Sequence record: LC739539.1
Source: Escherichia phage phiWec190
DNA length: 64,000 nucleotides
Strand: one strand, 5' to 3'
Below are positions 1 to 64,000 of the stretch, piece by piece. A program made the position numbers and the translations under genes. The notes under the pieces are model-generated. The model did no database searches. It saw only the letters and a program-made list of their open reading frames with translations, and was not told the origin of the DNA. Numbering within the stretch: position 1 is the stretch's first letter; the number at the start of each line of letters is the position of its first letter.

Positions 1-2361
1 CTTCTGCTCTTTCTCATCATCCACTTTAACCCAGCCCAAAGATTCTTTAGAGAACCATTTAAATTCTACCAGGTTACGAGATACTTCAAGCTGCGCTTCA
101 TCGTGGTAAGCAATCATTTGCTGAACGAAGTCTTTATTCTTCCAGTCATCAACGAAGAAGTCAACAGCCAAACCCTCCTCTTCGATCATATCGTCATAAA
201 TCACCATTGCACGTTTAGCACAGATAACCCCGCCACTTTGGAACAGTGAGTTTAAGATTGCATGTGCAGATCGTGTTGGTACTTTACGTCCATCAATACC
301 AAGAACATACTGCTTACCAGTGTTAACCCAGAAAGCATTCAACTTCTCTTTAAGTTGTGCTAACGGGAAAGCTGCTTCCCAGAATGCATCAAACACCAGT
401 TGCCCTGTGTACTTATCACTACCAATTGTCTTAGCAACCTTGTCTGCCTGTGCTCCATATGTAATCCCGTACTTAACAGATTTAGCTGGACTACGTTCAA
501 ACTTACGTCCAATAGTTTCTGTGATACGCCTTGCCATCATGGTATGAACATCGTTAGGCTTCTCTAACAAGAGGGCGTTACAGTATTCATGAGGCTCCGG
601 CTCGTAGCGCCAACAATAATGCGACTCAATCTTTGCTTCCAAGGAGTCAAAGTCATAACCGATCTGGAAGTAACGTGGTGTTTCTACCCCAAACAAGTTA
701 CGCATTTCGTACCCAAACAACGATGTAACGCGAGGAACGTTCGCAACAGAGCGATGCTTCATACGAGACGTTGCAGCGTCACACGTAGCCGCTGGAGTCG
801 ATATACGACCATCGGCACGAACTGCTGCTAAGAAGCCTTTATCGTATTCTTGATCTTCCTCATCGTCTTCCCAATCTGCACCACCGCCCAAAATAGAGTT
901 TCGACGATGTTTGTACGTCAGGTACTGCACAATCTGCGTGGCATACGGGAACTTCTCGCCCAGTGCTTCAAGATTAGGACAAATCTCTTTCTCCTGTCCC
1001 TTCGTGAAGCATGGGTTGGTCAGCACTTTAAGACCACGACCTTTCCCTTTAGCCAGACGTTCACGGATTCTAAGCTCCAATGTTTCAGCATCAGCTTGTA
1101 AGTGTTCGCAACGATCATTACAGAAGTTGCTTTCCAGAGTTTGTTTGACATAAGACAGAATACCTTTCTCTAAGTCGTCAGGATCTTTCTTGATCTTCGA
1201 ACCAGATTTAAGCGTCAAGTCTTTGTCTTTATATTCAGACGGAACCCAACCCAAACCTACAAGCCAGTTTTTAATGTGTGTCGTATCATTCAGTGTAGAC
1301 GGAATGGTAGGTTCACAAATAGGTTCTTCACTTGAGATCGGTAACTTAAACTCTTTATCTAAAACAAGCAGCCACCAATCACCTTCACGTTCTTCAAGGC
1401 TACCGCCATGTTTCTCCGCAAACCTGATGATATGGTTTGTTGGCTCACCGTTCTTCTTGATCTGAAGTTTCGGTGGAATAAAATCTTTCAGATAACCTTT
1501 AGTTGCTGGCTTAGGTGGAAGAATAGGCTCTACCAACAAACGTAGACGTTCCATTTCTTTGTCCAAGAATTCCAGGTTCTGTTCAGCTTGTTGCATGTTG
1601 AACTTAAAGCCACGGTGTTCTTGACGGGTGATGATATCCGCAATACGTTGCTCCAAGTCGAACGGCTCTTGCCACTTCTTATAATCACCCCATTCTTCCA
1701 TGAGGTAATAATATACTGCTGTAGTTGCCTTGTTGTCGTAGATACAGTAGTACAACATATCTGCGGCGAACGTCTTGAATCGCTCTCCTTCTGGAATCTC
1801 TTTACGGAAATCGATCTTAACATCCCCGCCAGCTTTTTTAGAAAGGGCGTTCAAGTTGTGTCCAGGTTTACCATCAACCTTGCGATCAGGGTTCAATACT
1901 TTACTAAGGATTAAGGTATCAATAATCTTAACTTTCGAATCACCCCAAGTGTTGTATTTAACGCTGTAATTCAGCCCGTAGTAAAGCTTAACTGCCAAGT
2001 GGTCATAGTTGATGCCGTTATGGGCTACAGCCATTTCTACGAGGTATTCAGGCTTATCTGCGAACTTACCTGTATGGTTGACAAAATCTGGAAAATCTGC
2101 CAGAGGGAAGTGTGTGTATTCCTGTGCCACATACTCCTTCAGTACATAAGTGTACTTACCGTCAGACTCTTCATAAGGACGACCATCGAAAATGTACTTA
2201 GGACCATCGTGAAAAGCAATGATCTCTCCTGTTTCGTGGTTTTCCAGACAAATACAATGCATACCAAAAGTGTCTTTCAATCGATAAGGGCTTGCCAGGT
2301 AATCAATTGTGTCATTGTTCAGTAATGCGGTTGCTTCAATATCCCATGTAAACTTACTCAT
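1..2361 (-). CDS. DNA polymerase, family A (Pol I/T7-like); about 787 codons in window, C-terminus beyond left edge
   Basis: Absent from ORF track (no stop inside window) but minus frame is open 2361->1. Hand translation starts MSKFTWDIEA, contains exo-like DTLILSKVL and Pol A-like DFDSLEAKIESHY and KSVKYGITYGAQADKVAKTIG. GGAGG RBS just upstream. Confidence 0.7.
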   Translation of the reverse strand, partial: MSKFTWDIEATALLNNDTIDYLASPYRLKDTFGMHCICLENHETGEIIAFHDGPKYIFDGRPYEESDGKYTYVLKEYVAQEYTHFPLADFPDFVNHTGKFADKPEYLVEMAVAHNGINYDHLAVKLYYGLNYSVKYNTWGDSKVKIIDTLILSKVLNPDRKVDGKPGHNLNALSKKAGGDVKIDFRKEIPEGERFKTFAADMLYYCIYDNKATTAVYYYLMEEWGDYKKWQEPFDLEQRIADIITRQEHRGFKFNMQQAEQNLEFLDKEMERLRLLVEPILPPKPATKGYLKDFIPPKLQIKKNGEPTNHIIRFAEKHGGSLEEREGDWWLLVLDKEFKLPISSEEPICEPTIPSTLNDTTHIKNWLVGLGWVPSEYKDKDLTLKSGSKIKKDPDDLEKGILSYVKQTLESNFCNDRCEHLQADAETLELRIRERLAKGKGRGLKVLTNPCFTKGQEKEICPNLEALGEKFPYATQIVQYLTYKHRRNSILGGGADWEDDEEDQEYDKGFLAAVRADGRISTPAATCDAATSRMKHRSVANVPRVTSLFGYEMRNLFGVETPRYFQIGYDFDSLEAKIESHYCWRYEPEPHEYCNALLLEKPNDVHTMMARRITETIGRKFERSPAKSVKYGITYGAQADKVAKTIGSDKYTGQLVFDAFWEAAFPLAQLKEKLNAFWVNTGKQYVLGIDGRKVPTRSAHAILNSLFQSGGVICAKRAMVIYDDMIEEEGLAVDFFVDDWKNKDFVQQMIAYHDEAQLEVSRNLVEFKWFSKESLGWVKVDDEKEQK

Positions 2362-2411
2362 TAGTCCTCCATATTATGTAACTCAACCTGAAGGGTATCA
2401 CATTCCTCAAT

Positions 2412-2433
2412 CAAAAGTCAAGAGGGGCTTGCG
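2412..2433 (-). other. GC hairpin (GGGGC-TTGC-GCCCC) between polymerase and primase-helicase genes
   Basis: Inverted repeat read directly; no clear U-run, so terminator role uncertain. Confidence 0.3.
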
Positions 2434-2444
2434 CCCCTTCTGAA

Positions 2445-4226
2445 TCAATACGCGCCTTCTGCACCACCTGCATTATCAGGGTTAGCAAAATACTGTGCTT
2501 TGTCGTGTAGCGTGGCAGTTTTAATATCGTAATAAAACTCCCCAGCCGGACCAGTTTCCGAAAATTCTCGGTTTTTGAGGATGTAGCACATAGTGGTGTT
2601 TCTCATAACGGGGTCTTCATGACTCTTATCTCGTTCCAGTGCCAGTGTAATACCTGCCCCTTTAGCCAAGAAGCTACTACCCATTGCATCATCTTCGGTT
2701 AAGTGCTCATTACCATTGTTCGCAGCTTTCTTAACATGGGAGATCACGATGATTGTAATGCCGTATTCTTTCATGATGCGCTTCAACCACGTTGCCAACT
2801 CTTCTTGTTCCTGAACACTCATCCCCGACAACAGATCCGAGTATGGGTCAATTACCAAGATGGTAATGCCAAAGTAGATAATCATCTCCAGCACCTTCTC
2901 CTTGATTGAATCAATGTCTGCACCACGGTCATCACAAACAAAGAAACGAGGAGAGCCATCTTCACGAACGTAGAAGTTATTAATAGCTTCCTTGTTCTCT
3001 TCCAGGATCGCAGCCTTTTCTTCCTTAGTCTTACGATGCAAAGGAATATGCAGGAACGAAGAAAGAAGGTTACGTGAGTATTTCTTATACGTTGCTTCCA
3101 GGGACAGAATACCCAACACATGTTCTGGATGGGCTACGATAATGTGTTTGGTGATCTCATTCACCATCAACGTCTTACCGATACTCGTTTTAGCCAGAAT
3201 AACTGTGATCTCTTCTTCTACCAGACCACCACCCAACATGTTCGCAGCAGTACGCATGAACGGAGGAAGGGTGATCACTTGTGCATCCAGACAGTCCATT
3301 GCAGCTTCATAGAGTTCGTTCGAAGCATAAACACCCGCTGGGGTATAAAGTTTTGCAGCCCAATAAGCCTTCACAAAATCTTTTGCTTTATCTTGCAACA
3401 GGTATTCATTGGCATCTTTCAGTTCCATCTTCATCAGGTAAACTTTATTACGAGGCAACACTTTTACAATGTTCTCAAAAGCTTCCTTACCTGCCTTATC
3501 ATTATCCATGCAGACGATGATCTTCTTGAACTTCTCAAAGAAAGGGTACTGTGCCTGTACCTGTTTATACATACTGGTTTCACCAGTTGTGCCACTAACT
3601 ACCGCTGGTAATTCATATTTTCTGTCAAGACCTTCTGCCAACATTTGATATGCTGCCAAGGCATCATGTTCACCACCAGTAATGATCACGGTGTGGGAAC
3701 GTTCAAGGAAACGAAATTGTCCAAACAAATCTACATCTTTACCTACTTGACCAATGGGCTTGGAGAAGTCTTTAGGATGGATACGACGCTTAAAACCTAC
3801 CAGTTCTTTACCGATAGTTGTTGGATACAAAGTATGTTCCACAACAACACCAGATTCTTCTTGTTTATACTGGTAACGAACACCGTAGAATTTAGAATAT
3901 TCTTCCTTGATCCCACGGTAGCCTCGTGGGTTAGTGCCTGTTTCTTCTACAATCTTACGATGAATCTCTTTATTAAATTCCGAACCCACAATATCCTCCT
4001 CTTCTTCTAAAACTTCACCATTCTCTCTTAACCATTCAACGCTGGGGATTGTGTACTCACACGCAAAGCATTTGGCTCCTTTATGCTCACCGTTAGAATC
4101 CAATCCATAAACCATCAGGTTATTACGAGAGCGATCCTTGCCATTTTTCATGCAGCGTGGACAGCCAGTGTGCCCTTCCCTGCTAAGATCAACATCAAAT
4201 CCATATTTCGTTATAATGTGTGTCAC
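2445..4226 (-). CDS. DNA primase-helicase (T7 gp4-like: Zn-ribbon + primase + DnaB-like helicase)
   Basis: 593 aa; N-terminal CPRC...CFAC zinc ribbon, central ITGGEHDALAAYQ, C-terminal Walker-A-like LAKTSIGKT. Confidence 0.7.
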   Translation of the reverse strand: MTHIITKYGFDVDLSREGHTGCPRCMKNGKDRSRNNLMVYGLDSNGEHKGAKCFACEYTIPSVEWLRENGEVLEEEEDIVGSEFNKEIHRKIVEETGTNPRGYRGIKEEYSKFYGVRYQYKQEESGVVVEHTLYPTTIGKELVGFKRRIHPKDFSKPIGQVGKDVDLFGQFRFLERSHTVIITGGEHDALAAYQMLAEGLDRKYELPAVVSGTTGETSMYKQVQAQYPFFEKFKKIIVCMDNDKAGKEAFENIVKVLPRNKVYLMKMELKDANEYLLQDKAKDFVKAYWAAKLYTPAGVYASNELYEAAMDCLDAQVITLPPFMRTAANMLGGGLVEEEITVILAKTSIGKTLMVNEITKHIIVAHPEHVLGILSLEATYKKYSRNLLSSFLHIPLHRKTKEEKAAILEENKEAINNFYVREDGSPRFFVCDDRGADIDSIKEKVLEMIIYFGITILVIDPYSDLLSGMSVQEQEELATWLKRIMKEYGITIIVISHVKKAANNGNEHLTEDDAMGSSFLAKGAGITLALERDKSHEDPVMRNTTMCYILKNREFSETGPAGEFYYDIKTATLHDKAQYFANPDNAGGAEGAY

Positions 4227-4238
4227 AATCCTCTCCTG

Positions 4239-4517
4239 TTAAAATGATTCGTTAGTTTCCATCATGTACGCGGCTTCTAATGCCTCCATATGTTTTTTGA
4301 ATTGGTATGCGATTTCTGTTACGGTCACGTTAATATCTTCCGCATCAAGTTGTTCCAGACCCGCATAGAAACGGATACCGTCGATCAGTAACCCACCGTG
4401 GTAATCCCAATCACTTTCCCGTGAGTGTGGATCAGGTTCTTCGTAGTAATAATCAACTTCCACCACAACATTAAAACCACTTTTCGTAGTGTACTCAAAA
4501 TCAAAAGTATTCAGCAT
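4239..4517 (-). CDS. hypothetical protein (acidic, 92 aa)
   Basis: ORF track; co-oriented and tightly packed; no recognisable motif. Confidence 0.45.
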   Translation of the reverse strand: MLNTFDFEYTTKSGFNVVVEVDYYYEEPDPHSRESDWDYHGGLLIDGIRFYAGLEQLDAEDINVTVTEIAYQFKKHMEALEAAYMMETNESF

Positions 4518-5467
4518 TATAGCTCCTCAAATAATAATCTACGGCGTTCATTCAGCACATCAATGTGATAATGCTTACGAACATATTTAGCTAAAGCCAA
4601 TCCCTTCTCGATCCCCACATCAGGTTCTTGGATCAGGTAATTAACAATATCTTCCCATTCACTTCTTGATTCTGCAAAGAACAGTAAATCCTTAAACTCT
4701 TCTGTGAAGTAATTCTCACGAGGAGAACAGACCAAAGGCAGACCCTTGGCACCAGCCTCCAGAATCTTAAGGTTACTTTTGGCGTTATTAAACAGGTTAT
4801 CGGTCAAAGGCGCAAGCATTATTTGATGACCATCATAAGATTCCATGTAGCTCTCATATGGTCTAACAGCCTCATAATTGCAGCTTGGAGCCACTTTTTC
4901 ACGTATGTCAGTCCATTGCTGACTACTTAGTACTTCACTATCTCTACGGAATCCGCAGATTGTTAAATCCCTTCCAAAATTCGGCAGTAGAGCTAAATCT
5001 TGTTTATGTGTTTCACTTCCAGCCCATACTATCGGTGATTTGGAATAGCGATCACGAGTTAACGTGAACTGATCCTCATCAAACGGTAAGCCATTTGGAA
5101 TAATATGTACGTTAGGATTGTACTGGGACAGTTCCACCTGGAGAGCAGGTGTTGTTGTCGTCACAAGATCACTACGTTCAAGAAACCATTGCAAGTCTTC
5201 TCGAATACCTGCATCAAAAATGTCTTCCAGCATGTGTCCTTGAGGAATGTTTAAGGAGTCATCCAAATCCATTACCATCTTAAAACCCATGCTCTTAAGG
5301 GCTATGAAACCTTGTTTCCCTTTTGTAGGGACACCGTTAAAGACATATACGTTCTGTGACGGTTGCGCCGAGAACTGCCTTGTGTAAGGCAGCATTACTC
5401 GGTGATAATCGCAGACACTATATTCTTTTCCAGCACGATTGTCAAGAATAATTTGTCCCATAGACAC
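4517..5467 (-). CDS. glycosyltransferase-like protein (GT-B-type), paralog A
   Basis: 316 aa; CDYHRV, LPFDEDQFTL and KSNLKILEAGAKGLPLV (E..A.G.P motif); clear paralog of 5468..6454. Confidence 0.5.
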   Translation of the reverse strand: MSMGQIILDNRAGKEYSVCDYHRVMLPYTRQFSAQPSQNVYVFNGVPTKGKQGFIALKSMGFKMVMDLDDSLNIPQGHMLEDIFDAGIREDLQWFLERSDLVTTTTPALQVELSQYNPNVHIIPNGLPFDEDQFTLTRDRYSKSPIVWAGSETHKQDLALLPNFGRDLTICGFRRDSEVLSSQQWTDIREKVAPSCNYEAVRPYESYMESYDGHQIMLAPLTDNLFNNAKSNLKILEAGAKGLPLVCSPRENYFTEEFKDLLFFAESRSEWEDIVNYLIQEPDVGIEKGLALAKYVRKHYHIDVLNERRRLLFEEL

Positions 5468-6454
5468 CTACAGACTTTCGATCACTTGACGACGCAATTC
5501 GTTTGCATCCTTCAAGTTGTAATGAGTACGAACATGTTCAGCCAAGAACAGTCCACGATCTTCACGGTAGTTTGGATTACGAAGTAGTTTTACAACTTCA
5601 TAGTGCCACTCTGCCTTGCTATCTGCGAAGGTTACTGCACGGGCATCGATCGGGTTGTAGTAAGGTAATACCTTAGAACAAACGATTGGAATACCTTTAG
5701 CACCAGCTTCTAATACTTTTAGGTTGCTCTTGCAATGGTTGAAGTCATTATCAACTAACGGAGCTACAGCCATAGCATGACCATCGTATGCAGACATATA
5801 ATCATTCAAAGAATCTACAGCAGGTTTATACTGCGCATTAGGCAAACTACGGCGGATCTTAACCCACTCTTGCCCTGTCACTGTGCTGCTCGCTTCATAC
5901 CCTGCGATAGACAACAGACTATCATCAAAAGTATTTGAAAGCAAACGTAGATCCGGTTCATGACTTGCACCTCCAGCCCAGATAATAGGCGTACCCGAAG
6001 TACGATCGTTCGACAGAGTGAACTGGTCATCATCGAACGGTAGAGCATTTCGGATCACAACAACATTAGAGTTTAAGTGACGAATTTTATATGCCAAGTA
6101 TTCTGTTGTCACGATAACCACATCTGCCAGTTTAACCATTTCCACAATGGTGCGGGTGTTTGGCGCGTACAGATGCGCCAGGTAGTGCTCTGGATTCAAC
6201 TGATAGAAATCATCCAAATCTACAACAATCTTAACACCTTGACGCTTAAGCTTTGCTACTTCGTCAGCACCTTTCGAGAAGATGCGATTAAAGACCAGTA
6301 CATCGGTACGTGGTTTTATCTCTACATTAGAAAACGGCATAACGACGCGATGATAATCACAACCACTGTTGAATTTGTTGTCACACAGTAGGGTGGGTTT
6401 TTTATTTAGCGCCATATCCTTCAGCCTCTTCAAAAGAGATGTGTGTTTTGCCAT
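5468..6454 (-). CDS. glycosyltransferase-like protein (GT-B-type), paralog B
   Basis: 328 aa; same three motifs as 4517..5467; true start may be the internal Met near 6415. Confidence 0.5.
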   Translation of the reverse strand: MAKHTSLLKRLKDMALNKKPTLLCDNKFNSGCDYHRVVMPFSNVEIKPRTDVLVFNRIFSKGADEVAKLKRQGVKIVVDLDDFYQLNPEHYLAHLYAPNTRTIVEMVKLADVVIVTTEYLAYKIRHLNSNVVVIRNALPFDDDQFTLSNDRTSGTPIIWAGGASHEPDLRLLSNTFDDSLLSIAGYEASSTVTGQEWVKIRRSLPNAQYKPAVDSLNDYMSAYDGHAMAVAPLVDNDFNHCKSNLKVLEAGAKGIPIVCSKVLPYYNPIDARAVTFADSKAEWHYEVVKLLRNPNYREDRGLFLAEHVRTHYNLKDANELRRQVIESL

Positions 6455-7085
6455 TATTGATATCCTCCAAAGACAGTTTGTATTCTTCCCAGTTAACCCC
6501 GATCGCTGCTTCTTTCTCTTCTTTTGTCAGGTTAGCAAAAGGCAGAGGGTTGTCACCGAAAACATCGTCAGGGTGAATATATGCCATAATGCGCATCGGA
6601 CAAGGTACGCCCTGAAGTCCTTTATTCAAACCTGAAGCTTTCAGACGGTTAGTCCATTCTGCATCTTCGAAACCATATCCATGTGTGTACGGACGGAAGT
6701 AGCCCATTGTCTCAACAGTTGCACGAGAATACATTGCAAACTGACACATAGCCAGTTCCCAGAAAACTACTTCTCCCGAACAACCGATCACGGTATCTTT
6801 GAAGTATTCTGGCATACCAAAGAAGTCCCAACCATTTTCAACAGCTTGCTTAACGAAGTATTCTTCCCAACCACGTTTGACTGGATAGCAATCATCATCG
6901 AAAATAAACCAGTAATCAAAACCTTCGTCATAAAACTGTTTCATCAGTTGGTTGCGAGCATAGGCTACACCTTTACGATCTGGATCGTGGAACACTTTGA
7001 AGTCTACACCAGGTGCAACCATGTAATCTTTAAGTGGACGAACGCCTACAGTGATAACGCCAACCCCAATTTTAACATTTTCCAT
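6402..7085 (-). CDS. glycosyltransferase-like protein (GT-A-type, DxD)
   Basis: 227 aa; FDYWFIFDDDCYP acidic DxD-like motif. Confidence 0.45.
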   Translation of the reverse strand: MENVKIGVGVITVGVRPLKDYMVAPGVDFKVFHDPDRKGVAYARNQLMKQFYDEGFDYWFIFDDDCYPVKRGWEEYFVKQAVENGWDFFGMPEYFKDTVIGCSGEVVFWELAMCQFAMYSRATVETMGYFRPYTHGYGFEDAEWTNRLKASGLNKGLQGVPCPMRIMAYIHPDDVFGDNPLPFANLTKEEKEAAIGVNWEEYKLSLEDINNGKTHISFEEAEGYGAK

Positions 7086-7093
7086 CTTTCCCC

Positions 7094-7657
7094 CTAAATA
7101 GTTTTCCTGTGATCATGACAGTGCATGAGGTGTGATATTGCCCGTTGAGGATCTTTTTGACCTAAACGGTAAATGTGGAAGAGATACATCCCACGCATCA
7201 ATCCTAACCTTTTTCCTCGTTCATGTAAAGTGTTTGAGAAGATTATATCGAACTGGATGCTACGTTCTTCAAAAGGGATCTCCTTCCATAATGATTTCCT
7301 GAACAACAGGAAGAAACCTGCCAAGGGAGTGCCTTGCGGGACTTCTTCAATTTCATCGCCATAGTAATCACGAGCAACTTTGGCATGAGAAATATGGTTC
7401 AGAATGTCAGGATCATCATTAATCTTTCCGCCGAGGAGTTGATAACTACTGCCTAAACGGTTACAGGATGCACCTATTACATCGAACGGTGGGTTGGTTG
7501 CTACCAAATCTTCCAACATAGAAGGTTGGTCTGGCAGTAAGAACATGGTGTCGGTATCACGTAAACACACCCAACTATCTTCATGAAGAACGGCAATAGC
7601 ATCGTTAATTGCTTTGCCGATATCTCCAGTCAGATAAGGGGTAATATAATAAATCAT
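7094..7657 (-). CDS. hypothetical protein, possible GT-A-like glycosyltransferase
   Basis: 187 aa; VCLRDTDTMFLLPD DxD-like motif; weak. Confidence 0.35.
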   Translation of the reverse strand: MIYYITPYLTGDIGKAINDAIAVLHEDSWVCLRDTDTMFLLPDQPSMLEDLVATNPPFDVIGASCNRLGSSYQLLGGKINDDPDILNHISHAKVARDYYGDEIEEVPQGTPLAGFFLLFRKSLWKEIPFEERSIQFDIIFSNTLHERGKRLGLMRGMYLFHIYRLGQKDPQRAISHLMHCHDHRKTI

Positions 7658-7666
7658 ACTAACCCC

Positions 7667-7888
7667 TTACTTAGAATCCACTACCATTCCGCGTTTAACC
7701 ATTGCTTGACGAATCTCAAGCACACGATCCCGTGCTTCCATATATTCCTTGAAGGAGTCTTGAAGATGATCCAAAGCTACATCTCGCATTTTAATCAGTT
7801 TGTCGTTTGTTACGTTCTCAAGAGAAAGTTCCCCTGTATTATTTATCCCATTCGTTTTCATCAACAACCCCCTTAATCTGAACAGCAC
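7667..7888 (-). CDS. hypothetical protein (73 aa)
   Basis: ORF track; co-oriented. Confidence 0.4.
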   Translation of the reverse strand: MLFRLRGLLMKTNGINNTGELSLENVTNDKLIKMRDVALDHLQDSFKEYMEARDRVLEIRQAMVKRGMVVDSK

Positions 7889-8069
7889 AAGCTTTACAAA
7901 TGCAACTACCGTTGCTCTTGGAGAGTTCGATATACGGTTCGTTACCGTCTTCGCCCTTTCTTGAATCGTAGATTACACTGTTGAAACAAACAACGCAAAC
8001 ACTTTTCAGTATCGTGTATTTCTCTACTTTCTTCCGAGTACGGAAGTTTACTTCGATGATATCTGCCAT
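7839..8069 (-). CDS. small Cys-rich (zinc-ribbon-like) protein
   Basis: 76 aa; CVVC...CICKAC cysteine pairs. Confidence 0.4.
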   Translation of the reverse strand: MADIIEVNFRTRKKVEKYTILKSVCVVCFNSVIYDSRKGEDGNEPYIELSKSNGSCICKACAVQIKGVVDENEWDK

Positions 8070-8353
8070 TAGTGAATCACTCCTAAAATGTTGTTTTGTG
8101 CCATAACCATTGAAGATTCAACAGCATCGTGACTTCTTGCAAAACGCTCCCACAGAACAGCATCTACTTTAAGAGCTATGCAAGGATAAATACTGTCGTT
8201 GAGCAACTCCACGGAATATTTATCAACATCGCTTTCGTCTTCCATGAAGAGGGTAGCGTAAGCTTCCAAACCTTTACGAATGTAGTACACATCTTCTTCG
8301 GTTAAACCGATAACGAGATAGCTCGCAACAACAACAGTATTATCTTCTCGCAT
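8069..8353 (-). CDS. hypothetical protein (94 aa)
   Basis: ORF track; ATGA-type overlap with neighbour. Confidence 0.45.
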   Translation of the reverse strand: MREDNTVVVASYLVIGLTEEDVYYIRKGLEAYATLFMEDESDVDKYSVELLNDSIYPCIALKVDAVLWERFARSHDAVESSMVMAQNNILGVIH

Positions 8354-8354
8354 A

Positions 8355-8936
8355 TTAGCTCCTTGTCGGTGAGTAGAACTGATGTTCTTTATAACGATAC
8401 ACTAAGACCATATCTTTTGTCCAGTGTGCACGGGTTTTTACTTTCTTAAAAAATGTCGCACCTTTTGTCATGTCCTGGGCTTCTCTAAGTGTAGGGAAGT
8501 TTGTATCCAGGTATATAAGTCGTTTTGCGATAGCTTTAGCTTCTTTCCATCGCTCTGCTTCAGTAACGTTAAACTTCTTCCTGTAAGAGAATTGTCCCCG
8601 TTGGAAGAGAATATCTTTAATATTGTCAGGGAAGTAATCATCACCTTTCCTGTTCAATACTACGTTACCTACAGCATACATTCCACGTTTACCCTGATTA
8701 CGACTTTCAGCGTAAATTGCACAAGCTAAGAGATTTTCTTTAGTATCTTGCTTTGCACATTTGTGAACTACTTTAGCAGTCTTTACGTTTGCAGCTTCGG
8801 CGGTTGCCGTGACAGGTGTAAATGTAAAAGCAGTTAAGGATAGTAACGCAACTGTTACAAAGTTTTTTATCAGCAAATTTTGCCTCCTTTTGGGTGAATG
8901 AACTACCAGTATAACACATGAGAGGCGTTTTTGCAA
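8355..8936 (-). CDS. cell-wall hydrolase, SleB/CwlJ-like (Hydrolase_2-type), with hydrophobic N-terminus
   Basis: ACAIYAESRNQGKRGMYAVGNVVLNR resembles the SleB signature; hydrophobic VTVALLSLTAFTFTPVTATA segment; true start probably internal. Confidence 0.55.
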   Translation of the reverse strand: MQKRLSCVILVVHSPKRRQNLLIKNFVTVALLSLTAFTFTPVTATAEAANVKTAKVVHKCAKQDTKENLLACAIYAESRNQGKRGMYAVGNVVLNRKGDDYFPDNIKDILFQRGQFSYRKKFNVTEAERWKEAKAIAKRLIYLDTNFPTLREAQDMTKGATFFKKVKTRAHWTKDMVLVYRYKEHQFYSPTRS

Positions 8937-8973
8937 TGGGGGATTTCTCCCCCAACAACATTTCAGTTAAATC

Positions 8974-9576
8974 TTACGGGCAATCATACCATTCTTTCTG
9001 ACCACCGAAGGCCATAACCACATCACAGATATCCATACCTGCTTTACCAACACCGTAAGCTTTCAGTTTCCATTCACCGTCTTCACGAACCAAGGAAGCT
9101 ACGTGGCAGATCGTGTTACCAGCTACTTCAGGAGCCAGGAAGTCGAAGTCCAGGATCTCAACGTTACGCTCGGCATCAAAAATCTTCAGCATACCTTCAG
9201 TAGCATGGCCCAGACGTTTCTGGCCCGTTTCATCATCAATAGTCAGGACAAAAGCAATCTCTTCGGCTTTATCGGAGATCTTAGCTAAGGTTACATCAAT
9301 CTGTTCCATTTGACCAGTACCATCACGAACATCATCACCTGCGAATACAGAACGTTCTGGATCAAACTTGTTAGCATAACAAACCAGATGACGTGCAGAC
9401 AGCATTTCAGGGTTGCCAGAAGCGTTGTGTCGGCATACAAGTGCGCTTACATCCAAATCCAGTTTAGAGTTTGATTTCCAGGAGAACTCCAGACGCAGTT
9501 CTTTCAGTGCCGGAGCAACTTTCTTCAGGGAAATCTTGTCAGTGGAACCTTTTTTCAGGGAAATTTTATCGCTCAT
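8974..9576 (-). CDS. terD: TerD-domain protein
   Basis: 200 aa; duplicated N-terminal DKISLKK, DLDVSAL, GDDVRDGTG, GEWKLKAYGVG; matches TerD family layout. Confidence 0.85.
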   Translation of the reverse strand: MSDKISLKKGSTDKISLKKVAPALKELRLEFSWKSNSKLDLDVSALVCRHNASGNPEMLSARHLVCYANKFDPERSVFAGDDVRDGTGQMEQIDVTLAKISDKAEEIAFVLTIDDETGQKRLGHATEGMLKIFDAERNVEILDFDFLAPEVAGNTICHVASLVREDGEWKLKAYGVGKAGMDICDVVMAFGGQKEWYDCP

Positions 9577-9591
9577 TATATGTCTCCTCTA

Positions 9592-9873
9592 TTATTTAAG
9601 TTTAATTTCGTTAACTGTTAACTCTACCTGCACCAACTCTGCCGTATGGTGTATTGAACACAACATTGCATTGTAATTCATTTCTACCGCATTGTATGGG
9701 TGCTTGGTGTCTTCGTCTCGCCGCAATACCATATAAACGATGACTGCTTCTGGGTCAAGACCGTCTTCATCGTAGGCGCTTTTCAGAACAAACAAATCCC
9801 GATGTGTAAGATTTGCAATGCGACAAGTCTGAATCTCTGGTTTGCTATCTTTCTTAATAGCGAAATTTAACAT
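9592..9873 (-). CDS. hypothetical protein, paralog of 10895..11167
   Basis: Shares M.F.IK.DSKP and SAY(D/E)E(D/N)GLD with 10895..11167. Confidence 0.5.
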   Translation of the reverse strand: MLNFAIKKDSKPEIQTCRIANLTHRDLFVLKSAYDEDGLDPEAVIVYMVLRRDEDTKHPYNAVEMNYNAMLCSIHHTAELVQVELTVNEIKLK

Positions 9874-10096
9874 CTTGTCCTCCTGTCGTGATTTCTGGTT
9901 TGTTGATACGCATTATAACAGCTTTATTTGCTTTGTCAATCCATTCTTCATAAAAAGGATACTGATGGATCTCAACGCGTAGCTTGAGTTCTTCCAAAGA
10001 AAGAGTCCCAAAGTAATCTTTAAGACCCTTCATGATGAAAGCTTCTCTCTCGCGCATCACTTGTAACACCGTTTGAGAGATCAGCGTATCGATCAT
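9854..10096 (-). CDS. hypothetical protein (80 aa)
   Basis: ORF track; co-oriented. Confidence 0.4.
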   Translation of the reverse strand: MIDTLISQTVLQVMREREAFIMKGLKDYFGTLSLEELKLRVEIHQYPFYEEWIDKANKAVIMRINKPEITTGGQDVKFRY

Positions 10097-10893
10097 TTCT
10101 TAGCACCAACCTTTTCGACCCACTCACCGAACTCTTCAGACAAGAGTTTATCGTAAAGCTGCTCGTCTGTCAAGGAAAGATCGTTCAGACCAATGAATGC
10201 TACGTTGTCGTAAGCTTCAGCCAAATCTTTCAGGAAAGAGAAACGAGCACTACCAACACCCACCATGAACCAGTAGATAGGTTTACCCTTGTTCTTTTCC
10301 AGTACGGAGAGTACACGGCTCGGATCATCGTTCTCACCATCTGTCTGGAAGAACACAACTGCCGGAGTAACGTCTACACCAGGCACAGCAACGGCTACAG
10401 TTTTTTCTACAACAGCTTCTACAGTTTCAGTTTTACCCAACAGACGGTTGAAGAAACCTTTCTTAGGGATTTCTTTCGTTACTTGAGTTTCTACAGTTTC
10501 ATACTTGGTAGTGCTACCGAAGTAAGAATCGTAGATATCTTGCATAACAGGGGCGTAGCTTGTACCACCCTGAACTGTTACACGACCATTAATGCATTTA
10601 CCAACGTAATCATCATACACATCAGCAGTTGCCGGAGTGATTTCACGAGAGCTATTGTTGAAAGCCCACATATCGATCTGTGCATTATCGTCAAAGATCA
10701 TACCGAAGGGCAGCAGCTTACCTACGAAATCACTGACGGTGCCGTTACGATACAAGCTGGACATACTACCGGAGATATCCAGTGCGCTTGCAACACGCAG
10801 AACGATCTTTTGATCTTCGTTGACGATTTTCTTTTTCTTCAGTGAAATGGTCAGGGTGTCTTGGCGTTTCTTCAGGCTAATTTTATTGGACAT
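10093..10893 (-). CDS. von Willebrand factor A (vWA) domain protein with TerD-like ISLKK N-terminus
   Basis: 266 aa; LDISGSM (DxSxS MIDAS), TSYAPVM, FFQTDGENDD; N-terminal KISLKK...TISLKKK. Confidence 0.65.
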   Translation of the reverse strand: MSNKISLKKRQDTLTISLKKKKIVNEDQKIVLRVASALDISGSMSSLYRNGTVSDFVGKLLPFGMIFDDNAQIDMWAFNNSSREITPATADVYDDYVGKCINGRVTVQGGTSYAPVMQDIYDSYFGSTTKYETVETQVTKEIPKKGFFNRLLGKTETVEAVVEKTVAVAVPGVDVTPAVVFFQTDGENDDPSRVLSVLEKNKGKPIYWFMVGVGSARFSFLKDLAEAYDNVAFIGLNDLSLTDEQLYDKLLSEEFGEWVEKVGAKK

Positions 10894-10894
10894 A

Positions 10895-11167
10895 TTATTT
10901 CTCCTCTGTAAGTGTGATATCGGTAACTACTAAACGAACTGCAACCATCGGTACATCTGGGGATACGGTATGGACACTCCCTCTTGATGAACTATTCAAA
11001 CAAACAGCAGTCGCGCCGCCGCTTTTAATAAATACTAAGTTTGCAAACGTATCCAAACCATTTTCTTCATATGCTGAATAATACATGAAAGTTTCACCAA
11101 TCCCCAACTCTTCGAAACGAAGTGCTACATCTTGGGGTTTTGAATCTTTTATTTTAAAATCAAACAT
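10895..11167 (-). CDS. hypothetical protein, paralog of 9592..9873
   Basis: Shared N-terminal and SAYEENGLD motifs. Confidence 0.5.
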   Translation of the reverse strand: MFDFKIKDSKPQDVALRFEELGIGETFMYYSAYEENGLDTFANLVFIKSGGATAVCLNSSSRGSVHTVSPDVPMVAVRLVVTDITLTEEK

Positions 11168-11729
11168 TCCCTCCTCCTTTACCAGTTTTGAAGCCCAAAT
11201 CGTAAGCTTCTTTGATGATTTTTTGTAACTCGCTTGTAGGCAGTGTTACAAGAGGATCATCTTCTTCAATTCCCATTTTGTCGTCTTCTGTTTCAATGAG
11301 GACATTATGCACTTTATGATAAGGATTGTCAACACGTTTGAAAATATTATTTTCGGTACTGTAGAAATAATCCTCTTCTTCCTCTTCTTCTCCATCTCCC
11401 CAACCTTGATTAGGATCGTCCTCGGATCGCTTTGTAGGGACTTCTCCTGTAAAGTGTTCTGCTAAAACCATAGCAATACCGTCTCCACGGTTTACAGAGA
11501 ACATAAGATCACAAACGTCGCTCCAAGGCATAGTCCATTTAAAGCTTTCTCTGTTCCCGTGAGCATCCTGCTTACTGCTGAAGACACGTCCATAACTATC
11601 ATAGTTGCCATACATCTCTTCAATAACCTTCCCATCTTTCAACAGGAAAAGATAGCAAGGAGAACCATCGAAAGATGTGGAGAGGGCAGCTTTGCCCGAC
11701 TCCTTACACAGAAAACTAAAGCAACCCAT
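11160..11729 (-). CDS. hypothetical protein with poly-Glu tract
   Basis: 189 aa; GDGEEEEEEDYFY. Confidence 0.5.
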   Translation of the reverse strand: MGCFSFLCKESGKAALSTSFDGSPCYLFLLKDGKVIEEMYGNYDSYGRVFSSKQDAHGNRESFKWTMPWSDVCDLMFSVNRGDGIAMVLAEHFTGEVPTKRSEDDPNQGWGDGEEEEEEDYFYSTENNIFKRVDNPYHKVHNVLIETEDDKMGIEEDDPLVTLPTSELQKIIKEAYDLGFKTGKGGGNV

Positions 11730-12127
11730 TACAGACCTGCCTTAATATCATCAATGGCAAGAGTAGTCTCACTACACTCGTCATATTCTTTATGAAGACG
11801 CAGGAAGTCTTCTGGACCACTCCAATCATAGTTTTGAGTCTTCCACCCATCGATAAAAGCATCTTCCATGATGGTGATCAGTTCTTGTCGAGTTAATTGG
11901 ATAATATCAGGATTCTTAACAACCTCTACACGGAAACCTGGTTCTTCGTATTCTCCCAAGGTGATAATAGATACCAACTCATCAGATTCACAGAGATAAT
12001 AACCTTTAAGGAAGCAAGAACCATCCTCGTCTGTGATAACTTCGTAAATTTCACCGCTTGTGAGATTGATGAAAAGAGTCGGATCTGTTACCGTTAATTT
12101 CAAATGTACGTTTGTGTGGTTAATCAT
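11729..12127 (-). CDS. hypothetical protein (132 aa)
   Basis: ORF track. Confidence 0.5.
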   Translation of the reverse strand: MINHTNVHLKLTVTDPTLFINLTSGEIYEVITDEDGSCFLKGYYLCESDELVSIITLGEYEEPGFRVEVVKNPDIIQLTRQELITIMEDAFIDGWKTQNYDWSGPEDFLRLHKEYDECSETTLAIDDIKAGL

Positions 12128-12293
12128 CTTCTTCCTCCCCTAAAATATGGAACCCGTAATTACAATAATCCTGAAATGTTTCTTTTGCAAGATCTTCGAT
12201 ATCTTCTTGAGACATATCGTCTTCAATTTCGATATCCACAACCTCGGTACATCCAGCCCAGGCAGTTTCGATGTTCACACGCAATGTTTTCAT
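12120..12293 (-). CDS. small acidic hypothetical protein (57 aa, not in track)
   Basis: Hand-read ORF MKTLRVNIETAWAGCTEVVDIEIEDD... preceded by GGAGGAAG RBS; fills a gap in the gene string. Confidence 0.35.
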   Translation of the reverse strand: MKTLRVNIETAWAGCTEVVDIEIEDDMSQEDIEDLAKETFQDYCNYGFHILGEEEDD

Positions 12294-12484
12294 TCTTCCT
12301 CCTCATTAAATTCTACGTCTGAAAGAATCTCAAAACCAAAACTATTACAAGCTTCATAAGAATAATCTTTCCGTAAACTTGCTAAGACGCTTGGAGAATA
12401 TACGCTGCACATAGGTGCGAATCGACGTTCCTCGTCATAGCGTACACCAAAATAATCTTCAACTACATAGACACGGATTCTCAT
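12290..12484 (-). CDS. hypothetical protein (64 aa)
   Basis: ORF track. Confidence 0.4.
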   Translation of the reverse strand: MRIRVYVVEDYFGVRYDEERRFAPMCSVYSPSVLASLRKDYSYEACNSFGFEILSDVEFNEEEE

Positions 12485-13593
12485 TTACCAAGCCCCTTCT
12501 TAACAGCGTCAACCATCCCATCTTCGAGAGATTGAACTTCATTGATGTAATCAACACGGGCAGCACGGGCTTCCGTATTGATGCGGTTAGTTTCTTCCAA
12601 CATCTTAACCAAGTTTTCCTGATCGTGACGCAGGGTTTCAATATCCAGTACTTGGCGGTTAGCCAGTGCTGCTGCTTCGATCTGATTCTGTGTGGCAAGA
12701 TCGCTACCCAGTTTGATTGCCAGGTTGAACTCGTCCAGAACGTTGTTCTGTGTTTCTGCTGCTTTCTTCTGGCGCAGACTTTCAATATACATTGAGAAGT
12801 TTGCCGAGTAAGCAGGAATCACATTGTTCACAATATTACGAGCAGAACGCATGAGGCTGGCAGATACTTTCTGCATACCCAATACACGCGGTCCCATTTG
12901 CACGCACAGCAAGCGTAATGCCTTCAAGTCAGCAATACGTATCTCCAAGAGATCAAGCGTGTCACGGACGCGTTGACGGGCTTCTACGTCATCTTCTGGT
13001 GTGGCTTCAAAAGTAGCCAGTTCTTGCTCATAAGCTGCTGTGAGTAATTCCATATCACGATTCAGGCTTGCGGCGTACTGTCCGATCGCCTGGTGCAGCT
13101 TATCCAGGTACACCAGAGAATCTTCTTCTTTACGGATATCCATTTGAAGATTCTTAACGAGTTCTTCGATACGGTTGTTCACGTTATCGAACTCACCGAA
13201 GAGATCTTCTTTCATCCCCATCAGTTTCTTGATGAGTTTACCTACACCTTTACTCTGCTTAATGGAGGCAGGATCAAGCTGTTTGGCTTGTTTAATCAAA
13301 GCTGTAAGGCGTTGACTCATTTCGTCACCTTGATTGCTACGTTGGTGCTTCAGCACTTCAGCATTCAGAGAACGGAGAGTTAAACCTGCTTCTGCACCTA
13401 CTTCTTCAATCTCTTTACGAGACATTGTTGGCAGGGTAGGCACAGCTTTTGGCGCTGCTGGAGCATACACCGGACTTGCATCCAGGACACTCGGAGCGAA
13501 CACGGACTTGCTTGCGTCTGTAGTAGCAGTCAGTACACTCGTTTCAGATTTCTTTTGACCACCAGTTGCCGCTTTCAAAAATGGACTTGTCAT
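12481..13593 (-). CDS. telA: TelA-like (toxic anion resistance family) protein
   Basis: 370 aa, largely helical, in Ter-type context; assignment by family resemblance, needs HMM confirmation. Confidence 0.55.
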   Translation of the reverse strand: MTSPFLKAATGGQKKSETSVLTATTDASKSVFAPSVLDASPVYAPAAPKAVPTLPTMSRKEIEEVGAEAGLTLRSLNAEVLKHQRSNQGDEMSQRLTALIKQAKQLDPASIKQSKGVGKLIKKLMGMKEDLFGEFDNVNNRIEELVKNLQMDIRKEEDSLVYLDKLHQAIGQYAASLNRDMELLTAAYEQELATFEATPEDDVEARQRVRDTLDLLEIRIADLKALRLLCVQMGPRVLGMQKVSASLMRSARNIVNNVIPAYSANFSMYIESLRQKKAAETQNNVLDEFNLAIKLGSDLATQNQIEAAALANRQVLDIETLRHDQENLVKMLEETNRINTEARAARVDYINEVQSLEDGMVDAVKKGLGK

Positions 13594-14180
13594 TCTTCAT
13601 TCTCCTCTTCTATTTCTCTTGTGTAAGGTGAAACACCATATTCTTTAGCTACTTTAACCCAATCTTCCCATTTATACAACCATATTTTTCCTTCTGTCCC
13701 CTCTTTATCACTCTTCAACCAAATATGTGGTTGTTTCCCTGGGGTCATACGGTTAGGTTTACGATTATACCCTCTAACACATCTTGTGGCAAATCTGTCT
13801 ACCAAAACAAGAACATATTTGTATTCATGATTGAACGGTTCTTTGGAAGTAGCTTTAGGATTGGCTCCCAACTCTGCTGCCAGTTTTTGCCAGTGTGGTC
13901 CATGACGACTGAACTTACCCATACAACCATCAATAGCATGAGCAATTTCATGCTTCATTGTGTCCACTATCATATCCCTTGTGGAGTTTTTATGCAAGTG
14001 CCAATTCACAACAACAATCTTTTCTCGGTAGTTGCACCAACCGAAAGAGTTATTCACTTTGTTCCTAACGCAAGCCGTATATCCAGCTTCACGTAGCATG
14101 TTGTAGTAAACAGGGAAATCCTCCTTGATCTCCTGCATCACTTCCCACCACAAGAGTTTTAAATCTCTCTCGGTATTCAT
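13590..14180 (-). CDS. SprT-like zinc metallopeptidase
   Basis: 196 aa; HEIAHAIDGCMGKFSRHGPHWQKLAAELG (HExxH plus HG..W...ELG). Confidence 0.55.
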   Translation of the reverse strand: MNTERDLKLLWWEVMQEIKEDFPVYYNMLREAGYTACVRNKVNNSFGWCNYREKIVVVNWHLHKNSTRDMIVDTMKHEIAHAIDGCMGKFSRHGPHWQKLAAELGANPKATSKEPFNHEYKYVLVLVDRFATRCVRGYNRKPNRMTPGKQPHIWLKSDKEGTEGKIWLYKWEDWVKVAKEYGVSPYTREIEEENEE

Positions 14181-14183
14181 GCA

Positions 14184-15050
14184 TTACACCTTGAAGTTAA
14201 AGCTTGTTGTGGTAGTTTCGAAATCTGGTGCTGTCAAGTGTGCACTGAAATCAGAGATTTGGTTAATAATGAAACTCTTATGTACACCTAAAACAACAAC
14301 ACTTTTAATATCTTCTACAGACATTTCCCACATATTGGAAAAACGGATAAAAGTTTCTCCTTCTTCTGCAACTGTGAAGAACATAAGGTTTCCGCCAGCA
14401 GTGTAACCCACTTCTTTAAAACCTTTGATCGTATATTGCTCACCGCTGGTAAAGAAAACTGTCGCCTTATTTACGGTGCGCTTACGTTCTGGAATACCTT
14501 TGGCACGTTTACCTTTAACCTTTTTAACTTTGGCTACAGGTTCTTCTTTCTTCTTTTTCTGTTCAGCTACGGCATACATTACGCTCATGAAATCTTTAGG
14601 AGATAACAGGAGATAATCCTGCTCTTCTGTCAATTCAGAAACATCATAGTTTACAGCATCCACATAATCGGAAAAACCATGACTTTTCTCTGCTACAAAG
14701 TGAGGGAAATTATCCCCTGCGAAAAGGTTAGATCTCTTTACATCCACATAAGTATCTGCCATAAAAGCAGAGAACCCTTCAAACAAAGGAGATTTTTTAA
14801 GATCGTCAATATTTACCGCAATCTTATACTCGTCTGCCAACGGGCGGAAAGGTTGCTGGAAGCAGCTACGCATCTCTGCATACTGAAGAACTCCGTTAGT
14901 AATACCTTCGAAAACAATTTCATTACATTCTTCTCTTATTTCTTTCACTCGGAAGACGTTCTTGTTAACTTCTAATGCTTCTGGGGAATAACCCGTACCA
15001 GATAAGAAATACAAATCCCCAACTACAGGTAATGGCTGAATATTTTTCAT
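14184..15050 (-). CDS. hypothetical protein (288 aa) with Lys-rich linker
   Basis: ORF track; KKKKEEPVAKVKKVKGKRAKG segment. Confidence 0.5.
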   Translation of the reverse strand: MKNIQPLPVVGDLYFLSGTGYSPEALEVNKNVFRVKEIREECNEIVFEGITNGVLQYAEMRSCFQQPFRPLADEYKIAVNIDDLKKSPLFEGFSAFMADTYVDVKRSNLFAGDNFPHFVAEKSHGFSDYVDAVNYDVSELTEEQDYLLLSPKDFMSVMYAVAEQKKKKEEPVAKVKKVKGKRAKGIPERKRTVNKATVFFTSGEQYTIKGFKEVGYTAGGNLMFFTVAEEGETFIRFSNMWEMSVEDIKSVVVLGVHKSFIINQISDFSAHLTAPDFETTTTSFNFKV

Positions 15051-15059
15051 ATTTTCTCC

Positions 15060-15302
15060 TCATCTTAAGTTATTAAGTAGTGACCACCAATCAAAATCTT
15101 CTCTTGACTTCTGGTGTGGAGTTTCTTCTTTCTGCATATTAACACAGGTGTGTTTGAAATCTCCAGAGAAGCAGTAAATCTGCTCCCCGTCTTTGTATAG
15201 GGATACTTTACTACCATTGATCACGTTTGTCAACACAAAAAGTATGACGAACAAACCTATTGCAAAACAAATATTTTCAAACACAACCCAAACAACTTTC
15301 AT
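15060..15302 (-). CDS. small membrane protein
   Basis: 80 aa; N-terminal hydrophobic helix. Confidence 0.4.
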   Translation of the reverse strand: MKVVWVVFENICFAIGLFVILFVLTNVINGSKVSLYKDGEQIYCFSGDFKHTCVNMQKEETPHQKSREDFDWWSLLNNLR

Positions 15303-15652
15303 TACAGAAATACCTCATCATCTGTCTCATTATCCCAGAAGAATAAATCCCAAGTGTCAGAGTTATCCCATTTAGCGTAAGGAGAGGTCCAGAAGCCATA
15401 CACCTTAATTTCTGTAATAATATCATCGACATTTGCACTTGCTGCTTGTAGTTCGTAACGCAGAACTGGGGTGACTGTACCCTCACCTGAACCACAACAA
15501 GCTTCAACATTAGGTGGAAGATCCATAGGAGGTGTCTGTTTAACTTCTACATAAGCATAAGGAAAAACCTCTTGAATCGCAGCTTCTACCTCTTGGATTG
15601 TGCCAGAAAGACACCAAACATATTCCTGAACATCATCAAAATATACAGACAT
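15302..15652 (-). CDS. hypothetical protein (116 aa)
   Basis: ORF track. Confidence 0.45.
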   Translation of the reverse strand: MSVYFDDVQEYVWCLSGTIQEVEAAIQEVFPYAYVEVKQTPPMDLPPNVEACCGSGEGTVTPVLRYELQAASANVDDIITEIKVYGFWTSPYAKWDNSDTWDLFFWDNETDDEVFL

Positions 15653-15700
15653 AATTCCTCCTATATTAGTAAGAAACCTCCCGAAGGAGGTTCATTGGTA

Positions 15701-16675
15701 TTAAGCGGTAGCTTCTTCTTTTTCAGGGAAGATGAAACTTGCAATCACGCCCAGGGCCAGAGTACCAAGCACGATATACATGCTGATCGTCGGGTCAATA
15801 TGCGCTGGCAGGAAGCTCACTTTTGCGTGCAGCGTTTCTGCAAACGGGTGATACATCAGTTTCACACCAACAAACACCAGGACTGCGATAACTGCTTTCT
15901 CCAGGTGAACCAGATACTTCAGGGCCACACTAAGAACAAAGAACAGAGCACGTAAGCCTAAGATTGCACAGAGCATCGAAGAGAATACAAGCAGTGGTTC
16001 TTGTGTCACTGCAATTACAGCCGGAACCGAGTCTACTGCAAAGATCACATCTACCATTTCCATCACGAACACACAAACCAGAGCCGGAGTTGCTACACGA
16101 ACACCATTCTTAATCGTGAAGAACTTCTCACCATCCATCTGATCCGATACTGGGAACAGTTTACGAACGACGCGGGTAGCCCAATGTTTAGAGTAATCAA
16201 CTGCTGCGTCATCGTCTTGTTTAAACAACATCTTCGCCGCACAAAAAAGAATCACAATACCGAAGAAAATATTAACATACCATCCAATACTTAGCAGATA
16301 AGTCCCTGCTGCTACAAACACACCTCGGAAGACAATCGCACCTGCAATACCCCAGAGTAGAATTTTGTGTTGTAAGTGTGTGCTCTTAATCCCGAAACTG
16401 GAGAACACTGCTACAAACACTACCAAGTTATCTACCGAGAGCGACTTCTCTAACACATACCCGCTCAAGAACAAGTTTGCAAAATCTGCGCCGTGCTGGA
16501 AGTATACAAAACCATAGTAGGCTAAAGACACACCAATCCAGAAGATTGACCAAGCCACAGCAGATTTGAAAGAGATTTCCTTGTTCTCACGATGCCCGAA
16601 AAAGTCAATACCGATGGACAGAACAAGAATACCTACCAACACCACTACATCAATAATGGGGAAACCAAGTTGCAT
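15701..16675 (-). CDS. terC: TerC-family integral membrane protein
   Basis: 324 aa, multi-pass; LSVDNLVVF and AVDSVPAV signature motifs. Confidence 0.85.
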   Translation of the reverse strand: MQLGFPIIDVVVLVGILVLSIGIDFFGHRENKEISFKSAVAWSIFWIGVSLAYYGFVYFQHGADFANLFLSGYVLEKSLSVDNLVVFVAVFSSFGIKSTHLQHKILLWGIAGAIVFRGVFVAAGTYLLSIGWYVNIFFGIVILFCAAKMLFKQDDDAAVDYSKHWATRVVRKLFPVSDQMDGEKFFTIKNGVRVATPALVCVFVMEMVDVIFAVDSVPAVIAVTQEPLLVFSSMLCAILGLRALFFVLSVALKYLVHLEKAVIAVLVFVGVKLMYHPFAETLHAKVSFLPAHIDPTISMYIVLGTLALGVIASFIFPEKEEATA

Positions 16676-16693
16676 TATTTTCTCCTTTCTCTT

Positions 16694-16752
16694 TGCGGGG
16701 AACCACTCCCCGCCTCATGTGATACATCTTACTCTATTCTAAAACTTTGTCA
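16694..16752 (-). promoter_or_regulatory. cassette-type promoter plus leader stem-loop upstream of terC
   Basis: Minus strand reads TTGACA-16nt-TAAGATGTATCACATGAGGCGGGGA-GTGGT-TCCCCGC then RBS and ATG; same architecture as the 35.8-47 kb array. Confidence 0.55.
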
Positions 16753-16756
16753 ACAC

Positions 16757-16978
16757 TTATTTTGAAGAACTTGAGGAAAAGATCCCACGTAGTACAGCCA
16801 TGATAAATGCCACACACACCACAGTCCAGAAGGTGATAGGAACAGTGATATCTGTGTGACCCATCATTTCAACAACGTAGTTATAAGCCAGCAGCAGAAG
16901 CCATGCTGGAATCATACTGATCAGGAAAGCCAGAACAAACACGATAACTACTGCCAGAACACCTGCAACAACACCCAT
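16757..16978 (-). CDS. small membrane protein (73 aa)
   Basis: Almost entirely hydrophobic. Confidence 0.45.
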   Translation of the reverse strand: MGVVAGVLAVVIVFVLAFLISMIPAWLLLLAYNYVVEMMGHTDITVPITFWTVVCVAFIMAVLRGIFSSSSSK

Positions 16979-16991
16979 ATTATTTCTCCTC

Positions 16992-17465
16992 TTAAAGTTT
17001 ATAAATAGTCACATCGTGACCTGTTTTTACTAAAGTTTCTTCAATCATCACTTCGATGATAGCCCAATTACCTCCCGCAAAACCTGCTCCGATCATAGGC
17101 AGACCAATTTTAAGCCCTTTTGCCTGGAGGAGCAAATCATTAGCCATAGCTATCAGTGCGTCATAAAGAGCATCGTAGTCCAACTGACGACCTTTAGCGT
17201 TGTACCCGTAACGATACTGTCCGTACAGGTTATACACCAAAGGATCAGAGGAATTCTCTGGCACCCCTAAACTAAAAGAACCCAGTTTACTTTGATCACC
17301 TGCTGCTGTGTCCAAGTCGGCTGCATATGCATAAGGAAATGCTTTTTTAATCTGTGGAGCAATCCCTTTACCCATATTACACATGCAGTTACAACAGTGG
17401 GCTATAACGTTCACTTCCCCGCTCTTAGCTGCATCGATCAGATTACCAGTAACAACCTTCAACAT
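16992..17465 (-). CDS. Macro-domain protein (ADP-ribose binding/processing)
   Basis: 157 aa; VVTGNLIDAAKSGEVNVIAHCCN, MGKGIAPQIKK, IGLPMIGAGFAGGNW. Confidence 0.7.
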   Translation of the reverse strand: MLKVVTGNLIDAAKSGEVNVIAHCCNCMCNMGKGIAPQIKKAFPYAYAADLDTAAGDQSKLGSFSLGVPENSSDPLVYNLYGQYRYGYNAKGRQLDYDALYDALIAMANDLLLQAKGLKIGLPMIGAGFAGGNWAIIEVMIEETLVKTGHDVTIYKL

Positions 17466-17474
17466 TTTCCCTCC

Positions 17475-18323
17475 TTACAGGATATGTTGGTTAAAGTAAC
17501 GGTTCAGGAAGACGAAGTTTTCAGAATACTTCTCGATCTTGTCATAACCTTCCCCAAGACACCCAAAGAACAGTGCTTCTACATAACGGTGTGGCAGACG
17601 GGAGAGAATGATTTTAAACTCTTCCGGTGCTTGCCCCATCAGATACTTGATAGGACGAACCAAACACTGTGCATCTTGTTCGGTGTTGATCATATTAACG
17701 AAAGCATCTGTCGTGTTAATATAATTGAAGTTCAGTTTAGCTTCTGTGTCTGCTTGATTACCAGTATACTTGGCAAAGTACAGGAAGTAAACATCGTTCG
17801 TAACTTTATTTTCATCCAGGATCTCAATCAGTTTATCTTCATGAGTCCCCGTGATGTTCACATCATCAATGAAGATCAGCTTCTTGTTGCCCCAAAAATC
17901 TTTGTTGCAATAGAATGTGTCCCCATCAATCAGTTTCTTACGGCTTGCTTTGTCCAGGAAACCATAATCGTTAATGTAGCTTACCTTACGGTGAATCGTA
18001 TCCAACTCTACTGCACGACTACCTTTGTGATTCAGCAGCAACAGGTTCAAGAAATTGATGAACTGGTTGGTCATCATGGTTGCTGCGTTATGCACATGGT
18101 TGTAAGGTGAAGGAATCACCACAAACTCTTCTTCCGGCATATTCTTGACTACCAAGTCATAGAAAGAGACTGCCAATGTTTGCCCCATACGGCGTGCCGC
18201 CTGGTTGCTGCCAAACTTCAGTTTGGAATAGTCACGAATATCAAAACGAGCAGTTTCCAGACTATCAAATTTGTGAGCAAAGATTTGAGTTTGATTACGC
18301 ATTAACAAGTTCTCCTTTAGCAA
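17475..18323 (-). CDS. phosphoribosyltransferase (PRTase)-like protein
   Basis: 282 aa; KKLIFIDDVNITGTHEDK PRPP-binding-loop-like. Confidence 0.55.
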   Translation of the reverse strand: MLKENLLMRNQTQIFAHKFDSLETARFDIRDYSKLKFGSNQAARRMGQTLAVSFYDLVVKNMPEEEFVVIPSPYNHVHNAATMMTNQFINFLNLLLLNHKGSRAVELDTIHRKVSYINDYGFLDKASRKKLIDGDTFYCNKDFWGNKKLIFIDDVNITGTHEDKLIEILDENKVTNDVYFLYFAKYTGNQADTEAKLNFNYINTTDAFVNMINTEQDAQCLVRPIKYLMGQAPEEFKIILSRLPHRYVEALFFGCLGEGYDKIEKYSENFVFLNRYFNQHIL

Positions 18324-18951
18324 GTTTATCTAACAAGTCGTTAGGGTTCTTAATATGACAGAAGTTAAATCCTAAGTCAACACATTTTCCATCATATTCT
18401 TCACTATCGCCTACGTGCAATACTTCGTGCCCTAACAAAGGGATGGGAGAATACGTCAGCGTGCGAGCAAAGAATCGCGGATCTGGTTTACAAAGTAAAG
18501 CTTCATCCGAGAAATGGGTGAACTCAAAACAATTCCAACCATCAAACTTACAAGCCCGGCGCAGGATATCCCCTGATATGAAGTTGGTATTACTCTTGAT
18601 GCTCAAATCATAACGCCCCGAAAGATACAGCAAGTGCATCGGTAAATCCACAGCCACATGTGGTGGAAACTTAAGGAACCACTGTTCACACTCGAAACGA
18701 AGCTTTGCAGACTTCAAAGGTGTTATCCCAAGTTCGTAACCAAGTCTTTCCCAGGCATATGCTGCACACTCGGCTGTTCCCTGAAGTGCCGCATTATCCA
18801 GTTCCTTTTTGATCTTCTTGTAAGCTGCTCTTGCTTCTACTTCCGAAATATCTCCGTATTTTGCGATAGTCCAAGCTCGCATATCCGCGTAATTTGGGTT
18901 TGCTGTGATCAGTGTGTTCCATACATCAAAAGAGATATGTTTAATAGTCAT
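18295..18951 (-). CDS. HAD-superfamily hydrolase/phosphatase
   Basis: 218 aa; motif I FDVWNTL, motif III CKPDPRFF, motif IV GDSEEYD. Confidence 0.6.
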   Translation of the reverse strand: MTIKHISFDVWNTLITANPNYADMRAWTIAKYGDISEVEARAAYKKIKKELDNAALQGTAECAAYAWERLGYELGITPLKSAKLRFECEQWFLKFPPHVAVDLPMHLLYLSGRYDLSIKSNTNFISGDILRRACKFDGWNCFEFTHFSDEALLCKPDPRFFARTLTYSPIPLLGHEVLHVGDSEEYDGKCVDLGFNFCHIKNPNDLLDKLAKGELVNA

Positions 18952-18952
18952 A

Positions 18953-19555
18953 TTAAGCCCACCATGCGTCTAAGTTAAGATTACTGTCTACTACCACTTG
19001 TTCTACATGGTAGCCCTTTATTTCAACACCATTTGTCAGAAGCATATCATAAGCTTTCTTGAACTGCAACTTATCTTCTTCGGTATACAGACGGGCATTA
19101 TAGAAACGATAATCCACCTCTTCTGCATTAGAAGAGATACGGAAGAAGCCAGTGTCAATCTCCGGCATAGAAGCAGGAGTCTTGATGTGTACCTCTCCGT
19201 AGTGCTCTTTGCTTAGGTTCATCTGCATTACATGTTCTACATCCTTGAACATTTGTTCCAGTTTATAGCGTAACACTTTGAAGCCAGCAGCTTTTAACTT
19301 TGCCACACATTCCAACATCAAGCCTGTGTCAATGCCACCCTGATACTTAGTTAACATACGATCGCGTTGTGATTGCGTGTCACGATGTAGATCGATAGTT
19401 GTGCATTTTGCACCGATAATCTTTGCTGCTCGCATAAGCTCTTCACTACTTACCTCGGCTAAGGTCAGATGAAAGTGTGCTTTCCAAACTTTGTCTACTG
19501 GTACACCAAAAACTTCATTACCAGTGCGAGGCATATTAACGATCAGTTGTTGCAT
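18953..19555 (-). CDS. hypothetical protein (200 aa)
   Basis: ORF track; within Macro/PRTase/HAD block. Confidence 0.5.
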   Translation of the reverse strand: MQQLIVNMPRTGNEVFGVPVDKVWKAHFHLTLAEVSSEELMRAAKIIGAKCTTIDLHRDTQSQRDRMLTKYQGGIDTGLMLECVAKLKAAGFKVLRYKLEQMFKDVEHVMQMNLSKEHYGEVHIKTPASMPEIDTGFFRISSNAEEVDYRFYNARLYTEEDKLQFKKAYDMLLTNGVEIKGYHVEQVVVDSNLNLDAWWA

Positions 19556-19567
19556 TGTTAGTCTCCT

Positions 19568-19801
19568 TTAGAATGGCAGTCGTTGAAGTTCGTCACCGCC
19601 GATGCCAAGTAGATTAGCAATATCTCGATCAGAAAGCAACTCTTTTCTTTGTAAAATATCAATCAGGGTACAAATAACCTCACGAGTGTCTCGATCGCTG
19701 TCCATAATCAGCTTCCCAGCCGTTCCTACTTCGTTTTTCACTGCAAAATACGTAACCATATCACCTCCAAAGAAAAAGGGCGCAGAGAGCGCCCTATGCA
19801 T
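19568..19801 (-). CDS. hypothetical protein (77 aa)
   Basis: ORF track. Confidence 0.4.
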   Translation of the reverse strand: MHRALSAPFFFGGDMVTYFAVKNEVGTAGKLIMDSDRDTREVICTLIDILQRKELLSDRDIANLLGIGGDELQRLPF

Positions 19802-21333
19802 TATTTAGAAAGGAACTGTCGTCCCATCAGCTTACCACCTTTAACGGCAGTACCATCATGACCTTGGTAATCCCAAGAACCGTCGATGTTAGCTAAGAAG
19901 TTATCACGGTGTCCATTCTCTTCAATCACCACCGCGAGAAGCAGATTGCTGTCGATCTCGGAAACAACAGACTCAACAATACCTTCTGCAATATTACGCG
20001 CATATTGGATATACACTTTCTCGCCTGTAACCTGCACACTGTCCACATTCTTAAACATGTAGGTTTGTTGTGTGGTGTAGAGAATACGCACAACTGGCTT
20101 CTTGCCTACAGGAGGTTTTTGGCGAGTCTTGCGATAACGTGGTTTAGGTGCATATACCGGAGCAACCACATCATCTCGAACAGCCCCCACTTTAGCTACA
20201 CGCGGAACAATCATGTATTTCACCAGATCCCAATTATCAGGATGGTTCTCATCGACTCTCCAACCCATGTCGTCGGCTGGGCCTGTGAAAGTTTGCCCGT
20301 TACGGCAGACGATCTTCACGTAAGGATTACCCTCTGGAGGGAACCCAGGGTTCGGAAGGTATTCTTCCACATATTCTTCAACTTCAAAAGTATTCTCTTC
20401 CACTTCTTCTCCTTCTTTTGTTAAGTCAGCAATGATATCTTCCAATGATTTCTCGGTATTGTCAATACCTAAATGTTTCAAAAACATCTCGATAAATTCG
20501 TCAACACCTACTTTTGATCCTTGTGGAGAGTTGTGACCATCAATCCCCGACTTAGAACTATAAAAAGAGTAGTGTTCGGACAGACCACGACTGTAAGATA
20601 GGAAGTGTTCAGCATCTTTCCAATATCCTTCACCAGTAACTAAGCTGAAAATCTTTAAAAGAGACTCCACTTGACTTGTGGAGATCTTTCTGGTAGGTAC
20701 GCACACTTCGTGAATAGATCGCCCTGCCACTTTAGCTAAAATAAGATCTAACATTTCTTCTCCATCAATGATTTCTGGTTTTGTCCCTAAGCGTGGAATA
20801 TTTTCATAGGCGATAGAATCCACCCCTAAAACTTCAGAGAAAATAACAACGTCACGCCCACCACGTCCTTCTTCCCAAGCTTTTTGGAGTTGATCGGCAG
20901 TCCAACCATTACCGTAAAGTTCGGCTACAGCCGTATATAAGCGGGAGTTCCCGTCATACAGGCGACTTGCTGCCATACGAAGCGTATCCTTCATGCAGTA
21001 GTAGATAGGCTTCGAATCACACCAGGCTGTCTCCAAAAGCAGATCAATAAAATGTTCGGTAGTGGTAACAGAAGAAACACCTGCTGGCAGATAATCCTCG
21101 GAGTGTGTAGCATCAATACCATTAGACGGATCAAAGAACAAAAACCCTGTCTCTGCGCCTACATCATTACGAAAATCTTCTTCGTTGTCCCACGGACCTT
21201 GCTGAATCTGCTCGCAAAGATCATAGATCTTGGTAAACTCTGCATCTGTCAGGTCTTCTGTGTGGACATAATATTTAACCAATTCTTCCATCGACTTATT
21301 CATAAATAAACCCCTCTCTGTGGTTAAGAGCAA
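19801..21333 (-). CDS. large hypothetical protein (510 aa)
   Basis: ORF track; no motif recognised by eye. Confidence 0.55.
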   Translation of the reverse strand: MLLTTERGLFMNKSMEELVKYYVHTEDLTDAEFTKIYDLCEQIQQGPWDNEEDFRNDVGAETGFLFFDPSNGIDATHSEDYLPAGVSSVTTTEHFIDLLLETAWCDSKPIYYCMKDTLRMAASRLYDGNSRLYTAVAELYGNGWTADQLQKAWEEGRGGRDVVIFSEVLGVDSIAYENIPRLGTKPEIIDGEEMLDLILAKVAGRSIHEVCVPTRKISTSQVESLLKIFSLVTGEGYWKDAEHFLSYSRGLSEHYSFYSSKSGIDGHNSPQGSKVGVDEFIEMFLKHLGIDNTEKSLEDIIADLTKEGEEVEENTFEVEEYVEEYLPNPGFPPEGNPYVKIVCRNGQTFTGPADDMGWRVDENHPDNWDLVKYMIVPRVAKVGAVRDDVVAPVYAPKPRYRKTRQKPPVGKKPVVRILYTTQQTYMFKNVDSVQVTGEKVYIQYARNIAEGIVESVVSEIDSNLLLAVVIEENGHRDNFLANIDGSWDYQGHDGTAVKGGKLMGRQFLSK

Positions 21334-21859
21334 TAGATGCTCGTGGTTCTGCTATGCCTGTGGCATACATATACGGATGACCTTTCGGAGAATTCCTCAT
21401 TCCGAATGACCCTAATTCTAACCCATATTTGTCTTCCACGTCAAACCCTATTTCAGTTTTTACTATACGTGTTTCCAGACTATAATAGGTCCAAAGAAAA
21501 TTACACATATCCTTTGCATATGCTATAGGTCCATGTTTCGGATAAAACTCAATCAATTCCAGTTTCAGAAAGATGTTAAAATGACTTTCATCAAGAACAT
21601 CTTCTGTGCGATAACATGGGGTCAATGCCATATAAGGGTGTTCTGCTACAAACTCAAAACCATCTTTCTCCATCTGGAGGAAGGATTGTTCTGCGCTGGC
21701 AACATAGAATCTCCCATTAGGATGCCCCAAAGGGCGATCCTCTTTACCTTCTGGTAGTGTGTATGCAAGAATATCTGCATCTACCAGGTAAGGTACTTGA
21801 ATCATTTGTGCGTAGCGTCCGTAATAGTGGATCGCATTGGCAATGACTTCCCCATTCAT
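21296..21859 (-). CDS. hypothetical protein (187 aa)
   Basis: ORF track. Confidence 0.5.
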   Translation of the reverse strand: MNGEVIANAIHYYGRYAQMIQVPYLVDADILAYTLPEGKEDRPLGHPNGRFYVASAEQSFLQMEKDGFEFVAEHPYMALTPCYRTEDVLDESHFNIFLKLELIEFYPKHGPIAYAKDMCNFLWTYYSLETRIVKTEIGFDVEDKYGLELGSFGMRNSPKGHPYMYATGIAEPRASIALNHREGFIYE

Positions 21860-22167
21860 GATCTTCCTCCTGTGCGGAAAGCACGTTTGGTAAGATCTGA
21901 CATAGTGATCAAATCTTGCAACGTCATCCCAGGAAACTGTGTCTCCAGCACACCTTCAACAGCACCCACAATATCAGACAATTCAACCAATTGCATAAGT
22001 CTGCAATCCTGTTCGACAGCATCAAAAAGTTCATAAACTTCTTCTTGAATCTTTTCAATACTGCCGTAAGGTTGTTTCTCAATATCTATTAAATGATAAC
22101 CCGCCATATTAATACTCCTCACATCGAATCTGCTTGATCTTACGAGCCAATGCTGCAACCATCTCAT
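21856..22167 (-). CDS. hypothetical protein (103 aa)
   Basis: ORF track. Confidence 0.45.
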   Translation of the reverse strand: MRWLQHWLVRSSRFDVRSINMAGYHLIDIEKQPYGSIEKIQEEVYELFDAVEQDCRLMQLVELSDIVGAVEGVLETQFPGMTLQDLITMSDLTKRAFRTGGRS

Positions 22168-23740
22168 CTTCTTCAGTCATTTTAGGAGATGTGTCTCCCC
22201 CTAATTGCTGCATGGTTAAGATCTCATGCACTGTCTCATTCCACTGCAAACATTTAATACAACGTGTGTGAGCAACATATAGAAGGTTACGTTCAGATTC
22301 TTCCAGTCCTACCCACTCGCGTGTCTTCTTATCATAGTTCGAAGGGAAGTCATTTGCAACGATAACTTGGTCCCATTCCAAACCTTTCGATTTGTGTGCT
22401 GTGGTCAGCGTCACCTTTGCTGTAGGTGAGTTACGGTGCATACGGAGTGTGTACGCAATGTTGTTAGCTTTACCTGAAACAACAATATTCAGTAGACGTT
22501 TAGCGTCTGGATCTGATTCTGCACAATCCACAAACTCCTGCCAGTCTGCATAAGGGAGGACAGTCTCATGCTTCACTTTATCAATATCTCCGCGACGCAA
22601 TGCATTCACACTGTCCACCATAGCAATAAAATCTTTGGTATCAACGTTAATATTGATATCTTCTCCGTTCGCAATACGATCCATTGCATCCATAAGCAAC
22701 GTCAGGTTTTTACGGAAGATGATTGTGTACGGCTTGGAGAAGTCCACTATATCCGAGTGGAAGCTACCTGTCACCGTGTTATACCCTTTCCCTACCAGCG
22801 GATGGGCCAGCGGAGTTTTATCGCTAAGGATCGCATTAGCAATGTCTGCCACTTTAGGACCAAAACGGAAACATGCTGTCAATGGTAATTCTACACCATA
22901 TTGAGCCGTCTCTTTCATCATGTTCTGACTACCTCGGAACTGATAAATACTCTGGAACTCATCACCTACAACCACAATACGACTGGCCTTTTCTGCGTTA
23001 CGCAGGATAGACAGAAACGCAGGGTTAACATCCTGGAACTCATCCCCAAAGATGATATCATACCCTAAATCTTCGCCCGATAGTTCGAACAGTTTCACAT
23101 AGGTGTCATGAGTCATGATCGTTTCCGAGTTAGGATCAATACGCTCACGCCACAATTGTTTTGCATATTTAACGACTTCTGCGATCAGCTTATTCTCATT
23201 CACATTCTTACGTTTAAGGTCAGAAATGTGCATTTTAGGGAAGTGTTTCAAAGAGATATGCTCATCATCTGAAAACTCATATTTAGCCAAAGTTTGTTTA
23301 ACCATTAAACCGATCATAGCACGAGTGACCAAAGTCTTTCCGTTTTTATCAATAAGGTTTTGGATCTTAAACTTCTTGGCGATTTCGCTACCTGTTCCCG
23401 CCACATTCACATATTTTCCTTCAGGACGTGAGAGTTTGTGACGTAAATTTTGCGGAAGCTTCTGATAGCAGATTGAGTGCAGAGTTCGACACTCTACATT
23501 ACTCGGCATCTTACGACGCGCTTCTTCTGCCATGCTTTTGTTGAATGCCAGGTACAGGATGCTCTTGTCTGTGCCATTTGCCAGCATGTATAGGGTAGAT
23601 GTTTTCCCCGAACCAGATTTTGCTTGAATAGTTACAAAACGGTTTTCCCCGAAAGCACGCTCAATAGCAAATTGCTCTTCGGTTGGAGTGAAACTCAAAT
23701 TATTAGACACTAAATCCTCCTTAGTAAAAACTCTTGACAA
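22109..23740 (-). CDS. SF1 DNA helicase, UvrD/Rep-like
   Basis: 543 aa; Walker A QAKSGSGKTS, motif II FGDEFQDVNP, VGDEFQSIYQFRG, TTAHKSKGLEWDQVIV. Confidence 0.75.
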   Translation of the reverse strand: MSRVFTKEDLVSNNLSFTPTEEQFAIERAFGENRFVTIQAKSGSGKTSTLYMLANGTDKSILYLAFNKSMAEEARRKMPSNVECRTLHSICYQKLPQNLRHKLSRPEGKYVNVAGTGSEIAKKFKIQNLIDKNGKTLVTRAMIGLMVKQTLAKYEFSDDEHISLKHFPKMHISDLKRKNVNENKLIAEVVKYAKQLWRERIDPNSETIMTHDTYVKLFELSGEDLGYDIIFGDEFQDVNPAFLSILRNAEKASRIVVVGDEFQSIYQFRGSQNMMKETAQYGVELPLTACFRFGPKVADIANAILSDKTPLAHPLVGKGYNTVTGSFHSDIVDFSKPYTIIFRKNLTLLMDAMDRIANGEDININVDTKDFIAMVDSVNALRRGDIDKVKHETVLPYADWQEFVDCAESDPDAKRLLNIVVSGKANNIAYTLRMHRNSPTAKVTLTTAHKSKGLEWDQVIVANDFPSNYDKKTREWVGLEESERNLLYVAHTRCIKCLQWNETVHEILTMQQLGGDTSPKMTEEDEMVAALARKIKQIRCEEY

Positions 23741-24230
23741 TATTCATTAAATGAAAGGCCCGACTCGCATACGGCTCTCTCAAGTTTGGTGGGAGATGGG
23801 AACGTATATAACGTTCCTGTTTCTCCCATGACCATTTTGTTTTGACTTTTGGTATTGTATCACCTGCATGGTTATTTTCAACTCTTATTTGCACTGTCCA
23901 ATTGGAAGGAAAATGTTCACCACCTTTTTTGAACGGTATGTAGTGACCCAGGGTAAACTCTTTCTTGTTCTTGAGCCTCCCAGCAAGATTAAGGTTGACA
24001 ATCATATTACGGAATACAAAATACTGATAAAGATTGTCAAGAGTATATACAGCGTAGTATGCCCTAAACGCACTATCCCTGCTCATACCTTTGATATCCA
24101 TACGGCACCAGTTTAGGTTTGTAGGATCATAGTTATGAGCATCAATCCACGCCTCCCTTTCTTCAAACTCTGCGTTAACCGCAGATTGTCCAGCAGTGGC
24201 AACGAATAAGGAATCTACGTCAAAGAACAT
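23721..24230 (-). CDS. hypothetical protein, possible HNH-type nuclease
   Basis: 169 aa; LGHYIPFKKGGEHFPSNWTVQIRVENNHAG resembles an HNH core; weak. Confidence 0.35.
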   Translation of the reverse strand: MFFDVDSLFVATAGQSAVNAEFEEREAWIDAHNYDPTNLNWCRMDIKGMSRDSAFRAYYAVYTLDNLYQYFVFRNMIVNLNLAGRLKNKKEFTLGHYIPFKKGGEHFPSNWTVQIRVENNHAGDTIPKVKTKWSWEKQERYIRSHLPPNLREPYASRAFHLMNIVKSFY

Positions 24231-24241
24231 ACTACCTCCTG

Positions 24242-24616
24242 TTATTTCACATCGTGCAGTGCATTACCTACTTTCAGGACGATCACATCATTAATAGCAC
24301 CTTCTCCGTTCAGATCGCTGAACACAGGGGTGACAAAGGTAATGATATAATACGCGTCAACTTGAATCACTGCAATCTTCCCATCAAGCTTTACATCTCG
24401 TCTGAATTTGAAGCCGTATAGCTTCTCTGTTAAAGGTAGATCACCCTCTTTCAACAAAGCCAAATCAAAGATACGATACTTTTCTGACCCGACATAAATG
24501 TACGTAAGCTTGTCTTCTTCATAGTGGTACAGTAGAGCTTGCTTGTCTTGCAAGACGCTTGCACCAAATACATCCACCGCAACAATGTTCTTCATAGATT
24601 CTCCTCCCAGTTCCAA
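24242..24616 (-). CDS. hypothetical protein (124 aa)
   Basis: ORF track. Confidence 0.45.
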   Translation of the reverse strand: MELGGESMKNIVAVDVFGASVLQDKQALLYHYEEDKLTYIYVGSEKYRIFDLALLKEGDLPLTEKLYGFKFRRDVKLDGKIAVIQVDAYYIITFVTPVFSDLNGEGAINDVIVLKVGNALHDVK

Positions 24617-24960
24617 TACCCATCCACAAACGGTGGATTACGTCTATCGTATTCCCTTCTCGCCCATGTCACGGCTGCAACGAGCACATCTCCGTGGCAC
24701 GGTTGTGGCGAGCAAAAGCAGACTACATCTTTACCTTCCAACTCCAACAAATCTTCAAGAGTTATCTTACCAGAACGAATCTGATCCCACAACCACTCTT
24801 TGTATCTTTGAATGGTAGCACCTCTTGGTTCGTCCTCTTTCAGTTTGAACGGGTTGGCAAACTTTGACGCTTTCAACCCGAAGTGGGGCATCGCGCGTCC
24901 AATGTATGTTGCAGTGTCGGGAACAACTTTACCTAAATGGTAGAAGTTCAAGACTTTCAT
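24592..24960 (-). CDS. hypothetical protein with conserved Cys/His cluster
   Basis: 122 aa; GRAMP...NPF...CFCSPQPCHGDVL. Confidence 0.45.
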   Translation of the reverse strand: MKVLNFYHLGKVVPDTATYIGRAMPHFGLKASKFANPFKLKEDEPRGATIQRYKEWLWDQIRSGKITLEDLLELEGKDVVCFCSPQPCHGDVLVAAVTWARREYDRRNPPFVDGYWNWEENL

Positions 24961-24961
24961 A

Positions 24962-25324
24962 TTACCCCAAACACATACGTGAAATTAGACCTTGAATAAG
25001 TTTATCTGCTTCTTCACGATCATAATCAGTATCTTCTATACCGCCATCTTCGTCACGATAAACTTTACCCTCCAGGTAGCCAGCATCGATCAAACCGATA
25101 ATCAAATCGAACTGCCAGCAAGAGTTACCAAAAGGTCGTTTTCCACTGAAACTGTCTTCTTCTTCCCAAAGTGTAGAGAGCAGTCGTCTGAAATATTCAC
25201 GTACAGTAACAGTGCCAAGATCATCATCCTCAAAGACAACATCTAAAGCGTCTGGTTCAGCTTTCTCTACAACAGGCACATAACGTTGACCATTAATAAC
25301 AACATCTACGATTGTTTCTCTCAT
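24962..25324 (-). CDS. hypothetical protein (120 aa)
   Basis: ORF track. Confidence 0.45.
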   Translation of the reverse strand: MRETIVDVVINGQRYVPVVEKAEPDALDVVFEDDDLGTVTVREYFRRLLSTLWEEEDSFSGKRPFGNSCWQFDLIIGLIDAGYLEGKVYRDEDGGIEDTDYDREEADKLIQGLISRMCLG

Positions 25325-25683
25325 TTTTCCTCCTTTTTGTATTCAATGAACATATCTGCATAATAAGCTTTACGTTCTTCAAACTTAGCAGGGTTTATCA
25401 CAATAAACAACACTTTTCGGTTATCTTGTGGTTCTTTGACCGTAATGTAGATTTCTTTGGTGCAATAAAAACCTGTTGCTTTATAAGCGTCGCCCCAATT
25501 ATCTACTCCACGATCTATACGATCAAACTTACAGTTATACTTTTTATCATCCACCTGGTAGACAGCTTCACCACCGTACCAAGTGAAGAATTGGCTACCT
25601 TCCACCCCAATCTTGAAACCGTCACGGGCGGCTGTAGCATTGGTGGCAATCATCAACATCAGGACACAAAGTAGCTTTTTCAT
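25321..25683 (-). CDS. secreted/periplasmic protein
   Basis: 120 aa; signal-peptide-like MKKLLCVLMLMIATNATAA. Confidence 0.5.
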   Translation of the reverse strand: MKKLLCVLMLMIATNATAARDGFKIGVEGSQFFTWYGGEAVYQVDDKKYNCKFDRIDRGVDNWGDAYKATGFYCTKEIYITVKEPQDNRKVLFIVINPAKFEERKAYYADMFIEYKKEEK

Positions 25684-25989
25684 TTAGAATTCCTCTTCAG
25701 TCTTCTGTCGGTTTTTGAAGAATACTACGTCATATACATCTCCGTAACCATCGTTTACAGAGAACATGATAAAACGATCATCTTCTGCTGTTGGTGCGCG
25801 ATGTTCAAGTTCAAAACTTTCAATAAAACCACGCGAATTTACGTAGTAGATTTCATCCTCACCAGAGAACATCCAATCCCTGTCTATCAGATAGAAAGCT
25901 AAACTCACAGGCGACAACTCATCCTTCACAGAATCATTGTACAGCATGTGGGCTGCAACTGCCAAACTTAAAGTCGTATTGTACTGCAT
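25684..25989 (-). CDS. hypothetical protein, paralog of 25989..26408
   Basis: Shared E(I)Y..........ELE(H/Y)R.P...D..FIM(F/Y).VN.G.G....VVF.K. Confidence 0.5.
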   Translation of the reverse strand: MQYNTTLSLAVAAHMLYNDSVKDELSPVSLAFYLIDRDWMFSGEDEIYYVNSRGFIESFELEHRAPTAEDDRFIMFSVNDGYGDVYDVVFFKNRQKTEEEF

Positions 25990-26408
25990 TACACCTCCTC
26001 GTCAGACTCATCTGCTTTAGAGAATACAACATTAAACGTTTCACCGCAACCATTATTTACGAAATACATGATAAAGTTTTCATCTTCGTCTACAGGGCCA
26101 CGGTATTCCAGTTCGTAGCTATACAGAGAACTATTGCTTGTGGCTCCCTGCGGATACCAGAAATAGATCTCATCGAAAGATTTAACCCACTTTAAACCTG
26201 TACGATCCTCAAACACTAACGAGGAAGGATTGTCAGCATCTTTGACAGCTTCTTCATAATCCTGGTGAAACTTGACTGCTGTTGATAATGTGCTCATTAT
26301 GCCTCCTCGTAATGTTTGCAAACAACGTGTCTCCACGTCTTCTTGTAATATTCTCGCTTCGTCATAGCTTCTTGATAAGAGGGAATACGCTGTAACAGAA
26401 GTCTCCAT
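25989..26408 (-). CDS. hypothetical protein, paralog of 25684..25989
   Basis: Tandem paralog. Confidence 0.5.
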   Translation of the reverse strand: METSVTAYSLLSRSYDEARILQEDVETRCLQTLRGGIMSTLSTAVKFHQDYEEAVKDADNPSSLVFEDRTGLKWVKSFDEIYFWYPQGATSNSSLYSYELEYRGPVDEDENFIMYFVNNGCGETFNVVFSKADESDEEV

Positions 26409-26489
26409 TCGCAGTCTACGCCCATACGTCCGTACAAAGCATAACGAACATTATTTTTCTTGTCTTGCATACTCCCTCCGATCAGTTAA

Positions 26490-26687
26490 TTACACTTTTT
26501 CCCAAGTGCCGAATGCACACTCAGGGTAAATCCCCACCTGCATATTACCATTGTCATCTTTGAATGTAAAGCTATTGTTCTCTTTATTCAAAGTGGTAGA
26601 GTAGGTTTTACCGATCGTCACACAACCTGCACTGTGCCCCAGTTGAGTCAGTGACAGACATTTCATTTTTTGTTTCTTCGTAGCCAT
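26490..26687 (-). CDS. hypothetical protein (65 aa)
   Basis: ORF track; candidate leftward promoter at about 26700-26735. Confidence 0.4.
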   Translation of the reverse strand: MATKKQKMKCLSLTQLGHSAGCVTIGKTYSTTLNKENNSFTFKDDNGNMQVGIYPECAFGTWEKV

Positions 26688-26765
26688 TTAAATCTCCTTT
26701 TGTTTAGTGAGATTGCATTCTATCAGAATACAACCTCGTGATCAAGACTTATTTGCAGATTAAGA

Positions 26766-27302
26766 TTATTCTCGGATAGGGCTGACAGTCAGATGCGCTT
26801 TCAAGATTTTCCACACACGATCTTGAGAGAAGGTATCTTGCGGAGAAGTGATCCCCGTATCAAACATAACTGCTAAACCGCCATCTACTTTCTGCCAGAT
26901 AGGAGGCTCACCAGAAGCGTCAGCACCGCCATAGACAAAGAAAGTGCCTTCTGGAATATCCCGCAGGAAGTAAAGCTTAGGTGGCTTCTCTGTGTAAGAG
27001 ATGGTATTCAATGTTCCCAATGTATTTGCCAGGTTGCTATCTGACCCACTCTCTTGGTAGTCACGGATTGCTTGCAAGTTGATAATAGAGTGGAACCAAT
27101 CTTCAGCAGTTTCCAAGCTACGTGGCGCTGGGTAGTAATCCAGGAAGTTGCTATCACCCCAACCGTAAGTTGTAACTGGGCCATGATTACGTGGATAGGC
27201 AGAATACAGGTTTAAGGTGCCATCCTGGTTCTGTGTCATGTATTGAGCATCGTCACGAAGCACACTAAGATCCATAACCATCGCATAGTCTAACAATTTC
27301 AT
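26766..27302 (-). CDS. hypothetical protein (178 aa)
   Basis: ORF track. Confidence 0.5.
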   Translation of the reverse strand: MKLLDYAMVMDLSVLRDDAQYMTQNQDGTLNLYSAYPRNHGPVTTYGWGDSNFLDYYPAPRSLETAEDWFHSIINLQAIRDYQESGSDSNLANTLGTLNTISYTEKPPKLYFLRDIPEGTFFVYGGADASGEPPIWQKVDGGLAVMFDTGITSPQDTFSQDRVWKILKAHLTVSPIRE

Positions 27303-27496
27303 TCTTTATCTCCTAAGTTTAAACAGTTTAAGAAGTCACGAAGGATAATCATTTGTTCTGTAGACAATGAGAGCACACCTTCACCATAAATATCACCAGC
27401 CCATTCAGCAGTAAGATCTAATACGCCAGTCCCAGGGAACCAATCCACAGTGATCCTATTACCATTCGAGTCGGGCAGTATACCATTAATTAACAT
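27299..27496 (-). CDS. hypothetical protein (65 aa)
   Basis: ORF track. Confidence 0.4.
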   Translation of the reverse strand: MLINGILPDSNGNRITVDWFPGTGVLDLTAEWAGDIYGEGVLSLSTEQMIILRDFLNCLNLGDKE

Positions 27497-27599
27497 AGCA
27501 CCTCCTCTATATTATGTTCTTGATCTTACGATCATCTAACGATAAGAACAAGATCTAAGTTTCTGTTCTTCGAACAATCTAACGATAGAAACTATAATT

Positions 27600-27670
27600 A
27601 CTACCCTCTACCCTAACGGGAGGGTAACACTTATACCTCGCTCCCGCTCGGCACTTCGTGGGTAGGGTAG
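27600..27670. other. GC-rich structured intergenic element (long imperfect stem enclosing internal hairpins)
   Basis: CTACCCTCTACCC...GGGTAGGGTAG outer arms, inner GGGAGGG/CCTCGCTCCC; within a 200 bp gap that also has direct repeats ATCTAACGATA(A/G)AAC. Confidence 0.35.
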
Positions 27671-27696
27671 CATACTTCGTATATCAAAGTCAACAA

Positions 27697-27993
27697 CTAT
27701 TTTAAATAATTCTCTATGCTGTCTGGATTGTAGATCGATCCGGTAGTTCCATCATAAAAGTGCAACAACCCTGTTTGGATAGTTACTGTGCGTGCAAGCT
27801 TTGTGCCACGGATGTAAGCATCCATTTCAGAGATACGGTTACGAAACTCTTTTAACGTGGCATCAAAGGCTGAATGAGGCATGTAGGCACGATTGATCTT
27901 GTTACGTTTAAAGCTACGGAAATCTTCGATCAAAAGATTACGTTGATTGTTAAATAGTTTGAGCAGTGTTTTGTGCATAGTGGTAAGGCTCAT
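27697..27993 (-). CDS. hypothetical protein (98 aa)
   Basis: ORF track. Confidence 0.45.
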   Translation of the reverse strand: MSLTTMHKTLLKLFNNQRNLLIEDFRSFKRNKINRAYMPHSAFDATLKEFRNRISEMDAYIRGTKLARTVTIQTGLLHFYDGTTGSIYNPDSIENYLK

Positions 27994-28199
27994 TTGTTAG
28001 TCTCCTCTTCATAAGTTGGTAGTTCATGATATGCGATCACAGGTGCCAAGTCAAAATAAAAATGACCATTGATAACAGCTATCGTGCCATTGCGTGTTTT
28101 GTTAACTTCACAGAATCCCTTCTTACCGTTTGCCATGATTACAAACCACTCTCCGACAGGAACATCCTCGGTGCCAGATACTTTAATCCATCCACTCAT
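27990..28199 (-). CDS. hypothetical protein (69 aa)
   Basis: ORF track. Confidence 0.4.
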   Translation of the reverse strand: MSGWIKVSGTEDVPVGEWFVIMANGKKGFCEVNKTRNGTIAVINGHFYFDLAPVIAYHELPTYEEETNK

Positions 28200-28456
28200 T
28201 TTACTTCCCCTTTGTAATCGGACACTATACCAGGTCTTACTTTTGCCTTAAGATGTTTCAACTCTGCCACAGGAGTTGCCACTTGTATAAGGTTAATAAT
28301 TTCAACCTCGTAGATAGTATACTCATAACCCGCATACTTCCCGATGGAATGCAGGTATTTGATAGCATGTTCAGGTGAATCTGCTTCAACATACCCCAAA
28401 TCTTTTGTAGTGCGGCCTTCACAGTCACCTTCTGTAGTTACGTGATAAAGTGTCAT
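28196..28456 (-). CDS. hypothetical protein (86 aa)
   Basis: ORF track. Confidence 0.45.
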   Translation of the reverse strand: MTLYHVTTEGDCEGRTTKDLGYVEADSPEHAIKYLHSIGKYAGYEYTIYEVEIINLIQVATPVAELKHLKAKVRPGIVSDYKGEVK

Positions 28457-28776
28457 AAAACCTCCTTCTTGTTGGCTGCTTCAATCATAGCGTTAAGAGT
28501 CTCCATACCGCTTTCAACTGCTTGAGCAATCTCTTGGAACACAGACTTCTTAAAGATGTATAAAGACCCTGCCTGTAAGCGTTGCACACAACATAAGATC
28601 GCTTGGTGATCCATCAGGAAGTCGCCGTAGGCTGAATCAATCTTACCTGTAATTGGGTTCTCTCGTGAACGAGGATCATACTCTAAAGTAATGTGTGTCA
28701 CGCCTGGTAAGGTAACAAACTGGCAGCGAATATTAACACGCGGTGCGATTGACACGCTAAACAGATTGTTGGACAT
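28453..28776 (-). CDS. hypothetical protein (107 aa)
   Basis: ORF track. Confidence 0.45.
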   Translation of the reverse strand: MSNNLFSVSIAPRVNIRCQFVTLPGVTHITLEYDPRSRENPITGKIDSAYGDFLMDHQAILCCVQRLQAGSLYIFKKSVFQEIAQAVESGMETLNAMIEAANKKEVL

Positions 28777-28923
28777 TTAAACCTCCTCGTAGTAAGGCAG
28801 AGCCTTGATCAATTGTTCTGAAGTCCCATTCTGCACCCATGTAGTCCCGTTGTCAAGCGAAACATAACCTTTCTTATCGACAAACTTACGTAGACAACCA
28901 GTGAACTTGTTTTTGTAGATCAT
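28777..28923 (-). CDS. small hypothetical protein (48 aa, not in track)
   Basis: Hand-read ORF MIYKNKFTGCLRKFVDKKGYVSLDNG... with ATGA overlaps to both neighbours. Confidence 0.35.
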   Translation of the reverse strand: MIYKNKFTGCLRKFVDKKGYVSLDNGTTWVQNGTSEQLIKALPYYEEV

Positions 28924-29336
28924 TTCTTCTTTCCTTTCTTCAGTTTGTTATGACCTTTACCTTTGTAAAGCTTGTGATTACGGGCAGACGGTTTATTTTG
29001 GTTATCGACACGGGACACCGGAGTTTGCCACATTGTATCTCCAGTAGCGAAAGATGCTGCCACAAGAAGTTCCAGGCAATGGTAGTCCAGTTCAGGCATC
29101 TTTGTTTCACGCATTTCGCGTTCTTCCTTATTGTCTTCTTCCTCAATTACAGACCAACCCTCTTCCTGCCAAGCTTCCCCTCTGAACCAAGTTTCCATGT
29201 TATAACCTTGTTCGTCGAGAATAACACCATCTCGCATCTCAAACCATTCGCCACCACAAAAATGGCGGTGCTCCACACGTCTACCTTCCTTCATTGCTTC
29301 TTTAGCTTCGGTCCAAGTCAGTTTGATGTTTTGCAT
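28920..29336 (-). CDS. hypothetical protein (138 aa), first gene of leftward block
   Basis: ORF track; RBS GAGAGGAGAAAACAA then ATG. Confidence 0.5.
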   Translation of the reverse strand: MQNIKLTWTEAKEAMKEGRRVEHRHFCGGEWFEMRDGVILDEQGYNMETWFRGEAWQEEGWSVIEEEDNKEEREMRETKMPELDYHCLELLVAASFATGDTMWQTPVSRVDNQNKPSARNHKLYKGKGHNKLKKGKKK

Positions 29337-29366
29337 TTGTTTTCTCCTCTCATTTGGTATGAGCTA

Positions 29367-29394
29367 ATCATAACAGAACCAAAAAGCTTGTCAA
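29367..29394 (-). promoter_or_regulatory. leftward sigma70-like promoter
   Basis: Minus strand TTGACA (29394-29389), 16 nt, TATGAT (29372-29367). Confidence 0.5.
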
Positions 29395-29397
29395 CAC

Positions 29398-29425
29398 TTG
29401 ACCTGAAATATTTTTAGTGTACAAT
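29398..29425 (+). promoter_or_regulatory. rightward sigma70-like promoter
   Basis: TTGACC 29398-29403, 16 nt, TACAAT 29420-29425; back to back with the leftward promoter. Confidence 0.5.
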
Positions 29426-29453
29426 AGCCCTACATTATTAAGAGAGGTGAACA

Positions 29454-29744
29454 ATGAATATTACATTAGCAACTAAGAACATTTCACAAACTATCAACGG
29501 TTTTGGTGTTATCGTGGCTTTGCACGGGAATAATGAGAAGTGGTTAGCATCTTTCGAAGAAGATGAAAAGCACAATGTTATCCTGAATGCTCCTATCAAG
29601 GTGATGCACATCGTTGGTGAGAGTAAGGTACTTACTTCTTCTCGTTCAGAGGAACAAATTACAAATGAATTAGTAAAACTGCTTGACAACGTTCTTCGGA
29701 TGTTTGATAATGCACCCATCGACACAAAACGTGTCTTAATGTGA
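29454..29744 (+). CDS. hypothetical protein (96 aa)
   Basis: ORF track; GAGAGG RBS. Confidence 0.5.
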   Translation: MNITLATKNISQTINGFGVIVALHGNNEKWLASFEEDEKHNVILNAPIKVMHIVGESKVLTSSRSEEQITNELVKLLDNVLRMFDNAPIDTKRVLM

Positions 29745-29757
29745 GAGGAGAAATACA

Positions 29758-30249
29758 ATGGCTTACCCTGACTACATCGACGAACGTGCTACTGGCTTCT
29801 TCCGTAACTTCTTGGTTGGTCGTTCTCACGGGGATGGTGGTTCCAGTTATAAAACAAGCTGGGATAGTCAATGTGGTGCTAAGGCCACCAAAACTTTGAA
29901 AATGCCAGGTCGTCCATTGTGCGCGTATTGCGGAAATGAAGCCTTATCCCTTCAGCCTGGTATTGAGCATGGGGATTATGATATTAAAGGTTACACTTGT
30001 GTCTGCAAAGGCGCAATGGACGAGGCGGATTGGGTGAAAGAAAAGGCAGAGATGGAGGAACGTCACAGACGAGAAGTTTATGAAATGGAAAAACGTATGC
30101 CTATTCCAGATCTTCAAGTTAAGAAAGATATTGTTGCAAAAATGATGGAAAAAGTTCAGAAAGCAGAGACTGAACAAGAATTAAACCGTGCGATCGAGAA
30201 CTTACGTAATTTTAAAGAAGAAAAAGAGTTGCGCGAGATTATGTGGTAA
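29758..30249 (+). CDS. hypothetical protein with Cys cluster
   Basis: 163 aa; CAYCGNEAL...CVCKGAMD. Confidence 0.5.
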   Translation: MAYPDYIDERATGFFRNFLVGRSHGDGGSSYKTSWDSQCGAKATKTLKMPGRPLCAYCGNEALSLQPGIEHGDYDIKGYTCVCKGAMDEADWVKEKAEMEERHRREVYEMEKRMPIPDLQVKKDIVAKMMEKVQKAETEQELNRAIENLRNFKEEKELREIMW

Positions 30250-30286
30250 GGTATACTACTTCCATCAACTAAGAGAGGAGAACAAA

Positions 30287-30574
30287 ATGTACTATTCACA
30301 AGACGAAGTGGCAAACATCAAATTAGCAGTTGGCGATCTTATTGTATCCCCTAAATATCACTGGGATAACACGGACATGGTTGAAGTAGTAACCCATGTC
30401 GGGGTTGAAGGCGTTGTTCTCTACACTCTGGGCGGAGGTGTTGTTGGGGAAATGGAACGTTATACGACAACGAAGAAACTGGTGAGTTCTTATCGTATGT
30501 TCTTACACAAAGGCTCGGAAGAGTATGCAGCCTTCTTATTGAAATTGGACGCAGAACGAGGAGAAACAAAATGA
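30287..30574 (+). CDS. hypothetical protein (95 aa)
   Basis: Track ORF 30188..30574 trimmed to Met with GAGAGGAG RBS. Confidence 0.45.
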   Translation: MYYSQDEVANIKLAVGDLIVSPKYHWDNTDMVEVVTHVGVEGVVLYTLGGGVVGEMERYTTTKKLVSSYRMFLHKGSEEYAAFLLKLDAERGETK

Positions 30575-30903
30575 AACTTATCCATGATGAATTACAGTTT
30601 GACGTAGAAGATCTGCAAGATTTGGACGATACGTTCTCCGCGATTATCTGTGCTGGACTGTATGCGTTCAAGGCACGTATTGTGGAACGAGGGGATATCC
30701 TTATCCCATCTAAGATTTGGGCTAAATATGTGTCAGATTACCGTAAACTAACAGAAGAGCAGGAGCGGGAAGCTACAGTGGAGTGGTTATCCATTATTGA
30801 TCAAATGATCGAAGGTTTTAAACCTGAATCAGTTATGACCAAAACAGATAAAATGGAAGGTCGTTGCCTGTTTGCTGAATACTTTCATAACTTGTGGAGC
30901 TAA
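30571..30903 (+). CDS. hypothetical protein (110 aa)
   Basis: ORF track. Confidence 0.5.
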   Translation: MKLIHDELQFDVEDLQDLDDTFSAIICAGLYAFKARIVERGDILIPSKIWAKYVSDYRKLTEEQEREATVEWLSIIDQMIEGFKPESVMTKTDKMEGRCLFAEYFHNLWS

Positions 30904-30905
30904 CT

Positions 30906-31082
30906 ATGTCTGAATTTTTTACAGTGGTTTTCTTAGGGATTTATCTGGTTATTAATGCTGTTGGCTTAATCATGTCTCTAATAGAGAATATGGGAATTAA
31001 GTGGGCTTGTACATTCGGTATAGCTCTTATGCTTAGTCCTGTTTGGATTTACATCTGCAAGGCAGTTCAACTAATTAGTTAA
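30906..31082 (+). CDS. small membrane protein
   Basis: Track ORF trimmed to MSEFFTVVFLGIYLVINAVGLIM...; two hydrophobic helices. Confidence 0.4.
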   Translation: MSEFFTVVFLGIYLVINAVGLIMSLIENMGIKWACTFGIALMLSPVWIYICKAVQLIS

Positions 31083-31091
31083 GGAGGGAAT

Positions 31092-31430
31092 ATGTTTAGT
31101 AAAGAAATGAAAGATGTGATTGCTACCCTGGTAGTTGATCACGGTATTGAGGTTGAGCGCCAGGTTTGGAAAGATGAAGCACCTTTCTTTGACTTGGCAT
31201 CACGAGCTAAAAGTCATATGCACCTGTTGGAAGACGGTAATGAGTTTGTTCTCCGTATGCGTTATGATCGAGAATTTCGAATTCCTCTTGACACTGAACC
31301 AGATGGTGTAGTATTGTGGTTGGCAGAACATTTCGCCTACGATGCACTACACGGACGGGGTTTCGGTAGTGAACGTTGGGATGCTGTTTGTCGTAAACAC
31401 CATATTGAACCAGACTACGGGAGTATGTAA
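31092..31430 (+). CDS. hypothetical protein (112 aa)
   Basis: ORF track; GGAGGG RBS. Confidence 0.5.
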   Translation: MFSKEMKDVIATLVVDHGIEVERQVWKDEAPFFDLASRAKSHMHLLEDGNEFVLRMRYDREFRIPLDTEPDGVVLWLAEHFAYDALHGRGFGSERWDAVCRKHHIEPDYGSM

Positions 31431-31681
31431 TGTTAAGCGTTAAGCCTAAGATGATTAGTGAAGACCAGAAAGATTTCATTTATAAGTGTGGACGAATCTG
31501 GAGAGAGTATACCAAGGGTAACGAGGTCGTGGTGGTTACTGAACACCAGATTGAAATCTCTGATCTTTTCGGTGATTATTTGCAAGTGATCAAATTAGGC
31601 ATTGACAGAGGTTTGGTTGAAGTGCTAACCTTATCTCAAGTTGAGGCACACCACTTAGATAAAACTATTGTGGAATTGTAG
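31430..31681 (+). CDS. hypothetical protein (83 aa)
   Basis: ORF track. Confidence 0.45.
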   Translation: MLSVKPKMISEDQKDFIYKCGRIWREYTKGNEVVVVTEHQIEISDLFGDYLQVIKLGIDRGLVEVLTLSQVEAHHLDKTIVEL

Positions 31682-31689
31682 GAGGTAAT

Positions 31690-31851
31690 ATGTTAGATCT
31701 TATTATCAAATCAAGTTTGACAGGTTGTTTGCTAAGTGCGTTGTCTGCACCTATCATAGGCGAATTTCATTCTCAATTAGGAATGTTTATCGCTTTAAGC
31801 GTGGCTACTCTGTTCTTGGTTGTAGCTGCATTGTGTATGTTGTTGGAATAA
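31690..31851 (+). CDS. small membrane protein (53 aa, not in track)
   Basis: Hand-read MLDLIIKSSLTGCLLSALSAPIIGEFHSQLGMFIALSVATLFLVVAALCMLLE after GGAGG RBS. Confidence 0.35.
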   Translation: MLDLIIKSSLTGCLLSALSAPIIGEFHSQLGMFIALSVATLFLVVAALCMLLE

Positions 31852-31863
31852 GAGGAGATCACC

Positions 31864-32223
31864 ATGAAAAAGATTATTTTAGCTGTAGCCCTGCTGTCTG
31901 CAAGTTTCGTAGCATCTGCTGCGCCGTTTGTGGCTGCACAGTCCACAAGCACCGGAGAAGTTGCAGTAACTGCTAAAGGCCACTTTGCTTATACTGATCC
32001 TGATGGCAAGTTCTTTACTTGCACGGATGTAACCCCGTCTGTGGATGTGGATAATTCTAATCGCCCATACGTGGCTATCGGCGCTGTGTGTGGCAACAAC
32101 TTCATCATCATGAAGCAGTATAAGGATGATCAAGGCGGTAGCCTCCTGATCCGTCAAGATGTTCAACAGAAGAAGAAAGCTGTGGTGATGGAAGCTATCA
32201 TCACTAAAGGCGAAGGGATCTAA
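31864..32223 (+). CDS. secreted/periplasmic protein
   Basis: 119 aa; signal peptide MKKIILAVALLSASFVASAAP. Confidence 0.5.
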   Translation: MKKIILAVALLSASFVASAAPFVAAQSTSTGEVAVTAKGHFAYTDPDGKFFTCTDVTPSVDVDNSNRPYVAIGAVCGNNFIIMKQYKDDQGGSLLIRQDVQQKKKAVVMEAIITKGEGI

Positions 32224-32231
32224 AATAAGTA

Positions 32232-32266
32232 TTGACAAGACGTATTAGACAAGAGATAATACGTCT
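32232..32266 (+). promoter_or_regulatory. sigma70-like promoter with overlapping 9-bp inverted repeat (operator-like)
   Basis: TTGACA 32232-32237, 17 nt, GATAAT 32255-32260; GACGTATTA...TAATACGTC flanks the -10. Confidence 0.5.
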
Positions 32267-32291
32267 ATTCCAACAGAAGAGGAGAGATTAA

Positions 32292-33431
32292 ATGAAATAC
32301 ACAGTGTACGGGGATGTTGCTATTGTTAATAAAGACTTCGGTGTAGAGGTTGATAAACTCCCCGCTGGCGTTTGGACTGTCAATTGTGATCCACATGGTA
32401 ACTACTCTCTTAGTCGTGCTGATAAGTTCACGATTCCTGATCGCCTGTACGGGGAAACCAAAGAACGTGCAGCCCACGTTATCCGTACCTTCGCTCGTCG
32501 TAGTAAAGAAGGTAAGAACACAGGTGTCCTGTTGTCGGGTACAAAAGGCAGTGGCAAGACAATGCTGGCAAAACTGATCAGTAACACTCTGTTGGAAGCG
32601 GAAGACCTGGGAATCCCAACTATTCTGGTAACGCAGCCATATTCTGATGCCAACTTCCTGGAGTTCATGAGTAAGATCTCTGAACGCGCAGTAGTACTGT
32701 TCGATGAGTTCGACAAAGTGTATTCCAAGAAGGAAGATCAGGAAGCACTGCTGACTCTGCTGGATGGCACAGGTAGCGGTAACAAACTGTTCATGCTGAC
32801 AAAGAACAGTGGATACATCTCGGAATACTTCGTCAACCGTCCGAGCCGTATCTTCTATAGCTTCAACTACGACAAGCTGTCTATTGAAACTATGCTGGAC
32901 TACTTGGACAAGAATCTGAAGAATCGCAAACATGTTGAAAGCTTCCAACGTTTGTGGGATGTTAGCACTGAACTGTCTTTCGATGTTATTCAAGGGATCG
33001 TAGAAGAGTTAAACTTCTATCCGAAAATGACGTTCAAGACCTGTCTGGAGATGATGGGTATCTCTCTGGGTAACGATGCACGCTGGACGATTAGCTCTAT
33101 TGTTGTCAACGGTAAAGCTATCAAGCCTAACTGGGTCAACAACTGGCATGAGTTCACTCCTACCAAGTTCTTGTCTGGTGCATGTGAACTGAACATCTAC
33201 CTGGAAGCAGTGAAGGACGAAGAACTGGAGCCTCTCGAAGATAGCAGCTACGTCATCCTGGATGATGATGGTGATCCACGCATCGACCTGAAAGCTACCG
33301 CCGAAGGTTTGAAGTGTGACCTGATTGAAGGTGGTAAGATTGTAGTAGTGAGCGATAAACCTGGAGATACGTTCCGCGTGGTTCTGGAACCAACCACTAC
33401 ACGATCTGCAACACTGAGCAGTGTGTTCTGA
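32292..33431 (+). CDS. AAA-type ATPase
   Basis: 379 aa; Walker A LLSGTKGSGKTMLAK, Walker B AVVLFDEFDKV. Confidence 0.6.
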   Translation: MKYTVYGDVAIVNKDFGVEVDKLPAGVWTVNCDPHGNYSLSRADKFTIPDRLYGETKERAAHVIRTFARRSKEGKNTGVLLSGTKGSGKTMLAKLISNTLLEAEDLGIPTILVTQPYSDANFLEFMSKISERAVVLFDEFDKVYSKKEDQEALLTLLDGTGSGNKLFMLTKNSGYISEYFVNRPSRIFYSFNYDKLSIETMLDYLDKNLKNRKHVESFQRLWDVSTELSFDVIQGIVEELNFYPKMTFKTCLEMMGISLGNDARWTISSIVVNGKAIKPNWVNNWHEFTPTKFLSGACELNIYLEAVKDEELEPLEDSSYVILDDDGDPRIDLKATAEGLKCDLIEGGKIVVVSDKPGDTFRVVLEPTTTRSATLSSVF

Positions 33432-33476
33432 TAAAGATGCCCCGCAAGGGGCATTTCTCATATACGGAGGAAAATT

Positions 33477-33842
33477 ATGTTAGTTGATGTTCAAATCATG
33501 CGTAACGAAAAAATGGATTTCTTTGAAGCAGTAGAGAAACATCTGATTCGATGGGACTATGAATTTATTCCTGCTGGGTGTGGACCAGTAGAGCACTTAA
33601 CGGAAGACGATGACGTATACATGATCATCCGTCAAGTGTACCAGACAGACCAATGTGAAGAAACTCCAGAACTGATTTTGTTTGAGTGTAAAGATCTTGC
33701 AAAATATTTTGACTATGGCGGAAAAGAGGGTCATAATCTCTCCAGATACAATAAACGTCTACTTATCTTAGACTACATGCGGAACAACAAACACAAACTC
33801 ATCGACGCAGACGCAGTTTATGGCTACTGGTGGATGGACTAA
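33477..33842 (+). CDS. hypothetical protein (121 aa)
   Basis: ORF track. Confidence 0.5.
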   Translation: MLVDVQIMRNEKMDFFEAVEKHLIRWDYEFIPAGCGPVEHLTEDDDVYMIIRQVYQTDQCEETPELILFECKDLAKYFDYGGKEGHNLSRYNKRLLILDYMRNNKHKLIDADAVYGYWWMD

Positions 33843-33855
33843 CAAAGGAGAAACT

Positions 33856-34044
33856 ATGGCACGTTTAGCAGATCATGAAATCTTTAAACCTATTCTGAAC
33901 CACTATAATGAACTTAAGGCAGTGTTGGATTGTTATAAAGAGGATGAAGAACGCTTGGAAGTCAATCTTAAGATAGTTCTGATGAAAGCTTTTCAAGACG
34001 GGCAAGCTGAAGTCTTAAGAGGTATGAAAAATGCGAATAACTGA
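33856..34044 (+). CDS. hypothetical protein (62 aa)
   Basis: Track ORF trimmed to MARLADHEIF... with AAGGAG RBS. Confidence 0.4.
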   Translation: MARLADHEIFKPILNHYNELKAVLDCYKEDEERLEVNLKIVLMKAFQDGQAEVLRGMKNANN

Positions 34045-34558
34045 TGAATATGTATTCTTCTTTTCACATAAAGATGTGTTTAGCAATTGGTACATTGCGC
34101 CATTTACAGAGACGGAACCAGGGTACAGTGACACTTTCTGTTGTGTAGAGCAATACATGATGTGGCGTAAGGCTTTGCTGTTCAAGGATCAGGTAATCGC
34201 AGCAGCTATCCTTTATCACTCAATGAAGCGTGACGACGAGAAGGGACAGGCGTACTACAAACGTATGGGTCGAGCGGTGTCTGGTTTTAATAATGACGTG
34301 TGGGAAGAGCACCGAGAGCGTATCGTAATGCGAGGCTTATGCTTGAAGTATACACAGAACCCTGATCTTTACTCTGACTTGCGCCTGTATCAATTCAAAA
34401 CATTCGTTGAGGCCAGCCCTTACGATAAGGTTTACGGAATTGGAATGGGTATGTATGAACCAGGGGTGCTTAATCCTGCCAACTGGAAAGGGCAGAATCT
34501 TTTAGGACAATACCACAACAATCTGATTAAAATCCTGTTCCCAGCCAAAATACCATAA
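34031..34558 (+). CDS. NADAR-like (DUF1768/YbiA-type) protein
   Basis: 175 aa; FFFSHKDVFSNWYIAPFTETEPGYSDTFCCVEQYMMWRKALLFKD fits the NADAR N-terminal signature. Confidence 0.55.
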   Translation: MRITDEYVFFFSHKDVFSNWYIAPFTETEPGYSDTFCCVEQYMMWRKALLFKDQVIAAAILYHSMKRDDEKGQAYYKRMGRAVSGFNNDVWEEHRERIVMRGLCLKYTQNPDLYSDLRLYQFKTFVEASPYDKVYGIGMGMYEPGVLNPANWKGQNLLGQYHNNLIKILFPAKIP

Positions 34559-34627
34559 AGGCGATATTCGTGATATTTTGAAAAAATTCGTTTTTAAAAA
34601 GAATACGTCAACTTTGTGCCACAGAAA

Positions 34628-34665
34628 AAGGCTCCTACAACCTCCGTAGAGAGCCTTTTTCTCTT
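34628..34665 (+). terminator. rho-independent terminator
   Basis: AGGCTCCTAC-AACCTCC-GTAGAGAGCCT followed by TTTTTCTCTTT. Confidence 0.65.
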
Positions 34666-35010
34666 TAGCTACACCAACACTCATCTTTTAGAGTTAACCT
34701 CGTTAGACGAGCATTCAGGTAGGTTGTAGGCTGCGTAGCATCTTCAGGAAAGATTATCTCAAATCTTACAAGCAAACTATCTCAAAAATCCCTACAATTA
34801 TTTAAACTTTTTATGAGTTTACAAAAACGAGAATCCAAAACCAAATTCTAAAGTTTACACACATTATCTCAAATGGGTGGACCAGATTGCAAAACAAAAA
34901 ACCGAGAAAAATTTTTAAAAAAGTCGCGCGCACCAGGTATTTAAAGTTTTTTTGCTTTTACAAAAGTGAAAGTTGAAAAGCAAATTCTAAAGTTTGCGTG
35001 AAAATTACCG

Positions 35011-35210
35011 AAATGAGAATTATTCTCACTTAAAATCGAAATACGAATGAGAATGATAATGATTCTCATTTAACATGGTAAATACGAATGATTCGCATTC
35101 AATAGCGTAAATGAGATTTATTCTCACCTTGCGAATGAGATTGATTCTCATTCAACTATCCAAATAAGATTGATTTTTATTCAATAAGGTAAATGATAAT
35201 CATTCTCATT
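35011..35210. repeat. array of about 7 imperfect palindromes resembling Fur-box hexamer repeats
   Basis: AATGAGAAT-n-ATTCTCATT type units about every 30 bp, e.g. GAATGAGAATGATAATGATTCTCATT and AATGATAATCATTCTCATT. Confidence 0.55.
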
Positions 35211-35471
35211 TAGAGAATGACGGGCAGGTCCGGTGATTATCTCGCGCTCCCGTGTCCCCTCGCCATGTAATAAGAATAACAGATCCAGCCAGGAAAGCAA
35301 GCGATTATTTTATCTTTACATTTCTTTACAAATATATAGCGCCCAGCCTCCCGGCGATCGACCTTCCAACCGGTGCCCCTGGTATGTTAGCCCCGCCTTT
35401 ACGCCGTGGGGGGTGGCGCTTCCTCTTCTGTATGTAAAACAGTATAAGCCCGATCCCTGGGCTTGTCAAGA

Positions 35472-35738
35472 CTATTTTTTGTCTTCTTGCCAGGCAAGAA
35501 CGCCTAACCAAAAATACATATCACCCCGCGCCCCTGGCGGTATCTTGTTTTCACCGCCGCCACTGCAAGCCCATAAATAACCATCAGCGAACGGATCAAA
35601 ATGGTCTATATCTTCCACTTTATGATCGCCCAAGGTGAGAACGGTTTCAACCTTTAAGCCCGTTGCGCTTGCTACCTGGTGGACCGTGCCGCCTTGCCAG
35701 CCTAAAGAGTGCATAAGGTGTAATGTAGTAGTTGTCAT
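35472..35738 (-). CDS. hypothetical protein in GC-rich island (uncertain)
   Basis: 88 aa track ORF, opposite orientation to neighbours, in a locally GC-rich 0.5 kb segment. Confidence 0.3.
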   Translation of the reverse strand: MTTTTLHLMHSLGWQGGTVHQVASATGLKVETVLTLGDHKVEDIDHFDPFADGYLWACSGGGENKIPPGARGDMYFWLGVLAWQEDKK

Positions 35739-35847
35739 GGTGTCGCCCTTTCTTTGTTGTGCGCCCTGGTTGGCGCGGTAGAAAGATAATAGCCCTTTCC
35801 TTTATATATAGCAAGCAAAAAAGAAATGAAAAAGATTGAAAAAGTGG

Positions 35848-35904
35848 TTGACGTTCGCCAGGTGGCGGCGTACTATTCATCACGTAGGGCGGCAATGGTG
35901 CTGC
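35848..35904 (+). promoter_or_regulatory. cassette promoter plus leader stem-loop (copy 1)
   Basis: TTGACG 35848-53, 17 nt, TACTAT 35871-76, leader CACGTAGGGCGGCAATGGTGCTGC (stem 35889-35904). Confidence 0.6.
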
Positions 35905-35925
35905 TCACTATCTGGAGTTAAGATC

Positions 35926-36123
35926 ATGGCAACATTGCACATAGTAGCGAAAGCAGGACAAATCAACGTAGTGGTAAACGGCTTTACTGAATTTAGTCAT
36001 CCTCAAGATGATCATGAAACGGTGCTATCTTTCATTGATTCCCTGTTAGAAATGGGAGTCATTACAGAAGACCAACACGCTACTAAATCCGAACGTGTCC
36101 GCCGTATCGCGGGTGAAGAATAA
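35926..36123 (+). CDS. small hypothetical protein (65 aa)
   Basis: Track ORF trimmed to first Met after leader; RBS GGAG. Confidence 0.5.
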   Translation: MATLHIVAKAGQINVVVNGFTEFSHPQDDHETVLSFIDSLLEMGVITEDQHATKSERVRRIAGEE

Positions 36124-36129
36124 AAAGTA

Positions 36130-36190
36130 TTGACAATACGCAACAACCTGATAAGATGTATCACGTAGAGCGGCGGAATGGTCCACCGCT
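36130..36190 (+). promoter_or_regulatory. cassette promoter plus leader stem-loop (copy 2)
   Basis: TTGACA 36130-35, 16 nt, TAAGAT, leader GTAGAGCGGCGGAATGGTCCACCGCTC. Confidence 0.6.
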
Positions 36191-36213
36191 CACAACTAAG
36201 AGAGATTATCATC

Positions 36214-36486
36214 ATGGCATCATATAGCGCAACAATGATCGTAACTGGCACCACTGGCAAACCTATGAGCGGTGGCGGATCTTTCGCTAACATCAATATT
36301 GACGGGCGCTTATCCCTGGACGCAGCGATCGCCGTAGCGCGGGAAACATTTAAGAAAGAATGTAATTTCAACAAGCAAGATTATTTAGGTTTCGCTATTG
36401 AAAAAACCGCGCGCTTTGTGGATTATAAAAGCCCGAAAATGGTTGATACTACATTAACAGCAAGACAAGTAAACTTTTTGCTGTAA
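36214..36486 (+). CDS. small hypothetical protein (90 aa)
   Basis: Track ORF trimmed to MASYSATM... after RBS AAGAGAGA. Confidence 0.5.
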   Translation: MASYSATMIVTGTTGKPMSGGGSFANINIDGRLSLDAAIAVARETFKKECNFNKQDYLGFAIEKTARFVDYKSPKMVDTTLTARQVNFLL

Positions 36487-36496
36487 GGGGGCTAAC

Positions 36497-36757
36497 GTGC
36501 ACTTTCTTAAGGTATGCGGGAAGATCATAGCCTTTCGTAATGAGGAATTTTATAACCTTGCTCGTTATGTTATGATCTACCCTGGCAAGGTATATAAAAA
36601 CAGTCCGACAAGTTACACTATTTACAATGTGCTATCAGGTAAAACCACGGAGATCATAAAAGGAGGGGTGAGAGATTATCGTACATCTTTCTATCCTTGC
36701 CGTGATTCCGCCAGCTTATTTTTTGTGTGTGAAATGATTGTTAAAAGGGGTGTATAA
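36497..36757 (+). CDS. hypothetical protein (86 aa, GTG start)
   Basis: ORF track; RBS AAGGGGG. Confidence 0.45.
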   Translation: MHFLKVCGKIIAFRNEEFYNLARYVMIYPGKVYKNSPTSYTIYNVLSGKTTEIIKGGVRDYRTSFYPCRDSASLFFVCEMIVKRGV

Positions 36758-37314
36758 TGGGGCGCGAATATGTGATCCAGTCCTGGGTAAAACATGACGT
36801 TAATGATCCGCGCATTATACCGGACGACATGATCGATCATGCTCCTGGCTATAGTGGCGAGCAAGTAGGCAACAGATCGGCGCGTAGTCATGGGAATACC
36901 AAAACACGCAGCGATCGCCCTGGTTGGCTGGCAAATGGTAACGCTGACATTGCAAGCGCCGCAGATGATAGCGACGGCGCGAAAGATAATCCGCTGTACA
37001 AGGTAGATCCGGCTTTTCGTGTCCTGGATGAATACCCCAGCAAGATAGCGGCGCTTGATGCCGCGCTCGAAAGTAAGCGCATCACCTGGACGGCGTACAG
37101 TACTGCAAAAAGCGTATTAGATGGTAAGCTGATCCAAGCTGAAAGGAAATTGGCCAAAATTGCAGCCATAGCCCAGGAGGAAGACCAGGAAGAGGAAGAC
37201 GATCACGCGGTTGAGTGCATCACCTTTGATCACTTCCTTCCAGTCTTTGAGGCATCACAAGAAGAGAAGAAAGAAGCCGAAAAAAATTATCTTTATTTTG
37301 ATGATTTAGGTTGA
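36757..37314 (+). CDS. hypothetical protein (185 aa) with acidic C-terminus
   Basis: ORF track; stop/start overlap with upstream gene. Confidence 0.5.
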   Translation: MGREYVIQSWVKHDVNDPRIIPDDMIDHAPGYSGEQVGNRSARSHGNTKTRSDRPGWLANGNADIASAADDSDGAKDNPLYKVDPAFRVLDEYPSKIAALDAALESKRITWTAYSTAKSVLDGKLIQAERKLAKIAAIAQEEDQEEEDDHAVECITFDHFLPVFEASQEEKKEAEKNYLYFDDLG

Positions 37315-37368
37315 CAGGTAAAACGTGATCACTTATAGTTAACTCATAGGGCGGCAACGGTGCCGCTC
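37311..37368 (+). promoter_or_regulatory. cassette promoter plus leader stem-loop (copy 3)
   Basis: TTGACA 37311-16, 17 nt, TATAGT 37334-39, leader CATAGGGCGGCAACGGTGCCGCTCACAAC. Confidence 0.6.
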
Positions 37369-37388
37369 ACAACCGAAAGGATAGAAAA

Positions 37389-37472
37389 ATGTTTACTACT
37401 TCCCTGTTTTTTGCAATCAATTTTATTCCTGGTTTCCGTGCTGCACTTGAAATCATTCTTTGGACACTGTAA
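37389..37472 (+). CDS. micro-ORF hydrophobic peptide (27 aa)
   Basis: Hand-read MFTTSLFFAINFIPGFRAALEIILWTL right after leader and RBS AAAGGA; not in track. Confidence 0.4.
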   Translation: MFTTSLFFAINFIPGFRAALEIILWTL

Positions 37473-37479
37473 GGAAAAC

Positions 37480-37590
37480 ATGATGATCAAGAAAGAAAAC
37501 AGTTTGACAGTTGGAACGATTAACGCTATTATCTTGGTTGTTCCATTTTGGATCACCGTAGCAGTTATCACAACAATCATTTTCAAGTAA
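37480..37590 (+). CDS. micro-ORF membrane peptide (36 aa)
   Basis: MMIKKENSLTVGTINAIILVVPFWITVAVITTIIFK; in-frame tail of track ORF 37360..37590, whose annotated start lies inside the stem-loop. Confidence 0.4.
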   Translation: MMIKKENSLTVGTINAIILVVPFWITVAVITTIIFK

Positions 37591-37600
37591 GGGGCACACC

Positions 37601-37792
37601 ATGTTTAAAAATATCACTGGCAACGTAGCAACATTGAAAGCAGGTGACAAGGTAGAATTGCACCGGATCACAATGACAGTAGCGCACATTGAAAAAGTGC
37701 CACCGCATCACCGCAAGATCTCGCTAACTTGCAACAAGGGGCGTAACATTACCGCCACATTGCACGAAAAAGATAACGTAGTCATTCTATAA
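37601..37792 (+). CDS. small hypothetical protein (63 aa)
   Basis: ORF track; RBS AAGGGG. Confidence 0.45.
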   Translation: MFKNITGNVATLKAGDKVELHRITMTVAHIEKVPPHHRKISLTCNKGRNITATLHEKDNVVIL

Positions 37793-37802
37793 GGCGGACA
37801 CT

Positions 37803-38084
37803 ATGAGCAAGGTAATTAGTCACGAAAAACTAAGCCCTACCCTATCGATCAGTGAATGCAACGATGGTTATTGGCTATACGATGAAACGCGCGGCATGAA
37901 TTTATCGATGCAAGCGAAAACCGAACAAGCGGCATATGTGCAAGCCCTGGAATATTACCAGCGACGACTACAGGAAGTTGAGAACAATTATAAAAGCCTG
38001 AAATCAAAGGTTGATCACTTTATCAGCCAGGCGGCAGATGACGACGATGATCACTATTGCGAGCGGTGCGGATCATACAGTTAA
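37803..38084 (+). CDS. small hypothetical protein (93 aa)
   Basis: ORF track; C-terminal CERCGS. Confidence 0.45.
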   Translation: MSKVISHEKLSPTLSISECNDGYWLYDETRGMNLSMQAKTEQAAYVQALEYYQRRLQEVENNYKSLKSKVDHFISQAADDDDDHYCERCGSYS

Positions 38085-38092
38085 AAATATCC

Positions 38093-38154
38093 TTGACAAC
38101 GTTTCAAAAAGTAGTAAGCTGTATCACATAGGGCGGCGGAATGGTCCACCGCTC
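38093..38154 (+). promoter_or_regulatory. cassette promoter plus leader stem-loop (copy 4)
   Basis: TTGACA 38093-98, TAAGCT, leader CACATAGGGCGGCGGAATGGTCCACCGCTC. Confidence 0.55.
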
Positions 38155-38174
38155 AAAACAGAAGAGAGAATATC

Positions 38175-38420
38175 ATGAAACACTTATCATCTATCACCAA
38201 TCACAATGAAATCTTTGTTAATGAAAAAGGTTACGCCTGGATTCAGTTAAAAGAGATGAAAAATAACCGTCGTGTAACGGTTGTTCGTAAAATTAAAAGC
38301 AAGCCTTTTAGTAACTTCTCGATTGATACCGTGCGGATCAAGAATGAAGAATACTTGATCGATAGCCAAATCACTTGGAGCTTAACGGCATCAGCCGCCG
38401 CACCATATTTCGCAAACTAA
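38175..38420 (+). CDS. small hypothetical protein (81 aa)
   Basis: ORF track. Confidence 0.5.
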   Translation: MKHLSSITNHNEIFVNEKGYAWIQLKEMKNNRRVTVVRKIKSKPFSNFSIDTVRIKNEEYLIDSQITWSLTASAAAPYFAN

Positions 38421-38431
38421 GAAAAAAACGT

Positions 38432-38488
38432 TTGACACTGTTTAAAATTCTGTTATAGTTTATCACGTAGGGCGGCAATGGTGCCGCC
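38432..38488 (+). promoter_or_regulatory. cassette promoter plus leader stem-loop (copy 5)
   Basis: TTGACA 38432-37, 16 nt, TATAGT, leader CACGTAGGGCGGCAATGGTGCCGCC. Confidence 0.6.
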
Positions 38489-38509
38489 AACAATAAAAAG
38501 GTTATCATC

Positions 38510-38689
38510 ATGGCTATCATTGCAAAAACTGAAATCGTGGGCTTAGATTCCATTCTTCTGACATATAAGGAAACGTTAGGAATGTATGTAGTAACCTATG
38601 GGGATTATGTGCATGAATACGAATATATTGATCTTGCTTTCGAATGTTACATTCGTCAGGTCAATCAAGCCTATAATGATTATCGTTAA
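38510..38689 (+). CDS. small hypothetical protein (59 aa, not in track)
   Basis: Hand-read MAIIAKTEIVGLDSILLTYKETLGMYVV... Confidence 0.4.
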   Translation: MAIIAKTEIVGLDSILLTYKETLGMYVVTYGDYVHEYEYIDLAFECYIRQVNQAYNDYR

Positions 38690-38708
38690 AAGTTTTAGTC
38701 TTGTGCTA

Positions 38709-38761
38709 TTGACAATAGGCGATAGTACAAGCATAATAACTTTTATCGGGAATACTTCCCA
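38709..38761 (+). promoter_or_regulatory. cassette promoter with variant leader hairpin (copy 6)
   Basis: TTGACA 38709-14, 17 nt, CATAAT 38732-37, hairpin GGGAA-TAC-TTCCC. Confidence 0.5.
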
Positions 38762-38786
38762 CTAACCAAAAAGAGAGAGTAAGAAC

Positions 38787-39152
38787 ATGGCTAAAAATAT
38801 CAATGTGTCCGCTTATGCTACCCTGGCTAACACTGCTAAAATCGAACTATCCAGCATTGAAGCAGTGCACATTAGCGCCCGTCGCTGGTTTCAACAGTCC
38901 TACGGTAATACATATTTTTCTTTAAGTGTGGACGTCGAGATCTGCGGTAAATTGATTGAAGTGGTTAACGTTCCGTTTCAATATGGCTATGGTGATCATT
39001 TTGATACCGTCGCCCTGGAAGAATTTAGCAAGGTTATCAACCTTGAAGGCAAAGAATTTTCACGCGGCAGCTATCTTTCCCGTTTTTGCCGTGACAATGG
39101 GATCGCTGTATACAGTCATGCAAGCGATGTTAAGCGTAAAAAAGATTTATAA
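38787..39152 (+). CDS. hypothetical protein (121 aa)
   Basis: ORF track. Confidence 0.5.
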   Translation: MAKNINVSAYATLANTAKIELSSIEAVHISARRWFQQSYGNTYFSLSVDVEICGKLIEVVNVPFQYGYGDHFDTVALEEFSKVINLEGKEFSRGSYLSRFCRDNGIAVYSHASDVKRKKDL

Positions 39153-39158
39153 AAGACG

Positions 39159-39220
39159 TTGACAGCACGAATAAAAAGAGTAAACTGTATTACATAGGGC
39201 GCGGGAATAGTTCCCGCCCC
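39159..39220 (+). promoter_or_regulatory. cassette promoter plus leader stem-loop (copy 7)
   Basis: TTGACA 39159-64, 16 nt, TAAACT, leader ACATAGGGCGCGGGAATAGTTCCCGCCCC. Confidence 0.6.
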
Positions 39221-39241
39221 ACTCAAAGAGAGATTAACATC

Positions 39242-39481
39242 ATGGCTAAATCAAAAATGTTCTTAGGTCACAAAAATAAAAATCATTGGAATGTAAGCCT
39301 TTGGATTAACAACGATGAATCATTGTATCGGTTGGCCCTGGACTTTATTAACGATAGCACTAATCGCAATGATGCGGCCCGTCATATGATGCTATTTTTA
39401 CAAGAGACTGGACAAGATAAGACTCCAGACGGTTTCAAATATAGCACTACTGCGATCCGCGCCGCGATGGTCGGAATGTAA
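39242..39481 (+). CDS. small hypothetical protein (79 aa)
   Basis: ORF track. Confidence 0.5.
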   Translation: MAKSKMFLGHKNKNHWNVSLWINNDESLYRLALDFINDSTNRNDAARHMMLFLQETGQDKTPDGFKYSTTAIRAAMVGM

Positions 39482-39490
39482 TAAAAACAG

Positions 39491-39548
39491 TTGACAACGT
39501 TTTAAATTAGTGTAAGATGTATCACATAGGGGCGACAAGCGCCCCGCC
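39491..39548 (+). promoter_or_regulatory. cassette promoter plus leader stem-loop (copy 8)
   Basis: TTGACA 39491-96, 16 nt, TAAGAT, leader CACATAGGGGCGACAAGCGCCCCGCC. Confidence 0.6.
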
Positions 39549-39568
39549 TAACAGAAGAGAGAAAAATC

Positions 39569-39796
39569 ATGGCTATCAATATTGTTCGCGTATCCGGCAC
39601 CGTTGGCACTTCCCAGGTTATAGCCGTTGTAACAAATAAAAAGATTAATGATGTATGTGAGATCTTGAATAAGTGGGCTATTGCTAATTTTGGGGAATAT
39701 GCGAGCGTTGAGTACATCGAATCTTATCAGGTGCCAACCATCAGCCTGACCGATCTCAACGTTGATCGCCTGTTATGCCTGGACGAATTAATCTGA
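39569..39796 (+). CDS. small hypothetical protein (75 aa)
   Basis: ORF track. Confidence 0.5.
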   Translation: MAINIVRVSGTVGTSQVIAVVTNKKINDVCEILNKWAIANFGEYASVEYIESYQVPTISLTDLNVDRLLCLDELI

Positions 39797-39805
39797 AAAA
39801 GATTG

Positions 39806-39862
39806 TTGACACGGGAAAGAAAAAGAGTAAACTGTATTACGTAGGGCGGCAATGGTGCCGCC
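39806..39862 (+). promoter_or_regulatory. cassette promoter plus leader stem-loop (copy 9)
   Basis: TTGACA 39806-11, 16 nt, TAAACT, leader ACGTAGGGCGGCAATGGTGCCGCC. Confidence 0.6.
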
Positions 39863-39881
39863 AGCAAGAAGAGAGATTATC

Positions 39882-40097
39882 ATGATGGCTAATATCCGCA
39901 CACTGTTAAAAAATGCAAGTCGAGTTTTATTTTCCGATCACGATTATTTCAATAAAGACATTACAGGCGTTAAGAACATCAAAGATGTAAAAAGTGTTAT
40001 GGGTATATATTGCAATGTGAAACGTGTTGGAACTTTTAGCAACAAGGTAGTATATCAGGCAGGGGATTACAATTTTACACTAACAATCTTAAATTAA
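39882..40097 (+). CDS. small hypothetical protein (71 aa)
   Basis: Track ORF trimmed to MMANIRT... after leader. Confidence 0.45.
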   Translation: MMANIRTLLKNASRVLFSDHDYFNKDITGVKNIKDVKSVMGIYCNVKRVGTFSNKVVYQAGDYNFTLTILN

Positions 40098-40100
40098 AGC

Positions 40101-40162
40101 TTGCAATCCCCATAAAATAAAGTAAACTGTATTACATCAAGGCGGCGGAATGGTCCACCGCC
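40101..40162 (+). promoter_or_regulatory. cassette promoter plus leader stem-loop (copy 10)
   Basis: TTGCAA 40101-06, 16 nt, TAAACT, leader ACATCAAGGCGGCGGAATGGTCCACCGCC. Confidence 0.55.
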
Positions 40163-40186
40163 TAACAAAGAGAAGAGGAAAACATC

Positions 40187-40354
40187 ATGATTACTTTTAC
40201 TACCCGTGAAGCCGCTCGCAACGTTGCACGTAAAGTTAACGCCGCCAACCTGGGCGCTACGCTTAAAGCCCCTGTAAAAGATACATCAGGCGCGTGGATC
40301 TTCCCTGGTCTGCGTCATGCTGATAACTTGGGCACGTTAAGCCGTAACAAATAA
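40187..40354 (+). CDS. small basic protein (55 aa, not in track)
   Basis: Hand-read MITFTTREAARNVARKVNAANLGATLKAPVKDTSGAWIFPGLRHADNLGTLSRNK. Confidence 0.4.
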   Translation: MITFTTREAARNVARKVNAANLGATLKAPVKDTSGAWIFPGLRHADNLGTLSRNK

Positions 40355-40368
40355 GGTTAGCCCTTCGT

Positions 40369-40396
40369 AATAGCGCCCCGCTCAATAGGCGCTATT
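40369..40396 (+). other. intercistronic 9-bp-stem hairpin
   Basis: AATAGCGCC-CCGCTCAATA-GGCGCTATT, immediately upstream of RBS for 40435. Confidence 0.45.
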
Positions 40397-40434
40397 GAGA
40401 AGAGAAACCACTTATCACAAAGAGAGAAAACATC

Positions 40435-40656
40435 ATGATCACTTTCGCTATTGTCGCCGTTGTCGCTGGTCAAGTTTACGTGAACGATACATTCACCACC
40501 GAAGACAAAGCAGCAGGAGATATCACCGCCGCTTATAACGAGTGCAAGGAAGTAGGAAGGATGTTAGCGCCTTGCTTCCTTATGAGTGAACGCCAGGACG
40601 GGATCACGGTGTTTACTAACATTGAAACAGGATATCAAATGATAGTAGAAAAATGA
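40435..40656 (+). CDS. small hypothetical protein (73 aa)
   Basis: ORF track. Confidence 0.45.
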   Translation: MITFAIVAVVAGQVYVNDTFTTEDKAAGDITAAYNECKEVGRMLAPCFLMSERQDGITVFTNIETGYQMIVEK

Positions 40657-40718
40657 TTGACAAGTTTTAAAAATCCGGTAAGATGTAACACGTAGGGCGG
40701 CAATGGTGCCGCTCACAA
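40656..40718 (+). promoter_or_regulatory. cassette promoter plus leader stem-loop (copy 11)
   Basis: TTGACA 40656-61, 16 nt, TAAGAT, leader ACACGTAGGGCGGCAATGGTGCCGCTCACAAC. Confidence 0.6.
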
Positions 40719-40733
40719 CAGAAGAGAGACACC

Positions 40734-41087
40734 ATGAAAGCACAAAATGCAATTAAACTTTATATTCTGGCCTCAATTGATTATAGCGAGTATAGCATCA
40801 CAGAAGAGAAAGAGAAGATCGCGGAATTGATGCGACGTTTTAAGAATGAGTACTGGTATCCCTATAACCAAGAATACTACAATCATAACGTTATCAGAGC
40901 AATAGCCTCATGGTTACAAGGTTTACCGTCAGATATCAATATCGCTTTCGAATATTGGGAAGTAGATCGGTTGTTAACATCCTGGGGATACATTAGCGAG
41001 CGTAGCAGCGAAAGCAAGATCCAGAAAGAAAGGGAAAACTATTGGCTATACCTTGCAGGAGTGATCCTTGCACTTTCCCACGAATAA
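40734..41087 (+). CDS. hypothetical protein (117 aa)
   Basis: ORF track. Confidence 0.5.
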   Translation: MKAQNAIKLYILASIDYSEYSITEEKEKIAELMRRFKNEYWYPYNQEYYNHNVIRAIASWLQGLPSDINIAFEYWEVDRLLTSWGYISERSSESKIQKERENYWLYLAGVILALSHE

Positions 41088-41103
41088 AAAGTTTTAAAAG
41101 TAG

Positions 41104-41165
41104 TTGACAGGCATCAAACAATAAAGTAAATTTAAACACGTAGGGCGGCAATGGTGCCGCTCACA
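41104..41165 (+). promoter_or_regulatory. cassette promoter plus leader stem-loop (copy 12)
   Basis: TTGACA 41104-09, TAAATT, leader ACACGTAGGGCGGCAATGGTGCCGCTCACAAC. Confidence 0.55.
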
Positions 41166-41183
41166 ACAAAAAGAGGAAACATC

Positions 41184-41330
41184 ATGAATACATCTAATCG
41201 CGCCGAAAAAATCCAATCTTCCAAAACTCGCGCAGCGTGGAATGAAGAAGTGGTCCGCAAGGGCGACAAGCGCAACAAGACTAAGCGCGACCGCACCGAT
41301 AAACGTGCATGGCTGGACCTGGAAGACTAA
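41184..41330 (+). CDS. small highly basic protein (48 aa, not in track)
   Basis: Hand-read MNTSNRAEKIQSSKTRAAWNEEVVRKGDKRNKTKRDRTDKRAWLDLED. Confidence 0.4.
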   Translation: MNTSNRAEKIQSSKTRAAWNEEVVRKGDKRNKTKRDRTDKRAWLDLED

Positions 41331-41338
41331 CAAAACAA

Positions 41339-41361
41339 GGGCGCAAATAGCGCCCTTTCTT
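41339..41361 (+). terminator. rho-independent terminator
   Basis: GGGCGC-AAATA-GCGCCC then TTTCTT. Confidence 0.6.
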
Positions 41362-41386
41362 ATATCTAACGAGAGGATAACAGCAC

Positions 41387-41572
41387 ATGACCTTAAACGA
41401 GATTAAAACCGCCTACAACGCAACGAACAAAGTAGCAGCCCGTTACCGCGACGAATACGGATTTATTGCGCAAGGCGTGATCCTGGGCTTATCTAATGAT
41501 GGTTTGATTTACATTGATGCTTATCATAACCAGGTTAAACCTGAAAATGTTATCAGTATAAAATATCTTTAA
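41387..41572 (+). CDS. small hypothetical protein (61 aa)
   Basis: ORF track; RBS GAGAGGA. Confidence 0.45.
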   Translation: MTLNEIKTAYNATNKVAARYRDEYGFIAQGVILGLSNDGLIYIDAYHNQVKPENVISIKYL

Positions 41573-41578
41573 AAGTGG

Positions 41579-41638
41579 TTGACACCATAATCAGACCTGA
41601 TAAGATGTATCACGTAGGGCGGCAATGGTACCGCGCTC
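41579..41638 (+). promoter_or_regulatory. cassette promoter plus leader stem-loop (copy 13)
   Basis: TTGACA 41579-84, 16 nt, TAAGAT, leader CACGTAGGGCGGCAATGGTACCGCGCTC. Confidence 0.55.
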
Positions 41639-41654
41639 GTTTGAGGATCAAACT

Positions 41655-41939
41655 ATGGTTAAAGCTAACACGGTGCTACTGTTTTCCCTGGTTAATGATG
41701 CCGCTTACTTGTCCAACATGACGCAAGATGATAGCACATTAACGGCAACGTTTACCGATGGACTTAACCGAGTGATCATCGTTTCACTGAAAACAGGGAG
41801 TAAAGGCTTTTACTCGTTGGCTTATCATTGGGTAACAGACAGCGACGAGACAAGCCAGGACTATAGCGCCCCGTTCCCTGAATCAATGGCACGGGAGATC
41901 ATCGCCGCCGTTGTAAACGATGGTTTATTTACTGCATAA
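41655..41939 (+). CDS. hypothetical protein (94 aa)
   Basis: Track ORF trimmed to MVKANTV... Confidence 0.45.
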   Translation: MVKANTVLLFSLVNDAAYLSNMTQDDSTLTATFTDGLNRVIIVSLKTGSKGFYSLAYHWVTDSDETSQDYSAPFPESMAREIIAAVVNDGLFTA

Positions 41940-41958
41940 AAATAATTTAGAAAAAGGT

Positions 41959-42020
41959 TTGCAATCATTTTGAGATAGTGTATATTTAATTCATAGGGCG
42001 GCGGGAATAGTTCCCAAAGC
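41959..42020 (+). promoter_or_regulatory. cassette promoter plus leader stem-loop (copy 14)
   Basis: TTGCAA 41959-64, 16 nt, TATATT, leader CATAGGGCGGCGGGAATAGTTCCC. Confidence 0.5.
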
Positions 42021-42038
42021 AAGCGAGAGGATAACACA

Positions 42039-42158
42039 ATGAACAAATACACAGTAGAATACACGGTAGAGAATCCGGCAGTATCCGAAGGGCGTAAGAC
42101 TACGATCGCCGTTGGTGTTATCGCTTTCGTTATCACTATCTTATCAATCATCTTATAA
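42039..42158 (+). CDS. micro-ORF membrane peptide (39 aa)
   Basis: Hand-read MNKYTVEYTVENPAVSEGRKTTIAVGVIAFVITILSIIL; C-terminal TM helix. Confidence 0.4.
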   Translation: MNKYTVEYTVENPAVSEGRKTTIAVGVIAFVITILSIIL

Positions 42159-42168
42159 GGTGCACACC

Positions 42169-42348
42169 ATGAAAACAGTAAACGTTATCAGATCATCAAA
42201 CATCATTAAAGAGATCGCCCTTGCCACTGGTATTGAGATCGAGGAAGTGATCGCGCTCAATCTTACAGAAAACGATCTGCGCAACTATGAAGCGGAAAGC
42301 GTGAAAGCAAGTGGCGCGGTCCTGGCATATAATCCGGCTAACAAATAG
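42169..42348 (+). CDS. small hypothetical protein (59 aa)
   Basis: In-frame tail of track ORF 42112..42348 from MKTVNV... Confidence 0.4.
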   Translation: MKTVNVIRSSNIIKEIALATGIEIEEVIALNLTENDLRNYEAESVKASGAVLAYNPANK

Positions 42349-42408
42349 TTTGACAAGCTGAATCAACCTGATAAGATGTATCACATAGGGGCGACAAGCG
42401 CCCCGCCT
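42349..42408 (+). promoter_or_regulatory. cassette promoter plus leader stem-loop (copy 15)
   Basis: TTGACA 42349-54, 17 nt, TAAGAT, leader CACATAGGGGCGACAAGCGCCCCGCC. Confidence 0.6.
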
Positions 42409-42428
42409 AACAGAAGAGAGAAAAAATC

Positions 42429-42707
42429 ATGACCATCGTTAAATTAACAACCGAAGAAATGAAAACAATGTTAACCACTAATTTACAAAATTGGAAAATT
42501 GGTGTTGACGTTGAAACAGTGTGCAAGTTGAACGACAAACTAACACCGGACGACATTGAAACGATCATCCGTGCAGATTTCTATGATGCTTTATACGATG
42601 ATTCCACAGTCCTTGAAACGATGTTGGATAACGCTTGGATCAATCCCGATTTGGCGGCTTATGGTCATCTTGCCTTTGAAGCCATCCATAATGTTTATAA
42701 TCGTTAA
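42429..42707 (+). CDS. hypothetical protein (92 aa)
   Basis: ORF track. Confidence 0.5.
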   Translation: MTIVKLTTEEMKTMLTTNLQNWKIGVDVETVCKLNDKLTPDDIETIIRADFYDALYDDSTVLETMLDNAWINPDLAAYGHLAFEAIHNVYNR

Positions 42708-42717
42708 GGGGGATAAC

Positions 42718-42849
42718 ATGAATCCGAAAGATATGCAAGCATGGAAAGGGTACGACGATCTAAGCGCCTTGCGCAATAAGTCAAGCCGTAACCTTAGACG
42801 GTTGGAAGCAAAGAAAAAGAAAAATATTAAGGGGGTGCACCATGTATAA
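42718..42849 (+). CDS. small basic protein (43 aa)
   Basis: In-frame tail of track ORF 42556..42849 from MNPKDMQAWKGY..., RBS AAGGGGG. Confidence 0.35.
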   Translation: MNPKDMQAWKGYDDLSALRNKSSRNLRRLEAKKKKNIKGVHHV

Positions 42850-43069
42850 CAATATCATTGCAGATCGTGCCGCTACTATTCGCCCAGGAGATCGGGCGCG
42901 TTTACAGGTTGGCGTTTATCCGTTCCCGTCTTATGACTTCTGCAAGGTAACGGCTATCGAAAACAATCCGTTTGATCCTGACACCGTGATCATCTGGTAC
43001 GAAGGAAGGGGAAACAGATATGAAGATATCTTGGGGCGTGATGAATCCGTAAACATTTTACGCTATTAA
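42842..43069 (+). CDS. small hypothetical protein (75 aa)
   Basis: ORF track. Confidence 0.45.
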   Translation: MYNNIIADRAATIRPGDRARLQVGVYPFPSYDFCKVTAIENNPFDPDTVIIWYEGRGNRYEDILGRDESVNILRY

Positions 43070-43202
43070 CAGCCTGTAAGCTGTACGGCTGTATTACAGC
43101 CTAAAAGGTGTAAGGCAATGCAATCCCCTACCTGATTTAATTAGTGCGCCCTGGCTTATACTGGGGCGTTATACATTGTAGAAAATAATTTTAAAAATAT
43201 GC

Positions 43203-43263
43203 TTGACGCCTGGAACGTTGGCGCGTATAGTTTATCACATAGGGCGGCGGAATGGTCCACCGC
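43203..43263 (+). promoter_or_regulatory. cassette promoter plus leader stem-loop (copy 16)
   Basis: TTGACG 43203-08, 17 nt, TATAGT, leader CACATAGGGCGGCGGAATGGTCCACCGC. Confidence 0.6.
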
Positions 43264-43283
43264 AAAACAGAAGAGAAAACATC

Positions 43284-43469
43284 ATGACTACTTACAAGAA
43301 AACGAAAGAATTGGTAAAAGGCGATCTGGTTAGAAATATCCTGAATGGTAAGTTTTATGCAATGGTATCTATTGAACGTTATCAAACTGGTTACATTGTT
43401 AAACTTGATAGTCGTGACGATGGTTGCGAGTTTTACACTGAATATAATGATCGTCACATAGTCAAATAA
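43284..43469 (+). CDS. small hypothetical protein (61 aa)
   Basis: Track ORF trimmed to MTTYKKT... Confidence 0.45.
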   Translation: MTTYKKTKELVKGDLVRNILNGKFYAMVSIERYQTGYIVKLDSRDDGCEFYTEYNDRHIVK

Positions 43470-43480
43470 ACCATAAACCA

Positions 43481-43497
43481 GGGGCGACAAGCGCCCC
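43481..43497 (+). other. intercistronic hairpin GGGGCG-ACAAG-CGCCCC
   Basis: Same hairpin as in leaders of copies 8 and 15, here without a promoter. Confidence 0.45.
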
Positions 43498-43517
43498 ATA
43501 ACAAGAAAGGTAACAAG

Positions 43518-43700
43518 ATGAAAAAGATTGATTCTTCCCGTGTATTGTGTGAAATTGATGTTATCATCGGCAACGGCACCGGACACCATAAACTGATTAA
43601 GGGTAAGGCTTATCGCCTGGCAACGCTCAAAGCAGATATGCGCCTAACAGCAAGCCAGATCAAAAAGTTTTTTCGCCCCTTGTTGACAACAGCAAAGTAA
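43518..43700 (+). CDS. small basic protein (60 aa)
   Basis: ORF track. Confidence 0.45.
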   Translation: MKKIDSSRVLCEIDVIIGNGTGHHKLIKGKAYRLATLKADMRLTASQIKKFFRPLLTTAK

Positions 43701-43740
43701 GCGCGTAGTATTCATCTTGTAGGGCGGCAATGGTGCCGCC
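43683..43740 (+). promoter_or_regulatory. cassette promoter plus leader stem-loop (copy 17)
   Basis: TTGACA 43683-88 (inside 3' end of previous gene), 17 nt, TAGTAT, leader TTGTAGGGCGGCAATGGTGCCGCC. Confidence 0.55.
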
Positions 43741-43758
43741 GATGGTGAGGGTAATATA

Positions 43759-43896
43759 ATGAAAACTTTCAATGCAACAGCCTCGACAATTGGTTATATT
43801 ATTACAGTGCAAGCCGTGGACCTGGTAGCAGCAGCAAACAAGATTAAAAGAATGATCCCGCCAGGTAGTGAATTTTCCGTTTGGGAAGTAAAATAA
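43759..43896 (+). CDS. small hypothetical protein (45 aa, not in track)
   Basis: Hand-read MKTFNATASTIGYIITVQAVDLVAAANKIKRMIPPGSEFSVWEVK. Confidence 0.4.
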   Translation: MKTFNATASTIGYIITVQAVDLVAAANKIKRMIPPGSEFSVWEVK

Positions 43897-43898
43897 AT

Positions 43899-43961
43899 CT
43901 TGACAGTATTTTGTTTTCTGGTAAAGTGTATCACGTAGGGCGGGGCAATAAGGCAACGCCC
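43899..43961 (+). promoter_or_regulatory. cassette promoter plus leader stem-loop (copy 18)
   Basis: TTGACA 43899-904, 16 nt, TAAAGT, leader CACGTAGGGCGGGGCAATAAGGCAACGCCC. Confidence 0.55.
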
Positions 43962-43979
43962 ATTAAAGAGGGTAGCATC

Positions 43980-44084
43980 ATGTTAGAGAAAATTTTCACG
44001 GTTGCAATAGTTGGCCTGGCGTTATCGGTTGGAGTGGTTGCAACTATGGCTAATATGATCCTATCTTCTCACGGTATCGGTTAA
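43980..44084 (+). CDS. micro-ORF membrane peptide (34 aa)
   Basis: In-frame tail of track ORF 43881..44084: MLEKIFTVAIVGLALSVGVVATMANMILSSHGIG. Confidence 0.4.
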   Translation: MLEKIFTVAIVGLALSVGVVATMANMILSSHGIG

Positions 44085-44094
44085 GGTGAAACAA

Positions 44095-44310
44095 ATGTTC
44101 ACGAACAAAGCAGGCAAAACGGAATTTTTACGCGGCTTACAAGTTGGTAAGCCTGAGATCTGGCATTGCAGCAAGTCCGCACATAACGAAATGAAAGACT
44201 TTACCGCATCGTTGCAACGTGTTAAAATAACTATCACGCAGAAAAAAGCCCTGATAGTGGCAGAAAACGAGATCCCACAGACCATTATCATAATTGAGCG
44301 CACATCATAA
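44095..44310 (+). CDS. small hypothetical protein (71 aa)
   Basis: Track ORF 44086..44310; ATG at 44095 has AAGGTG RBS. Confidence 0.45.
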   Translation: MFTNKAGKTEFLRGLQVGKPEIWHCSKSAHNEMKDFTASLQRVKITITQKKALIVAENEIPQTIIIIERTS

Positions 44311-44325
44311 TTTTATTTATATTGA

Positions 44326-44387
44326 ATAAATAGTATTGACACAGATCACCAGTGTGATAATATTTACCACGTAGGGCGGCAATGGTG
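44326..44387 (+). promoter_or_regulatory. cassette promoter plus leader stem-loop (copy 19)
   Basis: TTGACA 44326-31, 16 nt, TAATAT, leader ACCACGTAGGGCGGCAATGGTGCCGCTCACC. Confidence 0.6.
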
Positions 44388-44412
44388 CCGCTCACCATTT
44401 GGAGTTATAACC

Positions 44413-44814
44413 ATGAACATTACGATCCTTTCTTATACTGACGTTGTTAACATTGCTAAAACTTTCGGCGCTGAAGCCCTGAAATATGCGGTTTCCAATG
44501 GTAATCTGACAAAGGAACAATGCTACCTGATTGGAGGCTGTAAACGTTGGGCGGTGTCTCGCAACATTGAGATCGAAAACGTCAACGATGGCAACACTGA
44601 ATATAGTGTTGATGCCGTTTTCCAGTCGGTTGATTTAGGCGGGATCTATAACACTAATCTGAATGATGTGCGTATCGTTCGCACTGGTTTCGGTGCTTAT
44701 GATGTACCAGTCCGCGAAGCTATGGAGAAAGGTTATATTAATCCGACCATTTTAAATATGATCATGACTGAGACTAAACAGCGTAACGATGCACGGGCTA
44801 TCTTGGGCCTGTAA
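44413..44814 (+). CDS. hypothetical protein (133 aa)
   Basis: ORF track. Confidence 0.5.
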   Translation: MNITILSYTDVVNIAKTFGAEALKYAVSNGNLTKEQCYLIGGCKRWAVSRNIEIENVNDGNTEYSVDAVFQSVDLGGIYNTNLNDVRIVRTGFGAYDVPVREAMEKGYINPTILNMIMTETKQRNDARAILGL

Positions 44815-44834
44815 GTAAAAACTCCAAAAAACTA

Positions 44835-44896
44835 TTGACACGGATCGTCAATATGATAATATTTACCACGTAGGGCGGGAATAGTTCCCGCTTCCT
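44835..44896 (+). promoter_or_regulatory. cassette promoter plus leader stem-loop (copy 20; near-duplicate of copy 19)
   Basis: TTGACA 44835-40, 16 nt, TAATAT, leader ACCACGTAGGGCGGGAATAGTTCCCGC. Confidence 0.6.
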
Positions 44897-44914
44897 GGAA
44901 AAAGGTAAAACATC

Positions 44915-45160
44915 ATGTACCAGACAACTAAAATTGGCAATATCTACCACGACCCGAAAAATTCGCGCGGTATGGCTTGGATCAAAATGCCTAACAACAT
45001 TTGGTATTATGCGTTAAAAGGGAATACTTTGATGGGTAATCGTTGGACCTGGATCAAAGAGAATAACAACATTATCAACGATGAAAAAATCAGCGAAATG
45101 GTAGCAACAGGTAAGGTTGTAAAGGAAGAAAACACCGATCGCGTAACGCGTCAATTCTAA
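44915..45160 (+). CDS. small hypothetical protein (81 aa)
   Basis: ORF track. Confidence 0.5.
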   Translation: MYQTTKIGNIYHDPKNSRGMAWIKMPNNIWYYALKGNTLMGNRWTWIKENNNIINDEKISEMVATGKVVKEENTDRVTRQF

Positions 45161-45163
45161 AAA

Positions 45164-45178
45164 GGGCGGCAACGCCCC
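45164..45178 (+). other. intercistronic hairpin with GCAA tetraloop
   Basis: GGGCG-GCAA-CGCCC between stop of 44915..45160 and RBS of 45200. Confidence 0.45.
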
Positions 45179-45199
45179 ACTATCAGAAAGGAAAAGATT

Positions 45200-45424
45200 A
45201 TGAGTATTGTTAGAATGTTACAAGCTATTAAACTGGCTGAATTGTCGGATCTCAAGGTAGAAATAACTGAATATGATTATGGGGATCTAAGCGTGCATAT
45301 CTTCCCGCTTCCAGTTGATGGCGCTTATGCCTGGTGCTATGCTGATAACTTCCCGCCGGATGACACAAAGGGCGTAACTGACTTTATTTTAAAGTCGATA
45401 GTAGAAAACAGCCAACGTAATTAA
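45200..45424 (+). CDS. small hypothetical protein (74 aa)
   Basis: ORF track. Confidence 0.45.
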   Translation: MSIVRMLQAIKLAELSDLKVEITEYDYGDLSVHIFPLPVDGAYAWCYADNFPPDDTKGVTDFILKSIVENSQRN

Positions 45425-45429
45425 TCAGC

Positions 45430-45445
45430 GGGGCGGCAACGCCCC
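45430..45445 (+). other. intercistronic hairpin with GCAA tetraloop
   Basis: GGGGCG-GCAA-CGCCCC upstream of 45476. Confidence 0.45.
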
Positions 45446-45475
45446 ATTAAACGCAATAGGAAGAGGATAGACAAC

Positions 45476-45766
45476 ATGAAAAAGATGATCGCAGTAGTTG
45501 CCCTGGTTGTTGGTATTAACGCGCCTGTAATGGCTAACGATTTGCCTGAATCGATCACGTTAACCGATATCAACGCAGTAAACCGGATCGGGGTTAATTA
45601 TCGCCTATGCCTTGCCGCTAAAACTTTTAAGGACGGGGAAACAGAATACCACGGATTCGAGGGTGTCCGGTGCGGTGAGCTTGCACGCGACCTTAAGGAA
45701 GATCCAGACCTTGAGGCCATACCGATGACCGTAAACGGTAAAGCTTACGTAAACCGCCAACAATGA
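45476..45766 (+). CDS. secreted/periplasmic protein (96 aa)
   Basis: Signal peptide MKKMIAVVALVVGINAPVMA. Confidence 0.5.
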   Translation: MKKMIAVVALVVGINAPVMANDLPESITLTDINAVNRIGVNYRLCLAAKTFKDGETEYHGFEGVRCGELARDLKEDPDLEAIPMTVNGKAYVNRQQ

Positions 45767-45777
45767 GAAAGGTAATC

Positions 45778-45897
45778 ATGACAATGGGGATCATAGTAGC
45801 AACGCTGGCGCTAATCCCCTTCCTGGTTAAATATGTGCTAATCGGTGTTGTTCTGGTAGTCAGTGACCTATTGGAAACGGTTGGCACCTGGTTTTAA
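45778..45897 (+). CDS. micro-ORF membrane peptide (39 aa, not in track)
   Basis: Hand-read MTMGIIVATLALIPFLVKYVLIGVVLVVSDLLETVGTWF. Confidence 0.4.
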   Translation: MTMGIIVATLALIPFLVKYVLIGVVLVVSDLLETVGTWF

Positions 45898-45909
45898 GGA
45901 GTAATAAAA

Positions 45910-46101
45910 ATGAATGCAGAACAAGTTAGAAAGGTATTAGCAGCGTTGCGTTATCACAACCATAGCAAGGTAAAGAATGATCCTGATTATGTGGATTCAA
46001 GCCTGGAAGAAGACACATTGCAAGCTATAAGCCATATGCAGGAATTGCTTAAGCGTATGACAGAGAAGAACAGATCTGATTATATAGGTGACGAAGTATA
46101 A
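45910..46101 (+). CDS. small hypothetical protein (63 aa)
   Basis: ORF track. Confidence 0.45.
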   Translation: MNAEQVRKVLAALRYHNHSKVKNDPDYVDSSLEEDTLQAISHMQELLKRMTEKNRSDYIGDEV

Positions 46102-46105
46102 AATA

Positions 46106-46168
46106 GCTTGCATGATGTGCCGGATAGTGTAAGATGTATTTCGTAGGGCGGCAATGGTGCCGCTCACA
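46106..46168 (+). promoter_or_regulatory. cassette promoter plus leader stem-loop (copy 21)
   Basis: TTGCAT 46106-11, 16 nt, TAAGAT, leader TCGTAGGGCGGCAATGGTGCCGCTCACAAC. Confidence 0.6.
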
Positions 46169-46186
46169 ACTGGAAGGAAAAACACC

Positions 46187-46390
46187 ATGACTACAGCTAA
46201 CCGCCTGATCGCCGTCCTGAATAAAGCAAAGGCTAACCGCCTGGATGTTCAAATCAAAGAGCAAGCAAATGGCGAGATCCTTGCTACGGTGTCCGATGGC
46301 GGTTATGTATCGGAATCATTTTTATCAGGGAGCTTAGATCATCTTGTTTGGAAATTAGAAATTATCGTGGAGGATATGCAGATCATCTAA
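46187..46390 (+). CDS. small hypothetical protein (67 aa)
   Basis: Track ORF trimmed to MTTANRL... Confidence 0.45.
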   Translation: MTTANRLIAVLNKAKANRLDVQIKEQANGEILATVSDGGYVSESFLSGSLDHLVWKLEIIVEDMQII

Positions 46391-46400
46391 TCTTTACAAA

Positions 46401-46430
46401 ACAGGGCTTGTTTTTGTCCTGTTTTTTGTT
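46401..46430 (+). terminator. rho-independent terminator
   Basis: ACAGGG-CTTGTTTTTG-TCCTGT then TTTTTT. Confidence 0.55.
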
Positions 46431-46564
46431 ATGCTTATTGAACGGGCGGCACTGGCAACGGGGGAGGTAATCACCGGACGACCCCGCTATATATTGATAG
46501 CTAACACCTATCAAACAACAAAACATCAAAGAGATAAACTATCAAATCTTTACAATTCTACCTA

Positions 46565-46623
46565 TTGACACCGGATCACGCTTATATTATTATTTATCAC
46601 GTAGGGCGGGAATGTTTCCCGTC
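46565..46623 (+). promoter_or_regulatory. cassette promoter plus leader stem-loop (copy 22)
   Basis: TTGACA 46565-70, about 17 nt, TATTAT, leader CACGTAGGGCGGGAATGTTTCCCG. Confidence 0.55.
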
Positions 46624-46641
46624 TAATATAGGAATAACACC

Positions 46642-46875
46642 ATGATCGGACAAATTAAAAGCACTAAATCGAACGTTAACGGCAATGTTTCACACTTTAT
46701 CGGTGATAATGAGAGAGGTACACCCTACGCCGCCGTAACCGTTCAACCTGACGGGGATTATTGGTTTACCGTTTATGGATCTTATTCCTTTGGACGTCCG
46801 GCGCATGATAAGATCTTGCAAGCGGTTAAGCCTACAGGGAAGAATATCACAGCAGAAAAATTTTATAAAAAATAG
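46642..46875 (+). CDS. small hypothetical protein (77 aa)
   Basis: ORF track. Confidence 0.5.
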   Translation: MIGQIKSTKSNVNGNVSHFIGDNERGTPYAAVTVQPDGDYWFTVYGSYSFGRPAHDKILQAVKPTGKNITAEKFYKK

Positions 46876-46936
46876 CTTGCTTTATACACCCTGTTAACTT
46901 ATAGTTATTGCGTAGGGCGAGCAATACAGCAAGCCC
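46876..46936 (+). promoter_or_regulatory. cassette promoter plus leader stem-loop (copy 23)
   Basis: TTGCTT 46876-81, 17 nt, TATAGT, leader GCGTAGGGCGAGCAATACAGCAAGCCC. Confidence 0.5.
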
Positions 46937-46953
46937 ACAAAGAGGAAAAGAAG

Positions 46954-47322
46954 ATGAGCAAATCAGCAATTAAAGCAGTTGAAAAAGCGCAAGAAGTGAT
47001 CGCAACGTCCACCACTGGCGCAAAGGTTGATCTCGTTGGTTATCTGAAAGATGAAACTATCCGTAAAAATTGGCGCAACGCTGATCTACTGGCTTGCTTA
47101 TTGATTAATAGTGTCGCTGATGCTTTCCAGTGTGAAACAGCCGAGAGCCTGGAGGCAAACTTGTTCGACAATATGGATCAAGCCATTGAAACCTATATTC
47201 AATCAAATTTAGATAGCTGGAACAATAAAACATGGCCTGACAGCTTACGCGATACAACTGATCAACTGATCCGCCTTGCCTTGATGGTTGAACGCGATAA
47301 CGTTTACAACCGCACAAAGTAA
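46954..47322 (+). CDS. hypothetical protein (122 aa)
   Basis: ORF track. Confidence 0.5.
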   Translation: MSKSAIKAVEKAQEVIATSTTGAKVDLVGYLKDETIRKNWRNADLLACLLINSVADAFQCETAESLEANLFDNMDQAIETYIQSNLDSWNNKTWPDSLRDTTDQLIRLALMVERDNVYNRTK

Positions 47323-47333
47323 GATTGTACAAG

Positions 47334-47353
47334 GGCGCACTAAGCGCCCTTTA
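47334..47353 (+). terminator. terminator-like hairpin
   Basis: GGGCGC-ACTAA-GCGCCC then TTTAA. Confidence 0.45.
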
Positions 47354-47387
47354 ACGTAAAGAAATGTAAATAATGCGCTATCCCCTA

Positions 47388-47416
47388 TTGACAGGGGATC
47401 GGCGTTATATTATATT
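47388..47416 (+). promoter_or_regulatory. sigma70-like promoter (no leader stem-loop); -35 inside palindrome CCCCT-ATTGAC-AGGGG
   Basis: TTGACA 47388-93, TATATT about 47411-16. Confidence 0.45.
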
Positions 47417-47461
47417 TAACTCACTGGCAGCAAACAACGAAACGAAACAAAGGACAACACC

Positions 47462-47881
47462 ATGAACATTAAATCAAATAATCCAGCTTACTCCTTCGAC
47501 AACGCTTTTTGTCACGGTAGCGCCGCTAAAGGCTTCGAAATTGATGGTAAACTGGTTATCGTGAACGTTGACGGGGAAGAGGTTGCAGTATATCCGGTGG
47601 CAGACGTTAAAAGCCGTTTACAATGCCGCATGGATGTTACCGCGTATCAGCTTGATCCGATCCGTGTAGTTGCCCTGGTCCTGGAAGAAGAGATCAAAGC
47701 AATGCATCATAGCAATAAGTTTATTGGTGACGCGCAGGACAATATGAAAGTATGCCGCAGTAAAGTTAACGAAGCATTGAAAGAATGCGGTTTTAAGGAT
47801 CTGATGATTAAACGTGATGAAAAATTCCGCTTTCGTAATGACCTGGCGAACCGGATATACTCAATCTATGAAGCTTTATAA
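47462..47881 (+). CDS. hypothetical protein (139 aa), last gene of array
   Basis: ORF track. Confidence 0.5.
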   Translation: MNIKSNNPAYSFDNAFCHGSAAKGFEIDGKLVIVNVDGEEVAVYPVADVKSRLQCRMDVTAYQLDPIRVVALVLEEEIKAMHHSNKFIGDAQDNMKVCRSKVNEALKECGFKDLMIKRDEKFRFRNDLANRIYSIYEAL

Positions 47882-47896
47882 TCGACAACAAAACAA

Positions 47897-47924
47897 GGGG
47901 CGCACTAAGCGCCCTTTCTTTTTG
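47897..47924 (+). terminator. strong rho-independent terminator closing the array
   Basis: GGGGCGC-ACTAA-GCGCCC then TTTCTTTTTG. Confidence 0.7.
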
Positions 47925-48039
47925 TCCAAATAATGTTGATAGCTTCCGCCTATGAAAAACCGACACAGAACAAAAATGAATAAATCGCGGTATCGAGCTA
48001 ATCAACCAGCAAACGAATAACCATACCTCCCAGGGCAAC

Positions 48040-48420
48040 AGGCTGTTAGAGAGCTATTTAGAGCGGTTAAAATCGATCAACAACCAACAACAAACAACCG
48101 AAAAAGGCTGTTTTCCTCCTTTCCAGTGCAATGATAACCATTATCATCTAACCTTGCGTATCTATGCAATATAAGTGCATAACTATAATGTTGATAATAG
48201 TTCGCAACAACTAACCAACCAACAACCTAAAACAATAAGCAAACTAATCATAATCAAAGGAATAATAGAAAGATGATTGATAACGACAAACAATCAAACC
48301 ATGATGAATACTAAGCAAGATAACGATAACACGACAAAACAACCAACTAACTAACGATAACAAATGAAATCATTAAAATAACAACTATTAGTAAAATAGT
48401 GCCTATTGCCGAAATAGTGA
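48040..48420. repeat. A+C-rich, G-poor low-complexity tract with CAACAA/ACGATAAC-type short repeats
   Basis: Read directly: strong strand compositional skew, no plausible ORF. Confidence 0.5.
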
Positions 48421-48463
48421 AGACTGTAATAATTGTAAAATGAATCATTCCAAGCCTCATCAT

Positions 48464-48496
48464 TAGCACGCTACGCCGGACACGTAGCGAGCTAAT
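48464..48496. repeat. 13-bp-arm hairpin/palindrome
   Basis: TTAGCACGCTACG-CCGGACA-CGTAGCGAGCTAA (one mismatch). Confidence 0.5.
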
Positions 48497-48560
48497 AATA
48501 AGCCAACTACACCCCCACAATCATAACTATCGGTGATAGTTATTTCTTGTGATTATGTAG

Positions 48561-48577
48561 CTTGCAATTATTGCAAG
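48561..48577. repeat. perfect 17-bp palindrome CTTGCAATTATTGCAAG
   Basis: Read directly. Confidence 0.55.
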
Positions 48578-48655
48578 CGTATTACGCTTACACTAATTAC
48601 GCTGGCTTATTATTAGCATTGTATGTAAGAATAGTTAAGCGTAATATAATAATCA

Positions 48656-48670
48656 ATGTAATTATTACAT
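48656..48670. repeat. perfect 15-bp palindrome ATGTAATTATTACAT
   Basis: Read directly. Confidence 0.55.
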
Positions 48671-48913
48671 GAGTTATCACTATCGTTCAGTGTGATCATC
48701 ATTAGCATGGTGAAGGATTAGCACGTAGCAACATGAGCGAATAGCGACAGGTTGCATAGTGTACAGATATACAGAAAGATGAAAGATAAAGGCTTAATGT
48801 TTGCGGGGGAAAGATAGCCGCCTATGGCGGATATGTTGAGCACGTTCTCTTAAACGTAAATAAAATCAGAAAAATCTTGATTTATTGGTCGATTTGTTGT
48901 AAGAATTGTCTGA

Positions 48914-48932
48914 ATAATAATCATTCTCATTT
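48914..48932. repeat. Fur-box-like palindrome copy
   Basis: AATAATAATCATTCTCATT, same unit as 35011-35210 array. Confidence 0.5.
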
Positions 48933-49083
48933 ATTTTATAGGTAGTCTGTTATGGGCGGCACCTTTACACCGTAGTAATCATATGTTTAGGTTGTTAAGT
49001 AGTTGATTGATAAAGGATTGTTTAAAAAGTAGTGCTTAAGTTAGGCCCAACCTTATAGCAGGGGAAAAGATCGCCTAAGTTAT

Positions 49084-49116
49084 TGAATGCGAATGATAAT
49101 GATAATTATTCTCATT
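49084..49116. repeat. Fur-box-like palindrome copy
   Basis: GAATGCGAATGATAATGATAATTATTCTCATTG. Confidence 0.5.
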
Positions 49117-49462
49117 GATATTTGAAGATTCCGGCGCGCAGAAGTGGAGGGGCCGGAAAATTCGCGTTCAGCAGTCCTGACGTACTCGCCATAAATCCTT
49201 GCTACCAAAGGCTTTTCTGTCTCTTTGCCGATGATATTCTTGCCGATAAATCGCAGGAACAGAGGGTATCGAAATAATCTCTCCCCCCAGATATTTTGCC
49301 GATTAATATTTGACCAAAGGGGTGTCAAAAATAACAGGTATATATGGAATAATTGATAGGGAATACCAATGATAAATGAATTGTAATTGCCGAGGATTGA
49401 TCGTAAGATGTTCCTCGTTGAGAGTTACGATGTTTGTCATGAAACCAAGAGAGGAGATTATC

Positions 49463-49843
49463 ATGCAAGAGAGTAAAAATGTTCCGTTGAGTAGTCCAAT
49501 GTTGTTAGCCTTCTATGAAAGTTGGCTTGCTGATCATCATACCAAAGAGCGCACAAGGAATGGGTTATGTGTATGCTTGGATACCTTTATCTGGGATGAG
49601 ATGTGGGACCGTAATTTCAGTGAGGAACAGGCAAAACAGCTTTGTGCCATAAGTGATGCAACATTAAAAGAAATGAAGAAACAATTCCGTTGCGCAGGAT
49701 TGTCTGTCAGTGTTCCCTTTAATGTGAACTACGAAGAATATGTGCGAGAGTATAACCACAGCAGAGCGCATGAAAACAAGCTTCGTGTAGAGTGGGTGCA
49801 AGAACGAGTGAAAGATTGTTTGCATAATCGTAAAGGAGCCTGA
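49463..49843 (+). CDS. paralogous small-protein family X, member 1
   Basis: Track ORF trimmed to MQESKNV... (RBS AGAGAGGAG); motifs FY..W...NGLCVCL, VPFN, LRVEWV. Confidence 0.55.
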   Translation: MQESKNVPLSSPMLLAFYESWLADHHTKERTRNGLCVCLDTFIWDEMWDRNFSEEQAKQLCAISDATLKEMKKQFRCAGLSVSVPFNVNYEEYVREYNHSRAHENKLRVEWVQERVKDCLHNRKGA

Positions 49844-49844
49844 T

Positions 49845-50207
49845 ATGAAAAATATTCCCTTGAGTAGTGATACTCTTCTGATGTTCTATAAGAATTGGAT
49901 GGCTAACCGTAGTGAGTTGGCGAACACAGCGAATGGCTTGTGCGTATGTTTAGGCAATTTTGCATGGGAAGTATTATATCCGAAGCATGGGGCTGATGTG
50001 GATATGTTCTGGGAGATGCGTGAAGCTTTAGGTGATGAAATGATGATACAGTTTATCTATGCAGGGTTGTCTAAAAGCACACCTTTCAATACTGACTTCT
50101 TCGACTACGAGGAAGAATGTGAAAACAGAAAATGTCATCTCAACAAACTGCGTGTGCAATGGGTGGAAGATCGTATCGAAGATGTAAATAATGCTTGCAT
50201 TGAATAA
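49845..50207 (+). CDS. family X, member 2
   Basis: FYKNWMA...NGLCVCL...TPFN...LNKLRVQWV. Confidence 0.55.
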   Translation: MKNIPLSSDTLLMFYKNWMANRSELANTANGLCVCLGNFAWEVLYPKHGADVDMFWEMREALGDEMMIQFIYAGLSKSTPFNTDFFDYEEECENRKCHLNKLRVQWVEDRIEDVNNACIE

Positions 50208-50266
50208 AAATGTCTGTATAGTGGTTTGCATACCGCGCATAACAGATAGCCAATGAGGAGATTGAA

Positions 50267-50476
50267 ATGTCAAATATGAAAACTGTATCCTTGTATTTAG
50301 CTAACACTGATCGTGTGCACACCCTTGCTAACGCAAGTCGTGTACTCGTGCAGTTCCGAAACTTCGCACCGTCCGTTGTGACAGGCAGTGAAACGTGTGT
50401 GATCGATTTCATCAATGAATATTTCTACGGGAATCCTGTTGCTCGTCACTTCGTGGAGAATATGAAAGATGCATAA
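50267..50476 (+). CDS. small hypothetical protein (69 aa)
   Basis: ORF track; RBS GAGGAG. Confidence 0.45.
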   Translation: MSNMKTVSLYLANTDRVHTLANASRVLVQFRNFAPSVVTGSETCVIDFINEYFYGNPVARHFVENMKDA

Positions 50477-50699
50477 CATGAAACGTATGAAAATTCGTAT
50501 TGAAACCGCTTGTGGGTATGTAGGTCTGATTGGTGCAGAGTTACCCGTTGTGCTGAATGCACAAATAGGGTATAGTGGGCTGGCCCATGTGCGCTTTTCG
50601 AAGATGATTGAGATACCAGGTTTCTTCTGGGATGAAGAAGATGCAGGTGAAGGGGAAGATTATGTTTTCCTTCCTCATGAATATGAAATTGTTCACTAA
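50469..50699 (+). CDS. small hypothetical protein, paralog of 55526..55747
   Basis: Shared MKI.I......GYVG...LP.V and DYVF motifs. Confidence 0.45.
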   Translation: MHNMKRMKIRIETACGYVGLIGAELPVVLNAQIGYSGLAHVRFSKMIEIPGFFWDEEDAGEGEDYVFLPHEYEIVH

Positions 50700-50708
50700 G
50701 GAGGGATT

Positions 50709-50948
50709 GTGATCACTGCAAAGCAGAATGAGAGAGCAAACAATTATCTGAACAATCTGTACTTCGATGCAGGGCACGACTGTCGTCCTGAACATAATTG
50801 CCAGTCTCTGCAAGAGAAGACACTGGCGTTGGTATTGACAGATCGTTTGTTCGATGGCTACGAAGAAGCCAATCGTATGTTAGCATCTCGTGCACGACGC
50901 GCTTCCATCTTTAATAAAATGGTGGCATTATGGGGAGGTAGAAAATGA
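50709..50948 (+). CDS. small hypothetical protein (79 aa, GTG start)
   Basis: ORF track; RBS AAGGAGGG. Confidence 0.45.
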   Translation: MITAKQNERANNYLNNLYFDAGHDCRPEHNCQSLQEKTLALVLTDRLFDGYEEANRMLASRARRASIFNKMVALWGGRK

Positions 50949-51403
50949 GCGAAAAACCAGTGAGAGCTTCCACAATATTGGGAGCATATGTGCAATGTGT
51001 TACAGATTATGTCAAGAGAAACTCCAGCCTACTGGAAGTGTATAGTGTAATTTCAGAAGATACTGGTGCTGTCTGTGTGAAACACATTCTATCCGAAACA
51101 CGTTATGAAGTGTTCCGTGCCACTTTGTTAGAATGTAATCGTGTTCGTGTGAACTACATGGACCCCAATTATCGCCGTGCCTTGGAAGATATTGAAGACT
51201 ATCTTCCTCGCTGCCCGACAGGTAATGTAAAAGTGGCAGAAGAAGCACCACAAGGTGTTGATTATCGTGTAGCCTTGTGGAAAAAGGCACGTCAACTACA
51301 AGTGCTGAATGAAATGAAAGAGGAGTTGGAGCAGGAACTGCTCAACGACTTCGATAAATCTCCAGAAGAGGCTTTAGCGTGGTTGCGTGAAGTAGAACAA
51401 TAA
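50945..51403 (+). CDS. hypothetical protein (152 aa)
   Basis: ORF track. Confidence 0.5.
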   Translation: MSEKPVRASTILGAYVQCVTDYVKRNSSLLEVYSVISEDTGAVCVKHILSETRYEVFRATLLECNRVRVNYMDPNYRRALEDIEDYLPRCPTGNVKVAEEAPQGVDYRVALWKKARQLQVLNEMKEELEQELLNDFDKSPEEALAWLREVEQ

Positions 51404-51425
51404 TTTAACATAAGAGGAGACACTA

Positions 51426-51944
51426 ATGTTTAAACCAGGTAATATCTATCGTTTCAGACAAGGCACGTACCAAGAGTTGTTTCAATCAATTTCTAAAAAG
51501 TTGGCTGAAGCGATCGGAGAGTTTTGGTTTGAAGTAGTCAAAACAGACGCTTACGGGAATGTCCTATCTCTTATCATCTTCGTAGAAGATAAGAAGCTGT
51601 TCTGGGATCAGGGAGTAGGTGATGCTCAAATGGATCGCTTCCTTATTGGGCACGATGAGATCGGATATTTCTTTGACGGAGGTCCGTTGTTAATGGTGGG
51701 CTTGCCGCCGCTGGCACCGCAGCCAGGCAAGGAGGTTTCCGCACACGACGATCGCCCTGATGCAGATATTGTGCCTAAAAAGTTTGCAGTTATTGTTGAC
51801 TACGTAGTAGTGCATACTGTATCATCTTTTTCAGAGGCGCAAGAAAGAGCCACGAAAGCGAAGAAAGAGAGTCCAGGGAAGCTTGTGGAGATTTATACTC
51901 TGCGTAGCACAGCGAAACTCGTAAGTAATGTGATATTTGACTAA
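51426..51944 (+). CDS. hypothetical protein, paralog of 51957..52469
   Basis: Similar N- and C-terminal segments. Confidence 0.5.
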   Translation: MFKPGNIYRFRQGTYQELFQSISKKLAEAIGEFWFEVVKTDAYGNVLSLIIFVEDKKLFWDQGVGDAQMDRFLIGHDEIGYFFDGGPLLMVGLPPLAPQPGKEVSAHDDRPDADIVPKKFAVIVDYVVVHTVSSFSEAQERATKAKKESPGKLVEIYTLRSTAKLVSNVIFD

Positions 51945-51956
51945 GAGGAGACTATT

Positions 51957-52469
51957 ATGTTTATTCAAGGGCATTCCTATAAATTCAAAAATACAAAAGA
52001 GTACAATGCGTTCCGTGAAGCTGTCAATCTGAACCGTAAGATTTCAGATCTGCTGGGTCCAAAACACTTCCTGGTGTTGGAGACAACAGAAAAAGGGGAT
52101 GTGGTTAAGTTCCAAACATTTGAAGGACATGTCTTTGAAGCTAATGCAGGTGCTTTCGTTGATTGTGGTATGTTGCTGTCCAAACATGAGTTAAAGCATT
52201 TTAACGATATCACTTGGTTTGACTCTTATGTTGAGGCAGAGGTTGGTTTGCCACCAGAACCAAAGGAAGAGCCAGTACAAGAGCCTTCTCAAGAGAGTCC
52301 AGAAGATAAAAAATATCTTGTAATGGTGGATCTTGTTCTCGTGGGTGTTGCCGGAAATATCCGAGATGCGGAAGATCTGGCACAATCCTATAAAGAAGAT
52401 AACGCTAAAGCCGTGGTTGAGATTTACAATCGCTACAGCACGGCACAAGTTAAAGTTTATTTTGAATAA
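51957..52469 (+). CDS. hypothetical protein, paralog of 51426..51944
   Basis: Tandem paralog. Confidence 0.5.
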   Translation: MFIQGHSYKFKNTKEYNAFREAVNLNRKISDLLGPKHFLVLETTEKGDVVKFQTFEGHVFEANAGAFVDCGMLLSKHELKHFNDITWFDSYVEAEVGLPPEPKEEPVQEPSQESPEDKKYLVMVDLVLVGVAGNIRDAEDLAQSYKEDNAKAVVEIYNRYSTAQVKVYFE

Positions 52470-52474
52470 ATAGC

Positions 52475-52503
52475 TTGACATAAGGATCACGTTGGTAGAT
52501 AAT
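52475..52503 (+). promoter_or_regulatory. sigma70-like promoter
   Basis: TTGACA 52475-80, 17 nt, GATAAT 52498-503. Confidence 0.5.
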
Positions 52504-52534
52504 CATTGCATACACAAATGAGAGGAGAAATGAA

Positions 52535-52834
52535 ATGAATTTGACTGATCAACTGCGCCGTATTGCAAAAGAGGCTTCCTTCCAATTCCCTATTGAAGAG
52601 GTGATTGAAACCTGTTTTTCTGAAGCACGGGCGGGAAACTTCTCAAAGAATTTCACGCCCTCTGATTTTGGTTTGGCTAATTCGCCTATCCATCCAGAGG
52701 CGATCTCCAATCAAGTGAAGTGGATGGATGAAGCAGTAGCAATTCTTCGTGAGCGTGGGCTTGTTGTTTATAGAGAAATGGACTCTGATGGAGCATATGA
52801 GTGGATCACTGTTGATTGGTCGGAGGTGAAATAA
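52535..52834 (+). CDS. hypothetical protein (99 aa)
   Basis: ORF track. Confidence 0.5.
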   Translation: MNLTDQLRRIAKEASFQFPIEEVIETCFSEARAGNFSKNFTPSDFGLANSPIHPEAISNQVKWMDEAVAILRERGLVVYREMDSDGAYEWITVDWSEVK

Positions 52835-53067
52835 TGAAAGGTAACAAGATGAAAGTTAATCAAGTGCCGAGCGCATACACTTTGTGGCTTGCGCGAGCGT
52901 TAAACCAGACGATCAAAGATCCTAAGAAGCCAATGAAGAGTGGGAAGAAGTTTATGTCTAAGGGCAAAAAAACCTTTGGCTTCACTCGTATGTCTGTTAA
53001 GATGAAAAGGCTGGGGTATAAGCCAAACTATGCGCGTTACCCTTCCGAATATAACTGGTTCGACTAA
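52834..53067 (+). CDS. small Lys-rich basic protein
   Basis: Track ORF trimmed to MKGNKMKV...; KKPMKSGKKFMSKGKK. Confidence 0.4.
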   Translation: MKGNKMKVNQVPSAYTLWLARALNQTIKDPKKPMKSGKKFMSKGKKTFGFTRMSVKMKRLGYKPNYARYPSEYNWFD

Positions 53068-53079
53068 AAGGAGAAAGCA

Positions 53080-53553
53080 ATGGCAGGTTTGAAACTGGAA
53101 ATGTTGACAAAGCAAGAATTTGTTCCCGAACATGGTGAAACTTACATTGCTTTCTTGATCAGTGATTTTTATGGGGATTTAGAGTACGTTGAACTGGGAT
53201 GTGAATTTCACTACCAAATGATCGACGCAGAAACTGGCTATTGCCTTCCTACTTCCGCAGTGTATAATGGGGATAACGGTATTCCTTTTAACACAGCAAT
53301 GCGTTGGGAAGGAAAGAATCGCTTCAAACTTCTCACCGAAGAAGAGAAAGAGGCATACAGGTATCACGAAGAAGAGGATCAACGCTTCTGGTGGGAGAAA
53401 ACTTGGTTCCTGTCTGATCGCCGTAATCTCCAGATCCACCCAGAAGAACTGGATGAAATGTCCATCGGGATTATGAAGAAGAAAGACTTCATGTTCCAGG
53501 TGAGAGAAGCTAATAAGTTCCGTGTTGCAACTAAAGAGGAGAACAAAACATGA
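53080..53553 (+). CDS. hypothetical protein (157 aa)
   Basis: ORF track. Confidence 0.5.
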   Translation: MAGLKLEMLTKQEFVPEHGETYIAFLISDFYGDLEYVELGCEFHYQMIDAETGYCLPTSAVYNGDNGIPFNTAMRWEGKNRFKLLTEEEKEAYRYHEEEDQRFWWEKTWFLSDRRNLQIHPEELDEMSIGIMKKKDFMFQVREANKFRVATKEENKT

Positions 53554-53747
53554 AAACATCTATTCGCGTAAAACATGATCCGAACACCAGTTACCCATAC
53601 GCATATGTTGAACGTCATGCAGGGGACTATTACACCATAACACGTAAAGTACCAACTGATACAGGGTTTAACTTTGATGTTATTGCACTGGATGATCAAG
53701 GTGTTGATAATCTGGTGAACGCACTAATCGCACTGAAGGAGGCATGA
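53550..53747 (+). CDS. small hypothetical protein (65 aa)
   Basis: ORF track. Confidence 0.45.
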   Translation: MKTSIRVKHDPNTSYPYAYVERHAGDYYTITRKVPTDTGFNFDVIALDDQGVDNLVNALIALKEA

Positions 53748-53748
53748 T

Positions 53749-53940
53749 ATGAAAATCCGACTGATTGAAAAGGGTGATACCATCTTCGAAACCCGTAAAG
53801 GGGAGATCACAGAGATTCCAGAAGAAAGATCAACAATCCTTGTGGACGGTGTTTTGAAATATTGCTGTAGTGTCTACAAATCTTACGAGAAGGATCAGTA
53901 TGGCGATCCAGAAATCTGGTTTGTAGGTGATGTGTATTAA
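53749..53940 (+). CDS. small hypothetical protein (63 aa)
   Basis: ORF track. Confidence 0.45.
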   Translation: MKIRLIEKGDTIFETRKGEITEIPEERSTILVDGVLKYCCSVYKSYEKDQYGDPEIWFVGDVY

Positions 53941-53949
53941 GGAGAGAAA

Positions 53950-54222
53950 ATGATCGGACATTTCTGTAAGGTGAAAGATATCTCCCTCTTCGAGGGAGAC
54001 GTTGTTAAGTTCGACTGTTTCACCTTGGTCTTTGAAAGATTTTTAGGTGGGGACATGGTGATCTTCAAGGTAGAAGGGACTGTTGACAATTACACAGCTT
54101 ACGGGGTGCATTCTGAAGTTTATTTTCATGGTTATGTGGAAAGACCTCTTGTAACTAAGATGTGGGAGGAGTATCATATAGACATTACAGACAAACGTGG
54201 TGTTTTCTGGAACGTTGAATAA
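53950..54222 (+). CDS. small hypothetical protein (90 aa)
   Basis: ORF track. Confidence 0.45.
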   Translation: MIGHFCKVKDISLFEGDVVKFDCFTLVFERFLGGDMVIFKVEGTVDNYTAYGVHSEVYFHGYVERPLVTKMWEEYHIDITDKRGVFWNVE

Positions 54223-54234
54223 GAGGAGAGAACA

Positions 54235-54393
54235 ATGGAGAGTAAGAACGCATTCGATAAAGGCTACGCACAGGGTTATAAATTCGGTATGTTTTGCCGC
54301 CACAATCCTTACGATCCCAATAAACATCCTGAAAAGTTTCAAGAGTGGGAAGAAGGGTTTTCTAAAGGTTATCAAGATAAGGGGTGGTTATGA
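54235..54393 (+). CDS. small hypothetical protein (52 aa, not in track)
   Basis: Hand-read MESKNAFDKGYAQGYKFGMFCRHNPYDPNKHPEKFQEWEEGFSKGYQDKGWL after GAGGAGAGAA RBS. Confidence 0.35.
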   Translation: MESKNAFDKGYAQGYKFGMFCRHNPYDPNKHPEKFQEWEEGFSKGYQDKGWL

Positions 54394-54701
54394 AAACATT
54401 AGAAGGGTATTACAAGGCATACGCAGATTGGTTAGATAATGGCGCTCCGCCTTACCGACCTTTCTCCCGTGGTGTAGGGCTGTGTAGCAATCTTCGATAT
54501 TACACTGGCGCTGACAATATCTCGATACTTACTCGCTTAGAGCGTCAACTTGCCGATCAGTTTGAAGATGCGGGACTCTCTGCTGCCTATCCTTTCGGGG
54601 AAGAAGCTTTTGATTTATGTTTGGACCAAAACAACATGCACCTTGACCTTAATCGTATTGCTTGGGTAAGAAACCACTTAGAAAAAGGAGAAAACCAATG
54701 A
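54390..54701 (+). CDS. family X, member 3
   Basis: Track ORF trimmed to MKTLEGYYKAYADWLDNGAP...GLCSNL...LNRIAWV. Confidence 0.55.
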   Translation: MKTLEGYYKAYADWLDNGAPPYRPFSRGVGLCSNLRYYTGADNISILTRLERQLADQFEDAGLSAAYPFGEEAFDLCLDQNNMHLDLNRIAWVRNHLEKGENQ

Positions 54702-55054
54702 AAACATTAGCTTACTACGAAAACCTACGTGATGCTTATATGAGCCTCTCAAATCCATCGGTCACTGCACAGCTTTTAATTGAAACCCTGGAAGACCTGA
54801 TCGCTCTTTATCAAGAACCTGCGAAGGATCTGCCATTGTTTCTCGGCGTTCCTGTAGATTTGCCGCCAGGTTGGAGGATTCTGATCGATGATATTAAGGT
54901 TATCCGTCTGATTGATAACTACGATCTGATTCGTGGGGTCATTCACCCTTGTATTCAGGGCGGTTACAATATAAATTGGGATAAAGAGTACCTGGATCAC
55001 CGTCAAGACCAGGCAGAGGCTATCAAATTTTTGATGGAGAACATTAAACGATGA
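54698..55054 (+). CDS. hypothetical protein (118 aa), possibly a divergent family X relative
   Basis: Track ORF trimmed to MKTLAYYENL... Confidence 0.45.
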   Translation: MKTLAYYENLRDAYMSLSNPSVTAQLLIETLEDLIALYQEPAKDLPLFLGVPVDLPPGWRILIDDIKVIRLIDNYDLIRGVIHPCIQGGYNINWDKEYLDHRQDQAEAIKFLMENIKR

Positions 55055-55338
55055 AAACATTACGAGAGTTCTATCAAGCTTACGCAGATTGGGTGGACGC
55101 GGGAGCGCCAGACGGCAATCCTTTCCGCCGTGAATGGGGTTTATGCACTAATCTCTATTTCTTCGGTTATTGTGATGATGATTTGCTATATGAAATGTCA
55201 AAGCAGTTCGAAGCTGCGGGGTTGGACCCAGAACTCCCGTTCAATAAAGATTGGGATGATTACGCGAGAGAGTATAAGGAAGATGGTTCTCATCTCAATG
55301 CTGTCCGTATCCAATGGGTAAGGGATCATCTCAAATGA
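55051..55338 (+). CDS. family X, member 4
   Basis: MKTLREFYQAYADWVDAGAP...GLCTNL...LPFN...VRIQWV. Confidence 0.55.
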   Translation: MKTLREFYQAYADWVDAGAPDGNPFRREWGLCTNLYFFGYCDDDLLYEMSKQFEAAGLDPELPFNKDWDDYAREYKEDGSHLNAVRIQWVRDHLK

Positions 55339-55529
55339 TTATAGAGATTAAACTGGAGTACGCCGGAGCGGTAGCTTTAGTTGCACAAATGCTTGACGCA
55401 AAGATCAACGAAGTGTATATTAATGCTTGGAGTGTGGAGATAGACGTGTCTATGGACAATCAAGCTAACCGTCTATTGGTTGCGGAATGTGAACTAAGAG
55501 GTTTACTTTATAAAGGAGAACCCTCATGA
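55335..55529 (+). CDS. small hypothetical protein (64 aa)
   Basis: Track ORF trimmed to internal Met. Confidence 0.4.
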   Translation: MIIEIKLEYAGAVALVAQMLDAKINEVYINAWSVEIDVSMDNQANRLLVAECELRGLLYKGEPS

Positions 55530-55747
55530 AGATTAAAGTTATCGATGTTACAGGTTACGTAGGTTTTGAAAATGTTCAACTTCCTTTTGTTGTTGAAGCA
55601 CACCTTTTCAGCGATGATTTGCAAACATTCTTCGTTTCCCAAGAGGAGATGGCTAAAGTGGAAGGTTGTGAGATCCTGGAAGATGATGTTTGGGAAGGTT
55701 GCGACTATGTATTCTTCTCTTGGGATGTGGAAGTGATCGAGGAATAA
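55526..55747 (+). CDS. small hypothetical protein, paralog of 50469..50699
   Basis: Shared motifs. Confidence 0.45.
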   Translation: MKIKVIDVTGYVGFENVQLPFVVEAHLFSDDLQTFFVSQEEMAKVEGCEILEDDVWEGCDYVFFSWDVEVIEE

Positions 55748-55751
55748 CGCG

Positions 55752-55907
55752 ATGACAGTACAAGAAGCTATGAAACTTACAGATAAAGAGTTGATAGCCC
55801 TTGGTAGAGAAGAACTCCAAAAGTGGTCAACAGCTTACGTCCACTTCCAGTCTACACGAGAGTTTGCCTTAAGGTGTAAAGAATTAATTAATCAAGCAGA
55901 AGGATAG
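55752..55907 (+). CDS. small hypothetical protein (51 aa, not in track)
   Basis: Hand-read MTVQEAMKLTDKELIALGREELQKWSTAYVHFQSTREFALRCKELINQAEG. Confidence 0.35.
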   Translation: MTVQEAMKLTDKELIALGREELQKWSTAYVHFQSTREFALRCKELINQAEG

Positions 55908-55910
55908 GAA

Positions 55911-56123
55911 ATGTCTTACTTTACAAGAGTTATTTCGTTGTGTGAAAAGCAATATGAGAGTGATTATGGGCTTTTTGATGTTCCTCTGGACCTAACAGGG
56001 TATTGTTCATGTGGGAATAAGTTGAAAGAAGCCTTGATTTACGCAGAATGTAGTGATAATCTTGTTAAAGTGAAAGTGTGCAGGAAGTGTCACTCGATTC
56101 TTCCTGCTTCTATGAATAAGTGA
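55911..56123 (+). CDS. small zinc-ribbon-like protein
   Basis: 70 aa; CSCGNK...CRKCHS. Confidence 0.45.
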   Translation: MSYFTRVISLCEKQYESDYGLFDVPLDLTGYCSCGNKLKEALIYAECSDNLVKVKVCRKCHSILPASMNK

Positions 56124-56204
56124 GAATGTGGTATGATAGAGACTATTATTTTCGTTGTCCTGATTATTATTTTAGGTTTCTTAATGTACGAGTAGGAGGT
56201 TTAA

Positions 56205-56651
56205 ATGAGTAAAGTGAAACATTATGGTGTAAATCCCAACGACGCTTGGCTTATGTGTTCGGATGATCCGACAGAAGGGACATATGTGAAGTATGAAGAT
56301 TATGAAACCCTGTCGAAGGCAGTGATCGCACTGTTAACAGATATTCGCTCCCGTTATCCAGGGCAAGACTTCACTTGTCCACATATTCAGCTTCTTGCCC
56401 TTCTGGTGGAAGGGGAGGAACAAGTGGAAGATGGCTTCAAGCGTGTAGAGTATCAAGGTGAAACTTTAGATGTGCCAGAGTTTGTCAATTACATCGCAAC
56501 AGACTCAAGTGGTGATCGCTATGGCTACAGCCATAAGCCGGAGGTTCCTGATTGGATTCATGCTTGGCGTACTTCTGTTAGTACCTCAGACTATTACTTC
56601 CTTGGCGTGGGTAGCAGTAAAGATTGGCGTGATTCCTTGGTTCAGGTTTAA
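56205..56651 (+). CDS. hypothetical protein (148 aa)
   Basis: ORF track; RBS GGAGG. Confidence 0.5.
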   Translation: MSKVKHYGVNPNDAWLMCSDDPTEGTYVKYEDYETLSKAVIALLTDIRSRYPGQDFTCPHIQLLALLVEGEEQVEDGFKRVEYQGETLDVPEFVNYIATDSSGDRYGYSHKPEVPDWIHAWRTSVSTSDYYFLGVGSSKDWRDSLVQV

Positions 56652-56655
56652 TACT

Positions 56656-56937
56656 ATGAAAGAAACATTACCAGCAGCATATCGTCTGAATGATGAACGT
56701 GTTTGGGAGTGGACTGACGTTTCTTGTTTTTACCCTGAAATAGTTCAGTATTGGCGAGCAAAAGGGTGTGTTGTAGTTATCAATCCTTGTGGACCAGTAG
56801 ATGAAGATTGCCTCTACTTGGATGGAAAGTGGCATAGCTATTGTCGCTGGCCTTTTGAGTGGATGCTTAACGAAGATCTCCCAGAGGGTTGGGAGTATCC
56901 CAAAGCAAAGGAGAGAAAGAATGTCTTACGGAAATAA
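56656..56937 (+). CDS. hypothetical protein (93 aa)
   Basis: In-frame tail of track ORF 56470..56937 from MKETLPAAY... Confidence 0.4.
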   Translation: MKETLPAAYRLNDERVWEWTDVSCFYPEIVQYWRAKGCVVVINPCGPVDEDCLYLDGKWHSYCRWPFEWMLNEDLPEGWEYPKAKERKNVLRK

Positions 56938-57166
56938 AACCCGTTTATTCCATGTAGTACGTTTCCTGGATACAAAGAAAGAATACCTTCTGCCTTTCAT
57001 TACCGAACCGGATCAAGAAGTGTTTCGCCTTACCGAAGATGGTGATTTTGCCACTACCAGTTTGGTAAGTTATATGATTAACGAAGCTATTGACGAGGGG
57101 CGAGCAATCTCTGTAGGTTTAGCTACGCTCTCTTTGTCTGTAATCTCCAATGAGGAGGTAGAATGA
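56921..57166 (+). CDS. hypothetical protein (81 aa)
   Basis: Track ORF trimmed to MSYGNKT... (RBS GGAGAGAAAG). Confidence 0.4.
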   Translation: MSYGNKTRLFHVVRFLDTKKEYLLPFITEPDQEVFRLTEDGDFATTSLVSYMINEAIDEGRAISVGLATLSLSVISNEEVE

Positions 57167-57687
57167 GCAAGGTATTCGCTGTTTACTGTAGTCTCTCTAA
57201 GCATTCCTTTGTTACCACTGGTAAAACTTACGAGGCTGAATGGGAGGACAAGGAAGGAGAGGTATTCCGATTTACTTGTGACGATGGGGACTATGCGTGG
57301 GATACATTGAAAGATAGTAAGCTGGGGCGTTGGTCTATTGTGGGAGAGAAAGAAGAACCTTTCATTCTTGTTCCTGCTGACACTTCTGTGAACTGGGAAG
57401 TATCTAAGGCTGAACAGGAGAAAGCTACCCTTCTCCGTAGTCTGGAACATGCCGTTGAACAATGGAAGGAAGCGCAGCGCAACTACGATATTTCTCGTAA
57501 ACACAACCGTGTGCTTGAAGCACGTATAGAATTGCTGGCTCTTAGTTTGCGAAGCCTTATTCTCACTATTGAGCAAGGACTTTCCAGTCCTGATGGGTTC
57601 CCGATCAGCGATGTAGAACACGAAGTGTATCTGGCACGGGGTGCCTATTATCATATTAAGCAAGAATCTGTAGAAGGAGAGAAATGA
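57163..57687 (+). CDS. hypothetical protein (174 aa)
   Basis: ORF track. Confidence 0.5.
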   Translation: MSKVFAVYCSLSKHSFVTTGKTYEAEWEDKEGEVFRFTCDDGDYAWDTLKDSKLGRWSIVGEKEEPFILVPADTSVNWEVSKAEQEKATLLRSLEHAVEQWKEAQRNYDISRKHNRVLEARIELLALSLRSLILTIEQGLSSPDGFPISDVEHEVYLARGAYYHIKQESVEGEK

Positions 57688-57884
57688 TGGAAGAAAAACT
57701 GGAACGTATTATCGAGTTAGCCATGTCTATCGGCTACGACGATTGTTTTCTCCAAACCATTGGGGAAACACAGAGTGATTACGACTCTTGGGTGAAAGAG
57801 TTGGAAGAACTCAAAACTTCCTTGATTGCTGACTTTGCTGAAGCAGAGGATAAAGCAGATCGTTACAACTATCTGTGTCGATAA
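57684..57884 (+). CDS. small acidic protein (66 aa)
   Basis: ORF track. Confidence 0.45.
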   Translation: MMEEKLERIIELAMSIGYDDCFLQTIGETQSDYDSWVKELEELKTSLIADFAEAEDKADRYNYLCR

Positions 57885-57887
57885 AGC

Positions 57888-57915
57888 TTGACACCTGATT
57901 TCTGTATGGTATGCT
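57888..57915 (+). promoter_or_regulatory. sigma70-like promoter (extended -10)
   Basis: TTGACA 57888-93, 16 nt, TGgTATGCT. Confidence 0.4.
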
Positions 57916-57944
57916 TACCACATCAAGACAATAAGGAGAGAAAA

Positions 57945-58289
57945 ATGACTAAACTTTTGTGCGTATCATCTTCCGTTCCATATTTCACTGTTGGTAAGCA
58001 ATACCCTGTGACAAATACGGACGAGGATGTAGATTACTACTGGATCAATAGTGATGACGGAACAGATTGTGTTATTGAGTTGAGAATGGGGTGCGCCACT
58101 TTTGAGGTGGTAGCTGAAGATGTGATGCGTCTCTTCGAAATCCGATATACAAAAGATAACGGCAGTATTAAAACTTATCAGATCCCAGCCCTTTCTATCT
58201 ACGACGCATGTGTACGTTTGGGTCAGATTTACGGGGATGATAAATACTACCGTGACGATGTGTCCATTCATGTGGTAGAGGTGGTGTAA
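57945..58289 (+). CDS. hypothetical protein (114 aa)
   Basis: Track ORF 57888..58289 begins on the -35 TTG; trimmed to MTKLLCV... after AAGGAGAG RBS. Confidence 0.45.
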   Translation: MTKLLCVSSSVPYFTVGKQYPVTNTDEDVDYYWINSDDGTDCVIELRMGCATFEVVAEDVMRLFEIRYTKDNGSIKTYQIPALSIYDACVRLGQIYGDDKYYRDDVSIHVVEVV

Positions 58290-58290
58290 C

Positions 58291-58542
58291 ATGAATAAAG
58301 ATCGGTTTCTTTCTTTAGTCGCGGAAGCGCCTTTTGATGTTGTTGGGGTCAGATTATGGAAAGACAGAAACTACGGGTTAGATGTTCAAACATATTCTCT
58401 TTGGTTGGTCGGGGAGCACAGTTTAGATGAAAGCTTGTGCATGGGTATGGATACTCTTTCCCTTTGTTCAAAGTTTAGAAGCTTAGAACGCGCAAACAAA
58501 GAGCAAGAAAAACTGACGAGGTGGCTAAATGAAAACAAGTAA
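58291..58542 (+). CDS. small hypothetical protein (83 aa)
   Basis: ORF track. Confidence 0.45.
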   Translation: MNKDRFLSLVAEAPFDVVGVRLWKDRNYGLDVQTYSLWLVGEHSLDESLCMGMDTLSLCSKFRSLERANKEQEKLTRWLNENK

Positions 58543-58855
58543 AGATCTGATGAAGTTTTACAAAAAGTACCTTGCCTGGATCGAAGATGGTGCCCCTTAC
58601 GGTAGACCGTTTCTGCCAAATTGTGGTTTGTGTGCCAATTTGTTCGATTACGTGCACAGAGATAATTACAATCCTATTATAACAACCTTATCAGATGAAA
58701 TGCACGCGCAGTTCCACTATAAAGGGTTGAGTCAAGAACTCCCTTTCAATGAGAACTATGATGCATATGTTTTAGAGTCAGACGCAGATGCCTGTCACCT
58801 GAACGTGGACAGGATTAATTGGGTGAGAGATCGTATTGCAGAGGAGGATGAATAA
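58529..58855 (+). CDS. family X, member 5
   Basis: FYKKYLAWIEDGAP...GLCANL...LPFN...HLNVDRINWV. Confidence 0.55.
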   Translation: MKTSKDLMKFYKKYLAWIEDGAPYGRPFLPNCGLCANLFDYVHRDNYNPIITTLSDEMHAQFHYKGLSQELPFNENYDAYVLESDADACHLNVDRINWVRDRIAEEDE

Positions 58856-59082
58856 TGGCTGCTTATAATTGGTATGAACTTGAAGCTGTTTGTCAGTTTT
58901 ATGATTCAATAGTGTTGCGCGACCCGATCTGTCAAGAATTGAGTCGTCGTGCAAGTGCATTGGCGATCAATGTTAAAGTGCATGATTGGAACGCAGATCT
59001 GGAAAAAGAATTGGAATTCCTTTTGGAAACAACCCGTGTCTTCCGTAAAGTGTTCCCTGAATGGTTTGAGATGGAGGAATAA
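58855..59082 (+). CDS. small hypothetical protein (75 aa)
   Basis: ORF track. Confidence 0.45.
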   Translation: MAAYNWYELEAVCQFYDSIVLRDPICQELSRRASALAINVKVHDWNADLEKELEFLLETTRVFRKVFPEWFEMEE

Positions 59083-59084
59083 GC

Positions 59085-59297
59085 ATGTGGATTGTCCGTC
59101 TTAAGTATGATGGCAAGTTTCCGTGGGAGAAAGATGTTTGTGCCTGTGATTCGGCAGCACATGCCAAAGCAGCGGGTCAGGCAGTAGTTGACATATATAA
59201 CAACACTTCCGTTGATCCAGAAATGGGAGGTGTTACAATGAGCATGTTCACTTACTATTCTTTTGAGGTTTACTATCACGAAGGAGAGTGGAAATGA
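59085..59297 (+). CDS. small hypothetical protein (70 aa)
   Basis: ORF track. Confidence 0.45.
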   Translation: MWIVRLKYDGKFPWEKDVCACDSAAHAKAAGQAVVDIYNNTSVDPEMGGVTMSMFTYYSFEVYYHEGEWK

Positions 59298-59614
59298 GCG
59301 AAGAACTATTAACATTTTACCGCACGTATTTGGCATGGTTGGAAGCTGGTGCTCCTGAAGGTAAACCGTTCACCCGTTGCACAGGTTTGTGCACGAACCT
59401 CTATGATTTTTACGATATGGGAGAAAGCGAACGATACGAACCTGTACTGGATGAAATGCATGAGCAGTTCTACCACAAAGATTTGGTTATGGTGTTGCCT
59501 TTCAATAGTAATTTTGGAAAGTACACCTTAGAAGCGGAAAAAAGCCGTTGTCATTTGAATGTGGATCGTGTGAACTGGGTAAAAGAACGTGTAGCAGAAG
59601 AAATAATTGGTTGA
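59288..59614 (+). CDS. family X, member 6
   Basis: FYRTYLAWLEAGAP...GLCTNL...LPFN...HLNVDRVNWV. Confidence 0.55.
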   Translation: MEMSEELLTFYRTYLAWLEAGAPEGKPFTRCTGLCTNLYDFYDMGESERYEPVLDEMHEQFYHKDLVMVLPFNSNFGKYTLEAEKSRCHLNVDRVNWVKERVAEEIIG

Positions 59615-59639
59615 CAGAAGGATCTGTCTTTGGCATAAT
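59611..59639 (+). promoter_or_regulatory. sigma70-like promoter with inverted repeat GACAGA-AGGA-TCTGTC over -35/spacer
   Basis: TTGACA 59611-16, 17 nt, CATAAT 59634-39. Confidence 0.5.
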
Positions 59640-59668
59640 CATCTCATCGAAACAGAGAGGAGAAAATC

Positions 59669-60223
59669 ATGAAACAGTTTATCTGCACCCGTTCCACCAA
59701 CAGCGATATCCAGAGAGGCAAGGTTATCAAAGGAGAACTCTTCCACGCAAATGGTAAGAAATACATTTTGCTGAAGGACTCTTTCAACGGGGAACTTCCA
59801 CGTTGCACCTTCTTCAACTACAACACCACGTTTGCTTTAGAGGGAGATGTTTGGGAGTGGGCTGAACTTCATCCTTTTTACGAAGAAGAGCAGGAAGAAG
59901 GTCAGGAAGCGTATGTGGGAAGTTTACGTGATAAACTGCGTAATAAAGCACTGCAAGCAAATTCTCATTTTACAGAGATGGTAGACTCCGTTCTGTTAGA
60001 GATCGAAGATTGTGCGGAGCAAGGGAAGTTTGAAAAATACTTTGAACCTTCCAGTTTTGGTTTGTGCAATAGCCCTTCTTCTTATGAGCAGATAAGTGAA
60101 CAGAAAAGAGGGGTAAATGTTGTAGCTACAATGTTACGTGCAAAAGGTTTGGATGTAACGTTGGCAAACGCAGAGCACAGTATTTTTGGGATTATCAAAC
60201 ACATCATTATAAGTTGGAACTAA
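59669..60223 (+). CDS. hypothetical protein (184 aa)
   Basis: ORF track. Confidence 0.5.
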   Translation: MKQFICTRSTNSDIQRGKVIKGELFHANGKKYILLKDSFNGELPRCTFFNYNTTFALEGDVWEWAELHPFYEEEQEEGQEAYVGSLRDKLRNKALQANSHFTEMVDSVLLEIEDCAEQGKFEKYFEPSSFGLCNSPSSYEQISEQKRGVNVVATMLRAKGLDVTLANAEHSIFGIIKHIIISWN

Positions 60224-60235
60224 GAGGAGATAAAA

Positions 60236-60451
60236 ATGCAAATCGAAGAGTCGGAAGAAGAACTGATGTTCATGGGTTTGAATATGTATCGTGTAGATTA
60301 CACCATGTGTGGTGTGGAATACTCTGTCCGAGTGGGAGCTTCGTCCAAATTCCAAGCCCCTTTCCGAGCAGGTCTTATCTTAGGGACTTGTCTTGCAAAC
60401 ATTGATGATGTGCAGATCCAGAGAGTAGTACTGGAAGCAGAAAACATTTGA
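60236..60451 (+). CDS. small hypothetical protein (71 aa)
   Basis: ORF track. Confidence 0.45.
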   Translation: MQIEESEEELMFMGLNMYRVDYTMCGVEYSVRVGASSKFQAPFRAGLILGTCLANIDDVQIQRVVLEAENI

Positions 60452-60476
60452 CAGAGAGTGTCAGACATATTATAGT
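60448..60476 (+). promoter_or_regulatory. sigma70-like promoter with inverted repeat TGACA-GAGAG-TGTCA over -35
   Basis: TTGACA 60448-53, 17 nt, TATAGT 60471-76. Confidence 0.5.
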
Positions 60477-60506
60477 GATTGCATCAACAACAAGAGGAGA
60501 GAGAAC

Positions 60507-60821
60507 ATGCAAATAGAAGAATTAGAAGTGATCCTGAAAGCGGCTGTTGAGAAAGGTGCAATCGCTAAGTATGAGCGTCAGAAAGAGAAGCACGACACCC
60601 ATTTCGCTCGTGAGTTTTACATCACAGGTGTAGACGGCACAGAAGTGACGCTGGAATGGTATGTAAACATTATGACCTTACATATCGGCAGTTTCGAGAT
60701 GTGGGTGAAGAATGTGGGGATCTCTGATACCCACCCTGGCTTCCGAGTGAGTTTGGATTTCACCTCTTATGAAGGTGATCGCTGTGCCCGTATTGGTCGT
60801 CGCAATTCATTTCAAGGCTAA
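60507..60821 (+). CDS. hypothetical protein (104 aa)
   Basis: ORF track. Confidence 0.5.
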   Translation: MQIEELEVILKAAVEKGAIAKYERQKEKHDTHFAREFYITGVDGTEVTLEWYVNIMTLHIGSFEMWVKNVGISDTHPGFRVSLDFTSYEGDRCARIGRRNSFQG

Positions 60822-60842
60822 CCAAAGGTTACTGGAGGGTTT

Positions 60843-61082
60843 ATGAAAAAGGCATTACTGATCGCATTGTTTCTGGTGACTCCTGCTGTTATGGCAGACA
60901 CTGTGCCGGAAGTTAACGGCTTCTCGGACTCAAAAGTTGTAACCAAGGATCGCTTTGTTCAAACTGGCATGACTGGGGCTTTAGATTACATCATCACAGA
61001 CACAAAGACAGGGTGCCAGTTTGCTATCGTCTATAATGGCGGGGTCATCTCTTTGGGTTGCTTTTCGGAGTTTAAGAAATGA
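60843..61082 (+). CDS. secreted/periplasmic protein (79 aa)
   Basis: Signal peptide MKKALLIALFLVTPAVMA. Confidence 0.5.
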   Translation: MKKALLIALFLVTPAVMADTVPEVNGFSDSKVVTKDRFVQTGMTGALDYIITDTKTGCQFAIVYNGGVISLGCFSEFKK

Positions 61083-61465
61083 AAAACATTCGTGTGAAGT
61101 TTCTTGCCTCTAAGTTTATTAATGTCCGAGACTATTTGACCATAGGTCGGATTTACAACGCCAAAGTAGCAGATGAGAACTGTTTCATTGTCGTGGATGA
61201 TGAAGGATCTGAACTCTATTGTTTGTTCGAGAATTGCAGCTACGGAGTGTGGCAAGTTATGTCGGAAGAAGCTGAAAAGAAAGCGAGTGGAATGTGTATC
61301 CCAGAAGGGTATGTCTTGGTCCCGAAAGAGCCTACCCCAGAAATGTTGGAGGCAGCGAAGGACTGGACGGGGCTAACCCGAACAGCCGAAGTTGTCTATA
61401 AGTCGATGATCGCGGCTTCGCCGCTTATTGGAAAAGGGGGAGGGGAAGAAAATGAGGTCAAGTGA
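61079..61465 (+). CDS. hypothetical protein (128 aa)
   Basis: ORF track. Confidence 0.5.
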   Translation: MKNIRVKFLASKFINVRDYLTIGRIYNAKVADENCFIVVDDEGSELYCLFENCSYGVWQVMSEEAEKKASGMCIPEGYVLVPKEPTPEMLEAAKDWTGLTRTAEVVYKSMIAASPLIGKGGGEENEVK

Positions 61466-61796
61466 AGCTTTACTGGAATTTTATGAGTGGTGGTTGGATC
61501 AGGCTATGAGCCAAGATCCGAACGAAAACATCAAAGCTTGCGGTTTGTGTCATGCAGTGGAAGTGTATTGCGGGGAAGACCAAGATTTGTATCTTTCCCT
61601 CTCTGATGAAATGGTAGAGCAGTTTGAAGCGGAAGGTTTAGAATGGAACTATCCGTTCGATGGCGAGTGGGATCTGTCAGGTTGGATTCCTTGTTATTGG
61701 ATTGAGAAGAAGTCCGGCACCCAACACAAAAACTTCGATCGTCTTGCTTGGGTGTATGACCGTCTGGAGGAGGTGCAGCATGGCGAAGAAGAATAA
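61452..61796 (+). CDS. family X, member 7 (divergent)
   Basis: Track ORF trimmed to MRSSEALLEFYEWWLD...CGLCHAV...YPFDG...FDRLAWV. Confidence 0.5.
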   Translation: MRSSEALLEFYEWWLDQAMSQDPNENIKACGLCHAVEVYCGEDQDLYLSLSDEMVEQFEAEGLEWNYPFDGEWDLSGWIPCYWIEKKSGTQHKNFDRLAWVYDRLEEVQHGEEE

Positions 61797-62034
61797 AATG
61801 GGGCATAGTCAAGAGGGAGAACCGCACTATTTACACCCGTTTGACCCCAAAAACAAGGCAACGATTCATCGTCAATGGGTTGAGACACGTATGACAAAGT
61901 GTCCGATCCCAGCAGCGGAGCAATACAACAAAAAGTATACAGCGGAGTTCATAGAATACACTTTCATCAATAACAAAGGTAAAGAGGTTTACGTTGAAGA
62001 AATGATTCTGTGGATCAAATGGGAGGATGTATGA
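61780..62034 (+). CDS. small hypothetical protein (84 aa)
   Basis: Track ORF trimmed to MAKKNKMGH... Confidence 0.4.
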   Translation: MAKKNKMGHSQEGEPHYLHPFDPKNKATIHRQWVETRMTKCPIPAAEQYNKKYTAEFIEYTFINNKGKEVYVEEMILWIKWEDV

Positions 62035-62237
62035 GTTTTCAAACTTTCTTTAATCTGTTATTGATGTTGGTCTTTTTTGGATTTCTGATCCTCTTTGCTA
62101 ATGCGGTATCAGACGTGCAGAATGAGCAGATAGCCCTTAAAGAACAATGCACCGTTTGGAAACAGGAAAAAGATGCCAATAAATTCCTTGACAATAACTG
62201 CTTCAAGTTTGTAAAATGGAATCCTGATAACGATTGA
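62031..62237 (+). CDS. small protein with N-terminal membrane anchor
   Basis: Track ORF trimmed to MSFQTFFNLLLMLVFFGFLILFANA... Confidence 0.4.
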   Translation: MSFQTFFNLLLMLVFFGFLILFANAVSDVQNEQIALKEQCTVWKQEKDANKFLDNNCFKFVKWNPDND

Positions 62238-62247
62238 GGAGTTGATC

Positions 62248-62922
62248 ATGAAAAAGTTTGTTGTTTACAGCCGTTTGTCTAAACAGAAGAAAGGTGAAGC
62301 CCAGTATGGTATGCAGAGCCAGGAAAACGATATCCGTTATTTCTTGGAATCTGTGCCGGAGGCTGAAGTGATCGGAGAGTTTTCTGAATTTTATTCAGGT
62401 AAAGGCGACTGGAAGCAACGTAAAGAACTTGTCAAGGCTGTTGAGATGTGTAAAGCTACAGGAGCAACGCTTTTGGTAGCTAAAGTGGACCGTTTAGGTC
62501 GTAACAACGCCTCGGTAGCAATCCTCTTGGAAATGATTGACGTTAAGATTGCGATCATGCCGGATGCAGACAAGATGGTTATTCAGCTTCTATCTGTCCT
62601 TGCAGAACAGGAAGTACGTGGTATGGCAGATCGTATCAAAAAAGGTTTGGCAGTAGCTAAGAGCAAAGGTATTCTCTTAGGATCTGCATCTCCAAAATAT
62701 AAAGAGTCTCGTAAAGATTACAGACAATCTCGAAAAAATGATAAAAGCACCTTGTATGCCGAGAAGCTTCGTGATAAAGTTACGTTAATGAGGAAAGCAG
62801 GAGCATCTCTGACTCGAATCGCAGAGATCTTTACTGAAGAGAAAATTGAAACTGTTCGTGGCAGTACCACATGGCACCCTTATACGGTTCAACGTCTGCT
62901 TAACAAACTGAACATTAAATAG
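62248..62922 (+). CDS. serine recombinase (resolvase/invertase family)
   Basis: VVYSRLSKQKKG (Y.R.S..Q with catalytic-Ser position), LLVAKVDRLGRN, LLSVLAEQEVRGMADRIKKGLAVAKSKG, C-terminal HTH-like tail. Confidence 0.75.
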   Translation: MKKFVVYSRLSKQKKGEAQYGMQSQENDIRYFLESVPEAEVIGEFSEFYSGKGDWKQRKELVKAVEMCKATGATLLVAKVDRLGRNNASVAILLEMIDVKIAIMPDADKMVIQLLSVLAEQEVRGMADRIKKGLAVAKSKGILLGSASPKYKESRKDYRQSRKNDKSTLYAEKLRDKVTLMRKAGASLTRIAEIFTEEKIETVRGSTTWHPYTVQRLLNKLNIK

Positions 62923-62930
62923 GAGCTAAA

Positions 62931-63260
62931 ATGACAAAGAACGAAGTGATTATCCAACAATTTCTTAAGGCATGGTTAGCCTGGGCTGAAGTGGCTCCGA
63001 AAAGAGAGAATGTCAAACCCTTCAGCACACTTGTTGGGCTTTGCGACTCTTTGTCTTACTGGTTACTGGAACAAGGGTTTTCATTAAAAGAAATTGACGA
63101 AGTTACCGAAGCATTTGCAGAAATGCTTTTCAAAGATTTCCAAGACACCTTGTACCCATTTGGTGACTTAGCTTATATGCAGGATTATGAGCACGGCACG
63201 CAACATATGAACAAAGAACGGTTGGCATGGGTTAAATCAAAACTGAAAGGGGGTAAATAA
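62931..63260 (+). CDS. family X, member 8 (divergent)
   Basis: FLKAWLAWAEVAP...LVGLCDSL...YPFGD...NKERLAWV. Confidence 0.5.
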   Translation: MTKNEVIIQQFLKAWLAWAEVAPKRENVKPFSTLVGLCDSLSYWLLEQGFSLKEIDEVTEAFAEMLFKDFQDTLYPFGDLAYMQDYEHGTQHMNKERLAWVKSKLKGGK

Positions 63261-63262
63261 CA

Positions 63263-63592
63263 ATGAGTGCAATTCTACAAGAACTCTATTTTAACATTGT
63301 GGTTGTTGCTGTAGCGGTATGTGTCATAGGAAGCATCTACGCCTTAGACCGCACTTTTAAGAAGCGTAACAAACATCAAAAACTCTCCTACAATACGGTT
63401 TTTGTGTACAACTACAGGCCGAGGGAGGGTAAGAGTCTGGGTGTGGGGAATATTGATGTACAATTTACAAATTGGCCTCCCACTCTGGATGATATTCGGG
63501 AAGTAGAGACTCAAATTAACGATACTTATGATTATAACGGTGTAGTTATGATCAACATCCTTCCAGTATCCAAAAACAAGGAGAAAACATGA
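63263..63592 (+). CDS. membrane-anchored hypothetical protein (109 aa)
   Basis: N-terminal TM helix ILQELYFNIVVVAVAVCVIGSIYAL. Confidence 0.45.
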   Translation: MSAILQELYFNIVVVAVAVCVIGSIYALDRTFKKRNKHQKLSYNTVFVYNYRPREGKSLGVGNIDVQFTNWPPTLDDIREVETQINDTYDYNGVVMINILPVSKNKEKT

Positions 63593-63924
63593 CAGAATAT
63601 GGAGTAATGAGTGATTTTGAAATCAACAAGCGTGTGTTTGCAGCAGTCCACGGTGTCAAGCCTTTAGGTTATCCGCACAATGCAGATGGACGATCAGTGG
63701 GAAATGACTGCAACGGCAATTACACTTGGTATGATTACTGCAATGATCCAGCAGATGCTTGGGCTATCATAGTAAAACACAGGATTTGTATCAGTCCTGT
63801 AACAGGGGAAGATGGTTTTCCTCGCGGTTGGCTTGCGAAAACAGAAGGTGTACCGTCCCGTGGAGACGATAAGCCCCTGCGTGCAGCTATGATTGTATTT
63901 TTAATGAAACTCGATCGTTCTTGA
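63589..63924 (+). CDS. hypothetical protein (111 aa), tentatively NinX-like
   Basis: WYDYCNDPADAWAIIVKHRICISPV recalls NinX-type phage proteins; unverified. Confidence 0.4.
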   Translation: MTEYGVMSDFEINKRVFAAVHGVKPLGYPHNADGRSVGNDCNGNYTWYDYCNDPADAWAIIVKHRICISPVTGEDGFPRGWLAKTEGVPSRGDDKPLRAAMIVFLMKLDRS

Positions 63925-63933
63925 GGAGGTAAC

Positions 63934-64000
63934 ATGGACGCATATTCTTTACACGCTTTGGCAGACTCTGTGAACTTTGAGTATATCCAACGAGCAAAAA
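63934..64000 (+). CDS. hypothetical protein, N-terminal fragment (runs off right edge)
   Basis: ATG at 63934 after GAGGAGG RBS; open to window end. Confidence 0.35.
   Translation, partial: MDAYSLHALADSVNFEYIQRAK

Follow-up and report, generated by a model that had tools for sequence, protein, structure and literature searches.

Organisation of the non-coding region and its surroundings

The window analysed here is a stretch of 64,000 nt, and all window figures refer to it, while whole-genome figures refer to the genome of phage phiWec188 (Stephanstirmvirinae). The region of interest lies downstream of a plus-strand operon that runs from an AAA ATPase gene (32292-33431) to a NADAR-domain gene (34031-34558) and is closed by a hairpin, which corresponds to the terminator placed at 34628 in the first-pass annotation and forms the left boundary of the non-coding region (Table 1). 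According to Pfam, the genes neighbouring the array of palindromes described below encode the AAA ATPase, the NADAR-domain protein and products without assignment; a DNA-binding or Fur-family protein was not detected among them. The low G+C content noticed for the 34750-35220 segment was confirmed (29% vs. 42% for the window).

The two pairs of direct repeats reported at about 34756/34864 and 34841/34981 are present, with exact starts at 34753/34863 and 34842/34981. The sequence ATTATCTCAAAT occurs in exact copies at 34753 and 34863, with a third copy, CTATCTCAAAA, at 34776. The sequence CAAATTCTAAAGTTT, exact at 34842 and 34981, proved to be the 3' end of a longer, 58-nt direct repeat, three units similar to which are carried by phage BME3. 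Further downstream, seven AATGAGAAT-N-ATTCTCATT palindromes form an array with centre-to-centre distances of 37, 32, 29, 24, 29, and 29 bp, in agreement with the initial description of seven such units roughly every 30 bp. The unit at 35046/35052 is a 25-bp double unit, and two others, at 35081 and 35163, are degenerate. Two additional copies, previously placed at 48914 and 49084, are real and are located at 48913 and 49098, the latter within a double unit; the position 49084 is the start of an extended unit, GAATGCGAATGATAATGATAATTATTCTCATT. A search of the window with AATGAGAATNATTCTCATT, allowing up to three mismatches, returned nine matches (0.10 expected), none of them outside the array and the two positions 48913 and 49098; in 100 shuffles, nine matches were never reached.

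The segment that adjoins the array on its other side is highly conserved in the alignment of relatives and is non-coding, as indicated by frameshifting indels between close relatives. Rfam was searched with the region in E-value mode and with the whole window in gathering mode; the only matches were microRNA-like ones on the palindromes, attributable to chance, and a known RNA family was rejected on these grounds. A consensus fold of seven homologues of the 35211-35440 segment contains no compensatory changes that would indicate a structured RNA, because the sequences are too conserved. In the case of the two promoter-like sequences, P1 and P2, the position is kept among relatives and the spacer sequence differs, as read from the sequences by eye. 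The 88-aa ORF next to P1 has no Pfam match. The minus strand 3' of the array is free of genes up to the hairpin end at 34662, and the array itself is positioned between convergent terminators.

The array forms the inner edge of a block of short genes of about 12 kb. The presence in this block of 20 consensus sigma-70 promoters, 18 of which are followed by a conserved 5' hairpin (GGGCGG..CCGC), suggests that it likely comprises immediate-early genes transcribed by the host RNA polymerase. As compared to LC739537.1, the window is about 800 bp longer at 42433-43233.

Table 1. Features of the array region, the small-gene block, and the genome-end locus (window coordinates)
Feature	Position	Strand	Remarks
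Hairpin	34623-34662	.	12-bp arms, 16-nt loop
TTATCTCAAA(T/A) direct repeats (three)	34753-34764, 34776-34786, 34863-34874	+	Counterparts of T5 'direct repeat A'
AT-rich 58-nt direct repeats (two)	34799-34856, 34938-34995 (34799-34995 overall)	.	81% identical
Array of seven Fur-box-class units	35012-35030, 35046-35070 (double), 35081-35099, 35110-35128, 35134-35152, 35163-35181, 35192-35210 (35012-35210 overall)	.	
Conserved G+C-rich non-coding segment	35211-35440	-	Adjoins the array
P2, promoter-like	35273-35300	-	TTGCTT-16-TATTCT; in the conserved segment, reads toward the array
P1, promoter-like	35441-35469	-	TTGACA-17-TATACT; reads toward the array
Small ORF, 88 aa	35472-35738	-	Transcribed in the direction of the array; Mydo, GAP31, and BME3 have annotated counterparts
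Small-gene array	35848-47881	+	About 45 short genes; 20 TTGACN-N16-18-TAnnnT promoters
Terminator	47895-47917	+	After the last small gene; start of a 1.45-kb non-coding gap with the terminus
Terminal-repeat equivalent	48839-49170	.	Corresponds to the 329-342-bp direct terminal repeat of Schickermooser and BME3
Fur-box-class unit A	48913-48931	.	In the terminal-repeat equivalent; 17.5 bits; kept in Schickermooser and BME3
Fur-box-class double unit B	49092-49116	.	In the terminal-repeat equivalent; 22.1 + 17.8 bits

Relation of the palindromes to Escherichia coli Fur operators

Judged by sequence, the palindromes belong to the E. coli Fur-box class. The classical Fur 19-mer, GATAATGATAATCATTATC, is matched with at most three mismatches at 35049, 35189, and 49095 (16/19, 16/19, and 17/19, respectively; 0.04 matches expected), and the units agree with the 7-1-7 core TGATAATnATTATCA at 12-13 of 14 positions. 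The best of these matches belongs to double unit B, which is kept in Schickermooser and BME3. A matrix built from the nine window units alone was used to scan 127 kb of E. coli K-12, and the six known Fur-regulated intergenic regions (fecA, fecI, fepB-entC, fhuA, fepD-entS, and fepA-fes) were all among its top nine matches. In the reciprocal test, a palindromic motif was learned de novo from these six regions, with no phage input. Its top nine matches in the window and its top seven in the phiWec188 genome all belong to one of two places, the array and the terminal locus. With a threshold of 17 bits, it identifies five sites in the window and picks nothing from the E. coli sample except within the known Fur regions. 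The likeness to Fur boxes that had been noticed by eye is thus borne out against real Fur-regulated promoters, the units scoring as members of this class in both directions.

Paired matches 6 bp apart were found at 35046/35052, 35186/35192, and 49092/49098, as well as in T5 (9577/9583), although such pairing is partly inherent in a hexamer-repeat motif. Overlapping Fur sites offset by 3 or 6 bp occur within clusters (Chen et al. 2007, PMC2189734). The phage units share with the Fur operator clusters of fepA-fes, fepB-entC, fhuA, fecI, and fecA the 19-bp dyad, the GATAAT-type hexamers, overlapping sites 6 bp apart, and equal matrix scores in both directions. They differ from them in that the array does not recognisably overlap a promoter, and its seven units are spread across 200 bp at 24-37-bp spacing, whereas the E. 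coli clusters are contiguous. Moreover, the phage half-sites are biased to GAGAAT, and the sites are located in the genome of a virulent phage, at positions tied to the genome end. About 65% of the phage half-sites are AATGAGAAT, while the E. coli motif prefers AATGATAAT, and therefore the true ligand could be another protein. ArgR, KdgR, Zur, FNR, IHF, and DnaA were rejected as ligands on the basis of the geometry of their motifs.

Position relative to the genome end and likeness to the T5 injection-stop region

The blastn comparison aligned the array to the terminal repeats of T5-like phages, at features annotated as 'injection stop signal', 'direct repeat C', and 'palindromes G/H'. The array corresponds to the T5 'direct repeat C/palindromes E-I', and the TTATCTCAAA repeats located upstream of it correspond to 'direct repeat A', the order and orientation of these elements being equal in both phages. 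The T5 units are GAATGATAATGATTCTCATTT; individual units are near-identical (e.g., AATGATAATGATTCTCATT in T5 vs. AATGATAATCATTCTCATT in the window), and longer strings, such as AATACGAATGAT, are common to both. Each of the two regions is non-coding and repeat-dense, has the TTATCTCAAA repeats on the same side and strand, is flanked by convergent terminators, and forms the inner border of a terminal early-gene block, host-transcribed in T5 and predicted to be so here. The calculated shear point of T5 (9618) falls within its Fur-like palindromes.

The position relative to the genome end is similar as well. Schickermooser has an exact terminal repeat of 329 bp, which maps to window positions 48839-49170, and a repeat of 342 bp was determined for BME3 with PhageTerm; the termini of phiWec188 were placed by alignment to these two repeats. 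The boxes on the far side of the small genes lie within the equivalent of this repeat; therefore, the array is about 14 kb (9%) from the genome end, and the bracketing of the small-gene block described in the first-pass annotation is not only real but sharper than it appeared. The array is separated from the end by 9.3% of the genome length in both Schickermooser and phiWec188 and by about 8% in BME3, as compared to 7.9% in the case of the T5 stop. Palindromes of the direct repeat C type and repeats of the direct repeat A type are thus present in a non-coding region where a terminal block of predicted early genes ends, 8-9% from a genome end that, in phiWec188, was assigned by alignment.

Boxes near the terminus are present in every lineage examined. 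The terminal repeat of BME3 holds two of them, and the left edges of those in the Schickermooser repeat are 75 and 254 bp from the end. A perfect TGATAATCATTATCA is located about 232 bp from the left end in T5, Spc35, and BF23, and the Vibrio T5-like phage VF16 has a palindrome 18 bp from the end in addition to a box at the first-step boundary. The same layout is found in Phapecoctavirus, Justusliebigvirus, Vequintavirinae, and T5-like phages. The TTATCTCAAA motif precedes the palindromes by 250-430 nt, on the same strand, in phiWec179, phAPEC8, nieznany, Schickermooser, Mydo, GAP31, and T5. The DNA motif is thus shared by siphoviruses and myoviruses that have no flanking genes in common, and the palindromes are kept in related and unrelated enterobacterial phages, contrary to the lack of conservation that the first-pass annotation had named as a ground for refuting its interpretation.

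The boxes within the short terminal repeat, at the distances from the end given above for Schickermooser, might indicate a module for packaging or terminus formation, acting in concatemer cutting or terminal-repeat generation. Alternatively, the module could be the relic of an ancestral long terminal repeat, the inner boundary of which lay at the array, as in T5. In T5, a distance of 500-670 bp separates the repeats in question from the boundary at the inner side of the left repeat, and thus from the right physical end; the direct repeat A copies are 75-115 bp from this boundary. However, about 14 kb in Schickermooser and about 12 kb in BME3 separate the seven-unit array from the cut site, a motif of host-regulator type is not expected for terminase recognition, and a relic devoid of function would not have been kept in different subfamilies, which makes a role of this kind very improbable in our opinion.

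Certain components of the T5 region have no counterparts here. While T5 and VF16 both contain DnaA boxes and direct repeat D, no DnaA box was found in the 34500-35600 segment at up to one mismatch, and thus no equivalent of the paired T5 boxes (IRD'-spacer-IRC'); the repeat searches revealed no family similar to the TGTCGGATTTGCACA (direct repeat D) arrays. This bears on the proposal, made in the first-pass annotation, that the units are origin iterons. An AT-rich segment with direct repeats and seven regularly spaced 19-bp dyads resembles the lambda origin, in which several units of about 19 bp with internal dyad symmetry, serving as initiator sites, adjoin AT-rich DNA; an AAA+ ATPase gene is located 2 kb upstream of the array, and the T5 and VF16 versions of the region adjoin DnaA boxes. 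Unlike in lambda, no initiator gene surrounds or adjoins the array, its units match the motif of a host regulator, and the same units are present in the terminal repeat. Additionally, the origins of T5 were mapped near the middle of the genome and not in the terminal repeat (Davison). The GC-skew turn of the window, at about 30 kb, is away from the array and mirrors gene orientation. The iteron proposal thus gained no specific support, and an origin is the least probable of the functions considered here.

Other differences concern the repeats and the proteins. The T5 region is a part of a terminal repeat of about 10 kb, whereas the repeat here is only about 330 bp, and consequently the array lies outside it, some 14 kb away. 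The unit period is 29 bp here and 35 bp in T5, and the virus is a myovirus with no annotated nick. T5 encodes A1 and A2, while phiWec188 has no detectable homologues of either: tblastn with all 17 T5 pre-early proteins, which can reveal detectable homologues only, gave no match in the whole phiWec188 genome at E ≤0.05, and nothing in the window and two relatives. The possibility of phage proteins common with T5 was therefore rejected. Other phages commonly carry homologues of A1, but not one was seen among the 40 of 1135 records listed.

Possible role of the module

How T5 halts the transfer of its DNA after about 8% of the genome has been a question since the 1960s, and recent papers assign no function to the repeats. 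The stop has so far been assigned to the repeat region, but to no particular repeats within it; it requires no phage protein synthesis and is absent in vitro with FhuA proteoliposomes. Results of our analysis indicate that the most widely conserved part of the T5 stop region is its Fur-type boxes and not its DnaA boxes, and that three other phage groups carry the same module equally far, in relative terms, from the genome end. They also provide a specific candidate protein, Fur, for the stop region, as the match of the array to the T5 injection-stop repeats suggests that host Fur may act there. The literature search yielded no publication that connects Fur with the T5 stop region or with the phages studied here.

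We tentatively propose, as a reading of somewhat less than even probability, that the region is a conserved, non-coding, cis-acting module, the myovirus counterpart of the T5 injection-stop repeat region, and that it serves as a Fur-coated entry boundary. The core of the module would be an array of Fur-box-class operators, each full unit comprising two overlapping sites 6 bp apart. Upon entry of the terminal block of about 14 kb into the cell, pre-existing host Fur-Fe2+ dimers would coat the array and the terminal boxes, and the resulting nucleoprotein boundary would delimit the first-entering segment. Such a boundary may pause or organise genome entry until early proteins are made, as in the first-step transfer of T5. 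The binding of Fur to these sites, the identity of the end that enters first, and a pause at the array are predictions from sequence, and a two-step DNA entry of this phage is presumed by analogy with T5. To our knowledge, no report describes an entry of DNA in two steps for any member of Stephanstirmvirinae or Vequintavirinae, which speaks against the model.

The T5 stop, which occurs without phage protein synthesis and is not reproduced in vitro, is consistent with a pre-existing host factor, as is the lack of T5 pre-early homologues in phiWec188. Another argument against this model is that the physical means by which a cytoplasmic DNA-binding protein could halt DNA transfer are not obvious. 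The different half-site preference in E. coli and the absence of DnaA boxes, direct repeat D, A1/A2, and a long terminal repeat also weigh against it, as do the small basis of the E. coli matrix, derived from no more than six promoter regions, and the assignment of the T5 stop to no particular repeats.

The ligand might instead be a phage-encoded or virion-carried protein, the likeness to Fur being coincidental or partial. The phage half-sites consistently prefer G where E. coli Fur sites prefer T, and the arms AATGAGA/TCTCATT are kept even in the Vibrio T5-like phage, the centre being variable; however, AATGAGAA half-sites occur naturally in the E. coli fecI, fhuA, and fepB-entC Fur sites, and a motif common to siphoviruses and myoviruses with different flanking genes is not easily ascribed to a phage protein. 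T5 provides an example in A2, a pre-early DNA-binding protein needed for second-step transfer, but A2, like the other T5 pre-early proteins, is not detectable in phiWec188, and the T5 stop itself takes place without phage protein synthesis. We find a ligand of phage origin rather doubtful.

The proposed Fur-coated boundary has a broader version, in which host Fur is the pre-existing factor at the T5 stop, and Fur-marked two-step or paused entry is common to the widespread rV5-like, phAPEC8-like, and phi92-like myoviruses and T5-like siphoviruses. This generalisation is improbable, but, if true, Fur-marked entry would link the entry of phage DNA to the iron status of the cell. The analysis as such also suggests that coliphages of the type used in therapy (rV5, phAPEC8, and phi92 groups) may deliver an immediate-early block first, and that the infection could respond to iron.

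Fur could also bind to the sites in a regulatory or metabolic role, either as a Fur sink or in the iron-responsive control of local phage transcription. The Fur titration assay relies on the derepression of the Fur regulon by Fur boxes present in many copies. In the case of a sink, replicating genomes would titrate Fur, and the ensuing iron uptake and iron sparing by the host would benefit the iron-dependent ribonucleotide reductase of the phage, which encodes NrdA and NrdB. The membership of the sites in the Fur-box class agrees with this role, but titration does not need a fixed position, and the position of the array, 8-9% from the terminus and accompanied by terminal boxes, is conserved across three lineages without shared flanking genes. 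Titration, one of the options of the first-pass annotation, is for this reason not favoured and has no specific support. In the case of iron-responsive control, the regulated transcripts could be, for instance, those of the minus strand that start at the conserved P1 and P2 and run into the array, the last palindrome of which can form a terminator-like hairpin stem; yet no minus-strand gene lies beyond the array before the hairpin. Box B is located between TTGAAT and TATTCT, separated by an 18-nt spacer, in phiWec188 and BME3, but Schickermooser has lost this arrangement. The seven-unit array is not overlapped by any convincing sigma-70 promoter, which, together with its location between convergent terminators, also leaves the suggested phage repressor operator array without specific support. 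Thus, a regulatory or metabolic function of Fur binding seems unlikely to us, and of the initial interpretation the resemblance to Fur boxes and the conservation stand, while the operator, iteron, and titration options gain no specific support. A scan of IMG/VR for the palindrome was uninformative: it yielded numerous unrelated contigs carrying a single site each, which is to be expected for the motif of a host regulator.

Repeats and Fur-type palindromes in the non-coding gap

The region 34750-35220, with a G+C content of 29% (42% in the whole window), is situated in a gap of about 900 bp that holds no credible gene. Both types of repeats claimed in the first-pass annotation are present there. 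The direct repeats comprise exact copies of ATTATCTCAAAT at 34753 and 34863, with a third copy, CTATCTCAAAA, at 34776, and exact copies of CAAATTCTAAAGTTT at 34842 and 34981, the latter being the tail of a 58-nt repeat whose copies are 81% identical. The palindromes, of which about seven had been claimed, form an array of seven units with centre spacings of 37, 32, 29, 24, 29, and 29 bp. The consensus AATGAGAATNATTCTCATT, with up to three mismatches allowed, has nine matches in the 64 kb (0.10 expected; none of 100 shuffles reached nine), and all of them are confined to the array or to the two far-side sites at 48913 and 49098.

Features flanking and including the palindromic array (window positions)
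Feature	Position	Strand	Remarks
Hairpin	34623-34662		Left border of the gap; closes operon with AAA ATPase gene and NADAR-domain gene
Palindromic array	35012-35210		Seven units
G+C-rich non-coding segment	35211-35440		Right of array; highly conserved
Promoter-like site	35300-35273	minus	TTGCTT-16-TATTCT; position kept, spacer diverged
Promoter-like site	35469-35441	minus	TTGACA-17-TATACT; position kept, spacer diverged
Small ORF		minus	Right of array, after conserved segment
Short genes	35848-47881	plus	About 12 kb

We assign the array and the far-side sites to the Fur-box class with high confidence; the resemblance to Fur boxes seen at first pass was upheld by matrix scoring in both directions as well as by three units that agree with the classical Fur box in 16-17 of its 19 positions (0.04 expected). 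The two matrix tests were independent and used real E. coli K-12 DNA, namely 127 kb around the ent/fep, fhuA, and fec loci. A matrix derived from the nine window units alone placed eight of its nine top E. coli matches within six known Fur-regulated intergenic regions and recovered all six (fecA, fecI, fepB-entC, fhuA, fepD-entS, and fepA-fes). The reciprocal E. coli matrix, a palindromic motif obtained by expectation-maximisation with zero phage input and resting on these six promoter regions only, gave nine top window matches of 12.6-22.1 bits (training sites, 19-23.5 bits), none of which lay outside the array and the vicinity of the far-side copies. In the whole 149.8-kb genome of the near-identical phage phiWec188, its top seven matches were likewise all in the array and far-side loci, and 10 sites scored at least 13 bits (1.9 expected). 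Sites of at least 17 bits number five in the window, while the E. coli sample has none beyond the known Fur regions. Full units contain paired matches 6 bp apart, which is the offset described for Fur clusters and is partly inherent to a hexamer-repeat motif. A site in the map-tff/rpsB intergenic region of E. coli K-12, AATTGAGAATCATTCTGAATT (NC_000913.3, ~189,580; L009 44581-44601), is outside the Fur set used here and has a phage-matrix score equal to those of known Fur operators; it could be a Fur site that has been overlooked or a match by chance.

Judging by the motif, Fur probably binds at these sites. According to a rival explanation, their true ligand would be a phage or virion protein. 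Over 74 phage units, the half-site AATGA(G/T)AAT has G in 65% and T in 31% at its variable position, for which the E. coli motif favours T; half-sites of the AATGAGAA type are present in the E. coli fecI, fhuA, and fepB-entC operators, and no DNA-binding protein gene is recognisable among the neighbours of the array. The Fur-type sites could alternatively serve as a Fur sink or in iron-responsive control; no convincing sigma-70 promoter overlapping the array was found. The phage also encodes NrdA and NrdB (phiWec188 79731-83421; L143 29731-33421), an iron-requiring class Ia ribonucleotide reductase, and this need for iron is a possible reason for an interplay with host iron regulation.

Correspondence to the T5 injection-stop region

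There is little doubt that the region matches the repeat module around the first-step DNA-transfer stop of phage T5. A sensitive blastn search with 34740-35240 matched 667 phage records, among them Stephanstirmvirinae, Vequintavirinae, and hundreds of T5-like Demerecviridae, the E-values of such alignments between repeat arrays being inflated. Within the left terminal repeat of T5, the matches coincide with the features annotated 'direct repeat C copies 3 and 4', 'palindromes G and H', and 'injection stop signal (iss)'. The T5 counterpart units read GAATGCGAATGATAATGAGAATCAATCTCATTT...AAATGATAATGATTCTCATTT..., and T5 direct repeat A (CTATCTCAAATCTTCCC, TTATCTCAACTCTTCCCC) is located on the same side and strand, in the same reading orientation, as the TTATCTCAAATCTTACA repeats of the window, a motif that also precedes the palindromes in phiWec179, phAPEC8, nieznany, Schickermooser, Mydo, and GAP31. 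Longer strings common to T5 and the window, e.g., AATACGAATGAT, argue for a module of common descent and not for independent convergence on a binding site.

In the comparative study by Davison, the T5 region was considered the likely stop signal, and the shear point of the first-step DNA was calculated as 9618, which falls inside the Fur-like palindromes at 9577-9636. The function of the repeats was described there as 'impossible to guess', with no mention of Fur, and papers from 2023 and 2026 deal with them without any functional test.

A perfect 7-1-7 Fur box, TGATAATCATTATCA, is present about 232 bp from the left end of T5 (233-247), Spc35 (233-247), and BF23 (232-246), in the 3' part of the dmp gene, where it is invariant while neighbouring codons vary. 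In the Vibrio T5-like phage VF16 (LC811684.1), the A1 protein of which is only about 31% identical to that of T5, an AATGAGA-N5-TCTCATT palindrome (AATGAGAACTAGTCTCATT, 18-36) lies 18 bp from the PhageTerm-defined left end, and a Fur-type box (AATGATAATGAGTCTCATT, 6656-6674), the best match in 16 kb, marks the inner end of the pre-early block. The latter is next to DnaA boxes (TGTGGATAA) and some ten GGTGCAAAT repeats similar to T5 direct repeat D, an arrangement that bears on the rival reading of such regions as a replication origin. What T5-like phages and these myoviruses have in common are the Fur-type palindromes and TTATCTCAAA repeats, and not the DnaA boxes, which underlie the current T5 model: no DnaA box with at most one mismatch occurs in 34500-35600, and repeat searches of the window yielded no family like direct repeat D. 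The T5 pre-early proteins, including A1 and A2, had no tblastn match in the whole phiWec188 genome.

Position of the array relative to the genome end

Korf et al. described a 328-bp terminal repeat in phapecoctavirus Schickermooser; its record has an identical 329 bp at the start and end, which aligns to 48839-49170 of the window. In the case of BME3 (Justusliebigvirus), a terminal repeat of 342 bp was determined with PhageTerm. The two far-side boxes are inside the terminal repeat at conserved positions in Schickermooser, BME3, and phiWec188, despite an identity of only about 70% in the DNA around them. Hence, the bracketing by far-side copies that had been noticed at first pass is borne out and extends between the array and the physical end of the genome, which establishes the position of the array relative to the terminus.

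Distance from the array to the genome end compared with the first-step DNA of T5
Phage	Distance	Share of genome	Basis
Schickermooser	14.0-14.1 kb	9.3%	Terminus determined
phiWec188	~14 kb	~9.3%	Terminus inferred by alignment to relatives
BME3	~11.9 kb	8%	Terminus determined
RudolfGeigy (rV5-like)	~11.8 kb, to weaker paired units in 2.5-kb non-coding gap	8.6%	Terminus inferred from relatives
T5	First-step DNA	7.9%	Published

The boxes in the terminal repeat also bear on a packaging or terminus function, or a relic, as a rival explanation; the window array, unlike the T5 region, is not inside a long terminal repeat.

The non-coding gap that precedes the terminal repeat holds two weaker Fur-like sites, AATGATAACCATTATCATC (48130) and TGATAATAGTTCGCA (48192), both of which are kept in Schickermooser (L004 16187 and 16249). 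The same gap contains a one-mismatch DnaA box at 48189 (minus strand). The BME3 record (PP239276) has three copies of the box-bearing terminal-repeat segment (L018 18844-19069 and 19705-19930; L019 47-272), two in tandem, 342 bp apart across the record ends, and the third 861 bp upstream; this could reflect either a genuine duplication or an artefact of assembly.

Flanking sequences and a possible role in DNA entry

Phage phiWec188 (LC739537.1; Stephanstirmvirinae, filed in Phapecoctavirus, proposed genus 'Wecvirus') is 100% identical to the window in the array region and 99.9% identical over the alignable 44 kb. Its record lacks about 800 bp (42433-43233) of the repeated promoter region of the small genes, where identical 54-nt copies are found at 39513 and 42372; probably, a repeat was collapsed or expanded in one assembly.

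Among phapecoctaviruses, the minus strand of 35211-35469 shows about 93% identity, and it can still be aligned to Mydovirus and Seunavirus sequences; indels of 1 and 2 bases exclude that it is coding. It could represent a small RNA gene that extends to the last palindrome; the segment gave no Rfam match and no covariation signal. The last unit (35192-35210) and the adjacent TAGAGAATGAC can pair into a hairpin that resembles a terminator of minus-strand transcripts from the two promoter-like sites, and this different role may partly account for the conservation of that unit.

The small-gene block contains 20 TTGACN-N16-18-TAnnnT promoters, as compared to 10 on the plus strand of the other 52 kb. 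They are near-consensus sigma-70 promoters of the TTGACA-N17-TAAGAT type (35848-47416), and 18 of them have a conserved hairpin (CACGTAGGGCGGCAATGGTGCCGCTCAC and variants) in the 5' leader, no more than about 10 nt downstream, which may serve the whole early block as an element for RNA stability or regulation. We infer that the small genes are immediate-early genes transcribed by host RNA polymerase and that their end of the genome enters first.

The host-regulator motif, the two loci set by the geometry of a linear genome, the conservation of the sites across lineages without common flanking genes, and the location of the array in a transcriptionally quiet zone flanked by convergent terminators fit a cis-acting site for a host protein that is already present in the cell. 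The T5 stop likewise points to a host component, since it is independent of phage protein synthesis but absent in vitro with FhuA proteoliposomes. As the best, if tentative, explanation, we propose that Fur-Fe2+ dimers would load on the array and terminal boxes of incoming DNA and that the loaded Fur would delimit the early block that enters first. That DNA entry actually pauses at the array is conceivable but rather doubtful.

In a screen of the BASEL phages with the DNA intercalator daunorubicin (PMC13250531), Vequintavirinae and Demerecviridae were among the most sensitive groups, with Drexlerviridae sensitive too, and infection by the T5-like phage Bas33 was blocked after first-step transfer. 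The sensitivity of Vequintavirinae and Demerecviridae is in keeping with an early DNA-entry step common to both, as a correlation only.

Follow-up and report, generated by a model that had tools for sequence, protein, structure and literature searches.

Comparison among phages indicates that the GC-rich island at 35221-35800 of Escherichia phage phiWec190 is made up of two conserved units on the minus strand and is not foreign DNA. One of these units is the gene of an 88-aa protein, and the other specifies a predicted small structured RNA of ~100 nt, called RNA1 here, which apparently represents a pseudoknotted RNA family not described before and restricted to a major group of lytic phages. 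We have established the composition of the island, the reality of the protein gene, the conservation of the RNA1 promoter, the breadth of the RNA family, the covariation of its pairing and its absence from known RNA families. In our estimate, the chances are about even that the second of the two units produces an early RNA which acts in trans and whose tail binds a conserved partner.

The window in this study is the whole stretch of 64,000 nucleotides that was analysed (LC739539.1), and all coordinates refer to it. In sliding 580-bp windows (sd 0.024) the segment 35221-35800 was found to have a GC content of 0.51 against a mean of 0.423 over the 64 kb (z = 3.7), which places the local GC of the island 9 points over the genome mean, and the top 580-bp GC window among the 64 kb starts at exactly 35221. 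The island had been described as GC-rich in the initial annotation, and the sliding-window computation bears this out. The contrast is made sharper by the adjoining stretch 34560-35220, which has a GC content of only 0.32; on the left of the island lie ~650 bp of AT-rich non-coding DNA with a palindrome array. The island is situated in the early region, and the small genes flanking it are on the plus strand, each with a sigma-70-type promoter. The GC-rich run and the two ORFs reported earlier were recovered exactly where they had been placed, CCGCCTTTACGCCGTGGGGGGTGG being located at 35393-35416 on the + strand. The several GC hairpins reported with them were found within the island as short ones, namely GCGCC/GGCGC (35776-35761), AAGCCC/GGGCTT (35464-35446), CGCC/GGCG (35418-35402) and a second hairpin at 35386-35367.

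The stretch 34560-35900 shows 100% identity to Escherichia phage phiWec188 (LC739537.1; Phapecoctavirus, Stephanstirmvirinae) and 90-95% identity to about 60 related phages. A homologue of the island occupies the same position in 123 records (coverage of at least 80%) and also in other subfamilies. The segment is syntenic in Stephanstirmvirinae and Vequintavirinae, where it is the best-conserved DNA of the neighbourhood, above its own flanks. The order of the locus in the enterobacterial phages, as read from alignments of the fetched homologous loci, is a small minus-strand ORF, a promoter whose spacer holds a GC hairpin, a conserved segment of ~100 nt, two copies of TGTAAAGA, a second promoter-like site, a conserved segment of ~55 nt and a Fur-box-like palindrome. 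The corresponding features of the window are as follows.

35786..35814, minus strand: promoter-like site of the 88-aa gene, TTGCTA-17-TATTAT, from a consensus scan
35776-35761, minus strand: 5' leader hairpin of the 88-aa gene, GCGCC/GGCGC, read from the sequence
35751-35746, minus strand: RBS-like AAAGGG of the 88-aa gene, 7 nt upstream of the ATG, read from the sequence
35472..35738, minus strand, stop codon included: gene of the 88-aa protein, annotated as BDU13371.1 and matched by phrog_19316
35441..35469, minus strand: RNA1 promoter (promoter P1), TTGACA-17-TATACT, 11/12 of the consensus, best promoter-like site in 34500-36600
about 35332..35435, minus strand: RNA1, predicted small structured RNA of ~100 nt, from covariance model R1 and the promoter
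35433-35419, minus strand: purine-rich 5' leader of RNA1
35418-35415 with 35405-35402, minus strand: predicted hairpin P1 of RNA1, CGCC with GGCG
35413-35408 with 35394-35391, minus strand: predicted pseudoknot of RNA1, C-run of the hairpin P1 loop with GGGG
35401-35398, minus strand: A-rich linker of RNA1
35386-35379 with 35373-35367, minus strand: predicted hairpin P3 of RNA1
35365-35348, minus strand: 3' tail of RNA1, AAGGUCGAUCGCCGGGAG
35330-35323 and 35320-35313, minus strand: two direct copies of TGTAAAGA just upstream of promoter P2, from alignments
35272..35300, minus strand: promoter-like site P2, TTGCTT (35300-35295), 16 nt, TATTCT (35278-35273), from aligned position and hexamers
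35215..35268, minus strand: second conserved non-coding segment (segment 2), ACAUGGCG...CACCGG...UGCCCGUCAUUC, from distant blastn and alignments
35199..35221, minus strand: terminator-like hairpin of 9 pairs, GUCAUUCUC / GAGAAUGAU, then U-rich

Judged from its family and its substitution pattern, the 88-aa minus-strand ORF is a real gene, as the initial annotation had suspected when it allowed for a small gene on the opposite strand. The ORF is annotated in phiWec188 and in ESCO13, and phrog_19316 matches the protein end to end (E 2.8e-56). The family (phrog_19316 / phrog_33408) consists of small proteins; homologues were found in 20 clusters at 40-90% identity and in 148 phage records, and a profile search with the family reached 202 representative clusters, mostly of 80-120 aa and likewise unannotated. 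The differences between relatives are distributed over the three codon positions as, e.g., 6/3/15, with synonymous changes exceeding non-synonymous ones. The AlphaFold2 model of the protein has five helices (pLDDT 94.8) and showed no structural neighbours beyond its own family, and Pfam and NCBIfam gave no family for it. The N-terminal GGTVHQVASATGLKVETIL resembles a helix-turn-helix in appearance; no match of the protein to an HTH profile or to a solved HTH fold was found in support of this. The earlier remark that neither ORF carries the RBS/promoter grammar of the neighbouring genes does not hold for the minus-strand one, which has AAAGGG and a promoter-like site.

The plus-strand ORF (35233..35580 +, 115 aa) was rejected as a gene. 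It is interrupted by 1- and 2-nt indels in comparison to close relatives and by indels of 4-8 nt in comparison to distant ones, and its open stretch ranges from 41 to 127 aa among the homologous loci. No family matches of this ORF were found. The frame stays open because the C-rich antisense strand is without stop codons. Some database records annotate spurious ORFs across the RNA1 element.

RNA1 is probably an independently transcribed small RNA gene, and it has its own promoter, as is expected of a stand-alone sRNA gene. This promoter P1 is the best sigma-70 match of 34500-36600 (11/12), and it lies inside the island on the minus strand. Promoter P1 adjoins the stop codon of the 88-aa gene, directly downstream of it, and is itself followed downstream by the part of the island with the highest GC content. 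The spacer holds the GC hairpin AAGCCC/GGGCTT (35464-35446) followed by ATACTGTTTT, and this hairpin, a terminator-like hit in the scan, looks like the terminator of the 88-aa gene as well. A sigma-70-like promoter (9-12 of the 12 consensus positions) is found at a fixed distance before RNA1 in 44 of the 49 distinct homologous loci, and mostly 7-11 nt (range 5-12) separate the -10 hexamer from the start of the RNA1 model. The five exceptions comprise two loci with an insertion shifting the model start, one without a promoter in the scan and two doubtful matches. RNA1 is described here as a predicted transcript, with a start site deduced from the position of the promoter.

In Aeromonas phage 2L372X, RNA1 forms a lone unit which is antisense to the surrounding small genes and has no co-oriented ORF. 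The 88-aa gene, the second promoter and the palindrome array are all missing from this locus, and RNA1 is followed by a bidirectional hairpin that resembles a terminator. Hence, RNA1 depends neither on the 88-aa protein nor on an ORF downstream of it, nor on the presence of the AT-rich array. A necessary pairing of the 88-aa protein with RNA1 was rejected, as Aeromonas phages carry RNA1 without the protein. In the enterobacterial phages there is no clear terminator after RNA1, and the next candidate is ~130 nt downstream, at 35221..35199.

A structured non-coding RNA was another of the earlier suggestions, and it is supported by covariation (13 of 16 pairs, none of 500 shuffles) and not by stability. 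The folding energy of single sequences was found to be ordinary in comparison to shuffled ones (z -0.8 to +0.8), and therefore the case for RNA1 structure is one of covariation. Hairpin P1 is CGCC/GGCG in the window, and in Aeromonas phages it is replaced by GGAC/GUCU. In its loop of 6-9 nt, four nucleotides are complementary to four nucleotides lying 6-7 nt past the hairpin. The combinations observed are CCCC:GGGG (in most), CUCC:GGGG, CCAA:UUGG, CCAG:CUGG and CCAU:AUGG, the pairs being fully complementary in four of them, and this pseudoknot covaries though it is absent from the search model. It is imperfect in four sequence classes (five loci): three of the four pairs are present in L029, L082, L080 and L089, and two Watson-Crick pairs plus one wobble in L083. 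The pseudoknot loops measure 1, 2 and 6-7 nt, with AAA always in the last. With two stems of 4 bp each, such loop lengths are compatible with ordinary H-type pseudoknot geometry, and the RNA1 pseudoknot is probably of this ordinary, intramolecular kind. Hairpin P3 is variable in length and sequence, and its closing pairs switch from C-G to G-C and from A-U to G-C. The tail pattern AAGGU-NN-AUCGCCGG-N-AG is invariant except for C-to-U in two members and for a divergent second copy (L021).

In alignment A6, 87.5% of the cells are standard pairs and both sides change in 13 of the 16 pairs. Many of the sequences are close kin, due to which such cell counts overstate the independent events; the number of distinct pair types is unaffected. 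The observed covariation values were reached by none of 500 shuffles, and sliding the partners by 1-3 columns lowered the pairing to at most 55%. As A6 was fitted to a model already holding hairpins P1 and P3, the pair counts for these two lean toward structure; both helices were also recovered from the MAFFT alignment A2, though the events there were fewer. Among the RNA1 pairs there are 11 G-U against 2 A-C, an excess which indicates that the folded strand is the minus strand of the window, in agreement with the direction of the promoter. A helix GGCGG/UCGCC proposed by RNAalifold (its P2) was rejected, since it overlaps the G-run of the pseudoknot and is lost in divergent members. The indels within RNA1 among relatives are of 1, 2, 4, 5, 6 and 8 nt, and no conserved open frame was found over RNA1 on either strand. 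The element is, from these comparisons, most probably non-coding.

Covariance model R1 was built from 24 sequences and gives rough E-values. It has a single match in the 64-kb window, at 35429..35332 (95.8 bits). In IMG/VR contigs, GenBank phages and metagenomes it produced 53 matches, 52 of them distinct, whose sources include phages of Stephanstirmvirinae, Vequintavirinae and the Aeromonas genus Plateaulakevirus. Far more divergent copies are those of Erwinia Henunavirus and of the Aeromonas Plateaulakevirus phages 2L372D/X and 4L372D/XY. RNA1 is present in > 200 sequenced phages of three phage groups, with hosts in Escherichia, Klebsiella, Salmonella, Cronobacter, Pectobacterium, Erwinia, Serratia, Proteus and Aeromonas. 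A distant blastn search with 35200-35830 matched 234 phage records. In Mydovirus, Proteus and related phages the match is limited to 35313-35438 (about 80% identity) with unmatched flanks, and in Cronobacter, Salmonella, Enterobacter and Serratia phages it extends to the second conserved segment, the ORF being unmatched. These match extents indicate stronger conservation in the non-coding part than in the coding one. In one phage, a gene for a homing-type HNH endonuclease lies directly after the RNA1 tail and is followed by a second copy of the RNA; its place beside the tail is consistent with a strongly constrained target sequence.

A search of 5,426 E. coli genomes for RNA1 gave no match. 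There are just four occurrences of the tail pattern among 185,579 species genomes, and these look like chance matches because R1 scores just one of them, weakly and partially (17.5 bits, E ~1e-3). A host origin of RNA1, or mimicry of a host RNA, was rejected on the lack of an E. coli match and on these four chance-like matches, the search covering one genome per bacterial species.

Conservation is also seen downstream of RNA1. The TGTAAAGA repeats are conserved in enterobacterial relatives, and Aeromonas phages have a related TGTAAGGA upstream of the RNA1 promoter. Exact TTGTAAAGA occurs only three times in the 64-kb window, from which it follows that TGTAAAGA does not count as a general motif. 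The idea that it marks promoters in general was rejected, since elsewhere it is not repeated beyond chance. Site P2 is probably a second promoter. It is weak in the window, falling under the threshold of the consensus scan, and at the same position relatives have TTGCAA or TTGACC, 17 nt and TATATT or GATAAT. For segment 2, RNAalifold gave a consensus energy of -1.9 kcal/mol with a 6-bp closing stem, in which one pair is GC in 10, AU in 7, GU in 3 and AC in 3. A structured segment 2 was rejected, as there is a weak closing stem only and the conservation is in sequence. The hairpin at 35199..35221 combines the end of segment 2 with the first Fur-box-like palindrome. It appears both in the fold of minimum energy and as inverted repeat I4, and it is possibly the terminator of the transcripts from P1 and P2. 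Palindromes that may bind Fur lie at 35012-35210 and 48130-49116.

A course of events can be proposed in which RNA1 acts early and in trans. Both units lie antisense within a block of plus-strand early genes, and RNA1 would be produced by host RNA polymerase from the near-consensus sigma-70 promoter (35469..35441). The RNA would fold compactly, with a 4-bp hairpin whose C-rich loop pairs with a G-run seven nt downstream, forming a pseudoknot with an A-rich third loop, then a second hairpin of variable length. About 18 nt at the 3' side would be left unpaired as the tail. This scaffold would stabilise and present the tail, which would be the working part of the molecule. The partner should itself be highly conserved from Escherichia to Aeromonas, probably belonging to the core RNAs or proteins of the host or to the core proteins of the phage, and would be bound by the tail early in infection, in trans. 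The early-type promoter, the compact fold and the free near-invariant tail point to such an RNA, and so do its occurrence alone in one phage group, its duplication in one phage and its range of hosts from Escherichia to Aeromonas. The production of RNA1, the position of its end, its action in trans and the role of the tail as the binding surface are inferences. Complements of the tail are not enriched within the 64-kb window, and the best one in the E. coli rRNA operon is of 9 nt (23S rRNA 104-112) and is not significant. Rather speculatively, RNA1 could be a new class of active phage RNA, either a decoy or inhibitor directed early in infection at a conserved host machine or defence, much like pseudo-ToxI, or a cofactor of the replication or packaging machinery of the phage, much like phi29 pRNA or origin primer RNAs, with the near-invariant 18-nt tail as the recognition surface. 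A new self-cleaving ribozyme would make up a smaller part of the possibility of an active RNA.

The main rival to a trans-acting RNA is an origin-associated primer or activator transcript, in which RNA1 and the P2 transcript would be primer or activator RNAs directed into an AT-rich, repeat-filled replication origin; we consider it unlikely. The two tandem minus-strand promoters do face a region of 0.29-0.32 GC (34560-35220) with seven palindromes and tandem repeats, and in relatives A/T palindromes occur farther downstream together with direct repeats about 65 bp long. The whole stretch of ~900 bp is without a conserved ORF, several GenBank records begin inside the RNA1/AT-rich region, and the element has the group-wide distribution among the sampled phages that is expected of an origin. 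Moreover, the replication origin of rV5 could not be located, and the rV5 genome map has an unexplained 'non-coding' box (PMC3606486) which may or may not be the RNA1 region. On the other hand, RNA1 in the Aeromonas Plateaulakevirus phages leads to a terminator-like hairpin and opposite-strand genes, with no palindrome array and no P2, and the two RNA1 copies of one phage with an endonuclease gene between them are not in favour of an origin. Cumulative GC skew over the window is lowest near 30,000 and not at the island, although the skew in these phages follows the direction of transcription (PMC3606486). An origin transcript would fit the surroundings of RNA1 in the enterobacterial phages and not those in the Aeromonas phages.

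Three further readings, namely cis-regulation, a signal at the DNA level and a foreign remnant, are less likely than a trans-acting RNA or an origin transcript. As a cis-acting element, RNA1 would be a sensor or attenuator for read-through into segment 2 and the palindrome array, or a modulator of P2. RNA1 resembles the pseudoknot aptamers with an A-rich third loop that are common among riboswitches; the enterobacterial phages have no strong terminator right after it, and the TGTAAAGA repeats, P2 and segment 2 continue the conservation on its downstream side. This reading is nevertheless improbable, as the downstream segment has its own promoter-like site, a co-oriented conserved ORF is absent downstream, the Aeromonas RNA1 leads to a terminator and opposite-strand genes, and there are no Rfam riboswitch matches. 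Riboswitches are located upstream of a co-oriented gene under their control, and RNA1 is not. It is very improbable that the conserved element is a DNA-level signal for protein binding, packaging or single-stranded DNA, with the hairpins forming in DNA. The tail is conserved in primary sequence like a protein-binding site, and some database records start in the RNA1 non-coding region. Against this, the covarying partners are up to 40 nt apart, the 11 to 2 ratio of G-U to A-C marks one strand as folded, this strand is the one downstream of the promoter whose position is kept in 44 of 49 loci, and a length of about 100 nt is more than is usual for a binding site. The horizontally acquired remnant put forward in the initial annotation, or a compositional accident without function, has in its favour a GC content 9 points above the genome mean, and we give it hardly any credence. 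The island is at the same syntenic place in Stephanstirmvirinae and Vequintavirinae and is conserved beyond its flanks, is without a match in E. coli or other bacterial genomes, and shows a coding substitution pattern in the ORF and covariation in the RNA. Horizontally acquired islands are patchy among close relatives and show foreign similarity, and neither was found here, with no bacterial match.

The rV5-like, phAPEC8-like and phi92-like myoviruses are among the coliphages isolated very often and are phage-therapy candidates, and their early regions are almost wholly uncharacterised. What was an unannotated gap of ~250 bp can now be read as a putative RNA gene with a promoter, a covarying pseudoknot, a candidate functional tail and a search model, and the annotation of the records with spurious ORFs over RNA1 is corrected. 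RNA1 is conserved beyond the surrounding proteins and is therefore likely to be important for infection. Its partner could reveal an RNA-based mechanism of host takeover, anti-defence or replication.

The covariance-model and Rfam scan proposed in the initial annotation returned no Rfam family for RNA1, and our own model R1 finds a conserved family. None of the 4227 models of Rfam 15, with E up to 10, overlaps RNA1 in the window, in Klebsiella phage KB57 or in Aeromonas phage 2L372X, and ARAGORN found no tRNA or tmRNA gene in the whole window. The segment GGUAGCUCGUC has an 11-nt resemblance to what we take to be the D arm of tRNA-fMet; this likeness, as well as the SD-like and CsrA-type (GGA) ones seen by eye in RNA1, was rejected as it is not conserved across the family. 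In the full-text literature, searched with sequence strings included, no description of RNA1 was found, one of the searches having been poorly designed.

Several known systems share some of the properties of RNA1. The T7 promoters phi1.1A/B and T4 oriE, oriF and oriG are like it in having promoters directed toward an AT-rich, repeat-bearing non-coding region. In T7, two promoters are followed by an AT-rich region; T4 oriF and oriG combine a promoter with an unwinding element, oriE has an early RNA, iterons and small Rep proteins, and the RNA II of ColE1 is a folded G-rich RNA which aids a persistent RNA-DNA hybrid. Unlike these T7, T4 and ColE1 origin transcripts, the Aeromonas RNA1 homologues are without an AT-rich array, and there is no sequence similarity. 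T4 RNA C and RNA D and lambda OOP are, like RNA1, short phage non-coding RNAs produced by the host RNA polymerase. We know of no function for T4 RNA C and RNA D, conserved as they are. These two are encoded in a tRNA cluster and arise by processing of a tRNA precursor, and OOP is antisense to cII, whereas RNA1 comes with a promoter of its own, does not lie antisense to a gene and is predicted to form a pseudoknot.

The pRNA of phi29 (Rfam RF00044; about 120 nt) is also phage-encoded, structured and under an early promoter. Four nucleotides of its loop pair elsewhere (AACC/UUGG) and covary between related phages, and the loop of RNA1 pairs in a like manner with CCAA/UUGG and three other combinations. 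The pRNA pairing is intermolecular, in the prohead ring, whereas the geometry of RNA1 fits an intramolecular pseudoknot and there is no match to the Rfam model; moreover, the RNA1 phages are large myoviruses with a classical terminase, unlike phi29. In the preQ1-I and SAM-II riboswitches and the pistol ribozyme there is, as in RNA1, a short hairpin whose loop pairs past an A-rich linker together with another helix; RNA1 differs from them in having no Rfam match, no downstream gene and other conserved nucleotides.

ToxI-type RNAs are tandem 36-nt repeats, and RNA1 is without a tandem repeat; within 35221-35800 no tandem repeats of any kind were found, including the direct repeats of ~34-36 nt that mark this type. 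The pseudo-ToxI locus of Pectobacterium phage phiTE is at another genome position than RNA1, and an identity of the two was rejected on the different locus. Nevertheless, pseudo-ToxI shows that such phages use RNA against host functions (PMC3475682), and it provides a precedent for a decoy role of RNA1.

The sequence on both sides of the GC-rich island, and a second AT-rich zone, hold several further elements, which are given here by their positions in the window.

Features of the window around the island and in the second AT-rich zone
34031-34558, plus strand, gene whose product has a NADAR domain (matches to Pfam PF08719 at E 4.7e-34 and to NCBIfam TIGR02464 at E 1.5e-31)
34618-34660, inverted repeat AAAAAGGCTC...GAGCCTTTTT with A and T runs on its flanks, read from the sequence
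35012-35210, seven copies of the AATGAKAATNATTMTCATT-form palindrome, adjoining the GC-rich island and its small RNA gene
35848-35876, plus strand, cassette promoter TTGACG-17-TACTAT
36130-36157, plus strand, cassette promoter TTGACA-16-TAAGAT
48130-49116, four copies of the AATGAKAATNATTMTCATT-form palindrome, in the second AT-rich zone

The NADAR gene is the immediate left neighbour of the non-coding region, and its product is labelled merely 'hypothetical' in the phage record. The inverted repeat lies between this plus-strand gene and the predicted minus-strand non-coding transcripts, and is likely to be a bidirectional terminator; the Rfam family ctRNA_p42d gave a weak, sub-threshold match at the same place. 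Further along, at 34780-34990, AAATTCTAAAGTTT is present twice, and GAAAAATTTTTAAAAAAG is found as well. In four relatives (L025, L029, L036 and L021) the non-coding region downstream of the second conserved segment carries A5-6T5-6 palindromes such as CCCCAAAAAATTTTTTCGC, and direct repeats of about 65 bp; the arrangement in the relatives and the window looks iteron-like. On the plus strand, the two cassette promoters have similar leaders downstream of them, CACGTAG(G/A)GCGGC..., and each leader can form a hairpin ahead of the start codon.

Several deposited genomes start within the non-coding region, including GenBank records PQ002170.1 and PP681140.1 (L108 and L109), and in one record beginning inside it an 'attL' repeat is annotated at 12-91. 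These starts might be the true ends of the genomes, or points where repeats broke the assembly. In Pseudomonas phage PsgM04F (OR584014.1, 2264-3321), whose listed host is Pseudomonas and which yet has 94% identity to coliphages, five short 'hypothetical proteins' are annotated over the non-coding region and the RNA, and these are probably over-calls.

In Mydovirus and Seunavirus phages, short ORFs of 61-63 aa precede the RNA; their positions in two of the homologous loci are as follows.

Short ORFs upstream of the RNA
L004, 1678-1863
L006, 1780-1971

They have in common with the 88-aa family encoded in the island only the motif L(E/K)MYN(S/A)GF, from the middle of the family, and are without its N-terminal and C-terminal parts; they may be truncated relatives.

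The small RNA is present twice in one phage, IMGVR_UViG_2974574029_000001 (L021, 6286-7124). In the first copy, the near-invariant tail is followed at once by an inserted gene of the HNH-endonuclease family (197 aa; phrog_953, E 7.6e-79). The second copy belongs to a divergent type, and its tail is altered. The arrangement resembles the insertion of a homing endonuclease into a conserved target site. In two more relatives the second conserved segment is broken by extra sequence (L035, about 4990-5200; L013, about 1750-1900), which in L035 is an ORF starting after AGAGGTATTCC, and the region seems to be an insertion hot spot.

The AATGAKAATNATTMTCATT-form palindromes number 11 in the window against 0.33 expected, and nearly all relatives keep the first Fur-like box in the alignments. 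With up to three mismatches, the 19-bp Fur consensus has three matches where 0.03 are expected. The palindrome core, AATGAT-W-ATCATT, is identical to the central part of the Fur box of E. coli. The palindromes may be binding sites for Fur or for a phage protein, or may work as RNA hairpins.
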